Shown in pieces: positions 1 through 64,000 of a stretch of DNA of 64,000 bases. Each line of letters starts with the position of its first letter. Within the stretch, counting starts at the first letter, position 1. Made by a program: the position numbers and the translations under genes. Origin of the DNA: Haliotis rufescens (taxonomy: Eukaryota); assembly GCF_023055435.1 (NCBI RefSeq), contig NW_025963779.1, positions 36,642,001 through 36,706,000 on the forward strand. The letters are read 5' to 3'. The notes under the pieces were generated by a model that saw nothing but the letters and a program-made list of their open reading frames with translations, made no database searches and was not told the origin of the DNA.

Positions 1-3000
1 TATAACACATCACTGGAGGAAGCTGTAGACTAACAGAGATATAACACATCACTGGAGGAAGCTGTAGACTAACAGAGATATAACACATCACTGGAGGAAG
101 CTGTAGACTAACAGAGATATAACACATCACTGGAGGAAGCTGTAGACTAACAGAGATATAACACATCACTGGAGGAAGCTGTAGACTAACAGAGATATTA
201 CACATCACTGGAGAAAGCTGTAGACTAACAGAGATATAACACATCACTGGAGGAAGCTGTAGACTAACAGAGATATAACACATCACTGGAGGAAGCTGTA
301 GACTAACAGAGATATAACACATCACTGGAGGAAGCTGTAGACTAACAGAGATATAACACATCACTGGAGGAAGCTGTAGACTAACAGAGATATAACACAT
401 CACTGGAGGAAGCTGTAGACTAACAGAGATATAACACATCACTGGAGGAAGCTGTAGACTAACAGAGATACAACACATCACTGGAGGAAGCTGTAGACTA
501 ACAGAGATATAACACATCACTGGAGGAAGCTGCAGACTAACAGAGATATAACACATCACTGGAGAAAGCTGTAGACTAACAGAGATATAACACATCACTG
601 GAGGAAGCTGTAGACTAACAGAGATATAACACATCACTGGAGGAAGCTGTAGACTAACAGAGATATAACACATCACTGGAGGAAGCTGCAGACTAACAGA
701 GATATAACACATCACTGGAGGAAGCTGTAGACTAACAGAGATATAACACATCACTGGAGGAAGCTGTAGACTAACAGAGATATTACACATCACTGGAGGA
801 AGCTGCAGACTAACAGAGATATAACACATCACTGGAGGAAGCTGCAGACTAACAGAGATATAACACATCACTGGAGGAAGCTGTAGACTAACAGAGATAT
901 AACACATCACTGGAGGAAGCTGTAAACTAACAGAGATATAACACATCACTTGAGAAAGCTGTAGACTAACAGAGATATAACACATCACTGGAGAAAGCTG
1001 TAGACTAACAGAGATATAACACATCACTGGAGGAAGCTGTAGACTAACAGAGATATAACACATCACTGGAGGAAGCTGTAGACTAACAGAGATATAACAC
1101 ATCACTGGAGGAAGCTGTAGACAAACAGAGATATAACACATCACTTGAGAAAGCTGTAGACTAACAGAGATATAACACATCACTTGAGAAAGCTGTAGAC
1201 TAACAGAGATATAACACATCACTGGAGGAAGCTGTAGACTAACAGAGATATAACACATCACTTGAGGAAGCTGTAGACTAACAGAGATATAACACATCAC
1301 TGGAGGAAGCTGCAGACTAACAGAGATATAACACATCACTGGAGGAAGCTGTAGACTAACAGAGATATAACACATCACTTGAGAAAGCTGTAGACTAACA
1401 GAGATATAACACATCACTTGAGAAAGCTGTAGACTAACAGAGATATAACACATCACTGGAGGAAGCTGTAGACTAACAGAGATATAACACATCACTGGAG
1501 GAAGCTGCAGACTAACAGAGATATAACACATCACTGGAGGAAGCTGTAGACTAACAGAGATATAACACATCACTTGAGAAAGCTGTAGACTAACAGAGAT
1601 ATAACACATCACTTGAGAAAGCTGTAGACTAACAGAGATATAACACATCACTGGAGAAAGCTGTAGACTAACAGAGATATAACACATCACTGGAGGAAGC
1701 TGTAGACTAACAGAGATATAACACATCACTGGAGGAAGCTGTAGACTAACAGAGATATAACACATCACTGGAGGAAGCTGCAGACTAACAGAGATATAAC
1801 ACATCACTGGAGGAAGCTGCAGACTAACAGAGATATAACACATCACTGGAGGAAGCTGTAGACTAACAGAGATATTACACATCACTGGAGGAAGCTGCAG
1901 ACTAACAGAGATATAACACATCACTGGAGGAAGCTGCAGACTAACAGAGATATAACACATCACTGGAGGAAGCTGCAGACTAACAGAGATATAACACATC
2001 ACTGGAGGAAGCTGTAGACTAACAGAGATATTACACATCACTGGAGGAAGCTGCAGACTAACAGAGATATAACACATCACTGGAGAAAGCTGTAGACTAA
2101 CAGAGATATAACACATCACTGGAGGAAGCTGTAGACTAACAGAGATATAACACATCACTGGAGGAAGCTGTAGACTAACAGAGATATAACACATCACTGG
2201 AGGAAGCTGTAGACTAACAGAGATATAACACATCACTGGAGGAAGCTGCAGACTAACAGAGATATAACACATCACTGGAGGAAGCTGCAGACTAACAGAG
2301 ATATAACACATCACTGGAGGAAGCTGTAGACTAACAGAGATATTACACATCACTGGAGGAAGCTGCAGACTAACAGAGATATAACACATCACTGGAGGAA
2401 GCTGCAGACTAACAGAGATATAACACATCACTGGAGGAAGCTGTAGACTAACAGAGATATTACACATCACTGGAGGAAGCTGCAGACTAACAGAGATATA
2501 ACAAATCACTGGAGAAAGCTGTAGACTAACAGAGATATAACACATCACTGGAGGAAGCTGTAGACTAACAGAGATATAACACATCACTGGAGGAAGCTGC
2601 AGACTAACAGAGATATAACACATCACTGGAGGAAGCTGGAGACTAACAGAGATATAACACATCACTGGAGGAAGCTGTACACTAACAGAGATATAACACA
2701 TCACTAGAGGAAGCTGCAGACTAACAGAGATATAACACATCACTGGAGGAAGCTGCAGACTAACAGAGATATAACACATCACTGGAGGAAGCTGTAGACT
2801 AACAGAGATATTACACATCACTGGAGGAAGCTGCAGACTAACAGAGATATAACACATCACTGGAGGAAGCTGTAGACTAACAGAGACATAACACATCACT
2901 GGAGGAAGCTGCAGACTAACAGAGATATAACACATCACTGGAGAAAGCTGTAGACTAACAGAGATATAACACATCACTGGAGGAAGCTGCAGACTAACAG

Positions 3001-3230
3001 AGAAATAACACATCACTGGAGGAAGCTGCAGACTAACAGAGATATAACACGTCACTGGAGGAAGCTGCAGACCAACAGAGATATAACACATCACTGCAGG
3101 AACTGCAAGAAGCTGTAGACTAACAGACATATAACACATCACTGCAGGAAGCTGCAGACTAACAGACATATAACACATCAATGCACGAAGCTGCAGACTA
3201 ACACAGACATAACTGGAAACTGCAGACTAA
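1..3230. repeat. 39-bp tandem array, about 80 copies (TATAACACATCACTGGAGGAAGCTGTAGACTAACAGAGA)
   Basis: Direct periodicity; highly homogeneous, decaying after about 3080; runs off the left edge. Confidence 0.97.
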
Positions 3231-3428
3231 TACGTACTACAGGAAACTGAAGACAAACATCGACATTAGAAGAAGCTAGTTTAGCTAATGAACCATGCTC
3301 CAGTTAATAACAGTTCAAAGGTCAAGAAAAACTAATAAACAAGTTTGATGTAAGAACACGAACCAGTAGAGTGTACAAGCAAGAAGACAAGGGCACCACT
3401 GTGTCATCAGGTGGTGGGTCAGCCCTAC

Positions 3429-6400
3429 CTGAATGTCTCCGGGGCCAGAGGCTGCAGCACAGTACAGGCGTCCCCCATCAGCTTCCACAGGCAGGACAGG
3501 TCCGCACGCTGGGACGCAGCTCTGACACAAACAGGGAGTTCATCATTCACATGTTCCAATATTTCATGCAGGTGCACAGGGTGCCTCAACAGACTATCTG
3601 ACATTACAACCTGGCTCATTTACCTCGTTTAATCAAATTAGACATATTGGTGTATATAAAATTATGACACACCCAACAATCAGTGTTAATTTGGGACGTA
3701 TCTTTCCACCAAAAGCATACCAGGTAGACTCCTCATTCAAAAATATGCATATCTATATTTACACTCTATAGACATGTAATGAAGTTGACCAATAGCATCA
3801 CCATAAATCAAAACCTGTCATATCTGGACCACACCCAGGACCTAAGGATGATGTGACCATGGAGTTCCCTCTTGTAAAGGATACCTCCATGTCAGAATGA
3901 TGAGATCTGATTGCTTCACGTGATATTGATAAAATATGTTATCATACCTCCATGTCAGAATGATGAGATCTGATTGGTTCACGTGATATTGATAAAATAT
4001 GTTATCATACCTCCATGTCAGAATGATGAGATCTGATTGGTTCACGTGATATTGATAAAATATTATATCATACCTCCATGTCAGAATGATGAGATCTGAT
4101 TGGTTCATGTGATTTTGATAAAATACTTTATCATACCTTCATGTCAGAATGATGAGATCTGATTGGTTCACATGATAAGACTTAAGGATGATGTGATCAT
4201 GGAGATCCCCAGTGTAATGACTTAAGGATGTGATCATGGAGATCACCAGTGTAATGATTTAAGGATCATGTGATCATGGAGATCCCCAGTGTAATGACTT
4301 AAGGATGTGATCATGGAGATCCCCAGTGTAATGATTTAAGGATGATGTGATCATGGAGATCCCCAGTGTAATGACTTAAGGATGATGTGATCATGGAGAT
4401 CCCCGGTGTAGTGACTTAAGGATGTGATCATGGAGATCCCCGGTGTAATGACATAAGGATGTGATCATGGAGATCCCCAGTGTAATGACTTAAGGATGAT
4501 GTGATCATGGAGATCCCCGGTGTAGTGACTTAAGGATGATGTGATCATGGAGATCCCCGGTGTAGTGACTTAAGGATGTGATCATGGAGATCCCCGGTGT
4601 AATGACATAAGGATGTGATCATGGAGATCCCCAGTGTAATGACTTAAGGATGATGTGATCATGGAGATCCCCGGTGTAATGACATAAGGATGTGATCATG
4701 GAGATCCCCAGTGTAATGACTTAAGGATGATGTGATCATGGAGATCCCCGGTGTAGTGACTTAAGGATGTGATCATGGAGATCCCCGGTGTAATGACATA
4801 AGGATGTGATCATGGAGATCCCCAGTGTAATGACTTAAGGATGATGTGATCATGGAGATCCCCGGTGTAATGACTTAAGGATGTGATCATGGAGATTCCC
4901 GGTGTAATGACTTAAGGATGTGATCATGGAGATTCCCGGTGTAATGACTTAAGGATGTGATCATGGAGATCCCCAGTGTAATGACATAAGGATGTGATCA
5001 TGGAGATCACCAGTGTAATGACTTAAGGATGTGATCATGGAGATCCCCGGTGTAATGACTTAAGGATGTGATCATGGAGATCCCCAGTGTAATGACATAA
5101 GGATGTGATCATGGAGATCACCAGTGTAATGACTTAAGGATGTGATCATGGAGATCCCCGGTGTAATGACTTAAGGATGTGATCATGGAGATCCCCAGTG
5201 TAATGACTTAAGGATGATGTGATCATGGAGATCCCCAGAGTAATGACTTAAGGATGTGATCATGGATATCCCAAGTGTAATGACTTAAGGATGTGATCAT
5301 GGAGATCCCCGGTGTAATGACTTAAGGATGTGATCATGGAGATCCCCAGTGTAGTGACTTAAGGATGATGTGATCATGGAGATCCCCAGTGTAATGACTG
5401 AAGGATCATGTGATCATGGAGATCCCCAGTGTAATGACTTAAGGATGTGATCATGGATATCCCCAGTGTAATGACTTAAGGATGTGATCATGGAGATCCC
5501 CAGTGTAATGACTTAAGGATGTGATCATGGAGATCCCCGGTGTAATGACTTAAGGATGTGATCATGGAGATCCCCAGTGTAATGACTTAAGGATGTGATC
5601 ATGGAGATCCCCAGTGTAATGACTTAAGGATGTGATCATGGAGATCCCCGGTGTAGTGACTTAAGGATGTGATCATGGAGATCCCCGGTGTAGTGACTTA
5701 AGGATGTGATCATGGAGATTCCCGGTGTAGTGACTTAAGGATGTGATCATGGAGATCCCCGGTGTAGTGACTTAAGGATGTGATCATGGAGATCCCCGGT
5801 GTAGTGACTTAAGGATGTGATCATGGAGATCCCCGGTGTAGTGACTTAAGGATGTGATCATCGAGATCCCCGGTGTAATGACTTAAGGATGTGATCATGG
5901 AGATCCCCGGTGTAATGACTTAAGGATGTGATCATGGAGATCCCCGGTGTAGTGACTTAAGGATGTGATCATGGAGATCCCCGGTGTAGTGACTTAAGGA
6001 TGTGATCATGGAGATCCCCGGTGTAATGACTTAAGGATGTGATCATGGAGATCCCCGGTGTAGTGACTTAAGGATGTGATCATGGAGATCCCCGGTGTAA
6101 TGACTTAAGGATGTGATCATGGAGATCCCCGGTGTAGTGACTGAAGGATGCACCATCTCACCTGGTCAGATAAACCAAGGCCTCCTGACACTTGTCCCGA
6201 GCCAGGCCGTCCAGACAGGTGGTCAAGTGTTGCCGTGCCAACAGCAACAGGGTTTCACCAAGACCTGAACAGAGAGATGCTACTGTAAATTTACAGAAAA
6301 CACTACATACATGCATACTGCAGCATGACTATCAATGTAATATAGAATGTGTTACAGACACATGCTCTGAACTGTGTAACTGGGTGTTGCGTGCAGTGTT

Positions 6401-9400
6401 ACTGATATATGTAGCATCTCTACTTGGACATGCTGCCCACCTTTGAGTGCTGGCACATAGTTGTGGGACTTCTCCAGGATGGTCTTGTACTCCGCCACAG
6501 CCTCGGGGTATTCTCCTAGGGTCTGCTTAATGCTGGCAATTCTGTAGTCAAACATGAAAAGAGATTGTTATAGATAACCATTAAAAACATTAGTATTACA
6601 ATGAAAAGAACACACTTTTTACAGGTGCCAATGCCAGTAAGTGATGTGAAAATTTTGTCCATGTTGAGTGGTTGAGTGAGTGGTTGAGTGTTTGAGTGAG
6701 TGTTTGAGTGAGTGTTTGAGTGAGTGGTTGAGTGGTTGGGTGAGTGAGTGAGTGAGTGAGTGAGTTTTTATGATGAACTTTGCAACATTCAAACAATATC
6801 ATGAAGTGGGCTCCACACATCTTTAGGAAGTGACATTCAAGATGTTGGGTGGGTAGGAAGTAATCATGTACTCACTGGAAGAGACTGTACACTGATTCTG
6901 GGTTCAACTGTAATGAAAGAAGTTATGAGTCATGTTACATTGTTGAGGGTTCATGCCAATCTTTGGAAACAAATTCAAGCACTTGTAAAGTAACTTTCAT
7001 GTAACCTTTCACCACAGTCAAAGGCACTGTTATCAAATCAAGTACACATACATATTTGAAATGTCCAGGTGATTACAGGTTGTTGTTTTTAAACAGTCAG
7101 ATTGCTGTATGAACAGACACATTCCTTTTACAATGGTTTGCACCTATCATTTCTACTATTACCGCTACATTGATCATTTTCTTAAGTATAAGTACTTAAA
7201 AAGGTGCAATGGATTTCATAGAATTCTGAGACTCTTTACCCACCATGCCCACCAAAACACATTGCGCAAAAGTCTTTATGATATTCGATCAAACACCCCT
7301 ACACCATCAATCAAGACATAATTATGTCTCCTCAACATTTCTGCTTCATTGTACATGTTATAAAATGTCAAAATCAGACAAGAAATTTGTTCTCAAATGT
7401 ACCTAAAATGAGCACTGATTTTGACCACACTATATGAGTGAGTATTGTTTTATGCCATTTTTACCAATATTCCAGCAATATCACGGCAGGGGACACCAGA
7501 AATGGGCTTCATACATTGTACCCATGTGGGGCATCAAAACCGGGTTTTCAGTGTGACGTACGAACACTTTAACCACTAGGCTACCCCACCGCCCTGCCCC
7601 ACACAACATGAAACAAAGCAGTTTGGTTTGTGGTATATATACTTGAAAGCAATACTTGACTGTAACATCTCCCTGACTACTTCTGTCCTCACCTCAGCTG
7701 CCTTTGTGAACGTCTTGAGAGCTGCTGTGTAGCTCCCCCGGTGCAGGTAAGCCTCGGCCAAACACTCCCACACATGGCTGACAAAAGGAAAATGGTGATT
7801 GTAGTAGCTGCCTATAAATAATCATCTGGATATCACGTCCCATTCTGTTGGGGTATGATGACACATCAGCCAATTCACTGAGGAAGTGAGTGAGTATGGT
7901 TTTACGCTGCTTTTAGCAATATTCCAGCAATATCACAGCGGGGGACACCAGAAATGGGCTTCACACATTGTACCCATGTCGAGAATCAAACCCAGGTCTT
8001 TGGCATGACGAGCAAATGCTTTAATCACTAGGCTACTAGACCGCCCCTCACTGAGGAAGATCTCATTATTTCAGTTGCCATGTGTGACAAGAATATCTTC
8101 ATCCGGGATACAGAGGAGGGAAATGTGAAATGTACACATGGTTACAAAGACCAAGGCGCAAATACAGGGTGTCATTTGAATACTTTACCTTCCAATATAT
8201 TAATACTTAATATAAATTTAACACTTGGACTGCTTTAAAAAGTGTCTCTCCATGGCCAGAGTGAATAATGAAACATCTCAAGCAAATATTTAATATCCGA
8301 TTGCAAAACATACAGAAACAGGTATTGTGATTTTTATACATATTTTCTATCATCTATTCACAAAACAGTCATCATATATATGATGCATCTGTCTTCTTTC
8401 AATAATGATTTTAAAACACTCTAACTGGCAAGTTATATTCTGCTGTGTCATGATCATGCTTGCCAATAACTAGAGTTTATGGCCCCCTTTCACAAAGTAG
8501 CGCTACGACTGTCGTAAGTTTACGTTAAAGTTTAGGAGTTACTGTCGTACTGCGGTCCCTTTGCTCTATGACAGTCATAACTCCAATACGTTAACATATA
8601 TCAACCAGTGGTAGTGCTAAGACTGCTTTGTGAGGCAGGGACCATGTTAGAACATGGGTTCTTACTTGTCTCGGGGGTCTGCTCTGAGAGCCGCCTGGAA
8701 TGATGCCACGGCGATGGTGGGGTCGTCATGTCGCACCTGATACAGACCTAGCCTCAGCCAGGCCCACTTGCCACTAGTCATACAAACACACATAATGAGA
8801 AAAAATACTCCACAAAAAGCACTGTTGCTTATACTGTTGTCTAAATCTTAATGCTGTGATAAAAGCTGAATCCCACTGTAGTGCTACATATCCTACCACA
8901 ATAGCAGCTTTGGGGTCTTTTCATGCGTGAAGACAATGCTTACCAGTATGGGTAAACATTTTTCCACAATTGAAGAACATCTTTTCAAACTTAAAAATAT
9001 ATTTCCATGCTATGAACAAATCCAAGTCACATCATAATACAGATATTGTTTGCCACAATACCAATACAAACTGTTTAATATCTACATCCCTAGTAAATAG
9101 TTCTAATTCAAACAAACAGTTGGCCTGCACTCACCAGCCAGCATTGGCCTGACTTGTGGCAGCCTCCAGAAGGGCCTTGGCTTCCTCCTGCAACCAGTAA
9201 CATCTCTACAGGCACAGCTCTATAACACAGCCCCTCATCTACGGGGACCATTGTTATGGATTGGAAATTGAAAAATCTTGGACTGGAATCAGCCTTTCAT
9301 CTAACCTGACATTAGTGGCCCAGTGACAAAAGTGGCCCAGTGACACAAGCGGCCCTGTGACATAAGTGACACAAGCGGCCCTGTGACATAAGTGACACAA

Positions 9401-12400
9401 GTGGCCCTGTGACATAAGTGACACAAGTGGCCCTGTGACATAAGTGACACAAGTGGCCCTGTGACATAAGTGACACAAGTGGCCCTGTGACATAAGTGAC
9501 ACAAGTGGCCCTGTGACATAAGTGGCCCAGTGATATAAGTGGCCCAGTGACACAAGTGGCCCAGTGATATAAGTGGCCCAGTGACACAAGTGGCCCTGTG
9601 ACATAAGTGACACAAGAGGCCCTGTGATATATAAGTGACTTAAGTGGCCCAGTGACACAAGCGGCCCTGTGATATAAGTGGTCCTGTGACATATGTGGCC
9701 CCTTAACACAAGTGGCCCTGTGATATAAGTGGCCCAGTGACACAAGTGGGCCCCGTGACATATGTGACACAAGTGGCCGAGTGATATAAGTGGCCCTGTG
9801 AAACAAGTGACACAAGTGGCCCTGTGACATAAGTGACACAAGTGGCCCTGTGACATAAGTGGCCCAGTGATATAAGTGGCCCAGTGACACAAGTGGCCCA
9901 GTGATATAAGTGGCCCAGTGACACAAGTGGCCCCGTGACATAAGTGACACAAGAGGCCCTGTGATATATAAGTGACTTAAGTGGCCCAGTGACACAAGCG
10001 GCCCTGTGATATAAGTGGTCCTGTGACATATGTGGCCCCTTAACACAAGTGGCACTGTGATATAAGTGGCCCAGTGACACAAGTGGGCCCCGTGACATAT
10101 GTGACACAAGTGGCCCTGTGATATAAGTGACATAAGTGGCCCTGTGACACAAGTGGTCCTGTGATATAAGTGACATAAGTGGCCCAGTGACATAAGTGGC
10201 CCAGTGACACAAGTGGCCCTGTGACATAAGTGGACCTGTGACACAAGGGGCCCTGTGACACAAGTGGACCCGTGACACAAGTGGCCTAGTGACACAGTGG
10301 CCCAGTGACACATGTGGCCCTGTGTTATAAGTGGCCCAGTGACACATGTGACCCTGTGTTATAAGTGGCCCAGTGACACCAGTGACATAAGTGACACCAA
10401 TGGCCCTGTATCAAAGTGGCTGGTGACAAAGTGGCCCTGTTACAAAATGGCCTGGTGACAAAGTGACCCTGTTACAAAATGGCCCTGTGATAAAGTGGCC
10501 CTGTTACAAATGGCCTAGAGACAAAGTAGCCTAGTGACAAAGTGGCCCTGTGACAAAGTAGCCTAGTGACAAAGTGGCCCTGTGACAAAGTGGCCAAGTG
10601 ACAAAGTGGCCCTGTGACAAAGTGGCCCTGCTACAAAATGGCCCAGTGACAAAATGGCCCTATGGAGGTTTTTCTCTTGGAAGAAATAAAGTTGTTCATC
10701 ATGCCCTTATACAAAGCATTTGTCGTCTTTCAATAATCATTAATATATTTCACCTGACATCTAATAATCTGCTATGTCATGATCACATATTCCAATAACC
10801 AGGGCCCAGTTTCACACAGCGACTGTAGTGCTATAACAGTTGTAACTCCTATACTTCAACATGAAGGGGGCGCCAACAATAGGCTTTGATAGTGAGGAGA
10901 ATCGGACACTGTGCTGGTCTTTGGCATGACAAATGAAGGACTACATGTCTTGACCAACCCAACACCCTTATAAGAAGACCTTATTTCCATCAAAACAGTT
11001 TCAGTTGTGACTTACATCTTCACCAATGGCGACCAAGATGTCACAGAGTGCAGCTCCAGCCTCCTCATTAGCAGGGTCAAGGTCGTACGCCTTCTGATAG
11101 CAACGCTTGGCTTTTCTGTTTAATAGTGTTAAAAAGAAAGTGACAAAAAACAGATCAGGATAACTGAAGTTGACAGCTGAATCAACATCACTACCACTGC
11201 CAGTTAACATCAAAAGAAGCCATGAGCAAACTAAAGGGAGTCAACTCAACCATCAGGTTGAATACATACACATTCTCCTTCTGCACAGTGGCGTAGAAGT
11301 GTCCCAGGTAGAGGAATATGTCACTATTGTAGGGGTCAAGTTTGGCTGCCTGAAACATGATAAACATTTATGTATGATGTGCAATGTCATTTTGTTTCAA
11401 TGAACATACAAATCAAGTATTATCTTTAAGTGTATTATCAGAAGCTGTAGTATCAGTGAAGATTTCAACTTCTTTCAATGTGACACTAAATCCCTAAGTC
11501 AATCAAATGTTGGCCACATGGGCCTTAGGAAAGCCCTAAAACATCTCTTCTGCATCCCTCACCTTAAGGTAGGCCTTGAAACATCTCTCCTGCACCCCTC
11601 ACCTTAAGGAAGGTCTTGAAACATCTCTCCTGCACCCCTCACCATAAGGAAGGCCTTGAAACATTTCTCCTGCACCCCTCACCTTATAGAAGGTCTTGAA
11701 ACATCTCTCCTGCACCCCTCACCTTAAAGAAGGCCTTGAAACATCTCTCCTGGACCCCTCACCTTATAGAAGGCCTTGAAAATCCTTCCCGCACCCCTTA
11801 CCTTAAGGAAGGCCTTGAAACATCTCTCCTGCACCCCTCACCTTATAGAAGGTCTTGAAACATCTCACCTGCACCCCTCACTATAAGGAAGGCCTTGAAA
11901 CATCTCTCCTGCACCCCTAACCTCAAAGAAGGCCTTGAAACATCTCTCCTGCACCCCTCACCTTGAGGAAGGCCTTGAAACATCTCTCCTGCACCCCTCA
12001 CCTTGTGGAAGGCCTTGAAACATCTCTCCTGCACCCCTAACCTCAAAGAAGGCCTTGAAACATCTCTCCTGCACCCCTCACCTTAAGAAAGGCCTTGAAA
12101 CATCTCTCCTGCACCCCATCCTGGCCTTCGGTGTCTCGCAGCTGCCACAGGACTCGCCCCAGCATGTACTGGTGTCCACTCACACCGGGGGCGTCCTCAG
12201 TCAGCTTCTCAAACCTGTCACAACAGACAGGCCCAAACTGTGCAACTTCTAGGTAATACCTACACAAGCTTTGATACCATCTCTTTGAGGACTAATTGGG
12301 TTCACAAAACAATGTTCAGTTTAATTGTTATACTGATTAAGTACTGGATATGAAAGTATTCTGATCTGTGATGATCTGTTCTTTTAAGGGTATGACAATC

Positions 12401-15400
12401 AACTTCTGCTTGTGAGTTTAAACTTTTACAAACCTGTAGAGGTTATGAATTCTCTGATGAAATCCTCCTTGGGGCACTTATTGCATTTTCCTTGCTCAAG
12501 AAAATCTACATGACATAGTTGTAACCATTTTTCTTTAATAAAAAATGTTACCACACAAAAAACTTCGTTTTTGTATGATATACGACCACCTTTACGGGGC
12601 CTCACCCCCAACGGCGCCTCACGCCAGGGGGAGCAACTCTCACCCAAATCACTTTCCATATGTCTAATGCTGACGGAATGAGGGGAGGTGGGTGGCCGTG
12701 CCCCAAGGAGGATTTCATCAGAGAATTCATAACCTCTACAGGTTTGTAAAATTCTCTTTCTGATTAAATCCTCCTTGGGGCACTTATTGCATCAAGACAG
12801 ACTCCCAAAGATAATCTAGGAAGTGGCATCCATCAGCAACAGGCGTAAATAAATACATCGTATTTGATTATTCAACAGAATAAAATATTGAGTTCAATAA
12901 ATGAAACCAACCTTATCGTGAGGCACCACCGTCGAAAGGCGGGGGCTAGAGACAGGGCGTGGTCGACCATATATTATGATAAAGCCTGTTTTTGCGGCTT
13001 GTCATAAGTTGAGAACTCGAAACACCTCCCACCCCCCACACTTTTTTTGAACAAGTGATATAGGGGCGTAGATCACGAGAGACCATAACCAGCACTGAGC
13101 TAGGCCAGAGGGTCCCCGAGGATCGAAGGAGTGCGTGCGCAAAATACGATGATTATCGAGTAGTAAGGACTGATATTTATCGACCGTAGAAGATAAAATC
13201 CGGACCATTACTGAGCAGTATAACCGGAAGACTGTCTAAAATCTCGAATGCTCAATCAGCTAGAGATTAGAACTTTGCCCAGTTCGGAGAACTGACTGAC
13301 CAAACCGAGTACGCTCGCTTGAGTGTTTGTCGAGTTGGTAAGGTTTGATGAATCGTGCTCGGCTGGCTCCAAATAGCCGCGGAGCAGATCTGCTCAAGTG
13401 GCAGAGCCGCGGCGTACGCTTTTGACGCAGCCACTGCTCTAACCTAATGAGCCTTCAACCTGGTAGGGGGGTCCCTGCCTTTAAGCGTATACGCTGTACA
13501 AATGGTTGAAACTATCCACCTCGAGATAGATTGTTTACTCTCAGGTGAGCCAACCTTCCTACCGCCGTAACAGCAAAATAGTTGGTTATCCTTACGGACA
13601 CCCATATTTCTGCTGATATAGGCCTTGAGAGTCGTGCGGACATCCAAGACATGAGCATGTCTTGCAGTGGTCCCCGACGAGGAAGGCTGTGAAAGAGCAG
13701 GTAGCTCAATAGGAGCCGTTCACGTGGAATCGTGTGCGACCCTAGGACGGTAAGGGTCCGGTAGTCGAAAACTGACTCTGTCCCGGTGATATTTATCGAC
13801 CGCATGGAAGACAGTTATTTCGTGATCGGCTGACATAACACGAATGTCGCCTACCCGTCTGCCGGACGTTACCACCACAAGGAACGCCGTCTCCCAGCTC
13901 AACAGCTGAAGAGAGAGAGACAACAGATCCCGAAAAGAAGGACCGGACAGCCAATCGAGAATGATTGACAAGTCCCAAGGGGGACTGATCCGCCGGACTG
14001 GCGGTCGGATCCTGTCCACACCTGCTAAAAAGCGCTGCACTAATGGGTGTGCACCCAGAAGTGCCCTGACGACAGGGACGTGAAAAGCTGCGATAGCTGT
14101 AGAGTACCCTCGGACTGTTGATGCGGCCAGGCCGTCATCTAGTCGCGACTGGAGAAACTCAAGCACGGATACGAGATCTGCAGAAAAAAGATCTGCAATC
14201 CCTCTATCGACACACCAGGGCGCATAGCAGGCCTATCTATCGTACTGAACGTTTGTCGAATCCCTCCGCGAAGCCAGTATTGTGTCTGCAACTCGTGCAG
14301 GAATACCGCTCTTCTGGAGGCGATTCCTGACAGTGGCCAAGCCACCCATTGAATCCTGAGATTCAGGTGGAGGGCCCCGTTCTGGGATAGGAGGTCCGGT
14401 CGTAAAGGTAATATATCAGGAGGCTGAGCCAGAAACCTGAGTATTACTGGAAACCCACTCTGCGCCGACTAAAGAGGTGCCAGGAGCACAAGTAGTCGCG
14501 CAGGCTGAGTGGCTAGCTGAGACAGGACCTTGGAAATCAGAGGTACTGGGGAGAATGCCCCCAGAACTGTCCGTCCAATCTAGCTGAAAGGCGTCCGGTG
14601 CCACCGACCTCGGGTCGTGGACTCGGGAGCAGAACGTTGGTGTCTGGTAATTTAACCAAGACGCAAACAGATCCACCTGTAATGACCTGTATAACAGGGA
14701 GAAAATTCCGAATATCCCCGGGTCGAGCCTCCACGCCGTTCCCCCCTGCTTCCGGATGTAAGTCATCGCTGTTTGGTTGTCCATCTCTAGACGAACCACT
14801 TGGCCACGAAGCAGATCCGGGAAGCGTTGGAACACCAACCTGACCGCTCTCAGTTCTAGCACATTGATATGCAGTTTGATCTCCTGCTGGGACCATAGTC
14901 CCGAGGCAGTGTGATCATTCAGAACGCCTCCCCAGCCGGAGAGTGACGCGTCTGTTTGAACTGTGAGAGACGGAACGGGAGTGATTCCCGACCTCGGTCC
15001 ACCACTGGAGGTGTGTAATGAGCCACTACGGAGTCTAGAGATCTTCCGAGTTCGCCCAAAGTCGACGGAGTGCTTGTTGAATGGGACTCATTCTCAAGCG
15101 CGCCCGCCAGACCAAATCCACTGTCGCCGCCATGTTGTCCAGTAACTGGAGCCATGTACGAGCAGTGTGACTTGCGCTTAAGGGATTTGATATCTTGTGA
15201 CAGAGATACACGTCCTCTCACCTCAGATCTGACTTCTTGAGATTGACCATCCACCCTAGAGTGATCAGAATATCTATCACTTGTTGTGTAGCTATCTGAC
15301 TCAGGGATTGCAATAGAGCTCTTAGTAACCAGTCGTCGAGGTACGGATGGCAGAACCGAACTTTTGACCTGGCCACTTGGGCGGGAATCAACATCAGCTT

Positions 15401-18400
15401 GGTGAACACCCTCGGGGCCGTGGAGACCCCGAATGGTAGAACCCTGAACTGATAACACCTCCCGTCGAAAGAAAACCTCAGGTATTTCTTGAAATCGGGG
15501 TGTATTGGTATGTGGAGATAGGCGTAGTTTAAGTCTATTGACGTTAGCCATTCTCCTGTCTCGACAGTTGAGATCACTGTTTGGTGACTAGGAAACAAGT
15601 CGAGTAGAAGCCCTCGCTTTCCTGTCCCTCGGGACCCGGTTCGATCGCAGCTTTCATAAGAAGTGCGTCGACCTCGGCACGGAGGAATTCCGCCTTCTCT
15701 CGGGTAGCAGGCACCGGAGTGTGCTTTATCTCGGAAAAGTGGAGGAGCGGATGAGTTTTCCACCGAGGCAAATGGCCATCCCTTAAAATGGACGGGGTCC
15801 GGGGATTGTGTTGTAACTGTCTCCCATTCCTTCAGGAATAGAGCCAGTCGGCCGCCTACGGGGACATCCGGCTGGAGGCAGTGGACAGTTCGATAACTTG
15901 CGACTGTGGGTTCACCCGGGGCTCTTCGGGCGCTAATGGGAACCCATCGTTCCCAGCCCTGCGAAAAAGCTGTTGGCCTCGACCAGCTGCCTTGCCCCGG
16001 CCCGTGCCTCTCTTGCTCCTCCCGGCGCCCTTATACCTGAAGGAAGCGGCGGCTTCCAAGCAGGTGTGGACGTCTGACCCGTGCGTTAGCGTAGGAGGGG
16101 ACAATTGGAGAGGCCCGCTTACGCGGTTTAAACGCTTGGTACCTCCAACAAGGCCTTATGAGTCTTTGATGGAAGTATACAATTGAGCAGCCTCTCGGAC
16201 CACCTGCTGAGCCCCAGGGAAGAGGGTGGCACCCTCTTATACGGCAAAGCAAGTAGGTCTTGGCGTGTGTAAGTCGAGTATTTAGATACCGACATCCACC
16301 GCCTGCGAATGCCCATAACAGCGCACATCATCTGCGAGGCACAGCTACGAATAGCGTCCCGCGCAAGATAACTGAACTTCCGTTAGTTGCGCGGCCAACT
16401 CCGAAGAGTCGGCCGGCCCCTCTCCCGCTAACTCCCTCTGTACAGCCGACAGATACGCGGAGTGTACGGACACACGGAGCTGTTGGCATGCATTATGATA
16501 TTGCTCCTCGAAGCAAGTCAAGTTGGGTGTCTCCGACTCTGGCATGGGCGCAGCCACCTGAGGCAGTACCTGGACAATCCTGTCCCGCACGTGTCTCTGC
16601 ACCCGGCCCGAGGCCGAGTCCCGGTGCCGAGGTGCCGGAGGTTCCAGGGAACCCACCTGGCACTGGGCTAGGTATCCACTAGTGAAAGCCTTGGCCTCGG
16701 AAGAGGCGTCTGGCTCCGCTAGGGAAAATTGTGCGTCGGTAGTGCACGGGACGGTGCCCGCCACCACTACGCTGGGGAGCGACCTCGAGCCGGAGCCGAA
16801 GCTCGGTCTCAGATCGTCCCCGAGACAAAGGGAACCAACCTGGCTCCGGGCTAGGTATCCACTAGTGGAAGCCTCGGCCTCGGAAGAGGCGTCTGGCTCC
16901 GCTAGGGAAAATTGTGCGTCGGTAGTGCACGGGCCGGTGCCCGCCACTACTACGCTGGGGAGCGACCTCGAGCCGGAGCCGAAGCTCGGTCTCGGATCGT
17001 CCCCGAGACCAAGGGAACCCCCCTGGCTCCGGGCTACGAATCCACTAGTGAAAGCCTCGGCCTCGGAAGAGGCGTCTGGCTCCGCTAGGGAAAAAATGTG
17101 CGTTGGTAGTGCACGGGCCGGCACCCGCCACCCCTCCGCTGGGGAGCGACCTCGAGCCGGCGCCGAAGCCCGGTCTGAGATCGTCCCCGAGACCAAGTGG
17201 CCTGCCTCGGCCGACGCCGGGCATATCACAAGGTCTCAAAGCCGCGTCCGGCGCCGACAACGGGGAAGGCTCGGTCCGCATCTCCTCTCGGAGCTGAGAC
17301 TTTACCTCCTCCATCATCGACGCCATCTGCGACTTAAGTAACGCAGAAAAGTCTGCCAAAGACAGTGCAGGAGAGGGTGCAGTGCTTACTACGGGGACCC
17401 TCGAGCCTTCTCCCCCGGCCCCCGGAGAGGGAGCGGGGGAGACAATCTCGGCAGCTTTTTTTACCCTTTTTAGATGGGGAGGGGGGGATGTCTTAGTAGA
17501 TCTGATATCTACCCCCGCCTTTAATAGACCTCTTTAAAGTGGAACAAGTCAACTTGTCTCTTTTTGGGGGCCCCGGGGGGTAAAGGCAATGTCCTCCGCC
17601 AGACATATTAGGCAGCGTTCGCGCCTGTCTTAGAACAACCCGTACACAGTTTGAAGGTCTTGTAAACAAGACCGTATTCTCTTTCAGATTAAATCCTCCT
17701 TGGGGCACTTATTGCATTTTCCTGGCTCAAGAAAATCTACATGACATAGTTGTAACCATTTTCCTTAATAAAAATTGTTACCACACAAAAAACTTTGTTT
17801 TTGTATGATATACGTCCACCCTTATGGTGCCTCACCCTCCACGGCGCGTCACGCCAAGGGAAGCAACTCTCACCCAAATCACTTTCCTTATGTCATCTGA
17901 CAAAGACAGACGTGCTGTTTTTTTCAAGACAAAATAAAGACAAGATAATCGTTCGTACAAGAACCATGGCAGACCAAACTGTATGTATGGTACATTTCTT
18001 TCATGCAAAGGCGTAATACCTCGCATTGTAAAGTTATAAAGTTGTAATTATGTGACACGTGTACGATACCTTTGAAATGAAGGCCGTCGTAGCGTCCATT
18101 TTGTAGTGCCACGTATGATATATGTAACACCAGGGCCATCAAAAACGGCTTCGGTTTTTTAATCTATATCATCGGGCTTTAGCCTACATTCTTTTCCTTT
18201 AAATAAACCCAAGGTGGTGTGTTAATTATTTTAAATTACACTTACCTTTTTTACGGGTTTTCTACACCTTCGCGCGTAACACGCCCACTTTGGTGTTATA
18301 ATTATACTACGACATTGGCTATTAGTATCGCGTTACCAATCGCATTCTAAATTACGCCTTTGCTTCTAGTTACACAATTTATGCACGTATCTTTCCGATC

Positions 18401-21400
18401 TTTCAATCGCACTGATACACTTTATTACCCTTCCCGCCAAACTCAAAGATTACGGTCTTTTTTACAGACCTTCAAACTGTGTACGGGGTGCTCGGCTTCG
18501 ATTCCCCCCCAAGACAGGCATGATACTTGCATAAAGTGTTTGGCCGAAGACGGGCATGACGATGGGTCATGCCCGATCTGTGTTGCATTCACACCACGGG
18601 CACAGAAAAAGAGAAATGTGGACCTCTTACACTTTAAGGGTCTATTGAAGGCGGGGGTGGACATTAGATCGGCAAAGACCGCCCCGCCCCCCTCAAAAAA
18701 AGTAAGAAAGGGTAAAAAGGCAGCTGAGAATGTCTCCTCCGCTCCCTCCCCGGGGGCCGGGGGAGAAGGCTCTAGGGTCCCCGTCGCAATCACTGCACCC
18801 TCTCCTGCACCGTCTTTGGCAGACATCTCTGCCTTGTTGAGGTCGCAGATGGCGTCGATGATGGAGGAGGTAGAGGCAGGCCACTTGGTCTCGGGGACGA
18901 ACTCAGACCGGGCTTCGGCGCCGGCTCGAGGTCGCTCCCCAGCGGAGGGGTGGCGGGCACTGGCCTGTTCACTACCGACGCACAGTTCTCCCTAGCGGAG
19001 CCAGACGCCTCTTCCGAGGCCGAGGCTTCCTCTAGCGGATTTCTAGCCCAGAGCCAGGTGGGTTCCCTTGAACCCCCGGCACCTCGGGACCGGGACTCGG
19101 CTTCGGGCCGGGTGCAGCCCGGGGATGCGAAGGCCCAGGCCTTCGGGCGTCCCCTTCTGACTTCGTCTGTCTCTTCTCTCGGAGAAGAGTCGATTAATTT
19201 CGGCTCGGAATCAAGAGAGGAGGAGTGGATGGAGGAGGGGGGAGACGACTCGGAGACCTCGGGAATATTTTCCTTCGTTTCCTCGTTGAGGCATGTACGG
19301 GACAAGATTGTCCAGGTACTGCCTCAGGTGGCTGCGCCCATGCCCCAGTCGGATCCGACTGAGTTCCGCCTTCCGGGGGACGCTTTTGCTCCGAGCAAGG
19401 CGCCCCAGGTGCGGCTCCGTATTCTGTCTTCATTGGTGCATGAAGTCATCAACCCTCTGTTGTCGGGTGCCCGCAGGAAGTTCGACCTGCCCGAACTTAT
19501 TAAGCGGTACCTGTTAGCAGAGGATGGTGATTTTGAGGTACCGGTGGTGGACGAATGTGTCTGGACCTCCGTTACCCTGGGGGGGTCTTCGACCCCCAAC
19601 TTGGCTAAGGTCAAGCAGGGCCGGCGGTTGCCACCCTTTCCCGCGTGCGGTACGGAGCTGAAGGCTGCTTACGTTTGCTTCGAGGAGCTCCGGGTGTCCG
19701 TACACTCCGCTTATCTGTCGGCCGTACAGAGGGAGTTAGCGGGAGAGGGGCCGGCCGACTCTTCGGAGTTGGCCGCGCAACTTACGGAGGTACATAGTCA
19801 TCTTGCGCGGGACGCTATTCGTAGCTGTGCCTCGCAGATGATGTGCGCAGTCATGGGCATGCGCAGGCTGTGGATGTCGGTATCCAAATACTCGGCTTCC
19901 ACACGCCAGGATCTACTTGCTTTGCCTTATAAGATGGGTGCCACCCTCTTCCCTGGGGCTCAGCAGGTGGTCCGAGAGGCCGCACAGTTGAATGCCTCCA
20001 TCAAGGATTCTAAGGCCTTGTTGGAGGTACCATGCGTTAAACCGCGTAAGCGGACCTCTCCACTTGCTTCCTCCTACGCTGACGCGCCGGGTCAGAAGTC
20101 TGCACCTGCTTGGAAGCAGCCGCTTCCTTCAGGTAAGGGCGCCGGGAGGAGCAAGAGAGGCAGGGGCCGGGGCAGGGCAGCTGGTCGAGGCCAGCAGCCT
20201 TTTCGCGGGGCCGGGAACCCATCGGGTTCCCGTTAGCGCCCGAAGCGCCCCGGGCGGATCCACGGTCGCATGTTTTCGAACTGCCGACAGCCAGGGTCCG
20301 CTGCCTCAAGCCGGATGTCCCCGTAGGCGGCCGACTGGCTCTATTCCTGCAGGAATGGGAGACAGTCACATCCAATCCCTGGACCCTGTCCACTCTAAGG
20401 GATGGCCATTTGCCTCGGTGGAAACATCATCCGCCCCCCTTCTCCGGGATAAAGCACACTCCGGTGCCTGCTACCCTGGAGAGGGCGGAATTCCTCCGTG
20501 CCGAGGTCGACGCACTTCTTATGAAGGCTGCGATCGAACCGGTTCCCGTGGAAAGCGAGGGCTCCTACTCGACATATTTCCTAGTCACCAAAAAAGACGG
20601 AGGGTTCAGGCCTATTCTCAATCTGAGAAGGCTGAACAAACTTATAGAGGTACCGTCCTTCAGGATGGAGACACTGCGCTCGGTGATCTCAGCTGTCGAG
20701 ACCGGAGAATGGCTAACGTCAATAGACCTAAAAGACGCCTATCTCCACGTACCCATACACCCCGAGTTCAAGAAATACCTCAGGTTTTCTTTCGACGGGA
20801 GGTGTTATCAGTTCAGGGTTCTACCATTCGGGATCGCTACGGCCCCGAGGGTGTTCACCAAGCTGATGTTGATTCCCGCCCAAGTGGCCAGGTCAAAAGG
20901 TCGGTTCTGCCATCCGTACCTCGACCACTGGTTACTAAGAGCTCTATCGCAATCCCTGAGTCAGATAGCTACACAACAAGTGATAGATATTCTGATCACT
21001 CTAGGGTGGATAGTCAATCTCAAGAAGTCAGATCTGAGCCCTACTCAGAATCTAGTCTTCCTAGGGGCGAATTTCAACACGGTGAGCGGACTTGTATCTC
21101 TGTCACAAGATCGCATTACCAAGGTCAGAAGTGTTACTTCCCAGTTCCTTCTGTCCGCCAGTCACACTGCTCGTACATGGCTCCAGTTACTGGGCAACAT
21201 GGCGGCGACAGTGGATGTGCGCTCCGTCGACTTTGGGTGAACTCGGAAGATCTTGAGACTGTTCTCGAGACTCCGCAGTGGCTCAATGCACACCTTCAGT
21301 GGTGGACCGAGGTCGGGAATCTGTCCCGGGGGCCCCCCCTCGACACTCCCGTGCCGTCTCTCACAGTTCAAACAGACGCGTCACTCTCCGGCTGGGGAGG

Positions 21401-24400
21401 CGTTCTGAACGATCACACTGCCTCGGGACTATGGTCCCAGCAGGAGATCAAACTGCATATCAATGTGCTAGAACTGAGAGCGGTCAGGTTGGTGTTCCAA
21501 CGCTTCCTGGATCTGCTTCGTGGCCAAGTGGTGCGTCTAGAGATGGACAACCAAACGGCGATGACTTACATCCAGAAGCAGGGGGGAACGGTGTCTCCGT
21601 CGCTTCTCCAAGAGACGTGGCAGTTCCTCCTATGGTGCGACTCACACGTTATCAGGGTGCTACCTGTTTATCTCCCGGGGGTAGACAACGTCCGTGCGGA
21701 CGCTCTGTCTCGCCGGATCCTCGCTCCTCACGAGTGGAGGCTCGACCCGGGGATATTCGGGATTATCTCCCAGTTATACAGGTCGTTCCAGGTGGATCTG
21801 TTTGCGTCTGCGGTGAATCACCAGACACCAACGTTCTGCTCCCGAGTCCCCGACCCGAGGTCGGTGGCACCGGACGCCTTCCAGCTAGATTGAACGGACA
21901 GAATACTGTGGGCATTCCCCCCAGTACCTCTGATTTCCAAGGTCCTGTCTCAGCTAGCCACTCAGCCTGCGCGACTACTTGTGCTCCTGGCACCCCTTTG
22001 GTCGGCGCAGAGTTGGTTTCTTGTCATACTCAGGTTTCTGGCTCAGCCTCCTGTTCTATTACCTTTACGACCGGACCTCCTATCCCAGAACGAGGCCCTC
22101 CACCCGAATCCCAGGATTCAGTGGGTGGCTTGGCCACTGTCCGGAATCGCCTCCAGGAGAGCGGTATTCCTGCACGAGTTGCAGACACAATACTGGCTTC
22201 GCGGAGGGATTCGACAAACGTTCAGTACGAGGATAGATAGGCCTGCTATGCGCGCTGGTGTGTCGATAGAAGGATTGCAGATCCCTTTTCTGCAGATCTC
22301 GTAGCCGTACTTGAGTTCCTCCAGTCGCGACTAGATGTCGGCCTGGCCGCATCGACAGTCCAGGGGTACTCTACAGCTATCGCTGCCTTTCACGTCCCCG
22401 TCGACGGGGCACTTTTGGGTGCGCACCCATTAGTGCAGCGTTTTTTAGCAGGTGTGGACAGGATCCGACCGCCTGTCCGGCGGATCAGTCCCCCTTGGGA
22501 ATTGTCAATCGTTCTTGATTGGCTGTCCGGTCCTTCTTTTCGGGATCTGTCGTCTCTCTCTCTTCAGCTGTTGAGCTGGAAGACGGCGTTCCTTGTGGCG
22601 GTAACGTCCGGCAGACGGGTAGGCGACATTCACGCAATGTCAGCCGATCCCGAACTAACTGTCTTTCACCGGGACAGGGTCAGTATTCGCCTGCCGGACT
22701 CTTACCGTCCTAAGGTCGCACACGCCCTCCACCTGACGGCTCCTATTGAGCTACCTGCTCTTTCACAGCCTTCCTCGTCGGGGACCACTACAAGACATGC
22801 TCATGTCTTGGATGTCCGCAGGACCCTTAAGTCCTATATCAGCAGAACTAAGGGTATCCGTAAGGATAATCAACTATTTTGCTGTTATGGCGGTAGGAAG
22901 GCTGGCTCACCTGCGAGCAAACAAACTATCTCGCGGTGGATAGTCTCTACTATATGTACGGCGTACACGCTTCAAGGCAGGGACCCCCCTACCAAGTTGA
23001 AGGCTCATTCGGTTAGAGCAGTGGCTACGACACAAGCGTATGCTGCGGCTCTGCCCATTGAGGAGATCTGCTCCGCGGCTATTTGGAGCCAGCCGAGCAC
23101 GTTCATCAAACATTACCAACTCGACAAACACTCAAGCGAGCGTGCTCGGTTTGGTCAGTCAGTTCTCCGAACTGGGCAAAGTTCTACATCTCTAGCCGAT
23201 TGAGCCTTCGAGATTTTAGACCGCCCGGACCGGTTATAACACTGCTCAGTAACGGTCCGGATTTTATCTTCTACGGTCGATACAATACCAGCCATTACTA
23301 GTCGATAATCATCGTAATTGCACATGCACTCCTTCGATTACGGGGACCCTCTGGCCTAGCTCTGTGCGGGTTTATAGTCTCTCGTGATCTGTGCCCCCAA
23401 TATCACTTGTTCAAAAAAGTGGGTGGGGTGGGGGGTGTGTGTGTCTCGAGTTCTCGATATGATAAGCCACAAAGAATGGCTCTTTTCATTGTGTATGGTC
23501 GATAACGCCCTGTCTCCAGCCCCCGCCTTTCGACGGTGGTGCCTCACGATAAGGTTGGTTCCAATTATTGAACTCTTGTTTATTCATTGAAATAATCAAA
23601 ATACGATGTATTTTATGCACGCTTGTTGCTGACGGATGCCACTTCCTAGATTATCTTTAGGAGTCTATCTTGATGCAATAAGTGCCCCAAGGAGGATTTA
23701 ATCTGAAAGAGAATTTTACAAACCTGTAGAGGTTATGAATTCTCTGATGAAATCCTCCTTGGGGCACGGCCACCCGCCTCCCCACATTCCGTCAGCATTA
23801 GACATATGGAAAGTGATTTGGGTGAGAGTTGCTTCCCTTGGCGTGACGCGCCGTGGTGGACGTATATCATACAAAAACAAAGTTTTTTGTGTGGTAACAA
23901 TTTTTATTAAGGAAAATGGTTACAACTATGTCATGTAGATTTTCTTGAGCCAGGAAAATGCAATAAGTGCCCCAAGGAGGATTTCATCAGAGAATTCATA
24001 ACCTCTACAGGTTTGTAAAAATTTCTGAGGTGGGCTGGAAGGGTATCAACGTGTATCAGTGCGATATAAAGATCGGAAAGATACGTGCATAAATTGTGAA
24101 ACTAGAAGCAAAGGCGTAATGTCGAATGCGATTTGTAACGCGATACTAATAGCCAATGTCGTAGTATAATTATAACACCAAAGGGGCGTGTTACGCGCTA
24201 AGGTGTAAAACCCGTAAAAAAGTAAGTGTAGTTTATGAATTAACACACCACCTTGGGTTTTGTAAAGGAAAAAATTGTAGACCAATGCTGTATGATATAA
24301 CAAAACCTTAAGCCGTTTCTTAATGGCCTTGGTGTTACATGTATCAGCCCGTGGAACTACAATATGGACGCCATTACGGCCATTTGAATTCAAAGGTACC

Positions 24401-27400
24401 GTGCACGTGGCGTATTATTACAACTCTATAACTTCACAATGCGAGGTATTACGCCTTTGCAATGAAAGAAATGTACCATACATACAGTTTGGTCAGCCAT
24501 GGTTCTTGTCGAATGATAGATTTCTTTTATTTTTGTCTTGTGTGAAAAATCAACACGTCTGTCTCTTACAGATGACATAAGGAAAGTGATTTGGGTGAGA
24601 GTTGCTCCCCCTGGCGTGAGGCGCCGTTGGGGGTGAGGCCCCGTAAGGGTGGTCGTATATCATACAAAAACGAAGTTTTTTGTGTGGTAACATTTTTTAT
24701 TAAAGAAAAATGGTTACAACTATGTCATGTAGATTTTCTTGAGCAAGGAAAATGCAAAAAGTGCCCCAAGGAGGATTTAATCAGAAAGAAAATTTTGTAT
24801 ATAAATTTCAAACTGTAAACAATAATAATGCCAAGTGTCATATGTAGTATTGCATTACATGCTAATCACAGATTAATGTAGTCATTTTGTCTCAGTAGAT
24901 AATGAACTATTGAATGTAACAGTTGCTAGAAGCGTGTCCTACCGTGTGAGAGCCTCCTGGTGCTGGCCTGTGTGGAACAGGATCCGGCCACGGAGGGCCT
25001 CTCTCTCACCATCAGTCTCTGGCACATCGCCCAGGTGGTGCTGACAATACACATTCACAAATGGGGAATTAATCATGTTAAGGTTTCAGGTTTGATATCA
25101 GGTTAATTTGATAATTCTGATAGGATTAACATTATCTTTGAGTCCTTGATAGGCATTTTAAAGTGGGTACGAAAAAATAACAAGACATTGGAATGACAAC
25201 TTCTGAAACAATTTCAATATTTGAGAAAAAAAGGTTTGCTTTAGCCGTATGTGTTGAGTAAGGATGTAATTCCCTAATACAGTTGAAGAACAAAACTGCA
25301 TGCAGATCAGTGGAATAAAGTGTTGGATAAAATCTTCTTCTGCTCTCTTTGTTTCATCTCTTTTCAACAATGACCTTTTAAAAACTGATGATAAGTTTTG
25401 TAAAGCAGAAATAGCATGATCACAATGATTTAATGGAGAGGTGTCTTGTTGACTGACATGAGTGAATGCTACAGTCAGCAATATTCCAGCTGCATCACCA
25501 AATAATCTCGTCAGCGCCTACCGCAAACTAGTGGTTGACAACATGAGCGATGATTCACACCATCAGGGTATGAAGACACACATTGCAACATGGTTGTCAT
25601 TAGTTTGGGTCTTTACACGTCAGTTGCAGGGCATCCCTTCTGCCCTGGTATCCTCACAGGGGTCTTGTTGATGCAGTGGAGCAAGGACTACTAGGCCTTG
25701 TCATGCTGCTATCTGTCCTAACTGGTTCCCCTCACATTCATCTACACTAACCTGTGCATCTGCTATATTCCCTTGCTTCAGACAAATGTATACCAGGAGG
25801 CTTCTAGACTCTGGACTTTCAATCACATCCTGAAAATTGAGTGAAGAAATGAATCTCCAATCTGTACATGTTAGTAATAACTTTAATTAACAAAGGAAAT
25901 CAAACTTAGGAGCTCATAAAGCAGAAAATAACCACATAACTGATCAATGTCACGACTACCAGATTTCAAGATTTGATCAGTGAACTGAGGATTGCAATTT
26001 ACTATGATCTCATAACCTGAAATTGCAAACCAACTGGATTTATTGTTTAATTGTTATTTAACGCCACACTCAGCAATATTACAGCTAAATGACAGCGGTC
26101 TGTCAATATTCGAGTCTGGACCAAAACAATACTGAGATACAAGCAGATGTGCCTTGTTTTTCCAAGGTTGTTGTCATAGAATGAATATACAACTCTCAAT
26201 GTATTTAGAAGTAGACAAAAATTTAAATGATTAAGGGTGCTGGCTGTTTCTCAAGTTACATGTGCTTAACAGTTTAATGTGTTTGTTGTTTAACGCCGCA
26301 CTCAGCATATTCCAGCTATATGATGATGGTCTGTAAATAATCGAGTCTGGACAAGACAATCCAGTGATTGACATCATGAGCATTGATCCACGCAATTGGG
26401 ATACGATGAAATGCATCAACTAAGTCAGCGAGCCTGACCACCCAAATCCCGCCTTTTACAGCAAGCATGGGTTGCTGGGATCTTCACAGGCTCAAACCAA
26501 CAGGATGAAACAAAACAATTTAGTGGGGAGTAAATGTATTAAGAATGACGACAGACATGACTTGTTTGTAAATGTAATGGTCAGTCAGTTCAACTCATAC
26601 ATGGTTGTCAGCTTTTAGCAGTGGGGGGTGTGACTGCTGACAGTGATCAGCCATGCAGGCTCAAGCTCCTCACATATGTGGAGCTCCCTACACTATCACT
26701 GCCACCAGTCACTGTAATAGGCGGCCACAGAACTGACTCTACAGACTAGGGGGAGATAACTCTAGATGTGTACCTGTGACAGGATCTCCCTTGCCTGTGC
26801 CAGACAGTGGTGTGAACCGACTCTACAGACTAGGGGCAGATAACTCTAGATGTGTACCTGTGACAGGATCTCCCTTGACTGTGCCAGACAGTGGGGTGTA
26901 CCGACTCTACAGGGGGCAGATAACTCTAGATGTGTACCTGTGACAGGATCTCCCTTGACTGTGCCAGACAGTGGGGTGAACCGACTCTACAGGGGGCAGA
27001 TAACTCTAGATGTGTACCTGTGACAGGATCTCTCTTGCCTGTGCCAGACAGTGGGGTGAACCGACTCTACAGGGGGCAGATAACTCTAGATGTGTACCTG
27101 TGACAGGATCTCCCTTGCCTGTGCCAGACAGTGGGGTGAACCGTCTCTACAGGGGGCAGATAACTCTAGATGTGTACCTGTGACAGGATCTCCCTTGCCT
27201 GTGCCAGACAGTGGGGTGAACCGACTCTACAGGGGGCAGATAACTCTAGATGTGTACCTGTGACAGGATCTCTCTTGCCTGTGCCAGACAGTGGGGTGTA
27301 CCGACTCTACAGGGGGCAGATAACTCTAGATGTGTACCTGTGACAGGATCTCTCTTGCCTGTGCCAGACAGTGGGGTGAACCGACTCTTCAGGGGGAAGA

Positions 27401-30400
27401 TAACTCTAGATGTGTACCTGTGACAGGATCTCCCTTGCCTGTGCCAGACAGTGGGGTGAACCGACTCTACAGGGGGCAGATAACTCTAGATGTGTACCTG
27501 TGACAGGATCTCCCTTGCCTGTGCCAGACAGTGGGGTGTACCGACTCTACAGGGGGCAGATAACTCTAGATGTGTACCTGTGACAGGATCTCCCTTGCCT
27601 GTGCCAGACAGTGGTGTGAACCGACTCTACAGACTAGGGGCAGATAACTCTAGATGTGTACCTGTGACAGGATCTCCCTTGACTGTGCCAGACAGTGGGG
27701 TGAACCGACTCTACAGGGGGCAGATAACTCTAGATGTGTACCTGTGACAGGATCTCCCTTGCCTGTGCCAGACAGTGGGGTGAACCGACTCTACAGGGGG
27801 CAGATAACTCTAGATGTGTACCTGTAACAGGATTTCCCTTGCCTGTGCCAGACAGTGGGGTGAACCAACTCTACAGGGGGCAGATAACTCTAGATGTGTA
27901 CCTGTAACAGGATTTCCCTTGCCTGTGCCAGACAGTGGGGTGAACCGACTCTACAGGGGGCAGATAACTCTAGATGTGTACCTGTGACAGGATCTCTCTT
28001 GCCTGTGCCAGACAGTGGGGTGAACCGACTTTACAGGGGGCAGATAACTCTAGATGTGTACCTGTGACAGGATCTCTCTTGCCTGTGCCAGACAGTGGGG
28101 TGAACCGACTCTACAGGGGGCAGATAACTCTAGATGTGTACCTGTGACAGGATCTCCCTTGCCTGTGCCAGACAGTGGGGTGAACCGACTCTACAGGGGG
28201 CAGATAACTCTAGATGTGTACCTGTGACAGGATCTCCCTTGCCTGAGCCAGACAGTGGGGTGAACCGACTCTACAGGGGGCAGATAACTCTAGATGTGTA
28301 CCTGTGACAGGATCTCCCTTGCCTGAGCCAGACAGTGGGGTGAACCGACTCTACAGGGGGCAGATAACTCTAGATGTGTACCTGTGACAGGATCTCCCTT
28401 GCCTGTGCCAGACAGTGGGGTGAACCGACTCTACAGGGGGCAGATAACTCTAGATGTGTACCTGTGACAGGATCTCCCTTGCCTGTGCCAGACAGTGGGG
28501 TGAACCGACTCTACAGACTAGGGGCAGATAACTCTAGATGTGTACCTGTGACAGGATCTCCCTTGACTGTGCCAGACAGTGGGGTGAACCGACTCTACAG
28601 GGGGGAGATAACTCTAGATGTGTACCTGTGACAGGATCTCCCTTGACTGTGCCAGACAGTGGGGTGAACCGACTCTACGAGGGGAGATAACTCTAGATGT
28701 GTACCTGTGACAGGATTTCCCTTGCCTGTGCCAGACAGTGGGGTGTACCGACTCTACAGGGGGCAGATAACTCTAGATGTGTACCCGTGACAGGATCTCT
28801 CTTGCCTGTGCCAGACAGTGGGTTGAACCGACTCTACAGGGGGCAGATAACTCTAGATGTGTACCTGTGACAGGATCTCTCTTGCCTGTGCCAGACAGTG
28901 GGGTGAACCGACTCTACAGGGAGCAGATAACTCTAGATGTGTACCTGTGACAGGATCTCCCTTGCCTGTGCCAGACAGTGGGGTGAACCGACTCTACTGA
29001 CTAGGGGCAGATAACTCTAGATGTGTACCTGTGACAGGATCTCCCTTGCCTGTGCCAGACAGTGGGGTGAACCGACTCTACTGACTAGGGGCAGATAACT
29101 CTAGATGTGTACCTGTGACAGGATCTCCCTTGCCTGTGCCAGACAGTGGGGTGAACCGACTCTACAGGGGGCAGATAACTCTAGATGTGTACCTGTGACA
29201 GGATCTCCCTTGCCTGTGCCAGACAGTGGGGTGAACCGACTCTACAGGGGGCAGATAACTCTAGATGTGTACCTGTGACAGGATCTCTCTTGCCTGTGCC
29301 AGACAGTGGGGTGAACCGACTTTACAGGGGGCAGATAACTCTAGATGTGTACCTGTGACAGGATCTCCCTTGCCTGTGCCAGACAGTGGGGTGAACCAAC
29401 TCTGTACAAACAGGTGGCTTTCAAGAGCTGGAGTTCACAGGTGATGGATTTGCTGGGCAATGTCAATAGGCGGTTCTTCTTCTCTAGTGCCTTCAGTCCT
29501 GTACAGAAGGAAATACATACTGACATAAATCGGCCAAAGAAACAGAAATGAGTGAGTGGGCTCAGTTACAGTTATCTTGTTGGAGTATCAGTTCATGCTG
29601 GCCGAAAGCCTAAAGTGATGCAGGTCGTACATGTTTAGCACTTTGGTGAAACTCAAAAGTATTGGTAAAGTGCTGACAAACCAAAGAGCATATTGAGATC
29701 AAATCTGATCAGCAGATCCTGGTGTGACAAAGAGAAAAAACTCAACACAGAATCATATAAAATGGGGCTTCAACTTTGTGCAAAAATGATGAAGGAATAT
29801 TGTAGTGAGTGAAAGTAGATATCAGCTAATAATTCAGTCAAAAAGCAACGGAACACTTAAGCATATAAATGATAGCAGGAGGTTAACCATCTATAACACA
29901 GGTGGCATATGTTCTTTTCATACTCACAAGCCATGTTGGCCAGCTTATCCTGCTTCTATCATCCAAGGATGAGTCAGTCGCCTTCTGGGCAGAGAAATTC
30001 TTACCTTTATCAGCGATTTCAACACATGCCATGTCTGTGTGTAACTGCTGGTGACATCTGGCTAAGAACACATAGCCACTCACAACACTCGTGAGGCTGT
30101 TCATTCCTAGAAGGTAACATCAAATCCATGATTCTGGCTAATCAATATCCCACAAGTTAATATATTTCTTTCATCTCCTAACGTACAATGATTTCAATGT
30201 AAAACTGTAAATTCATGCATCTAATGTAGCAGCATCGTACATGGATTATCTGGGATTCTGGATAAACTTCATCCCTCTTACAATAACAGAACTGACACAC
30301 ATATCACAACATAGCCCTATCACAGTACCCTTCCATGTACTTGCCTTGCTGCAGGAGGTCTCTGGCCTCCACCAGCTTCTGGTCCGCCAGTTGAATCACT

Positions 30401-33400
30401 CCCTGGGACAGACTCACATATGGGCTGCTGGCTGATAGAGCTCCAAGTTTCTGAGACACATCCCTCAGAGTGGAGCTGACTCTGTCATCAGAACCTAAAG
30501 CAAAAAAATTGAACATGTTTTCAACTTACTGGTAGTTAAACTGCATAGCTGCTGAAAACAGTGTACAAGCCAAGTATGTGCATATACCACAGGTCTGTCG
30601 CAGAAGGTCCTTAGAGGTCCTCATAGAAAATGTCCCTATCCAGCATGTCACTTTTTAAACAGAAATCCTTTAAGGCAGTTAGTTGGCTGTGGTGAAGATT
30701 GAGTAATCCTTACAGCCAGTATGATACTGTGTATAGTCCCATGACAAATGTTTGGAGTGAGTGAGTGAATGCTGTTTGACTACACAGTCAGCAATATGCC
30801 TGATATATGAGTTGGTGATTCTTACTTATCTCTGCATCAGCAATTTTGTCTAGAGTCTAGATATATGTCACGGTAGTCTGTCAATACTGTTATTGAATAT
30901 GGGCCAGGCAAACCAGTGACTAAAAGCATCAGGTTAAATGACATACAATTTCAGGCACATCACACAGCCTCACCACCTGATCCCTCTTTGTGGACTCAAA
31001 CTACAAGCAAGGGTTACTGGGCCAGGCAAACGAGGGGCTGACTGCATGAGCAAAGATCAAAGGGGTACCACGACCCATGATCAGCCAGATCACACATTGC
31101 AACCACCTGGTTCCCATCAGTCATCACATACAGCAAACACAGGCGGATATGCCAACCCTAATTGAAACTCGGGCATAATCAGATGGGTAATTTCTTGTGA
31201 AAGCAAGTAATGTTTGAGAATCTCGGATGCAGGTTTTCACTTCAATGTTTTCATAAGGCTTAGACTTAACTGAACAGACATAAGCGAAACAAATTCCTCT
31301 TTGGACGCTAATTCACTGTTTTTCAGACCAATAATTTTGTGTTTCGACTTCCAAAGAAAAAATGATGTACATGCAATAAGTTTCCTATCCACACCAGCAA
31401 AGATGGATCGATAAATGACTTGACCGTGTTACAACCAATCACAGATCACGTCAATGAGTAATAGATATTTTAATGCTAAGTGAATTGAAAGCATGGCTCT
31501 CATTGGTCAGCACAGAATGCTTTATGTCACTGGTGCAGTAAAAATTTGCTCTCCATGATATTTTATGCATGTAAAAGTGAAATTTGGGGGTAAAATCATA
31601 ACTATTACATCAAAATTGTGGTCAGGCTTGCTGACTTAGTTGATGCATGTTATCGTATCCCAATTGCGTGGATTGATGCTCATGATGTCAATCACTGGAT
31701 TGTCTGGTCCAGACTCGATTATTTACAGACCGCTGTCATATAGCTGAGTGTGGCGTTAAATAACAAACAAACAAACAACATCAAAATTGTAATGGTTGGT
31801 ATCTCTCCATGAGATGCATGGGACATTTTTTCCCTCTGATTCCACAGAGCACAATCTGATTCAATCCTCAGTTTTCTCCGATATGATACCTCTCTGCATG
31901 AAGTATCAGCATTCAGACAAGCATTCCTGATTTCTGTATCTCGAAAACAAACATGATCAGAGAGTTCAGAATGTAAAGAAATAAACCCGTGCTATTATAT
32001 CATTAGGTTAAGATTGGGAAGCCAAAGTTCGCTCAGAGTTCACCTGGCGTGACCTTCTATGGAGGTGTCCTCAGCCCTTCACACAGAGATATTATAATGA
32101 GAATACACAGAGAAAAGACTGAGTCCTATCCTACAGGGAGAGAGATGTAGTTATGGCCACCCACCCTGGAGGTTCTCCTCCAGCAGCAACAGAGTCCAGG
32201 TCTCCAGGACATAGAGGTTGGCAGGGTACCGGTCATGGAGGCTTCGACACTCTTCCCACAAGCTGGACCGGGGACCATGCTGAAAGAGGGAGCAGTTTGG
32301 CTTCAAACTTAAATACTATATATATATATATCTAAGTTTTAAAAAGCTCAGGTTGCCTACCGGTAATAGTCTGTGTCATTTTCAGTCAAAACAGGGTTCC
32401 ATTCAACAAGGTAATGTTGGTAGTGACTAAGTCTGTGTTACGTTGACAACCAACAACTGTAATAGTGCTATGACCACAACGTGGACCAGTGCCCAGGGTT
32501 TAGTCCAGTGGTTGGTCACCTACCTTGACCAGCAGCTCCAGGAACTGCTGTATCAGTCTCTCACTGCCCTCTGCCGGCAGATCTTCTAATGATACTGCCT
32601 CCTTGCATGTCTTCAACATCTGGGAAGCAGATCATTGACCACAATCACATAAACACCATAACACTCTCCACAAGTATCTTCCATTTCAAAAACATCTAAT
32701 AACTTCAGACAGACACCAATATGTGATCACTGTATTTCAATGTAATATTGTTCTTAATATGGGGCCTTTTTTATTACGTAAACTAAAAACCACTGTCAGC
32801 ACCTCAGTGGTCAAAAAGAAACCATAACTGCAAAAACATGTCGTTCTTGCACCCACTTGCACAAAGCGATCTTAGCACTATGACTATCTTAAGTCTATGT
32901 TAGAGTATGGGAGTAAGGATCAACGTGGCAGTCACGGTGCTGGAGTAATTATGATAACTGTTGCACTGACCAGTTCTTGATATTCAGTAGAGAGAGTCTT
33001 CTGACCATGTAGGACATCAAACAGAGACATGAGTGCGTTCATGCGCTGCTGTCCAGCCTGGTCCTCGGACAGCACATGCCGGTACATGCTCACAGCCTGG
33101 GGGAAGACAACAGTTCAAGCACATGTCAGAGTAATGTTATAACACATAACCGCCATACAAACAAGCCTTTATTACTCGTAATATCTATCCATGATTAACT
33201 GTGACACAGCTGTTATCATCTCAGTCATAACAGCAACAGATCTTTGAATCTAAGTATGCTGATTAGCTGAAAATTGCAAAAAAATTAATATCATGAAATG
33301 AATTAAATGAAATAACAGAAGAGATTACACGTGTAATATTTTCTAATCATTCATTAAAGCTACCTTTTAAATAATGTTACATACATGTATAATAAAATAA

Positions 33401-36400
33401 AAAAAATTAAAACTTACAGTGAATCAGAAAAATTACATAAGTTCTTTTGTGAACAAGTTAAATGTAGAATCAGTTTGTATCGTAACAGTCAAGAGCAGTC
33501 CAAAGAACGTGAAGAACATGGACTAAGAGATGAATCTTCTTTTAATGCATGTTAAAAGCCACTACCTCGTCCACATTCCCCAGTTTCCCATGAAGCTGGG
33601 CAAGTTTCCTCCCTATGTCCAGCATCTTCTCCTTGTCACTGATGGAGGGAAACACAAGGATTCATGTCTCCAGACAAACACACACTTTCAATTATCTGAA
33701 TTTAAACATATGTAGCCATCTTCATATACAATGCAACATTTTTCAGAATTCTCTTGAATACTTATTCCTGAACATGCTGCAGCTATTGTGTTATTGACCT
33801 ACCTAGCCTGTAGAGACATCAGCTTCTTGTACACACTGGCCAGGTCAGCATCATTTTCGGGAGATGGGTTCTTCTCGTAAAACCCACACAGACCCTGAAA
33901 ATCAACTAAGGCTTTAACATGGATAAATAGCTAAATATTAGTATGATAAGGCTGCATTGATAAAAATTCTCTGGCACATTTTTCTCAAAGGTGAGGGGGA
34001 ATAGGACTTGTTTATTGTTTTTATTGAAAGGTAAAGTGATGCAGAGCTCCAGATAAGCTTTTGGTGTTGTGGGTATTTTACCCATGCATTTTAAAATCAT
34101 TGGGTATCAGTAATTCTATCTGGGTATTCAAATTTTGTTACCCACCAGTTTTTACACATGTGGGTATTTAAGTTAAATATTTAAAAACACAATATTTATC
34201 TAGTCCCTGCAAACTGGTGTCGTGTGGGTTCGAGAGCTTTATAGGACTCAAAAATACCACGATACTTCCACAAGAAAGTGTGATGGCAAATGATCATGAT
34301 GTAACTGTCATCATGGAGTTTGGCAAGGTTGACGGAATGTCCGTTAATAATTTCAAAATAAGTTGCTTATTTGCTAATCGAGTACGCAGGGTTACTTCAC
34401 AATATTTTGATGATACGCACAAGTTTTATTTTTGTAGCGAATCTGTAATGTTCGTTGCTTATTTGATACGCTTGGATTTTATTTTACTGCGTAGTTCTGC
34501 ATTTTTTATGCGTATTTTACCCAGATATGCAGCTTATCTGGAGCTCTGTGATGAGGGAGAAACTCTTTTGATATTGAATTGTTTGATATGTATTTCTGAG
34601 AAGTTGACGGATGAAAAAGTAGACACAATTTATGGATAACAACTTCTTTATATTACTGTAATGGCAACATTCAGTATAGATTCTTATACCGTTGTCAAGC
34701 AAGATGGTAATGGAGATGTTTCGGTACAGATCCTTTTACTGTTGTCAAGCAAAACAGTAATGGCAACATTTTGGGACAGACCCTTACACCGTTGTCAAGC
34801 AAAACTGTAATGACGACGTTTCGGTATAGATCCTTTTACCATTGTCAAGCAAGACTGTAATGGCGACGTTTCGGCATAAATCCTTACACCGTTGTCAAGC
34901 AACACTGTAATGGAGATGCTTTGGTACAGATCCTTATACTGTTGTCACACAAGACTGTAATGGCAACGTTTTGGTATTGATCCTTTTACCATTGTCAAGC
35001 ATGACTGTAATAGCGACGTTTCGGCATAATTCCTTACACCGTTGTCAAGCAACACTGTAATGGAGATGTTTCGGTACAGATCCTTATACTGTTGTAAAGC
35101 AAGACTGTAATGGCCACATTTTAGGCATTGATCCTTACACTGTTGTCAAACAATACTGTAATCGCGACGTTTCGGCATAAATCCTTACACCGTTGTCAAG
35201 CAACACTGAAATGGAGATGCTTCGGTACAGATCCTTATACTGTTGTCAAGCAAAACTGTAATGGCAACGTTTCGGTATAGATCCTTACATTGTTGTCAAG
35301 TTTATAACGTTATATTGTTCACACCAAGCATACTAAGAAACACAACTGGGCACATATTGAACTCAATCCTTTAATACACTGTCAGATGTCAAACATGATT
35401 CATATGACCTAGATTTGACAAATATTCTTATATTCACCATAAAAATTACAGGCATAGAGGAACTAAAGAAATGTGCCAATGCACAAGAAACATTTCGTTA
35501 TTTCATACTTAAGACTTTCAAACATTTCTATATTCACAACTCAGAGCTAGGGGTGAAATGATACAGCAAGGTCATGATACGATATGTATCATGATACATA
35601 GGTCAAGCTACGATACGTATCGTGATACACATATTTACGACAAATCGTGTGGAAACTTCTTGACTATAATATTTCAGAGCAGGTTCAAAAGGTAAAACTA
35701 GCTGTAGATACATGTTTATAATGGCTATTTTAAGTAGTGAACATGAAACGCTAATTCCATACACATTTTGCAACATTTGACTGACAAAAACGCTGAGGCT
35801 CATTATAAGAGTAGTGATGAGTTGAGGTGAAATGTCACGTTCAATATTATTACACTTATATAGCGACTTGCCTCAGAACTTCCGCTCTCCAGGGTGAACA
35901 CTCTCCACTAGACCACGGAGGTGGTTCTAATAAATAATAAGTAATTTATTTTAGCAGATGTATCACCTTGTATCGATAGAGTAAAACATGTATTGTGTAT
36001 TGTATAGTTTCATGAAAACTCACGATGCACTGGTGCACCGATTTATCATGTCCCCCCAGTACCTCACACAAACTGATAAAATATGATATCACCCTGTTGC
36101 TGATCGAGGCCTTTCCAAGCCTGTGCACACTGTGCATGTACATACCTGCCATGCTAGAATCTGCTCGGGTGCTGCATCTATGGCTTTCTTGTAAGCCTTC
36201 AGTGCCTTGTCAGCCTGCTCCAGACCCTCAGCAGCCACGCCCACAAACACCAGGGCATTGTAGTTGGTCTTGTCACTAGCTAGCACTGTCTGAAATATAC
36301 AACCAACAGTACAGCATCCAATCTTGGGGAGATGCAGTAATTGAGGTGACTGGGCTGATTGGTGGAAAATACCAAATACATGGGTCTTATTACCCATTCT

Positions 36401-36888
36401 GTTTAGTTTTCATGGTCTGTTGGATCAGTTATTTTTCTGTGGGACTGGTTCGGTTGGCGTCCTGAGTGAGTAAGTGAGTTGGATTTAACGCCGCTTCTAA
36501 CAGTATTCCAGTTATATAGCGGCGTGTCAGCTTAATGTGGGAGGAAAGACCGAAGTAGTGCAGGTCTCAGACATTTACCACTTCGGTGAAACCCACGAGC
36601 ACGGGTATGGTGTTGACAAACCTAGAAACATAATCGAGGCGAACCAGGATTCGAACCCACAATCACAGGTTTCTGGCGTGCCCAAGGGACGCAACTCTTC
36701 ACAGCAAATCGCAGCGCCTTAGACAACTGGGCCACCTGTGCCCCCCTGGCGTCCTGAAACATTACATTTGTAGAACACTGTATGACGTATTTAGTCACCT
36801 TGCAATGTCGGCGTGCTTCCTTAAATTCTTTATTCCGAATTGCCTCCCTTGCATTTTTCAAAGCGTTCTTTACTTCCTTGGAATCCAT
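3429..36888 (-). CDS. SKIC3: SKI complex subunit 3 / tetratricopeptide repeat protein 37 (5' ~732 codons; gene continues beyond left edge)
   Basis: Exons in transcript order: 36888-36799, 36289-36146, 33894-33803, 33638-33566, 33096-32971, 32619-32524, 32279-32165, 30494-30345, 30106-30005, 29498-29353, 25829-25752, 25040-24943, 12214-12082, 11349-11270, 11115-11016, 9187-9135, 8773-8666, 7777-7693, 6907-6876, 6541-6441, 6264-6162, 3521-3429. All are GT-AG except one GC-AG, and phases are consistent. Peptides [76 protein letters not shown] and [15 protein letters not shown] match my recollection of TTC37/SKI3. Confidence 0.93.
3881..4176. repeat. 63-bp tandem array, about 4.7 copies
   Basis: Unit ATACCTCCATGTCAGAATGATGAGATCTGATTGGTTCACGTGATATTGATAAAATATGTTATC. 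Confidence 0.93.
4179..6150. repeat. 37/40-bp tandem array, about 52 copies (GACTTAAGGATGTGATCATGGAGATCCCCGGTGTAAT)
   Basis: Direct periodicity; ends about 10 nt from the SKIC3 donor at 6161. Confidence 0.96.
6664..6765. repeat. (GAGT)n-type microsatellite
   Basis: Imperfect GAGT / TTGAGTGG runs. Confidence 0.85.
7435..7596 (-). mobile_element. tRNA-derived SINE (family A)
   Basis: Minus-strand head with A box (TAGCCTAGTGG) and degenerate B box (GGTTTTGATGCCC); ACTC tail; near-copy at 7886-8047. Confidence 0.75.
7886..8047 (-). mobile_element. tRNA-derived SINE (family A)
   Basis: Same sequence family as 7435-7596; 3' fragment also at 47846-47906 (+). Confidence 0.75.
9313..10661. repeat. 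Complex minisatellite built from GTGACACAAGTGGCCC(T/A) and GTGACATAA subunits, with a roughly 337-bp higher-order duplication
   Basis: The variant block AGAGGCCCTGTGATATATAAGTGACTTAAG recurs at about 9615 and 9952. The long repeat ORFs here are artefacts. Confidence 0.9.
11541..12117 (-). repeat. 40-bp tandem array, about 14 copies, of a SKIC3 exon 3' end plus donor
   Basis: Unit on the minus strand is GGGGTGCAGGAGAGATGTTTCAAGGCCTTCCTTAAG|GTGA, matching the end of exon 12214-12082. Confidence 0.93.
16682..17220 (-). repeat. In-frame 183-bp (61-codon) triplication within outer DIRS gag
   Basis: Unit starts at 16682, 16865 and 17048; single copy in the inner element (about 18880-19060). Confidence 0.85.
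17966..20236 (+). pseudogene. DIRS gag-like ORF1 (probable spliced start 17966-17980 joined to 18468; frameshifted near 18870)
   Basis: N-terminal Cys/His cluster CTGC...HDTCIKC...H...CPIC. A deletion relative to the outer copy near 18870 shifts frame into the 18950-20236 ORF, which ends in an RG-rich tail. Confidence 0.7.
20137..22304 (+). pseudogene. DIRS pol: reverse transcriptase, RNase H and Dam-like methyltransferase domain (disabled)
   Basis: Motifs [50 protein letters not shown]; catalytic YLDD mutated to YLDH; frameshifting deletion near 21220; RNase [34 protein letters not shown]; MT VDLFAS...WAFPP with TGA at 21891-21893. Confidence 0.85.
22241..23203 (+). CDS. DIRS tyrosine recombinase domain (C-terminal part of ORF3, whose N-terminal part overlaps pol from about 19992)
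   Basis: Catalytic residues intact: R (SGRRVGDI), HxxR (AHSVR), W (AAIWS), Y (FIKHY). In frame with ORF 21278-22240 but separated from it by TAG at 22238-22240. Confidence 0.85.
   Translation, partial: ACYARWCVDRRIADPFSADLVAVLEFLQSRLDVGLAASTVQGYSTAIAAFHVPVDGALLGAHPLVQRFLAGVDRIRPPVRRISPPWELSIVLDWLSGPSFRDLSSLSLQLLSWKTAFLVAVTSGRRVGDIHAMSADPELTVFHRDRVSIRLPDSYRPKVAHALHLTAPIELPALSQPSSSGTTTRHAHVLDVRRTLKSYISRTKGIRKDNQLFCCYGGRKAGSPASKQTISRWIVSTICTAYTLQGRDPPTKLKAHSVRAVATTQAYAAALPIEEICSAAIWSQPSTFIKHYQLDKHSSERARFGQSVLRTGQSSTSLAD
23673..23767 (+). other. DIRS internal complementary region (ICR) of inner element
   Basis: First half is the reverse complement of 17677-17716; second half is the reverse complement of 23967-24020. 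It encodes the circle junction GTAAAA|TTCTC. The outer-element equivalent is at 12698-12792. Confidence 0.88.
26279..26492 (-). mobile_element. SINE-like interspersed repeat (family C)
   Basis: Shares ATCACTGGATTGTCT..TCCAGACTCGATTATTTACAGACC and an AAAC tail with 31619-31778 and 61143-61410. Confidence 0.65.
26733..29405 (-). repeat. 80-bp (some 84-bp) tandem array, about 33 copies, of a SKIC3 exon 3' end plus donor
   Basis: Unit on the minus strand is AGTCGGTTCACCCCACTGTCTGGCACAGGCAAGGGAGATCCTGTCACAG|GTACACATCTAGAGTTATCTGCCCCCTGTAG; the first copy is the real exon 29498-29353. Confidence 0.95.
31619..31778 (+). mobile_element. SINE-like interspersed repeat (family C), 3' part
   Basis: Similarity to 61143-61410; (AAAC)n tail. 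Confidence 0.65.
34042..34548. mobile_element. MITE, 507 bp, 18-bp TIR CAGAGCTCCAGATAAGCT, 5-bp TSD TGATG
   Basis: Perfect TIR and TSD visible; near-identical copy at 58713-59218. Confidence 0.9.
34658..35300 (-). repeat. 50-bp tandem array (13 copies) of a Penelope-like minimal hammerhead-like motif
   Basis: Minus-strand unit ...GC TTGACAA C GGTGTA AGGATT TATGCC GAAAC GTC GCCATTAC...; followed on the minus strand by AATATAAAGAAGTTG, as in Penelope pLTR ends. The repeat is certain; the ribozyme call is inferred. Confidence 0.7.
36463..36746 (-). mobile_element. tRNA-derived SINE (family B)
   Basis: A box TGGCCCAGTTGTCTAAGG, B box GGTTCGAATCC, ACTC tail; copies at 45105-45384 (-), 40495-40730 (+) and a degenerate one at 49018-49228. 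Confidence 0.78.
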
Positions 36889-37476
36889 GCTGTGTATAGG
36901 TCATCCAATTACTGTGCACCAAGACTCTGCACAACATCAGTTTCCCTACAACAAAAAACAGGTCAGCTCAAGCATTAAGGCCTAATTTGAAACTCATATT
37001 AACAAAGATTTTAACATGGCAGTATAGATTTATACTTATATTTTGTCACAAATCTGCATAAACGGTATTTTAAACTAATAAGTATTGACCATGTGTCCTG
37101 GATTTGTTTAGAATGGTATGTGTTAACTATCACAGACATTCACAACGGTTGTACTCTATGGTGGTGCTCTGTTGTAAATATACAAATTATCTTTGAGTGA
37201 TTCTATATTGTAAGCCATATGTTAAGTTATTAATTGCTGTGGCATTAGCATATCTGTTAACGTGCAACTCCCATACAATTGGCACAAGACTGGACCATCA
37301 CAAACCGAAGTGTTAAAGGGACAGTACATCAACGGTTCTGTAGGAAATAATTTAATAGTGTGTCACATTTGCCTCGATTAAAAAACAAGACAGAAGCCAG
37401 TTTGCTCTATGCGAAGCTCTATTGTTTTGGTTGAAGAATTAAAAATACAGAGGCATACATTGAAAAATGATCTCAC

Positions 37477-38920
37477 CTATGGCAGGTATGGGCCACCGTA
37501 CTACAGAGAGCTACCGATGAGGTCGCTTTCTTGTGTAAAGCTATATTGTCATAATTCTCACTGTCACAGTAGTTGAATATGTATATAATTATGCAAAACA
37601 ATATGTAAAGCGCACCAAAAGGCTTGCATTTGGCCCATCTGTTCTTATTTCAGAATAAGTGTGTTTGTTTACAAACAAGAGGAATGTCCTGTCACATAAT
37701 AAGCCTACACCCGCAGTGCGGTCACTGGAGCAGAAACGAAATAAGGCAAGCAGAGACGAGTAAACCTGGGGGTAAATGGCTATTGTTTACAAACAAAGCT
37801 TCAGACCGTTTGTCCCTTTAATAACTGACTGCCACAAGCTGGGAAACATTGACGCTTATGTGAGCAAAATACCACATGCAGGCCAACATTCACATGGAAA
37901 CTTGTGTTCGTGCGATATGTTCACACTTAACCATCTGCATTCTCATGATTCACTCAATCAGATTCAAACTCAACATTCATCTCAAACATCTTGATCTTGA
38001 CATGGACCCCAAGTAAAACACGATTTCACTGACTGAAATAATTTAGTGTTGTGCATTAGAGAACTTTGGTTATTCTATTGTTTTCAGTAAATTGTTCAAA
38101 TCATCCAACAGCTGATTGGTTCGATCAGATGAAATGTATACTAACCGAACGTTTACTTAAATTTTTGTGAAATTCTCCTGTGCATACACTTTGACAGAGC
38201 ATTGCCTATTATTTTGACCTTTTCGTTCACTATATGAATTTATGAAAGATTGCAGTTGATGCATCTATATGTATTTATGATAATGCTGAAGCTGTGCAGG
38301 ACTAGGTTTACTCGGATGACAGCCTACTCTCTATTTATTTCACGGCACCTGTTCTCCAAAAATAGCCTAAATCACATCAAGTCAACAGTCATAAGCCTAT
38401 GGACATTATTGTTCTGTCAAGATGTCAACTGAGTGTACGTACATCTAACACTGACTTCGGGTAATGCCAATGCTAAACTAGTCTTAATAATTCATATCGT
38501 CTCAGCTAAGACTAAGACTAGTTATAAGAGTAATAAGAGACGATTTAGAAGTCAGTTTCGTTTTCACGGGATATAGATTTCGTGATAGTGTCAGATGTTT
38601 TTCGGTCGCACTGAAGTACAGCGTTTTCGTGAGGCTTTCAGCATGTGTGAGATGTAGGGAGATACGGCTGAAGAATGAGAATATTTGGACTCACAAGTCT
38701 CAGGCTAGATCTATTATGTTCACCTAAGCTGGGCCCCGTCTCTAATATCACAATTTGACGACGCGCATAGGGAGCCGGGAACCAGCTTATATGTGGCCAA
38801 ATGACACCTGTTGTTATCCCACTGTCCATTGGTCCTTTAATAATGTCTACCAATCAGAGGTCGCATAACAAACTTCGTAGGGTAGTGATGTAAACTTCCG
38901 GTCCACATGGTGGTGGTGAC
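37477..38920. promoter_or_regulatory. Putative divergent promoter region of SKIC3/ZCCHC9
   Basis: Both ATG exons are preceded by acceptors (36946 on minus, 41022 on plus). Candidate SKIC3 UTR donor at 37476. ETS-like ACTTCCGG (38894-38901) next to a YY1-like CACATGG, and CCAAT at about 38850. TSSs are not directly visible. Confidence 0.4.
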
Positions 38921-39956
38921 ATATTCTTATTTCTCGATAATCTCAAATCAACCTGGTGATTATGTCTCTTGTTTTCTATGAATATATTCTTCGATCACAT
39001 CTTACATAACACTTCCTTTATACGCTGAGTAGAAATGGTGAAGTGTAATTTGTTTTGTATTTTATAGATCTGTAATCCTCGTAGGGCCAGCAATGAGTAA
39101 TGTTCCTGGTTCAGTGCTTTTGGCTTGGGGTGTGTCGTTCGTCGCTGAGTCCTGCAGTCTCAACACTATATTCTTGCCTACTTGATCTCCGCTGGCCTAT
39201 TTGGCCTACCCTTGCTTGTTTTGTCTACCCTTGGCTACTTGATCTGCCCTGGCGATCCAGTTCCATATGGTTGTATCAGTGTGTAGGCTGCAGCACTTGA
39301 GTCTGTACTGACACACTAATGTAATTGCTGGCGTACGACTGGTACAAAGCTCAATTCTAAGAATGTATTCATTAATGTTTGGGAAAAAAAGATTCAAAAG
39401 AGTTTGGTAAGATGTATCTGAACTTCAGCAGCACTTTGTCAGAAGCCATACTGCATGGTCACCGACCAGTTATCGCCATTTCTTTCATGTTTTTGCTGAC
39501 ATGTACAAAGTTGACTGTACCAATAACTTTCATTTTTGTGAAACAATGAACAAATGCACTTATTTCTTTCCGTGGAATAAGCATGATAAGATTAAGTTGA
39601 CTTCGGTGTTAACGCTACGATGGGGAATCAAGACAGTGGAAAAAGAAGTTTCCCGTCGACTTACTGTACCAGTTATTGCCATCATCTTTACAGCGCGTGC
39701 CACAACATCACACGACCCACTTCAGTTATACTAATTATATATTTTAGTATCTCGTGTATCACACTCAATTTTTTTATCATCAAAATGAATAAGAAACGCT
39801 ATGATCAATTTGTCGTCTGCAAACTAACAAAACCCAATATTCCCAAAATTTGATCTTCACATGCTTATCCTTAACACTATGTACAATGGATTTCGACATA
39901 TATACACAGGTTCTGCATTTTTGCAAATATGACTAAAATAGGTTGTAAAAATTGTT

Positions 39957-40254
39957 TTTTTTGGAAGAAATGACAACTGAAAGTGCATCATCGTGGCGTT
40001 TGATTTATATTTTCACATGAATTAGTCCTGTCTTTTCTAAATTTGTATTTGAGTTTTTGGGAAGAAATGACAGAACTGAAAGTGCATCATCGTGTTGTTT
40101 GATTTATATTTTCACATGAATTAGTCCTGTGTCTTTTTCTAAAGTTGTATTTGAGTTTTTGGGAAGAAATGACAGAACTGAAAGTGCATCATTGTGTTGT
40201 TTGATTTATATTTTCGTGGGAATTAGTCCTGTGTCTTTTCTAAAGTTGTATTTG
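39957..40254. repeat. About 100-bp tandem triplication
   Basis: GGAAGAAATGACAGAACTGAAAGTGCATCAT recurs three times. Confidence 0.85.
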
Positions 40255-40494
40255 GGGAAGCTAATTATGGTGGGGCTTTTAAAAATATTTCCTCACAAGA
40301 GTCCATTTGGTCATCACTTTTGGATAAATATTTCACTCTTCTCATGAAAACGAGCAAAAGTAAAATGCTTGTTTTCACGTGCGCGCTATAACAGGGAGTT
40401 GGCGATAATTGGTCCTCAGCGATAACTGGTGGATAGCCTGTATACCATTTACCATTGTTCTCTCCCAACAGTGAGGGTCACTGACACACCTGAC

Positions 40495-40730
40495 ACAGAG
40501 TTGCGTCCCTTGGGTATGCCAGAAACATATGATCGTGGGTTAATCCCGGTTTGGCCTAAATATGTTTCTCGGTTTGTCAGCACCATACCCGTTTTTGTGG
40601 ATTTCAACAAAGTAGTTAACGTCTGAGACCTGCATTACTTCAGGATTTCCTCCCATAGTTAAGCTGACATGCCGCGATAATACTGGAATACTCTTCAAAG
40701 CAGTGTTAAAAACCCAGCTCACTCACTCAC
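40495..40730 (+). mobile_element. tRNA-derived SINE (family B), partial
   Basis: Reverse-complement similarity to 36463-36746; CACT tail. Confidence 0.7.
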
Positions 40731-41025
40731 TCTCCAACAGTCAGTGATGGGAGAGGAATCATTTACTTTGTGTCAGCTAGTGACATAAATGTATAAAGAG
40801 ATTGAATGGTGGCTTTTTCTTAAGAAAAAATGCTTACTGTATGTGATTATTGAAAACTAAAAAAATAAATTGCTGCTTTGGGATGATTAGTTATATAGGT
40901 CCATGATTTAATGTGGTAACATTAAATAGGTGAGTAAGTTATGGTTAGTGATGATCAGTTTAATTAAGATATTTATGTCATCTGTTATGTGATGTAGTTT
41001 TGTTTTACATTTATGGTTTCAGATC

Positions 41026-44000
41026 ATGACACGCTTTGCGAGAGCCGGTAATGCTAAGAAGATCCCACATGATGGTACAGAGTGGAAGGATATGTTTGGA
41101 AGTGGTAGTGAATCCAAACAGAAGTCAGACAGTGTGTCCAAAACACAAGGGAAAAAACATGACAAAAAATTCAAGAAATTCAAGAAGGATAAAATGAATA
41201 AGAAAGTCAAAGGCATTGGAAAAAATATAAAGGTTGATGAACAAAAGCCATGGCAAGTGAACAGTACTACTGGTGATAAGATGAAGGAACGGGCTATGAG
41301 GAATCAGTTCTTCCGGGATAAAAAAAGTGAACAGAGGCGTGTACAGAGGAAGGATGATAGAGACCGATATCTGGTAAGACATGCTGGTGCAAGGTGTGAT
41401 CTCAGTGTTCCTGTTTACCGGTAATTACCAGTAATTTACCAGTAAAATTAGGTTTGGACTGGTAATTCATGTGACTGCCTGTCCCTGTGGACCGGCAAAT
41501 AAACTACCCCATAAATCTTTGTTGTTGAACAAAACATTGGCGATATTCATATAACTATATTTTCGAACGAAGTCAGCTTGTCTGTCCATCAGGGTTTCCC
41601 CTGTCTATTTTTAGTGCAAGGAAATAACATTCACTTTGCTTTCGAAATTAAATCTGTATTTCTATCAAATTAGGCGTGAAATATTCAAAGAAAGGAGAGA
41701 AAATTGTTACTGGACTTTGTGTGAATGACGTGTAGATCTATCCAAGTTACTTCAGATATGATGTCATGGCATTAAACCTGATGTTGAAAGAACATACAGT
41801 TTTTGATTTGTTGAATGTCGGAACTGACAAAAATTAGGTGGGACTGGTAATTTTCAGAGTTGCCAGTCCATCATGTCAATCAGGACTGGCAGTTTCAAAA
41901 GCCAGCAGGAACACTGGATCTTTTATTTTGCATGTTTAATAAACAACTTGGGCTGTAACTCATGGTGAAACACTGATGTCATATCAGAAATGACCATGCT
42001 AGGCATGCTTACAGCCCCTAAAACATCCAAGTGTTCCTGCTGGCTTTTGAAACTGCCAGTCCTGATGGACACGATGGACTGGCAACTCTAAAAATTACCA
42101 GTCCCCAATCATTTTTGTCAGCCCCAACTTTCAATAAAATAAAAATATATGAAAATTACCTGGTTTTAATTCTTTCAACATCATGTTTAATGCAATGACG
42201 TCATCTCTGAAGTAACTTAGTTAGATCTACATGTCATTTACACAAAGTGCAGTTACAATTTTCACCTATTTTTTTTTTTATATTTCGAGACAAAGTCGTT
42301 ACAAATATATATTTCACCTCGAAGCAAAGTAAAATGTTATTTTATTGCATCAAAAACAGGCAAGGGGAAACACTGATCAGGCTGATGGTAACAGACATGC
42401 TGACTTTGTCGGAACAATAGACTTATATCATGTATATGAATATCGCTGATGTTATGTTTAACAACAACCACCTATAGGGTACTTTATTTGCCGGTCCACA
42501 GGGACTGGCAGTCACATGAATTACCGGCCCAAGCCTAATTTTACCGGTTAAAAACTGGTATTACCGGTAAACAGGAACACTGCATCCCCTTCTTTCAGGT
42601 CGCACTATAGAAACTGGTCATATTCCACTTTATACATGATCTAAGATATGTTGGGTCCAACCAGTACAAATAATCCTGATTATAGGGTCTGCTCACATGT
42701 GATTTTTATATAACATGTAAACACACACAGCATTATCATGGAATGGCTTTTGAAATATCCCTATACTGTTATTGTTAATCTTGGTGAAACTTCCCAAATT
42801 TGAATTAAATATTTTGCAATTACACAACTCAGAAATGTGAGTCCACCATGCTCAATGTTAGAATGGATGCAGGAAAAAATATAGTGCGTCCCAAGGGATG
42901 CACAGTACTATTCATTGTACCAAATTCTTGACAAGAAATACATGAAATATAAGATCCTGTGATTAATGTAATGATGAAATCCTACAATACAGTACATGAC
43001 ACCATTACTTTACAGGACCCTCATATCAGCTGTATTGACTCTTGAAATGAATTATTGGGGGTGCCCTGGACCCCCAGTGTTGTAGGGCAAGGTAAACCAT
43101 GTGATACACTGTGATGTTACTGATATACTCCTCAAAGTGACATTAAACCCAAATCCTCCTAATTACCAAATTTTTCCAATTTTTTAAAATCCTAGATATT
43201 AAAAGTAGAGACGCTAGCTGGATCTTGATTCCCACTTACCAAAACTGAAAAAACATCATGGACATTTTGATAAGGTTCTTTATCATGTTTATGTGAAACA
43301 TTTACTTTTTACAATGTTCTTATAACATTGCACAAGCCTCCCTGGATCCCTTAAGTCTTGGAACTAAATGCTTCACTGGACAAACAACTCCTATTATCAT
43401 CTAGAATGTCAGAGTTGTATCATCAGTGCCCTTGTGTAGATGTGTGGTGTCTCCTGTGTAGGTGTGTTTCAACTGCCGGAAGCATGGTCACCGGATGGGA
43501 GACTGCCCCCAGACGAAAGGCTCCAGCAGTCATGGCACAGGCATCTGCTTCAAATGTGGCTCCACGGAGCATGTGTCAAGTGCATGTTCCGCAAAAGTAG
43601 CTCCAGGTAGGGTTCTTGGGTTTCCTCAGGATAAGGGCATTTCTTATTTAAGGTGTTTTTGTATCCCTACCGCACATTGCATGATGGACATGTCTGTACA
43701 TCTGTCCATAATGTTTGAACACAATTATTTATATTGTGGACATTTAGTTTACCGTTTTTGCCGTAATAAGCGCCATGGGTGCTATGAAAGCTAACAAAGG
43801 GGAATTGCTTGTTGAAACCATACAAGGTAAATTTGATGTCAGAGCGATAGAGAATGGACATATTCAAACAGGAAACTTTTCTGTTTCATTAATAGCTTCC
43901 AGGACCTTATATACCCTATTAAGACGACTCTGTTTTATGAAAACAGAGCTGTACGATAAACAAGAAAATATTACTTTCATATAAAAGTTTGGGCTTAAGA

Positions 44001-45607
44001 CATGGGTCTTATAAATATCACTTACAGGCTGCAAAGGGGTGCTTTTTTAAACGGGTGCTTAATACAGCAAATACGGTATTACATTGCATGGAATCATTAA
44101 TCGAGGAGTACAGCCCAAACAGTGTGAACAGAATTATAAACCATTTACTCTGTATCTTCTGTGTATGTACTGTCTACATCGTCATCATCTACACACCTAA
44201 TTGTCATGTGGTATGTTTTTCATATAAGGTTATTTATGTTCAGTGTTCACAGCATTGATTTGCCTATACCATGTATACTTCAGTGAAGTCTGTCACATCT
44301 ATTGCTGTTGTTGTTCCAGAGAATTACCCATTTGCGAAGTGCTTCATCTGTGGGGAGATGGGTCACATCACCAGGCAGTGTCCAGACAACCCAAGGGGCC
44401 TCTATCCTAATGGTAACTAAACTGCAGGATTTATCTATAACTATGCAGGACTGTGTGAGAGGTTTACCAAATTTGCAGATGGTGGATATAGCTTGGATGG
44501 GTTATTTGTGGGAAGAAGAATAGCTTTGTATTTCATCATAATGATTCTGAGAGTGCTGTACAACCTCAATCTTCAGCATGTGTTCAGGGGCATGTCGTTC
44601 TGAAGATATAAGTGTTAGTCTGCTTCCTGTATTACATTGTAATGATTCCGACACCCTCCATCTTCAGGGGATGCTGTAATGAATGTGGATCTGTAGATAT
44701 AAGTGTTGTATCTGCTTCATGTATTACATCGTAATGATTCCGACACCCTCCATCTTCGGGGGGTGCTGTAATGAATGTGGATCTGTAGATATAAGTGTTA
44801 GTCTGCTTCCTGTATTACATTGTAATGATTCTGACACCCTCCATCTTCAGGGGGATGCTCTAATGAATGTGGATCTGTAGATATAAGTGTTGTATCTGCT
44901 TCATGTATTACATTGTAATGATTCTGACACTCTCCATCTTCAGGGGGATGCTGTAATGAATGTGGATCTGTGGAGCACTTAAAGAAAGACTGTCCTGACC
45001 TACAGAAACAGAGAGGTACTGTGATTGGATGTGTTTGTAGAATGTAGCCGAATGAGATGAACGTGCCAGTTTCTAGGTAGAAGTACATGTATGTTACCAG
45101 TTAAGTGAGTGAGTGAGTTGGGTTTAACGCCGCTTTTAACAGTATTCCAGTTATATCGCGGCGTGTCAGCTTAATGTCGGAGGAAAGCCTGAAGTGATGC
45201 AGGTCTCAGACATTTACCACTTCGGTGAAACCCACGAGCACGGTATGGTGCTGACAAACCTAGAAACATAATCGGGGCGAACCGGGATTCGAACCCACAA
45301 TCATAGGTTTCTGGCGTGCCCAAGGGACGCAACTCTGCACAGCGAAACGCGGCGCCTTAGACGACTGGGCCACCCGTGCCCCCACCAGTTAAGTTAAAGA
45401 TGCTATATCCACTGCAACATGTCTTTGAATTTGTCAAGAAACTAACTCCCATTATTTGTGAAACTGTATATTTCAGGTATTGAGACTGTGACAATAGACA
45501 AGATGAGCAACACCCAGAGTGCAGACACCGAGTTGGACACATCACCACAGCCACCACCTAAGAAAAAGAAAGGTGGACATGGTGGAACAAAGATTGTGAA
45601 ATTTTGA
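41026..45607 (+). CDS. ZCCHC9: Zinc finger CCHC domain-containing protein 9 (4 zinc knuckles, 262 aa)
   Basis: Exons 41026-41373, 43462-43606, 44320-44412, 44944-45015, 45477-45607 (789 nt). MTRFAR N-terminus, Lys-rich region, knuckles CFNCRKHGHRMGDC, CFKCGSTEHVSSAC, CFICGEMGHITRQC (followed by PDNPRGLYP) and CNECGSVEHLKKDC, C-terminal KIVKF. AATAAA at 45613-45618. Confidence 0.9.
41403..41916 (+). mobile_element. MITE, TIR CAGTGTTCCTG, 5-bp TSD GATCT
   Basis: TIR and TSD visible; inverted sister copy at 42028-42582. Confidence 0.85.
42028..42582 (-). mobile_element. MITE (same family, inverted), 5-bp TSD CATCC
   Basis: Reverse complement of 41403-41916 with indels; has its own TSD. Confidence 0.85.
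44604..44971 (+). repeat. About 92-bp tandem array (4 copies) of the ZCCHC9 exon-4 acceptor plus exon start
   Basis: Each unit ends ...CCATCTTCAG|GGGGATGCTGTAATGAATGTGGATCTGT; only the last copy continues as GSVEHLKKDC. Confidence 0.9.
45105..45384 (-). mobile_element. tRNA-derived SINE (family B)
   Basis: Close copy of 36463-36746; flanked by a direct repeat ACCAGTTAAG(T). Confidence 0.8.
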
Positions 45608-45956
45608 TATGTAATAAATTGTCCTGATAGAGATACCTTTAGTTTGTCTGTGGAGTCTGATTAGCCAAACATCCCAGTCATAGATGATGCCACAGGTAGA
45701 TGTTCTATCTCCAGACTAGCTGAGCATCTTCATCACATACTGAACAACAGCACAAACACATTTGTTTTGTACAAAGTTTAATAGCAGCAAGTTATTTTAC
45801 AATTAAATTAAAAAATATAGAAATCCCAAGGTATAATCTGTACAATAACTTAACAGTGTGTACGCTAAGTCAGCTAGTTGTTATTCTGGGTATGAAGAGG
45901 TATAAATGATAACACAATCACATATCACACATTTTAACTATACACAGCAGAAGATC

Positions 45957-46145
45957 GCAGCACAACATTGTCAGTTACTAGTTAACAAGGAGGCCCTTGC
46001 TTAGCAGTACAGCACAACATTGTCAGTTACTAGTTAAACAAGGAGGCGCTTGCTTAGCAGTACAGCACAACATTGTCAGTTTCCAGGTAACAAGGAGGCA
46101 TTGCTTAGCAGTACAGCACAACATTGTCAGTTTTCAGGTAACAAG
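45957..46145. repeat. About 51-bp tandem repeat, 3.5 copies
   Basis: TTGCTTAGCAGTACAGCACAACATTGTCAGTT recurs. Confidence 0.8.
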
Positions 46146-46886
46146 CACAACAGTTTTGACAAATCAATGCATACCGGTAACAAAGACTGGCCCCTAGAAA
46201 CTACAACACAACCAGATTTTAAAACCTCAAGCATTCATGATTGGGGCTGAGGGAAAGACTGATGGCCAAAACATTCTTTTTGCAAAACAACACAAGTGAT
46301 CATGTCTGATGAATTCCTTTGATCAGTATGGCCATGAATTCAATTAAGTATGCAAAACATGTAGGTACTTAACTCAAGACCCTAACTATAACAATTATCT
46401 ATGAGTATCTGACAAAGGGCTGTTTCCCCAAATCGCCATTGAGAAGAAAACATATTAACAAAATTTAACATTGCACTTGCTTGAAAGAAACTGCTCAATA
46501 CAGATACTGCTCACTGTGTTTTCTTGGGTTGACAAAAGTGATAACATCATGAAGCCAACATCATTAGCAAGGTAGGCATGGACTATTCAAATATACCAAC
46601 TTTATTCAACATTGATCCAATTGTGATGAAATGATATGTATAGCACTGATTAGTGATAAAATCACACCATAGATCATAATGCACTGCACAAAAACTGTTA
46701 CATACTTCAGAATTACCATGACACGTTTTAACATCAGAACTACATATATCAGTGAGTGCATTTTGAACCTGTTAACATAAACGCTTTTCCTATCAATGAA
46801 AATTGGGATTAGATGATAAGACATTTCATACAACAATATTCAGTGCTTATGCACTTTTGTTCATAATCATTCCTTGAATCGTGTTT

Positions 46887-47377
46887 CAAAGGTTCAAGGA
46901 TGATACACATGCATCAAGGTTCAAGGATGATACACATGTATCAAGGTTCAAGGATGACACACATGTATCAAGGTTCAAGGATGATACACATGTATCAAGG
47001 TTCAAGGATGACACACATGTATCAAGGTTCAAGGATGATACACATGCATCAAGGTTCAAGAATGATACACATGCATTAAGGTTCAAGGATGACACACATG
47101 CATCAAGGTTCAAGGATGATACACATGCCTCAAGGTTCAAGGATGACACATGCATCAAGGTTCAAGGATGACACATGTATCAAGGTTCAAGGATGATACA
47201 CATGCATCAAGGTTCAAGAATGATACACATGTATCAAGGTTCAAGGATGATACACATGTATCAAGGTTCAAGGATGACACACATGCATCAAGGTTCAAGA
47301 ATGATACACATGCATCAAGGTTCAAGGATGATACACATGTATCAAGGTTCAAGGATGACACACATGCATCAAGGTTC
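46887..47377. repeat. 27-bp tandem array, about 18 copies (TCAAGGTTCAAGGATGATACACATGCA)
   Basis: Direct periodicity. Confidence 0.95.
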
Positions 47378-49343
47378 TATTGCAGTTACTGATAGAAGTG
47401 ACTCACTCAAGCTGCATTGTATTGACCTTGCATAGCTCTATCACTTATTGGTATTTCTGGGCTGGGAACATCATATTGCACTTTCCAGGATCAAGGAATG
47501 AATGTTACTTGTTGGGGATGTGAATTCAAGGATTATGAAATGGACATACTATATTTGATAGAGGAGATTCATTTCCCCACACAAGTGATGAGACAAGCTG
47601 TAAACAACTGTAGCTAAACAAAACCCAATATTATGATTAAGTAGGAGCATGCATGTATACAGTTTTAAAAGAAAACATATATAGGATATGCTACAACAAC
47701 TAAAATCATTTCCAAGATCAGTACGCATGTATGATAGAGGTGTGCCTCACTGTAGAAATAACTCCAACTCAGTCAACAAAACACATCACTTATTGGGACA
47801 ATTTGAAATTACCTGAACCACATCCTTGTCTTAAAGATCAGGACTGTGTCCCCTGCCGTGATATTGCTGGAATATTGCTAAAAGCGGTGTAAAACCATAC
47901 TCACTCCCTAAAGATAAGGACCTCTTCATATTGATATATACAAGTACTATCAGCACTCTCCTAAATCGAATGAGTTTCAAAGTTCAGCATTAGAACACAG
48001 TAATTCATAAACTGTGTTGAACATTTCGGGGAAAAAACAAACCATTTGGCAGGAAAATTCAGTTGAAATATAACTTGCCATCAAGTCAAATTAAATTTGA
48101 CTTTTAGCTACTTACAAAATGTTAACAATACCGGAAATTAAAAGTTTGAGGCAACATTTCCAGTTTTCAATACTGACTATTATACAAGCATACTATCATC
48201 TTCTAAAGCCAGGATTGATGCTTTAATTCCAGCATCTCCTAATGAAGGATCAATTCAGTCTTCCATTGAAATCACAGATGAAGTTATTTCCTCCAGAAAA
48301 ACACTGCCATTCATAGTCCAATTTGTCTGTCTGTAAAATGATATAGTTGTGTGTAAATACATCAAACTCATACAACCACAGGTAGACAAAACAAACATAA
48401 TGAGAAAATGAAATTAAATATACAATAAGATGTAAAACTGTACAAACTGATATGCAAAAGGAATATGCTAACAAAATTGTAAAGGTTATAAACAAACATA
48501 AAGAGGACAAGAAACAGCTTCCAAGATTGTTGTATCCATAGCGGATACACAGAAGTCAGTTTGGTTTCATTCATTATTGCCAAACTTTATCAGAAATCGC
48601 AGACTTGGTGGAAAGAAAAGAGCATCTGTTCTCCAAATATTTATCTTAAATAAAATTTGTAAAAACTAAAAAGTTAAAAGACCTCTTTATAAAAATTGTT
48701 CACAAAAACATGATAATATTTAAGGAGAATTGAAGACTCCAATAGAACAATTTGACAGTAGTCATAACATTCTACTGAACTTCAGAACTTGGGTTATCAT
48801 GGTTATCATGGTGGGGTGTATCAGCATTTGTTTGGCACAATAATACTACAGTTATGCTCATGATAAACACAAAATGATCGCATAAGGCTATGATGAAGAG
48901 ATTTTCACTCTTTTCTTTCCAGACATATAACTTTTTTCTTCTTGAATTCCGGAACAGAATCTTATTTCCACAGACTCTCTCTCAAAAATACCTGAACCTC
49001 TGACGTTCAAATATATAAGTGAGTGTTTTATGACGCTTTGAACAGTATTTCATACATATCCCACCATGTCTGTTTGATACAGAAGGAAAGCCTGAAGTGG
49101 TGCAGGCTGTAGACATTTACCACTTAGTCTGACAAACCAAGGACCACACTCCTTGTGAATCTGGGATACGAATCCACAATCACAGGCATTCTTCAGTGCC
49201 TTGGACAGCCAGGCCATCCATGCCTCTGGTCAAACATAAAGACTGTTGATACTAAACTGAACAGACAATTTAACATATCATGACTCAGCTGCAGCCTACA
49301 CTGGAAATATTATGGCATACATTACTGTGGTCACTGTCACTAA

Positions 49344-49921
49344 TGCCTCAGTCACATTTGCGCTATGGCAGCGGCTGCAGAGGATCTGCGGTGGCCTCAG
49401 GGTCGCCCTAGGACGTATGATAATCTTTCAGGGGCCGTTGGGGTTGCTGTGGGAATATAGCGCGGAGTTATAACTTTTTTAATTTCTGTGTTCGCTGTAG
49501 CAATTAGACAAATAGACATGCCGTAGCCATGCTGTAGAGTGGTTCCACGGCGACCATACGTCAGGCGTATGGTGGCCTTGCATTTGCCGTGCGGTTGCCC
49601 TGTGTAGCGGAAGCGTCAGTCTGGCCGCACAGTCGCTGTATGGTCCCTCTGCGGGCGCCTTGCAAGTGGCTTGTGTCTGCCTTGATATTTGCCCAAAACC
49701 TACGGCCGCCACAGGGATGCTCTAAGTGCATAATCACTTCAAAGGCCATACGGCAGCCGCAGGTTTACTGTCTCCACAAATTCAAAATACGCCATGCGGC
49801 TAACCTAACATTTGTGAGTGCTGCAGTATGTGACTGTGGGAATGCTGCAGCAGCCCTATAATTGCTATTGGCCGTAGATATTTTAGACCCCATGGCCGTG
49901 GCGGCAGATGTGACAGAGGCA
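49344..49921. mobile_element. PIF/Harbinger-like MITE, TAA TSD
   Basis: TIR TGCCTCAGTCACAT / ATGTGACAGAGGCA flanked by TAA on both sides; GC-rich body. Confidence 0.72.
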
Positions 49922-51193
49922 TAATACTTTGACATCTTAATCAAGTCAAAGAGTTAAAGAACAAACTTAGTTTCCAGTTCCTCCCAAGATTTATATGCAG
50001 TCACAATAATTTAATTTTGTATTGTTATTTAAAAAGAATAGCAGTAAGAGTTTTGTCATTGAATAATCACACACCATGTCAACTGTAATATATGAGTACA
50101 TTTCACTCCAGTAGTGTTGAAACAACAGTTGATCACACACAAAGTCGATATCTCCCTGATATAAACACTGGTTCCACTGTGTTGTATTGCCTCTGGAGTA
50201 AGTGACACATAAAGCATGCTCATGTTATTTTGGGTATGTATCCATCAAGTGTATCAATACTGTTCACAGCAACATTGCAAAGCAACTATTGCTCATTGAA
50301 ATATTCACAAAACAAAAATAAGGTGCATCGTTTTGACACAGATGCTTCAAACTTTCCTGATAAGAAAGAGCTAAGTACATTCATTAATTTTACACATAAT
50401 CTGCAATGTAGGACATGCATACAATTTGTTGACCTTCACCTTGATATACCATAAATGGACATACACTTTTCACTGGTACAACTTGTGTCAACATGTGTCA
50501 GGCCTCTATTACTTTTGTTTGTGACCTTTCGTGCACCTTTCCCACGCACACACACACACTTCCCCATTTTGTTCTGTCCTGAAAATGTCTGTCAGTATAA
50601 GTTTATGTTAATCATTATGATAGCAATCAATAAACATAAACATCTTATGCAATAAATCAAATCAACATATGAATCATTAACTAAGCCATACACATGGACA
50701 AATGCAAAACAATCCTCTGTAATTTCTTCATCTAATCCACACTATTGGGCTCAAACATCTACAGTAACATACACCTTTGTTTGTCACAGCCTCACCCACA
50801 GAAAATTTACTGGTGAGAATTTTAGTAATCACTACAGCTGGAATGCTTCTTTGAATAAATTATAATGTCAAAAAAACATACAAGCAATACTCAAAACAAA
50901 ATATGGAAATTGTAAAACATGTGCATTAATATTTGCCCCAGTCAACCACCCTCTTTTGCTTATCAATTAGTATCATTAAACAATCTATGAAATACTAATC
51001 ATAAAGAGATATTAAGAATAATTCAACATCCACTGAAGTCTGCACAACAATCTCCCAAGCAATAAAGCCTTTAACCCTGATTCTGTTCAGATAAGCTTTA
51101 TCCTTAAATGTAACAACCTACTTTCATAATGGCTGCCTGGTCGGTACAATAGGCCTATCATAGAATGTTTCAATCTCATTCAAATCAGATCAT

Positions 51194-51602
51194 AGTTCTC
51201 TCTAGTGCTAAACAAAGATCTGAGGGCACCCCATTACGACTTTGCACGAACTTTGACCGACCAATGGAATGACTGATAATAGGAAGGCACCTTTCTCGCG
51301 CTTTACGTCACTAATATCAAAATGGCGACAACACTTCGAAACATATTTTGACAAATTCTCAATTAAAAATTGAAACCTGAACAAAAGAACATTCTGGAAT
51401 GTCTAATAGATGGTCCAGATTGTATGGATTCAGTCGTTAATCCGTTAACTATCGTTGGGAATACCCCGTGTTAAAGTTTCCAAGGATGCATGATTAGAAA
51501 CACATTACGACTGTCACTTTCATGATCCGGATGATCATGATCGTTTTGACGTGACCCCTTATGGGATGTCCTCAGATCTTTGTTTAGGGGTAGCGAGAAC
51601 TT
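51194..51602. mobile_element. Non-autonomous TIR element
   Basis: Long imperfect TIR (CTAAACAAAGATCTGAGG / CCTCAGATCTTTGTTTAG); related pieces at 61771-61938 and about 56190-56375. Confidence 0.6.
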
Positions 51603-52786
51603 AGATCTGATTTTAATGGGATTGATAATGTTACTGATACTAAACTGGAGATCTTCAAACACAAGGGTCACTACTATGCTTTGGGCCTGAGCTCGTTTGG
51701 GGGAGGGAATTTTGTTAAATGACCAGTTTCACCTGTTCACAGCAAGATCATTATAATTATGCCTATTCATTCACACATACATGTTATTATCCCAGTGTTC
51801 AAATCATCGTTCCAATGTACATTCAATTATATGCAGATCTCAACACAAAATAATGTCACTACTATACAATATTTTGTGCAGTCAGAGCCATCATAAATAG
51901 TCTTAAAAATTGTGTCAACAATACTGTTTTGTGTTGGATTAAAAATCCATTATCTATACTGAAGGAACTTATGTTATAAAATGTGAAATTGAAGGAGCAG
52001 TGATACCTGCATGAGTATCTTAAATGTCAAACAGTGGACAAGTATAAACATAAAGTCAGACAACAAAGAAAGTGTATCCAATACACCAAACAATGTAACA
52101 TGTAAAACGTAACTCAGACATCAGTTGGTTACATGCATCATTTGGCAAACAGCAGGAATACTGAAGTTTGAGAAACTTGCATGTTGCCTTTCATTTTTAA
52201 CGCTATGGCCACACCTGTGCAGGTGTGATAACGAGCCCACCTGCTTTACCAGTGACATGACCCTGACGACACACAACCGCGAGGTCAGCAGGAGAACATT
52301 GGGCGTTTCCTTGTTGCTCAGCAACAGGAAGAAGATTAGAATGACAAGCACATTTGTTAATTAGGGCTGTAAAAGTATCATCTTATTGCAATATTGTTCT
52401 TCCATATCATTGTCCAAAGCCAGTTGTTGAATGATGTGTAGTTTGAGAGTTCGCCTTCCTATACTATACACACTGGAGAAAGGTCCAACCTCAGTATTCA
52501 GAATATTTTCTTACAGTTGCCCCTAAACATGCAGTTCCAGCCTGCATATACCTGGACAGTTTCAGCCATCTCCACTTGGGTACCATGGATGCAACTTGGC
52601 TCTAGCCTGCTAGCCCGTGTCAGTTTGTCTGATGTGAAAGGCATCCTAAGGCAAGCAGAATTTTGCTCTTTAGGGGGTGTCCCAAAATGTTAGTATCAGT
52701 ACCTGGGATGATGATGTTTCGGGTTTAGTTGCATCCCTGCATGTATCCATGGTTTCAATTTGTGCCACAGTCAAACAAACCTTGTT

Positions 52787-53332
52787 AAACCATCATTGAC
52801 ACCACATTGTCAAGCTTTAGTTTAAGACAAATGCTCAAACCAAGATTGACACTATTTTGTCAAGCCCTGGTATAAGACATACAGTCAAGCCATGATTGAC
52901 ACCATATTGTCAAGCAATAGTTTAAGACAAATGCTCAAACCATGATTGACACCATATTGTCAAGCTATAGTTTAAGACATATAGTTAAACCATGATTTAC
53001 ACCATATTGTCATGCTATAGTTTAAGACATACAGTCAAACCATGACTGACACCATATTGTCAAGCTATAGTTTAAGACATATAGTTAAACTATGATTGAC
53101 ACCATATTGTCATGCTATAGTTTAAGACATACAGTCAAACCATGATTGACACCATATTGTCAAGCTATAGTTCAAGACATACAGTCAAACCATGATTGAC
53201 ACCATATTGTCAAGCTATAGTTTAAGACATATAGTTAAACCATGATTGACACCATATTGTCAAGCTATAGTTTAAAACATATAGTTAAACCTAGAGTGAC
53301 ACCATATTGTCAAACCATGGTTTAAAACATAT
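52787..53332. repeat. 50-bp tandem array, about 11 copies (AAACCATGATTGACACCATATTGTCAAGCTATAGTTTAAGACATACAGTC)
   Basis: Direct periodicity; internal TTGACA...TGTCAA inverted repeat. Confidence 0.9.
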
Positions 53333-53642
53333 GTCACCCATGCGATCAAAGCATGGTTTAGATCAATTTGTTAAAACCATGATTCCTACCGCGTGAATTA
53401 AACCAAAAGGTATATATAATAATATATACAAGGTTAATATTCCAGGTGTACACCTCATGTTTGTATAATGATTTACACAAATGGTTTACAGACACTGTTT
53501 AAACCACACAATGTTAACATCGCATATACCACAGGGGTTTCTCATTTAGTTAATACAAGATGGTCTACATTTGGCTTACACACGCTGGAAGACAACGCAA
53601 TACTTCCACTCTTCCTGTTTTCTGTTGGTTTCAGCGATAATA

Positions 53643-56600
53643 TCATATTGCTGAAATGCTATTTTTGATTGGTCGAACAAGCAGGAGCTCACTGCCTTGT
53701 GTGACGATGGGTAGATTATTTTGGCGGTGGTAGGTTATGAGATGTGTCACACTGTCAAATATGAAGTCTTTAGTTCTTACCTAGAAAACAAGAATATCAC
53801 AATAGTTAGCAATATATAGGTATGAGTAGATCTTATGTGAATACTAGAAACATTATTTTAACAGTCTCTTCTTTTTTTTTCCGTTGATCAGGATGGTGAT
53901 ACTAAAGTGTCCATTAATGTTTATCATGTTCTGCAGGACCTCGGACCCCCCTCCTCGATCATACAGCATATCGTATCTCCTTTGAATTATGATAAAAACC
54001 CTGGACCCATTCTCCACCAAAGCTTCGTTTTGAGTCCAGTTCAAATGACTTGACTAAAAGTATTCATCCAATCAAATTACATGATATCGATTTCAGGAAC
54101 TCCATACAGGGAAAGTAATGATAGCACAAGTACTTGACACATGTTATTATGAACCATCACAAATACAACTGGAAACCCATGGTAGCATAAGGACTACCTG
54201 TTTTATTTCTCAAGAAAATAAATATCTTTTCCTGCTAGTTTGTTTGATTTGTAACAAATCCTTATTTGAAATATAACAAGGCCACTATTTTGAATGTAGA
54301 TCTGTTTAGACTTCTTGTTTAGAAAGCCATTTTCATTGGTTGCAGATTCTGTAGGTTAGCGATAAGGGTGACAGAGACTGTGATGTCACTTCCGCAATGA
54401 GGCTTTAGTGGTGGATGGGGCAGGGTAGATATATATATATATATTAAAATGGAACTAAGATATAATAATATCCTGGATAATCGAGGATACAGAGCCCACT
54501 GAAAGAATGTCCTGGTCTAAGTTACCCTGGTCTAAGTGCCCCCACCCATGTCTAAGTGCCCCCACCCTGGTCTAAGTGCCCCCACCCTGGTCTAAGTGCC
54601 CCCACCCCCTTCCCTACAACTGATGCACTCACCACTCCCTCAGGGTCGACAAGAAGCAGATGTTTGACTTGTCCATTCTGTCTGCCACTCAGCACATACT
54701 GTCCAGGACTGTTACTGCTCTCTCGTACCAGGAAGTCCCCGTCATGCTCCAGTCGGTCTTCAGCCTGGAGGGACAAAAGTCACATTCTACTTTCTATCTA
54801 TAATGCTCATCACTGGGAATATTTGGCTACAGTTCACTGGTCTGGAAGGGAGTGCTCTGTTTGCTATCCACATGATTAGATATAACGGATCCTGGAGTTG
54901 GAAAAGCAGTGTTTTGTGGTGAGGCGTGCTACACACTTGTTGAAATGAAAACTACAGTAAAAGCATATACACACTAATGTTGAAAACCTACACTTTAAGA
55001 ACTCAATACAAGGACAAATTTGCAGTGTTTCCAAATTTCACACTATGTCTTGTCCAATAGATATTCTTTCTCACAGTTCAACAATGTTTGTTTGATTCAT
55101 AACTGTTGGATACATATACAAACTTACTTCAACTGTAAATATTATTGTTGATAGATCATAAGAAACATTTTACCAGTAAAATGAAATGAAAAAGTTAGTG
55201 TCTTAACTCCACAAGACAAACACACTATTTGAACAAACACAGATTGGACAACACTTGAAATTGGCACTTACCTGCTTCCTGCCAATGTTGCCATGGAACC
55301 ACTCTTCAAATATTGGTGGTGAGTTAACGGCGCCACCAGAGGGCTTCATGGCACCTGATGCTGGAACATTGTCTGTCACAGGAGACTTTGGCAGGTTGGA
55401 ATCAAACTGACCTGGAAAGGAGAAAATCAACAGATGAGGTCAGGATGTGTGTCTCTGCCTGAAAAGGTTTGGTCTGGAATGCTTTCTAAGTCAAATTCTT
55501 AATTTCAAACCTTCACAATAAAACACCATTATCAATACTTGCATAAAATTATTCTTGATACAGTAAAGGTCCTAATTTAATACTTTGTTTTGTTTTTCTA
55601 GATGGCCCGTTTATCACTACTGATTGAAAGCAAGCATTTACTGCAGTTTCCATATCTCATCAAAACCATACCTTTTACTCTCATATGATAACACTTTTTC
55701 CATACAGCCAATGAGTGCCAAGGCTTCTAAATCCTCAGCATATCTGATTTGTATATCTCGCAAATGAATATGATCAAGGAGTTCCAAATGCAAAAACAAA
55801 AGCCACTCTATAATATCATTGTGGATAATTCAAACACCCTGCCTTTCTGAGCGACATGGCATCTACACCCCAAGGGTTATACTCTGGAGGGCATGTATGA
55901 GCTCTGTCGCGGTTTTAGCTCTCCTGAAATGACCTTCTATGGATGTTTTGTCAGATCTTCATGCAGAGAAATCCTTTCGAGTAAAATATCTTATCTTAAT
56001 GATATTGCCAATTTCACAGCTTAGTCCCTGTGGGCACACAGGTGAAACAGCAGCACAATGTATTTAAAATCACATCTCAGTTCTCACAACACCTGAATAT
56101 TGAAAAGGGAAGTACTGGCACACAATTTCGACTATCTATTGGACATGCTAGATATTTTCTTTTGGTCATATTTCAAATATTAAAACAATATTTTTCAGAC
56201 GTAAAGTAACGTGAAATGGAAGTCGCCATTTTGAAACAAGTGCTAAAAAGCTTGAGAAAGCTGCTTTCTGATTGGCTGTCAACTTTGTTAGTCCTTCCAT
56301 TGGTCGGTCAAAGTTCGCAAAGGTTGTTCCGTAAAGAGACGTCTGAAGGTCTTTGTAGATCTTTAGCAAGCTCTAAGATGTCATTTTCATTGGAACTTGA
56401 GATTTTTTACAAAAACATGATTCAATCAGTGAATACTGCCAAAACATGCCTGGAAGATGAGTGGTACACAGAGGTAACGTTGAGGCAGATGTTCTACCTA
56501 CCCAGATTGAAAGGATCAGCTGCTTTTCCTCCTTCAATCATTTCTTCCATGACATTGTCTTTATTGTCATAGATGATGCCATTCTCCTTGTTGTCATACA

Positions 56601-59600
56601 CTGTGTCATCAAACATGCGGTCCGAGGCCGATGCTGCTCCTACACAACAACCAGTGACATAAAAATTTAGTCTTTGTTTTTGTATCTAAAATAGTTTGAC
56701 ATCTGGATTTTTAAAAAGGGGGGTTCTGCTAACCACAGGTGGAATTGCAAGTAAAAAGGGGTGGTACCCACTCTTCTAATGTACCCAACCCCTAAAAGCA
56801 GAGTGCAGAGGTGAAAGGATAAAGCTATGTACTGTACTGCTTTCAACAGTTCTTGTACATAAACCCCCCTTTTGTCCAGAATCCGTCAACCTCTACAGTG
56901 TCACCTAATTTCCTGATGACTAAAGTCGGAAACAAGTCATTTCATACTCATACACCATATTGGGATATCTGTAAATGGAGTCAGGAGGCATCTTATTTTA
57001 CATATAATATAGGTTTTAACTAGGGCTGGGACGAGTCCTAATTTACTACCTGGGTACTATCTCCCTATTACCCGACCCTCCCTGGGTACCCACTGTATGT
57101 CTTAAGAGATAGGTACAAAATGTTGGATTGGGAATCTTTTTACCATAGCCCTGGCAAAACGAGTACCCGAGTTACCCGAGTTACCCGTCCCAGCCCTAGT
57201 TTTAAACGAACATTTCAACTCTGGACATTAGTTGTCAACAGGTGTGATTATGTGCTGTTTGAATGTCTGTTAGGACTACGAAGGGACAGAAATGTAAGTT
57301 TTCTCCACTGTGCCACAGGGTACTGATAAATGTTTTAAAGTGCACCTACTAGAAGAATAATGTTCATCAATCATTGAACTCATTTCACCACGGCTGATGA
57401 TAAGCAGTTATAATTTTGAAAGTTTACCCCTTTCCTTTTCATTGAGACTAATGATTCCCTTATTCTGGTCATCATTTACCATATTAAAGGTGTTTGAAAG
57501 AATTATTCATGCGCACCTCAGTTCACGCCGTTGTACGCGAGTTTACAGTGACGATTTACCTCCCTTGACGCGCCCTGTCTTCTACATAATTGGTGGTAGA
57601 AGCAACGACATGTCCGTTTATGATTGTGGAAACCTGCAACATGTACCTTTGCTATCCTTCCCAAACATGAGCCAATAAGTAATTAAAAATAACTCTTCCA
57701 ATGCATCTCTGAATTTTCAGTGATTCAGTGGGAAAACAGTGTGTAGAGTTCCTACACATTATTTTATTAACTTGGCACATTTTATTCTCCTCCCTGAATT
57801 TCTAAAATATTCTTTCGTTCTGTTTTTGGTACAAGAAGCATCACTATTGGTGATTAATTAATTGCTATTAATGGATAAACAGAAAGCATTGTAGAACATC
57901 AAACATCATGTCATTTGAACAAATATAGCATGGAAAGGTATTAATCTTTTATGGTCACATGGTTTTATTGTTGTGACTTATGATATAAAATACAATGGTG
58001 ACTATGGTGTATTTAAGTTCAGAACGAAGGGAACACATCAGTGTTTGGGGGAAAAGGTACTGATGTCCATTGTGAGGATTATGAGAATATGCGGGAAATA
58101 GCAAACGTAACCCGTCTGTTCATAAAATGGACTTGTCTGACATTTCAGAGGTCGGATTCCATTCAGGGAGTGATCATTATTAAAATTTGGGTAAATATAC
58201 TTGTACATTTATCAACATCTTTAAAGAGTCTGTACATAATGTTGATGTCACATATAAGAAATAAACAACTAATGGTCATTGTTTATCATACAATTAAACT
58301 CTGGAGGGAGAATAAACCACTCGGGGCTGCACCCCTTGTGGTTTATTCTCCCCGCAGTGTTTTATTGCATGAAAAACAACGACTGCTCATTGTTATTTTA
58401 AAACAGAGTCTCTTGTTATAATTTATAAGGAATTTATAAGGAATATAGTCTGTCCTATCAGGGCAACATGGAATAACTGATGATGACAGCTGAGAAGTAA
58501 CAAGAAGTTGTTGCACCAACCTGTGTTGTCATACGTTGCATCTCTCAGATCTATCAGCTGCCCCTCATGCAGACCATTCTCCTTGCGGTCTTTCACCGAC
58601 GCATACAGACCAACCTGTACACAACAATTTATTCATTTCATTATAGTCAAACTACAAGTTGTTCAAACTGAGATTTAAACCTTTTTTAATATCAATAATT
58701 GACTATAATTCTCAGAGCTCCAGATAAGCTTTTGGTGTTGTGGGTATTTTACCCATGCATTTTAAAATCATTGGGTATCATTAATTCTATCTGGGTATTC
58801 AAATTTCTGTTACCCACCAGTTTTTACACATGTGGGTATTGAAGTTAAATATTTAAAAACACTATTCATCTAGTCCCTGCAAACTGGTGTCGTGTGGGTT
58901 CGAGAGCTTTATAGGACTCAAAAATACCACGATACTTCCACAAGAAAGTGTGATGGCAAATGATCATGATGTAACTGTCATCATGGAGTTTGGCAAGGTT
59001 GACGGAATGCCTGTTTATAATTTCAAAATAAGTTGCTGATTTGCTAATTGAATACGCAGGATTACTTCACAATATTTTGATGATACGCACAAGTTTTATT
59101 TTTGTAGTGAATCTGTAATGTTCGTTGCGTATTTGATACGCTTGTATTTCATTTTACTGCATATTTCTGCATTTCTGATGCGTATTTTACGCAGATACGC
59201 AGCTTATCTGGAGCTCTGAATTCTTGTTCTTACAGGATAATATCTGTTTAAATAGAAATGAATGTATCATAGATATCTTTCCAAATATATCGAAACATGA
59301 ATTATTGTGCACTCACCGGTACATTGGTAGGAGACTTGTACTCTGGGACAGGGGGGACTTCAGGGATAGGGGGTGAGGGGGGACACGCCCCAGGGTGGTC
59401 ATTGTAGTATTCCTCTTCATCACCCCATTTGCTGTTGTCAAAACTAGGATTCTCTTGCCTAAAAACATACAGCTCTGCTATCATATCAATTAACATTGCT
59501 ATATCAAATTAATTTCAGACATCTTATTTCCCACTGTTTTCACTTAAACTATAACTGGGACCTACTATTTCCTTTCCCGTTTCTTATCAATGAAATGATC

Positions 59601-62600
59601 TCATTATTTCTGTCACCATATCTTCACCACAGGCATTATGCCCATCGCACATCATCCTCATCAGTAACAGCCTCATCATCTTATCACAGGTCTCACCTGT
59701 CTGGCAGCCTGACAGCCTTAGGCTGCTTCTTGAGATACTGCTTGAAGCGGAGCTCAAAGGCTTGCCCGACTGTGGTGACCACGTCCTCCGCCAGTCCTCC
59801 CCCACACTCCAGCACATGACAAGCTCGGCCCTTCTGGGGATCCTTGGCAACGTAAGCCACAAAATCTAATGTTTCCTGTCCAAAAACAAACATGAACTCA
59901 ATGATTGAACTCCATGGATCCCATTTAACATTTCATATAAGTTTGGATGAAAATCTAACAATGAATTTACTGTGGCCTTAGCAAATGCTTGCAACTTATA
60001 AGGTCAGCACAAATATTTAAATCTGAAACCGTGACTACAATTCTCATTTTAACAACCTTCATTACTAGATAAAACTCCCAGTGTCCCAAACACACATTTT
60101 CATGCACATCTTGAAGTAACTCTAATGTTTCACTGTCTGCAGTGACACCTATCACCTTTAGGATTCAACACAATGATGCTACTTTAAAGATTGTTCACAT
60201 TACACGGTGAGAAGTACGAAGAAGTATTTCTACTTACAGCATCCCCTCCTGAGGCAAACGACACAACCTGCATGGGGTGGTCAGCAATAATCTGTGGAGG
60301 GAAAAACAATGATGTATACAATATTTTTTTAATGAAATTCTCAATGAACTGAAAATTTTGCAAAATGATGTTTTATTGACAAAAAAATATTTGCAATGAC
60401 CCCCACTCCCTGTTCTACAACATATACATACAACTTATGGTCATTCAATATTATATTAATGTCTAANNNNNNNNNNNNNNNNNNNNNNNNNNNNNNNNNN
60501 NNNNNNNNNNNNNNNNNNNNNNNNNNNNNNNNNNNNNNNNNNNNNNNNNNNNNNNNNNNNNNNNNNNNNNNNNNNNNNNNNNNNNNNNNNNNNNACAAGA
60601 GACTTACCTCCCCTGATTCCATGACCATAAGATTAATGGATTCCACAGTGATGGTAAGATTGACATTGGATCCAGCATACTGCATGTACGGATTGTCGCC
60701 GATCATTTTCTGTATCTTCTTTTCTACCTAAAATACAACATGACCATTAACTGTCATATATATATATGCGTCTTATACTGTCAAATAAACGTAATCAAGC
60801 TTCATATTACAAATATCAATATTGGATAACATTTCTGAATTCAGTCAATGAAAGATTTAATAAGAACTTTTATCCACTGTTATTCTCTTGAGGGAGACAT
60901 ATTCTTCTCAGGAAAGAATAAAAATAACCTTTCGTTTCTTCGATGCTGTTTTGAGTCCAGCTGCTTCTGTTACTCTGTTGATTGCTTCTCTGTAACAAAA
61001 GCCATATGATCTTGTCATAAACAATCATCCACCAGAAATGATCATACGGAATCGTTCTGTCATAGAAATGAATTTATACAGTTATGGACTTACGCAACAT
61101 TTCCGAGGTCAGATTCTATTCAGGGAGTCAGCATTATTTACATACGGGGTAGAATAAGTTTCAGCAACCCATTCTTGCCATAAAAGGCGACTATGCTTGT
61201 CATAAGAGGCAACTAACGGGATTGGGTGGTCAGGCACGCTGACTTGGTTGAAGCATGTCATCGATCCAATTACATGGATTGATGCTTTTGACGTCAATCA
61301 CTGGATTGTCTGGTCCAGGCTCGATTATTTTCAGACTGCCATCATATAGCTGGAATGTTGCTGAGTGCGGAGTAAAACAACAAACAAACCAAACCAAACC
61401 AAACCAAAACATATGGGTAAATATATTTAAAGCTTGTACATTTTAATAACATCCTTCTCCCTATAGTGTTTTATTGTACAATAAACAACTTCCAATCGTC
61501 GTTTATTTCTTAAATAAAGTTAAACAGTGAACCTACCTTGTGAGTGTTGTTCTTGTTTCAAAGTCTAAAGATTTCATGGATTCCTTCACTTCTATACAAC
61601 CAATATACTGCAGATTGAGAAAAACATGTAATCAGATCATGATAACAATGTTCATAAAATGATGAAGATTCAGGTAACAAATGCATGGTACTTTTTTGTA
61701 TATTTTCAAGAACCCTTTCTCAAGAAATTATGAGACTTTTTACACTTTTCATATGTATTGTAATGGACACTACCGCTAAACAAAGATCTGAGAACATCCC
61801 ATTACAGGTCATGTTGAAACAACCTTTCACTGGATCAATCAGAGTGATGCTTACCAGATCAGGAAAGAGTCAGCCAGAATGTGTTTTCTAGTCATGCAAC
61901 CTGGAAATCGTTAAAACAGCGTATTCCGAACAACAGTTNNNNNNNNNNNNNNNNNNNNNNNNNNNNNNNNNNNNNNNNNNNNNNNNNNNNNNNNNNNNNN
62001 NNNNNNNNNNNNNNNNNNNNNNNNNNNNNNNNNNNNNNNNNNNNNNNNNNNNNNNNNNNNNNNNNNNNNNNNNNNNNNNNNNNNNNNNNNNNNNNNNNNN
62101 NNNNNNNNNNNNNNNNNNNNNNNNNNNNNNNNNNNNNNNNNNNNNNNNNNNNNNNNNNNNNNNNNNNNNNNNNNNNNNNNNNNNNNNNNNNNNNNNNNNN
62201 NNNNNNNNNNNNNNNNNNNNNNNNNNNNNNNNNNNNNNNNNNNNNNNNNNNNNNNNNNNNNNNNNNNNNNNNNNNNNNNNNNNNNNNNNNNNNNNNNNNN
62301 NNNNNNNNNNNNNNNNNNNNNNNNNNNNNNGTTGAACATGAATACCCCACTCAGACACAGTATACTGACTCCGAGCTGACCAGTCCTTGTTTTAGCCCCT
62401 TAATGCCGAGCAACTGGGGATCGAAACCTGGACCTTCCATCTACCACTAGACCATGGAGGCGGTAACAACAAGTACCATCTTTTAACGTCTTTTGGTATG
62501 ACACGGCTGGGGATCGAACCCTGGACCTTCCATCTACCACTAGACCATGGAGGCGGTAACAACAAGTACCATCTTTTAACGTCTTTTGGTATGACGCGGC

Positions 62601-63274
62601 TGGGGATCGAACCCTGGACCTTCCATCTACCACTAGACCATGGAGGCGGTACCAACGAGTACCATCTTTTTACGTCTGTTGGTATGACGCGGCTGGGGAT
62701 CGAACCCCGGACCTTCCATCTACCACTAGACCATGGAGGCGGTCCTCTCACTTCAGTGGGATAACTATTTGAACAGAAAAGACTTTGCATAGCTGTGGGA
62801 AGTGTTGCCATACAATCTAAGCTATCTTTAGACAATCTAGGCTATCTATAAGACTTTCAGTTGTCGTAATCAAGAAAATATTTATCAAAGTGTAGTCGGG
62901 AATGAAAGTCGCAAGTTTGAAACTAGTGCCGTATAGATCAACACAGTGGCTTTCTGATGACTTAGGGTTAGTCATTTCTTTCATCGGTCAAAGTCTGTGA
63001 AGGTCATTCTGACATGACCGGTAATGGGAGGACTTTGTTCAGCAGTAGTGATAAGTAAGATCTGATTGTAATGAGATTGACACAGGTGGTGCTACAGTTA
63101 AAATATACATCTGACACATACCCTGACACCATAGCAGATTCCTGCATCAGGCTCCAGCTGTTGGTCTGGGTGGATCCAGCCTATCTCGGGTTTGTTCAGG
63201 AAGCTTCCTGTCCTGGACCATTCTGACGCAGGAACCTTGTTCTTCTTCCGCAGCTTGTCAATCACACCAGCCAT
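53643..63274 (-). CDS. SHC1: SHC-transforming protein family adaptor (PTB-CH1-SH2), 473 aa
   Basis: Exons 63274-63122, 61607-61537, 60989-60929, 60727-60608, 60291-60238, 59875-59697, 59458-59317, 58614-58521, 56639-56502, 55411-55272, 54764-54633, 53780-53643; all GT-AG and phase-consistent. PTB motifs [55 protein letters not shown]; YYND motif; SH2 WFHG...DGDFLVRES...[15 protein letters not shown]. The ATG follows a splice acceptor at 63276, so further 5' exons may lie upstream. This is a single invertebrate Shc, so the paralog symbol is approximate. Confidence 0.9.
54510..54610. repeat. 20-bp tandem repeat (CCCCCACCCTGGTCTAAGTG) next to a Shc donor
   Basis: 4-5 copies, ending about 20 nt from the donor at 54632. 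Confidence 0.8.
57021..57198. mobile_element. hAT-like MITE, TIR TAGGGCTGGGACG, 8-bp TSD GTTTTAAC/GTTTTAAA
   Basis: TIR and 7/8 TSD match. Confidence 0.75.
58713..59218. mobile_element. MITE (same family as 34042-34548), 6-bp TSD AATTCT
   Basis: Near-identical body and TIRs. Confidence 0.9.
60467..60594. other. Assembly gap
   Basis: N run. Confidence 1.
61143..61410 (+). mobile_element. SINE-like interspersed repeat (family C)
   Basis: Contains a degenerate GCTTGTCGTAAGAGGCGACTAA-type motif and an (AAACC)n tail. Confidence 0.65.
61939..62330. other. Assembly gap
   Basis: N run. Confidence 1.
62414..62745 (-). repeat. 93-bp tandem array (3.6 copies) of a tRNA-SINE head
   Basis: Units start at 62414, 62507, 62600 and 62693; minus strand carries A box TGGTCTAGTGG and B box GGTTCGATCCC. 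Confidence 0.8.
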
Positions 63275-63404
63275 GCTGGAAGAGAAGACAGACATTATCA
63301 CATTATCACATTATCACTGGACCAGACAAGTAATAGCATGAGCAATGATTCACACTGTTGGGGTACAATGACACGTAATCTGCTAAGTCAAAGCAGATCC
63401 ATTA

Positions 63405-63595
63405 AGGTGCATATAATGTACGTATGGTGCGCATGCGTGCGTGCGTTTCGGGGGGGGGGCATGTAATGTATATGTACGTGTGTGCGTGGGGAGGATATAA
63501 TGTACGTATGGTGTGTGTGTGTGTGCATGTGTGTGTGTGTGCTTGTGGGGGGGCATATAATGTACGTATTGTGTGTGTGTGTGAATGCGTGTGAT
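63405..63595. repeat. GT-rich degenerate repeat / (GT)n microsatellite
   Basis: ATATAATGTACGTATGGTGTGTG units with (GT)n tracts. Confidence 0.75.
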
Positions 63596-64000
63596 TGTAA
63601 TATGACACAGTTATCTTATAGCATGTGCTGCTGGGCAACAACAAAAAGCAGAAAATGTTGTCAAACATTCGTTCAGGGAAAAAACACCTCTCTATTTGAT
63701 AAGAAACCATAAGGTCGAAACTACTGGCATTTATCAATGTCTGGTATGCTGCTGGTCCTACAGCAATGCTAACCTGCTGATACTACCCGTCAGAAACACT
63801 AGCTGTTCACACGGTTCTTATAAATATTACAGCTTCCGGGTACAAAACAACTTCCTGTTCATAGCTGAGTCCTACAACCCAGTAACACAGTTACATTATT
63901 GAACAAAAACAACTGCCTGGATCCAAACTTCTATCCTTAATGAATCGAGGTTGCAAGATCAGAGTTGGATTTACTTTATTGACACCTTCGAAGAATAAAA

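Follow-up and report, generated by a model that had tools for sequence, protein, structure and literature searches.

A predicted leader intron likely supplies the gag start codon of a DIRS1-like retrotransposon in Haliotis rufescens

The window, a 64 000-nucleotide stretch of Haliotis rufescens DNA, contains a full-length DIRS1-like tyrosine-recombinase (YR) retrotransposon at 17676–24026 on the forward strand, recognized by self-BLAST, open reading frames (ORFs) and domain searches. Self-BLAST shows this inner element nested in inverted orientation inside a related outer copy, the arms of which lie on the reverse strand. The 5′ arm (24027–24796) carries the left repeat, the predicted mini-exon (24500–24486), its donor and most of the intron. 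The 3′ arm (12420–17680; self-BLAST and ORFs) carries the intron end, an AAG acceptor (17661–17659), a decayed gag that includes three tandem repeats of about 183 nt, pol, YR, the internal complementary region (ICR) and the right repeat. The inner element is itself decayed, with a gag frameshift, a pol deletion and in-frame stops. Its left inverted terminal repeat (17684–17894, forward strand, 89% versus the right repeat) pairs with 23991–23801, the right repeat being read on the forward strand as 23801–23991; the ICR (23673–23767, forward strand; self-BLAST and ORFs), which joins the two element ends, matches both of them, and the outer copy is arranged likewise. A TTCT core is common to both insertion junctions and the ICR junction, and target duplication is absent. 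The PAT/Ngaro class was considered and rejected, since it requires split direct repeats and the ends here are inverted. The combination of gag, pol, YR, inverted terminal repeats and ICR with no target duplication matches the DIRS1-like elements described in the excerpted text of PMC3266345, and the element starts with ATT, as do most molluscan elements in Table 3 of that paper.

The main coding regions all lie on the forward strand. The second exon of gag (18468–20236; ORFs and domain search) encodes an N-terminal cysteine finger, a LAP2alpha-like region and a basic tail, and is frameshifted near 18.9 kb. Its match to PF11560 (LAP2alpha, E = 0.0008) falls under the curated cut-off, which the homologue P0004 clears; PMC4495291 describes the LAP2alpha domain as derived from DIRS1 gag. 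The pol region (20137–22160; domain searches) contains reverse transcriptase (RT; PF00078, E = 7.4e-20) and RNase H (PF17917, E = 0.00016, under the cut-off). After RNase H come what we take to be methyltransferase motifs, recognized by eye and split by a stop; this region gave no Pfam or annotated PHROG match. The catalytic part of the tyrosine recombinase (22157–23203) matches phrog_1 integrase (E = 5.7e-5) and has no Pfam match. No canonical slippery heptamer was found by eye in the gag–pol overlap. A long open frame overlaps the RT here, whereas the excerpts of PMC3266345 report no long overlaps in Mollusca.

As the earlier note had claimed, the gag frame has no usable ATG near the zinc finger. 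Among the 15 ATGs within 17676–18560, only that at 18381 opens into the gag frame, and only that at 17966 has a full Kozak context (purine at −3 and G at +4). ATG 17966, the first past the left inverted repeat, sits in GAACC-ATG-G and begins five codons (17966–17980, forward strand), the coding part of the predicted leader exon, which are followed by GTATGT at 17981. TCTTTTTTACAG runs to 18467, and the zinc-finger frame starts directly after it. The predicted spliceosomal intron (17981–18467, forward strand) thus spans 487 nt in phase 0 from a GTATGT donor to a CAG acceptor, and the sequence bears out each of these features as first proposed. The hallmarks of a U2 intron (GT donor, branch point, pyrimidine tract and AG acceptor) are all present. 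The candidate branch point, CTGAT at 18412–18416 (forward strand), is the sole YTRAY match in 18301–18467 and is kept in the outer copy. One AG lies between it and the acceptor and is private to the inner copy, all four sequencing runs having A at 18448. Scored with approximate weights, the acceptor ranks second of 374 AGs on the element sense strand; the donor, which has a weak exonic side, ranks 44th of 376 under a human-type matrix.

The outer copy was said to keep the mini-exon with a synonymous change and the same donor, and self-BLAST agrees: its ATG lies at 24500–24498, the mini-exon carries one synonymous change and the donor is identical. The AG acceptor claimed for this copy is present, but as AAG rather than CAG and with two additional AGs just upstream. 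Its distance from the insertion point, previously put at about 18 nt, is 17 nt, or 22 nt when the shared 5-nt core is counted.

We compared the pattern of an in-frame ATG followed by a phase-0 donor with 5000 dinucleotide shuffles of the leader, using seven definitions of the pattern. It arose in 0.4% of shuffles under a strict Kozak and donor and in 16% with any ATG and a loose donor; a middle definition gave 1.9% of shuffles, yet 15 of 230 real window tiles. Under all seven definitions the mini-exon donor is the sole match in the leader. Thus, the pattern is above chance, only modestly so when taken alone. Between the inner and outer copies, the mini-exon and donor differ by 2 changes in 45 nt versus 13.8% across the leader (p = 0.04), and 20–26% of leader windows are equally conserved in this comparison of two copies, which makes the conservation weak evidence. 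The viral contigs searched gave no DNA of relatives; the metagenome and genome contigs searched gave one unrelated weak match each (locus L001, to an RT, in the metagenome contigs; locus L002 in the genome contigs), and neither locus was used. In the sequencing contigs, a joint of 17980 to 18468 was absent from the 15 of 41 joints listed, which a DNA control run dominated (contigs of four runs, those taken as RNA being only presumed to be so). Run X5 lacks cover at both 17933 and 17947 and is therefore unable to show the junction.

The spliced start places the zinc-finger Phe at residue 7. Counted from the nearest Met, the same spacing occurs in 18 of 31 distant DIRS gags, none of which exceeds 17. 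A start at ATG 18381 (18381–18383, forward strand), reached without any intron, whether through leaky scanning, from an internal promoter or by a ribosome shunt across the folded leader, would add a 29-residue extension and set this spacing at 31, beyond the range of all 31 distant gags. In the inner copy the frame from 18381 is open, and the outer copy retains this ATG, which lies 18 nt past the base of a long-range stem in a shunt-like position; one run X1 contig (18307–18871, run presumed RNA) also crosses the acceptor unspliced. However, the ATG has a poor context (T at −3 and C at +4), and its 29-codon extension shows 0 synonymous and 5 non-synonymous codons, one of them a stop, in 19 aligned codons between the copies, compared with 24 synonymous and 14 non-synonymous in 91 codons of gag (Fisher p = 0.012). 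The extension evolves like non-coding DNA and is unconserved as protein. The short upstream frame also varies in length: opened by ATG 17966 on unspliced RNA, it has 16 codons in the inner copy, whereas the outer copy and three of four runs carry an additional T at 18003. We consider a start at 18381 unlikely. The least probable alternative is a non-AUG start at the finger edge, for example at the CTG before the first Cys, with the mini-exon a chance or regulatory upstream ORF. In its favour, this CTG is in frame with A at −3 in both copies, and the ATG–donor pattern by itself exceeds chance only modestly. Such a start would, however, remove the Phe and the basic residue with which the finger begins in almost every one of the 37 proteins, among 53 collected, that match the finger pattern; close relatives carry Lys, Arg or Pro rather than Leu at the CTG codon, and the strong acceptor would go unexplained.

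The residues just before the finger in relatives also touch on the acceptor. Read-through of the CAG would give a Gln two positions ahead of the Phe, and in favour of the intron such a Gln occurs in three of three close lineages (43–47% identical, called from contigs) versus 3 of 31 distant lineages (p = 0.003, a post hoc comparison). In P0052, a preceding run of Phe, Leu, Ile, Tyr and Ser resembles a translated pyrimidine tract. P0052 has a true Met beside the finger, four positions ahead of the Phe, and a similar Met may exist in P0004, so these relatives could start without an intron. Among 191 candidates of 74–237 residues, the protein search gave no short product with the spliced N-terminus, and the ESM Atlas gave no usable match. 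The acceptor could be real and serve another donor, in a leader exon within the left repeat or in host exons, or the intron could be constitutive, with retention needing no special genome RNA; either seems improbable, somewhat more so than a start at 18381. Consistent with another donor, the acceptor ranks far above the donor, and the Haliotis rubra RefSeq models P0008 and P0051, judged by eye from their protein sequences, appear to join other exons at this position, their entry into a related finger falling one residue ahead of the Phe; this entry point also speaks for the leader intron. Against these alternatives, 17966 is the only full-Kozak ATG, its donor is the single match under every definition, and the outer copy retains the two; in the DNA run, no precisely intron-less genomic joint occurs among the best-supported joints. 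On balance, we regard the 487-nt leader intron as likely real and as supplying the gag start (probability about 0.7). The gag register, the failure of the rival ATG and the strength of the acceptor support the intron reading proposed earlier, and the lack of a joint among the 15 of 41 listed and a conservation known from two copies only weigh against it.

The steps by which such an intron would operate can be outlined as follows. Transcription would begin in the left repeat, within which the promoter likely lies. The U2 spliceosome would remove 17981–18467 using the branch point at 18412–18416, and the five-codon leader exon would join the zinc-finger exon at 18468 to give the Gag message. On unspliced RNA, ATG 17966 opens only the short upstream frame, so this RNA would serve Gag translation poorly. 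The unspliced transcript would instead be the genome, and separate spliced and unspliced RNAs would exist. A preference of reverse transcription for unspliced RNA would explain why both copies keep the intron. According to the excerpted text of PMC7192593, cDNA of Dictyostelium DIRS-1 partly kept a marker intron that had been inserted between the left repeat and ORF1. The preference might act through a folded signal inside the intron. A perfect 13-bp long-range stem, found by folding and kept in the outer copy, pairs 18005–18017 with 18351–18363 (both forward strand), the 3′ arm lying inside the best-conserved leader block (18280–18410, 7 changes in 131 nt). The folding z of the intron is −3.9, within the −1.0 to −7.1 of other element parts; the opposite strand folds well too, and a two-sided change between the copies occurs in 1 of 106 predicted pairs. 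An intron-specific RNA structure is unsupported, since the whole element folds well, and a folded packaging signal is a proposed step with no specific support.

Introns have already been reported in DIRS-order elements, including DIRS and Ngaro elements, and Goodwin and Poulter 2004 (Mol Biol Evol) reportedly name spliceosomal introns in their abstract as a feature of certain YR retrotransposons. The leader of retroviruses has a major splice donor with the packaging signal inside the intron; a signal of this type would explain the copying of unspliced RNA alone and is no more than a proposal for the present element. Retroviruses, however, read gag from unspliced RNA, whereas the present element would use spliced RNA. 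The statement in the earlier note that introns are rare in retroelements was too strong, given the spliced gag of Ty1/Copia (PMC5580714) and the introns of Penelope-like elements (PMC8557442), both in excerpts. For plant Ty1/Copia (EVD), the excerpts of PMC5580714 describe a spliced gag mRNA as a conserved strategy in which one locus yields spliced Gag RNA and unspliced full-length RNA, as the present element would do. The EVD splice follows gag, around protease, with early termination, while the splice predicted here precedes gag and supplies its start codon. Penelope-like elements likewise retain introns, and a near-5′ intron survives retrotransposition there as the predicted one would here; these belong to a different class, and their introns, which overlap the promoter, are located in the 5′ UTR (excerpts of PMC8557442). 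The overview of PMC3266345 differs in that gag here lacks a proximal start; the words intron and splic- are absent from that overview and from the excerpted text of PMC3783388, and the excerpts of PMC8547959, PMC6681497, PMC3537659, PMC9341512, PMC12477816, PMC13465315, PMC8226300, PMC5718144 and PMC3212892 hold nothing relevant under these words. In the open-access main texts searched, we found no description of a DIRS gag with an intron at its start. Spliced retrotransposon messages are not new as an idea; the gain is a specific testable case and no new principle.

The expression of gag, pol and recombinase from the single compact, overlapping unit of DIRS elements is poorly understood. The pol frame has no Met before 20521, with candidate phase-0 acceptors before 20311 and 20353, and a candidate phase-0 acceptor before 22157 (recombinase) is CAG in both copies; a strong donor lies at 20133. 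Tentatively, one leader micro-exon might provide all three proteins with their start codon, being spliced in phase 0 to 18468 for gag, to 20311 or 20353 for pol and to 22157 for the recombinase, leaving the unspliced RNA near-silent in translation and set aside as genome through a folded signal within the first intron. If this doubtful extension were true, DIRS1 protein ratios would be set wholly by alternative 3′ splice choice, which would explain overlapping-ORF expression, and the acceptor built in ahead of gag would account for the ready capture of DIRS gag as an exon by host genes. If the leader splice into gag is real, a separate micro-exon carries the start codon, so that message and genome would be physically different RNAs and survival of the element would depend on controlled intron retention. 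ORF-based annotation would then truncate these Gag proteins, as it seemingly has in several database relatives.

By sequence comparison, the start of gag in the plus-strand inner element is probably split by a real intron. Self-comparison of 12000-25500 places the full-length element at 17676-24026 (+), with inverted terminal repeats at 17684-17894 and 23801-23991 and an internal complementary region at 23673-23767 (all +). Its gag-like ORF matches LAP2alpha (E = 0.0008), the reverse transcriptase (RT) match reaches E = 7.4e-20, RNase H is also encoded and an integrase-like protein matches phrog_1 (E = 5.7e-5); a methyltransferase was recognized by eye from motifs only. These proteins and the two kinds of repeat are hallmarks of DIRS1-like elements (PMC3266345), and on its sequence we assign the inner element to this class. 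The closest named homologs are Haliotis rubra gene models, which makes an abalone the probable host. A related outer copy on the minus strand (24796-24027, then 17680-12420) is split by the oppositely oriented inner element. Decay is evident in both copies; about 9-10% of coding positions and 13.8% of leader positions differ between them. The outer gag carries three tandem repeats of ~183 nt (16646-17197), to which one unit corresponds in the inner copy. An in-frame TAG (22238-22240) early in the recombinase frame is common to both copies, which suggests either a defective master copy as ancestor or read-through. The window also holds at least 76 tandemly arrayed copies of a 39-nt unit, 96-99% alike (1 to about 3200), a low-complexity repeat whose minus strand shows three long but spurious open frames (9254-10410), and nested inverted repeats with arms of 106-128 nt at 86-88% (41426-42560), suggestive of a foldback element.

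The earlier note had joined a five-codon mini-exon (17966-17980) to a gag exon from 18468 across an intron (17981-18467), and its coordinates and sequences were all correct on re-examination. Among the 15 ATGs in 17676-18560, only that at 18381 is open into gag; ATG 17966 is the first past the left repeat and alone combines a purine at -3 with G at +4. The outer copy does retain the mini-exon, with one synonymous change, and the donor, as had been claimed. The AG acceptor reported there is likewise present, as AAG, but lies 17 nt from the insertion point rather than about 18, and two additional AGs precede it in that copy. Scored with human-type weights, the acceptor is second among the element's 374 AGs and the donor 44th among 376 GTs, a middling rank caused by its weak exonic side. 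The one YTRAY branch-point candidate (18412-18416) is separated from the acceptor by a single AG, private to the inner copy: all four sequencing runs read A at 18448. According to how strictly it was defined, an ATG followed by an in-frame phase-0 donor occurred in 0.4% to 16% of 5000 shuffles; the middle definition gives 1.9% of shuffles versus 15 of 230 real tiles. Mini-exon and donor differ between the copies at 2 of 45 nt (p = 0.04), but 20-26% of leader windows are equally conserved in this two-copy comparison, mostly owing to the block 18280-18410. Taken singly, splice-site rank, shuffles and conservation each lend modest support.

The N-terminal register of homologous gags bears on the rival start at ATG 18381, whose frame is open into gag in the inner copy and would add a 29-codon extension. 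A query with the N-terminal cysteine finger against 1.84 billion representatives returned 43 proteins; 37 of 53 collected proteins match the finger pattern, 31 of them distant. The spacing between the nearest Met and the Phe that opens the finger is 7 in 18 of these 31 and exceeds 17 in none. The spliced start gives exactly 7, whereas ATG 18381 gives 31. Over the 19 codons of the extension that align between the copies, no change is synonymous and five are non-synonymous, including a stop, compared with 24 and 14 in 91 codons of the adjacent gag (p = 0.012). This contrast indicates that selection acted on the diverging gag and not on the 18381 extension, although some changes may postdate the insertion, the outer copy being dead. 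Gln stands two residues ahead of Phe in all three close contig-called lineages that show the region (the inner element, P0004 and P0007/P0050/P0052; 43-47% identical between lineages), as read-through of a phase-0 CAG would give; of the 31 distant proteins, 3 have it (p = 0.003, post hoc). Seven other close proteins (P0001, P0002, P0003, P0006, P0047, P0048 and P0049), whose called starts fall inside or past the finger, were excluded from this count. In P0052, residues with U-rich codons precede the finger region and a genuine Met lies four residues ahead of Phe, so this subfamily could start gag without an intron. On inspection by eye, two predicted H. rubra RefSeq models, P0008 and P0051, appear to join a related finger one residue ahead of Phe. 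These two and P0005, also from H. rubra RefSeq, look like chimeras of host genes and DIRS fragments and are probably annotation artefacts.

Four runs, three presumed RNA and one DNA, were aligned to 17676-23660, all as contigs. The 17980-to-18468 joint is absent from the 15 listed of 41 joints, which the DNA run dominates. One contig of X1, a presumed-RNA run, covers 18307-18871 and spans the acceptor unspliced, which shows that unspliced sequence occurs in a run of this type; the contig decides neither for nor against splicing, as DNA or silent copies transcribed by read-through would give the same picture. Contigs of runs X5 and X8 stop 9 and 24 bases beyond the acceptor, too short for bridging. 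No precisely intron-less joint occurs among the best-supported joints of the DNA run, consistent with retention of the intron through copying.

The intron folds more stably than all 100 shuffles (z = -3.9), and a perfect 13-bp stem closing the fold (18005-18017 with 18351-18363, +) is retained in the outer copy. Such a fold could juxtapose the splice sites or tag unspliced RNA. The z scores of seven further 370-nt windows of the element span -1.0 to -7.1, folding is equally good on the opposite strand, and the host flanks alone lack structure (z = +2.1 to -1.5). With covariation in 1 of 106 pairs, the structure is real yet not intron-specific; strong folding across most of 17676-24026 may be linked to the single-stranded RNA or cDNA stage of the element.

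We give a probability of roughly 0.7 to a scheme, whose RNA steps we infer, in which a transcript starting in the left repeat would be spliced from 17980 to 18468 for Gag and the unspliced RNA would be the reverse-transcription template. Read unspliced, ATG 17966 opens a 16-codon dead-end frame. That the same leader exon also serves pol and recombinase seems rather unlikely. The first Met of pol appears only at 20521, well downstream of the conserved start near 20320. Candidate phase-0 acceptors (all +) precede 20311 and 20353 for pol and 22157 for recombinase. The first is AAG in the inner copy and CAG in the outer one; the second ranks 3 of 374 but is AAG in the outer copy; the third is CAG in both copies, with a weak score. 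Alternatively, expression of pol could rely on a -1 shift of frame within the 100 nt that gag and pol share, or on the strong donor at 20133. The latter, CAG/GTAAGG (20130-20138), ranks 1 of 376 and lies in phase 1, 100 nt ahead of the gag stop; in the outer copy, 2 nt are inserted within it. Near the gag end, inside the overlap, all five aligned gags share an unchanged QQPFRG motif (about 20190-20207), although the rest of the basic tail varies. A second open frame (19992-21219) spans RT and, beyond a deletion near 21219, aligns with the recombinase frame; it resembles the long overlap of DIRS-1, whereas PMC3266345 reports none in Mollusca. Substitutions in one RT stretch fall mostly at the third position of this second frame (3/11/5).

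Introns in DIRS-order elements were reportedly described in 2004. In the literature searched, which does not extend to the key papers, we found no DIRS gag whose start codon is described as lying on a micro-exon. In plant Ty1/Copia elements, a spliced gag mRNA is known to exist alongside an unspliced genome (PMC5580714), and 5' introns persist in Penelope elements (PMC8557442). When a marker intron was placed between the left repeat and ORF1 of Dictyostelium DIRS-1, its retention in cDNA was partial; the authors propose that splicing and retrotransposition factors compete at the 5' end (PMC7192593). By analogy, such competition offers a possible route by which the abalone element may retain its intron.

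Follow-up and report, generated by a model that had tools for sequence, protein, structure and literature searches.

A probable minisatellite of Penelope-like hammerhead motifs in a predicted SKIC3 intron of Haliotis rufescens

Abstract

A tandem array of 13 hammerhead-ribozyme units was found in a predicted intron of SKIC3 in Haliotis rufescens. With a probability of roughly 85%, the array is the 5′-truncated end of a Penelope-like element (PLE) that was amplified locally into a probably neutral minisatellite with little or no cleavage. Tandem repeats of hammerheads that derive from PLEs, 51 bp and longer, have already been published (Li, Clavereau and Pollet 2026, 10.64898/2026.07.22.740005, hereafter Li 2026), and the SKIC3-intron array is a further case. 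It would be one more transposon end turned minisatellite, which matters little as it stands.

Results

The window is the whole stretch of DNA analysed (64 kb of contig NW_025963779.1, positions 36,642,001 to 36,706,000), and coordinates of its features are collected in Table 1. Tandem Repeats Finder reported the array with a period of 50 bp in 12.9 copies and also with a period of 150 bp in 4.2 copies. The second period agrees with the higher-order periodicity of about 150 bp described in an earlier note on this DNA. Read on the minus strand, a unit consists of UUGACAA, one extra nucleotide, a 6-bp stem II around AGGAUC, GAAAC GUC, and a linker of 16 nt. Two G-C pairs form helix I. Both the layout and the helix I of about 2 bp were correctly read in that note. 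U3 of units 1–13 is located at 35299, 35249, 35199, 35149, 35098, 35048, 34998, 34948, 34898, 34848, 34798, 34748, and 34698.

Table 1. Features of the array and its host intron in the window
Feature	Position	Strand	Remarks
SKIC3 (TTC37) coding exon upstream of array	36146–36289	minus	Match to human SKIC3, E 3e-13; TPR
13-unit array	34655–35300	minus	Units 50 bp long, apart from one of 51, each corresponding to the hammerhead part of a Penelope-like pLTR; higher-order blocks of three units, about 150 bp
Unit 3, intact minimal hammerhead core, U3 to C17	35166–35199	minus	Predicted cut 35166/35165
Unit 6, intact core	35015–35048	minus	
Unit 9, intact core	34865–34898	minus	
Unit 10, intact core	34815–34848	minus	4-bp stem II
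Putative original insertion: last, broken hammerhead unit, pLTR end, and 35–38-nt "tail"	34579–34704	minus	84.5% identical to L128 (blastn); loose ends at 34616
Putative next SKIC3 coding exon	33803–33894	minus	AG/GT ends and open frame

A hammerhead descriptor that tolerated C3-G8 or U3-A8, of the kind the earlier note had proposed, was run on both strands of the 64 kb. Its four matches all lie inside the array (U3 at 35199, 35048, 34898, and 34848), and they are the four units for which an intact core and GUC had been claimed, at coordinates about 8 nt 3′ of each GUC. The complete minimal hammerhead of the U3-A8 type, comprising the core with the extra nucleotide and G10.1-C11.1, is present in 4/13 units. 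In all four, the ACGU palindrome, which is half of helix III and permits dimers, is followed by C17. The other nine units have lost G10.1, G12, C17, or the palindrome. The earlier count of 13 motifs on the SKIC3 sense strand therefore stands for the units but not for the motif, which is broken in 9/13. Units 9 and 10 are the only intact neighbours. Rfam gave no match over 33000–37000 at E values up to 10. The motif is not a chance resemblance, because its 35-nt core occurs in 623 exact copies in the genome and its reversed control in none.

Roughly halfway along a predicted SKIC3 intron (36145–33895, 2.25 kb) with GT-AG ends read from the sequence, the array is found on the sense strand, and its RNA would be spliced out together with that intron. 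Thirty nucleotides past the PLE tail is a MITE-like high-copy element of about 500 bp (34042–34548) that has terminal inverted repeats of 18 bp and is flanked by what looks like a target duplication of 5 bp. Large minisatellites occupy four other sites, at 1–3213 (39 bp × 82), 4190–6150 (37 bp × 52), 9314–10660 (17 bp × 80), and 26748–29403 (80 bp × 33), so local tandem growth is common in the window. A 50-bp × 11 array at 52787–53336 was considered as a relative and rejected as unrelated; although CTTGACAA is present in it, it lacks GAAAC-GUC and does not match the parent element.

The parent was reached by walking upstream from longer genome copies of the core. A near-intact element (L128:2776–5190) has an open 723-aa frame with reverse transcriptase (RT) and GIY-YIG domains, followed by the same hammerhead and tail. 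Pfam identified RVT_1 in this frame and gave no endonuclease match; the C-terminal GIY-YIG, with two cysteines inside the motif and no Zn-finger linker, was read by eye. Judged from these motifs, the parent is probably an endonuclease-bearing PLE of the Penelope/Poseidon type. In L128 and a second copy, L129, the hammerhead sits in the terminal repeat of the element that carries RT and GIY-YIG. L128 is near-intact and 97% identical to L129; the family has been active recently. A sister family (L132 and L133) has a hammerhead with G-C in place of one A-U pair of stem II; the covariation score of stem II was equalled in 24 of 500 shuffles, a weak result from an alignment of only 12 hand-picked rows. 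The search for a parent Penelope element that the earlier note had called for thus succeeded. Its derivation of the motif from a minimal hammerhead of a Penelope pLTR, with the U3-A8 swap and extra nucleotide described in PMC4209133, was borne out, as was its label of a ribozyme-derived minisatellite.

A 21-nt tail motif occurs in 2556 exact copies (reversed control 0). Among the first 30 of these matches, 14 have their 3′ end at +84 to +90 from the core and 12 at +122 or +123, so that two end points 35–38 nt apart cover 26/30 copies. Their 5′ ends lie within −20 to +13 of the core in 18, further upstream in 8, and at or after the cut in 4, with one of the 30 starting exactly at the cut site. 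Two of the 18 (L150 and L156) look like insertions of other elements. Among the first 30 of the 623 exact-core matches, 12 come with an inverted copy and all lack a neighbour on the same strand; L129 also bears an inverted partial copy at its 5′ end. The family thus shows the PLE traits of 5′ truncation, an optional 30–40-nt tail, and inverted partial copies. The optional tail is described in PMC8557442 and was traced to two internal reverse-transcription starts in PMC11167929. With the Penelope/Poseidon elements of these two papers, the family shares a single RT and C-terminal GIY-YIG frame, a hammerhead, 3′ ends 35–38 nt apart, and a frequent inverted 5′ copy (12/30).

On its sequence, the SKIC3 locus is best described as the 5′-truncated, hammerhead-bearing 3′ end of such an element. 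The pLTR-like sequence that the earlier note saw after the array is the PLE tail (Table 1). The rest of the 64 kb gave no further match to the parent stretch tested. No inverted 5′ copy was found at the locus, unlike in Penelope/Poseidon elements with an inverted pLTR. No clear target-site duplication was seen there, and a 6–8-nt candidate overlaps the family's own end. Reverse transcription would have begun in the tail and halted just 5′ of the hammerhead.

Two CAGT words delimit the array unit; the first stands immediately 5′ of the core and the second 8–12 nt 3′ of the cut. Units 3, 6, and 9 differ from one another by 1–2 of 44 nt, and units 2, 5, 8, and 12 by 2–5. Mean distance between units is 7.1 at lag 3, compared with 10.8 at lag 1 and 10.3 at lag 2, which indicates that three-unit blocks were copied after the units had diverged. 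We infer from this block copying that amplification took place at the DNA level. The 50-bp segment was likely duplicated between the two CAGT words, with a template switch during integration, or slippage shortly afterwards, giving rise to a seed dimer. The remaining units would then have been made in place, by unequal crossing-over or slippage.

Pieces of the array were compared with sequences from elsewhere, none of the pieces spanning all of it. Contigs of another individual (X5) are identical over 34677–34833 and 34882–35061. In a run that carries a different organism label (X8), one contig extends across the 5′ edge and shows 11 differences over 437 nt. The array is thus partly unchanged in X5 and its 5′ edge is present in X8, which indicates that it has persisted.

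Units 1–12 were compared with L128, unit 13 being left out for a 1-nt deletion. Differences fall on 27/96 CpG cells and on 37/360 cells elsewhere; counted as distinct alleles, there are 10 at 8 CpG sites and 18 at 30 other sites. Non-CpG differences number 5/120 at catalytic positions and 5/84 at loop or free positions (p 0.74), and the intact share is 4/13 in the array and 6/24 among dispersed copies (p 0.72), but array units are related, so that counts are not independent, p-values overstate independence, and the tests have low power. The dispersed intact share may be 7/24, as the ungapped test misses L155 with its 1-nt loop deletion. A dead class of units (G10.1A, G16.2A) has 4 copies and the intact class 3; amplification has not favoured intact over dead units. 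Decay of the hammerheads looks neutral, and the changes are CpG-biased. Counting against a neutral reading, four units keep every core residue, the two class-specific changes in units 3, 6, and 9 preserve pairing of stem II by way of G-U pairs, and in the whole-array fold this stem is predicted to form with a probability of 0.8–0.97 in units 3 and 6.

Discussion

The array resembles the minimal type I hammerheads of metazoan PLEs (Cervera and De la Pena 2014, PMC4209133) in U3-A8, the extra nucleotide between 9 and 10.1, G10.1-C11.1, palindromic 15.2–16.2, a long stem II, a pLTR site 3′ of the RT-EN frame, and a family mostly of single truncated copies. The same source describes the U3-A8 variant, extra nucleotide, palindromic helix III, and 2-bp helix I in Drosophila virilis, so that helix I of the array is as long as in that species; it is 4–5 bp in Schistosoma. 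Unlike the hammerheads described there, the motif is here itself the repeat unit of a 13-copy array.

The earlier note proposed that the array might self-cleave intron RNA into 50–200-nt or circular species. This reading is not supported, given that 4/13 units are intact, decay looks neutral, the predicted fold is unfavourable, and published minimal PLE hammerheads cleave weakly or depend on the element's protein (PMC4209133, PMC11167929). A cis double hammerhead was predicted to lie 16.8–18.7 kcal/mol above the minimum-energy fold for all six pairs of intact units, and 13.7–39.9 kcal/mol above it for five pairs from other arrays, and the array was predicted to fold no better than shuffles (z −0.46); folding is weak evidence here, because the energy model had no positive control and under-scores hammerhead cores.

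It is unlikely, by our estimate, that an array of the same origin still cuts a small share of SKIC3 pre-mRNA as an unselected by-product, with the four intact units pairing in cis through their ACGU palindromes and perhaps only with a PLE protein as chaperone. Four cores are intact, two of them adjacent, and in the model each of the six pairs allows a nested fold with two hammerheads. A minimal PLE hammerhead that did not cleave as a monomer is described as cleaving at a low level as a dimer or trimer (PMC4209133). Cleavage by the Anolis hammerhead was seen only when the element's protein was present, and an open 723-aa parent frame exists here; the Anolis motif is also described as dispensable for insertion in vitro and as leaving no RNA-seq read ends (PMC11167929). 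Against such cleavage stand the energy cost of the double hammerhead, helix III pair probabilities of ≤0.015 in the array fold, a helix I of 2 bp, and the cleavage of only 1/9 predicted Xenopus retrozyme dimers reported in Li 2026.

A mobile non-LTR retrozyme, in which hammerheads cut out a 50-nt RNA circle that enters the genome by rolling-circle reverse transcription, is very improbable. Li 2026 describe pLTR-derived hammerhead tandem repeats of 51–972 bp, propose local amplification from the PLE end, and report about 43% of Xenopus copies as intronic. Their operational definition, leaving aside its energy filter, covers units 9 and 10 as two consecutive complete motifs. The array is likewise a pLTR-derived type I hammerhead tandem repeat, with a unit near the short end of their range, and another unit of the PLE family, 38 bp long and joined at the cut site, recurs at four places. 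However, the junction 19-mer of the 50-bp unit occurs at six places in the genome, and an exact-match search found a 50-bp neighbour at none of the other five. The junction, with CAGT microhomology, is 11–12 nt 3′ of the cut; an ordinary PLE tail closes the array, and the block structure of the array points to growth at the DNA level. In contrast to the retrozymes of Li 2026, the array is a single locus with the PLE tail still attached and most units broken, and the exact-match search gave no sign of a mobile unit. With the expressed animal non-LTR retrozymes (Cervera and de la Pena 2020, PMC7229834) it shares a type I hammerhead per unit and a low-GC tandem repeat. Those validated retrozymes are described as having canonical hammerheads, units of 150–450 bp, many copies, and circular RNAs, whereas the array has a minimal motif, a 50-bp unit, and a single locus. 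On sequence grounds, the array falls under the motif-based definition of a retrozyme but lacks the canonical hammerhead and unit length of validated ones and, by the exact-match search, their dispersal. A literature search on Penelope, minisatellite, and hammerhead found only Li 2026, whose supplements may list families just like this one.

Least credible of all is that the host has co-opted the array to control SKIC3, by cleavage of the intron or by structured RNA. The array lies in sense within an intron of a gene for RNA decay and is present in other individuals, which speaks for such a role, but the core shows no sign of selection, the predicted fold is no better than that of shuffles, and many genes are expected to contain a copy in sense in an intron, given 2556 tail copies.

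A locally amplified PLE end, now probably decaying neutrally with little or no cleavage, thus remains the preferred reading. Among 322 fetched loci, a redundant set chosen partly with the array as query, 38 hammerhead runs were found at 34 places with 25 periods of 20 to 142 bp. The tail ends 28/38 runs, and 36/241 units are intact by a strict test. Young dimers (L008, L020, L021, and L024) differ from the parent core by 0–1.5 and lie at fold-back junctions, which suggests that a seed duplication can arise at or soon after integration. The SKIC3-intron array is probably inert, as are dozens of similar arrays in the genome. Motif-based counts of "active retrozymes" call for caution, as they include locally grown, decaying arrays of this kind. 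Its near-intact parent, truncated ends by the thousand, and dozens of hammerhead arrays of independent origin make the family a natural data set on where PLE reverse transcription stops or switches template and on whether the hammerhead cuts in vivo.

The 38-bp units are joined exactly at the cut site at four places (L022, L271, L292, and G000:C190:2072102). The first three carry 11, 8, and 37 units, with many intact cores but a 4-nt linker that leaves no helix I. A genome-wide scan of junctions near the scissile bond, made by eye on 43, 78, 68, and 46 matches, found duplications at one place at −1, two identical ones at −2, four places at 0, and none at +1; the last letter of the pattern hides about a quarter of the matches, including L020 and L024 at −1. 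Most copies that deviate around the scissile bond continue the parent sequence with a point change. The four junctions at 0 coincide with GTC microhomology, which explains a cut-site junction equally well. It is rather doubtful, though conceivable, that minisatellites arise repeatedly from the hammerhead end of this family, by stalling of RT 5′ of the hammerhead and a template switch, and that the 38-bp cut-site arrays are footprints of cutting in vivo. The clustering of 5′ ends within −20 to +13 of the core in 18/30 copies and the spread of runs over 34 places with 25 periods prompt this reading. If true, the cut-site-joined arrays would give a handle on what PLE hammerheads do.

Other elements recur in the same PLE end. 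A LINE with RT and RNase H-like frames and an AAGT-repeat end is found in the 3′ untranslated part of the PLE, often about 15 nt 5′ of the hammerhead (L078, L079, L082, L111, L133, and L156; also L092, L096, L098, L103, L105, and L108), including in the sister family. This LINE may target the PLE terminal repeat. In L064/L150 and L131, a different element sits at the same point. At L111, a 2375-bp block with the PLE endonuclease end and hammerhead is present in three tandem copies (5159, 7534, and 9909).
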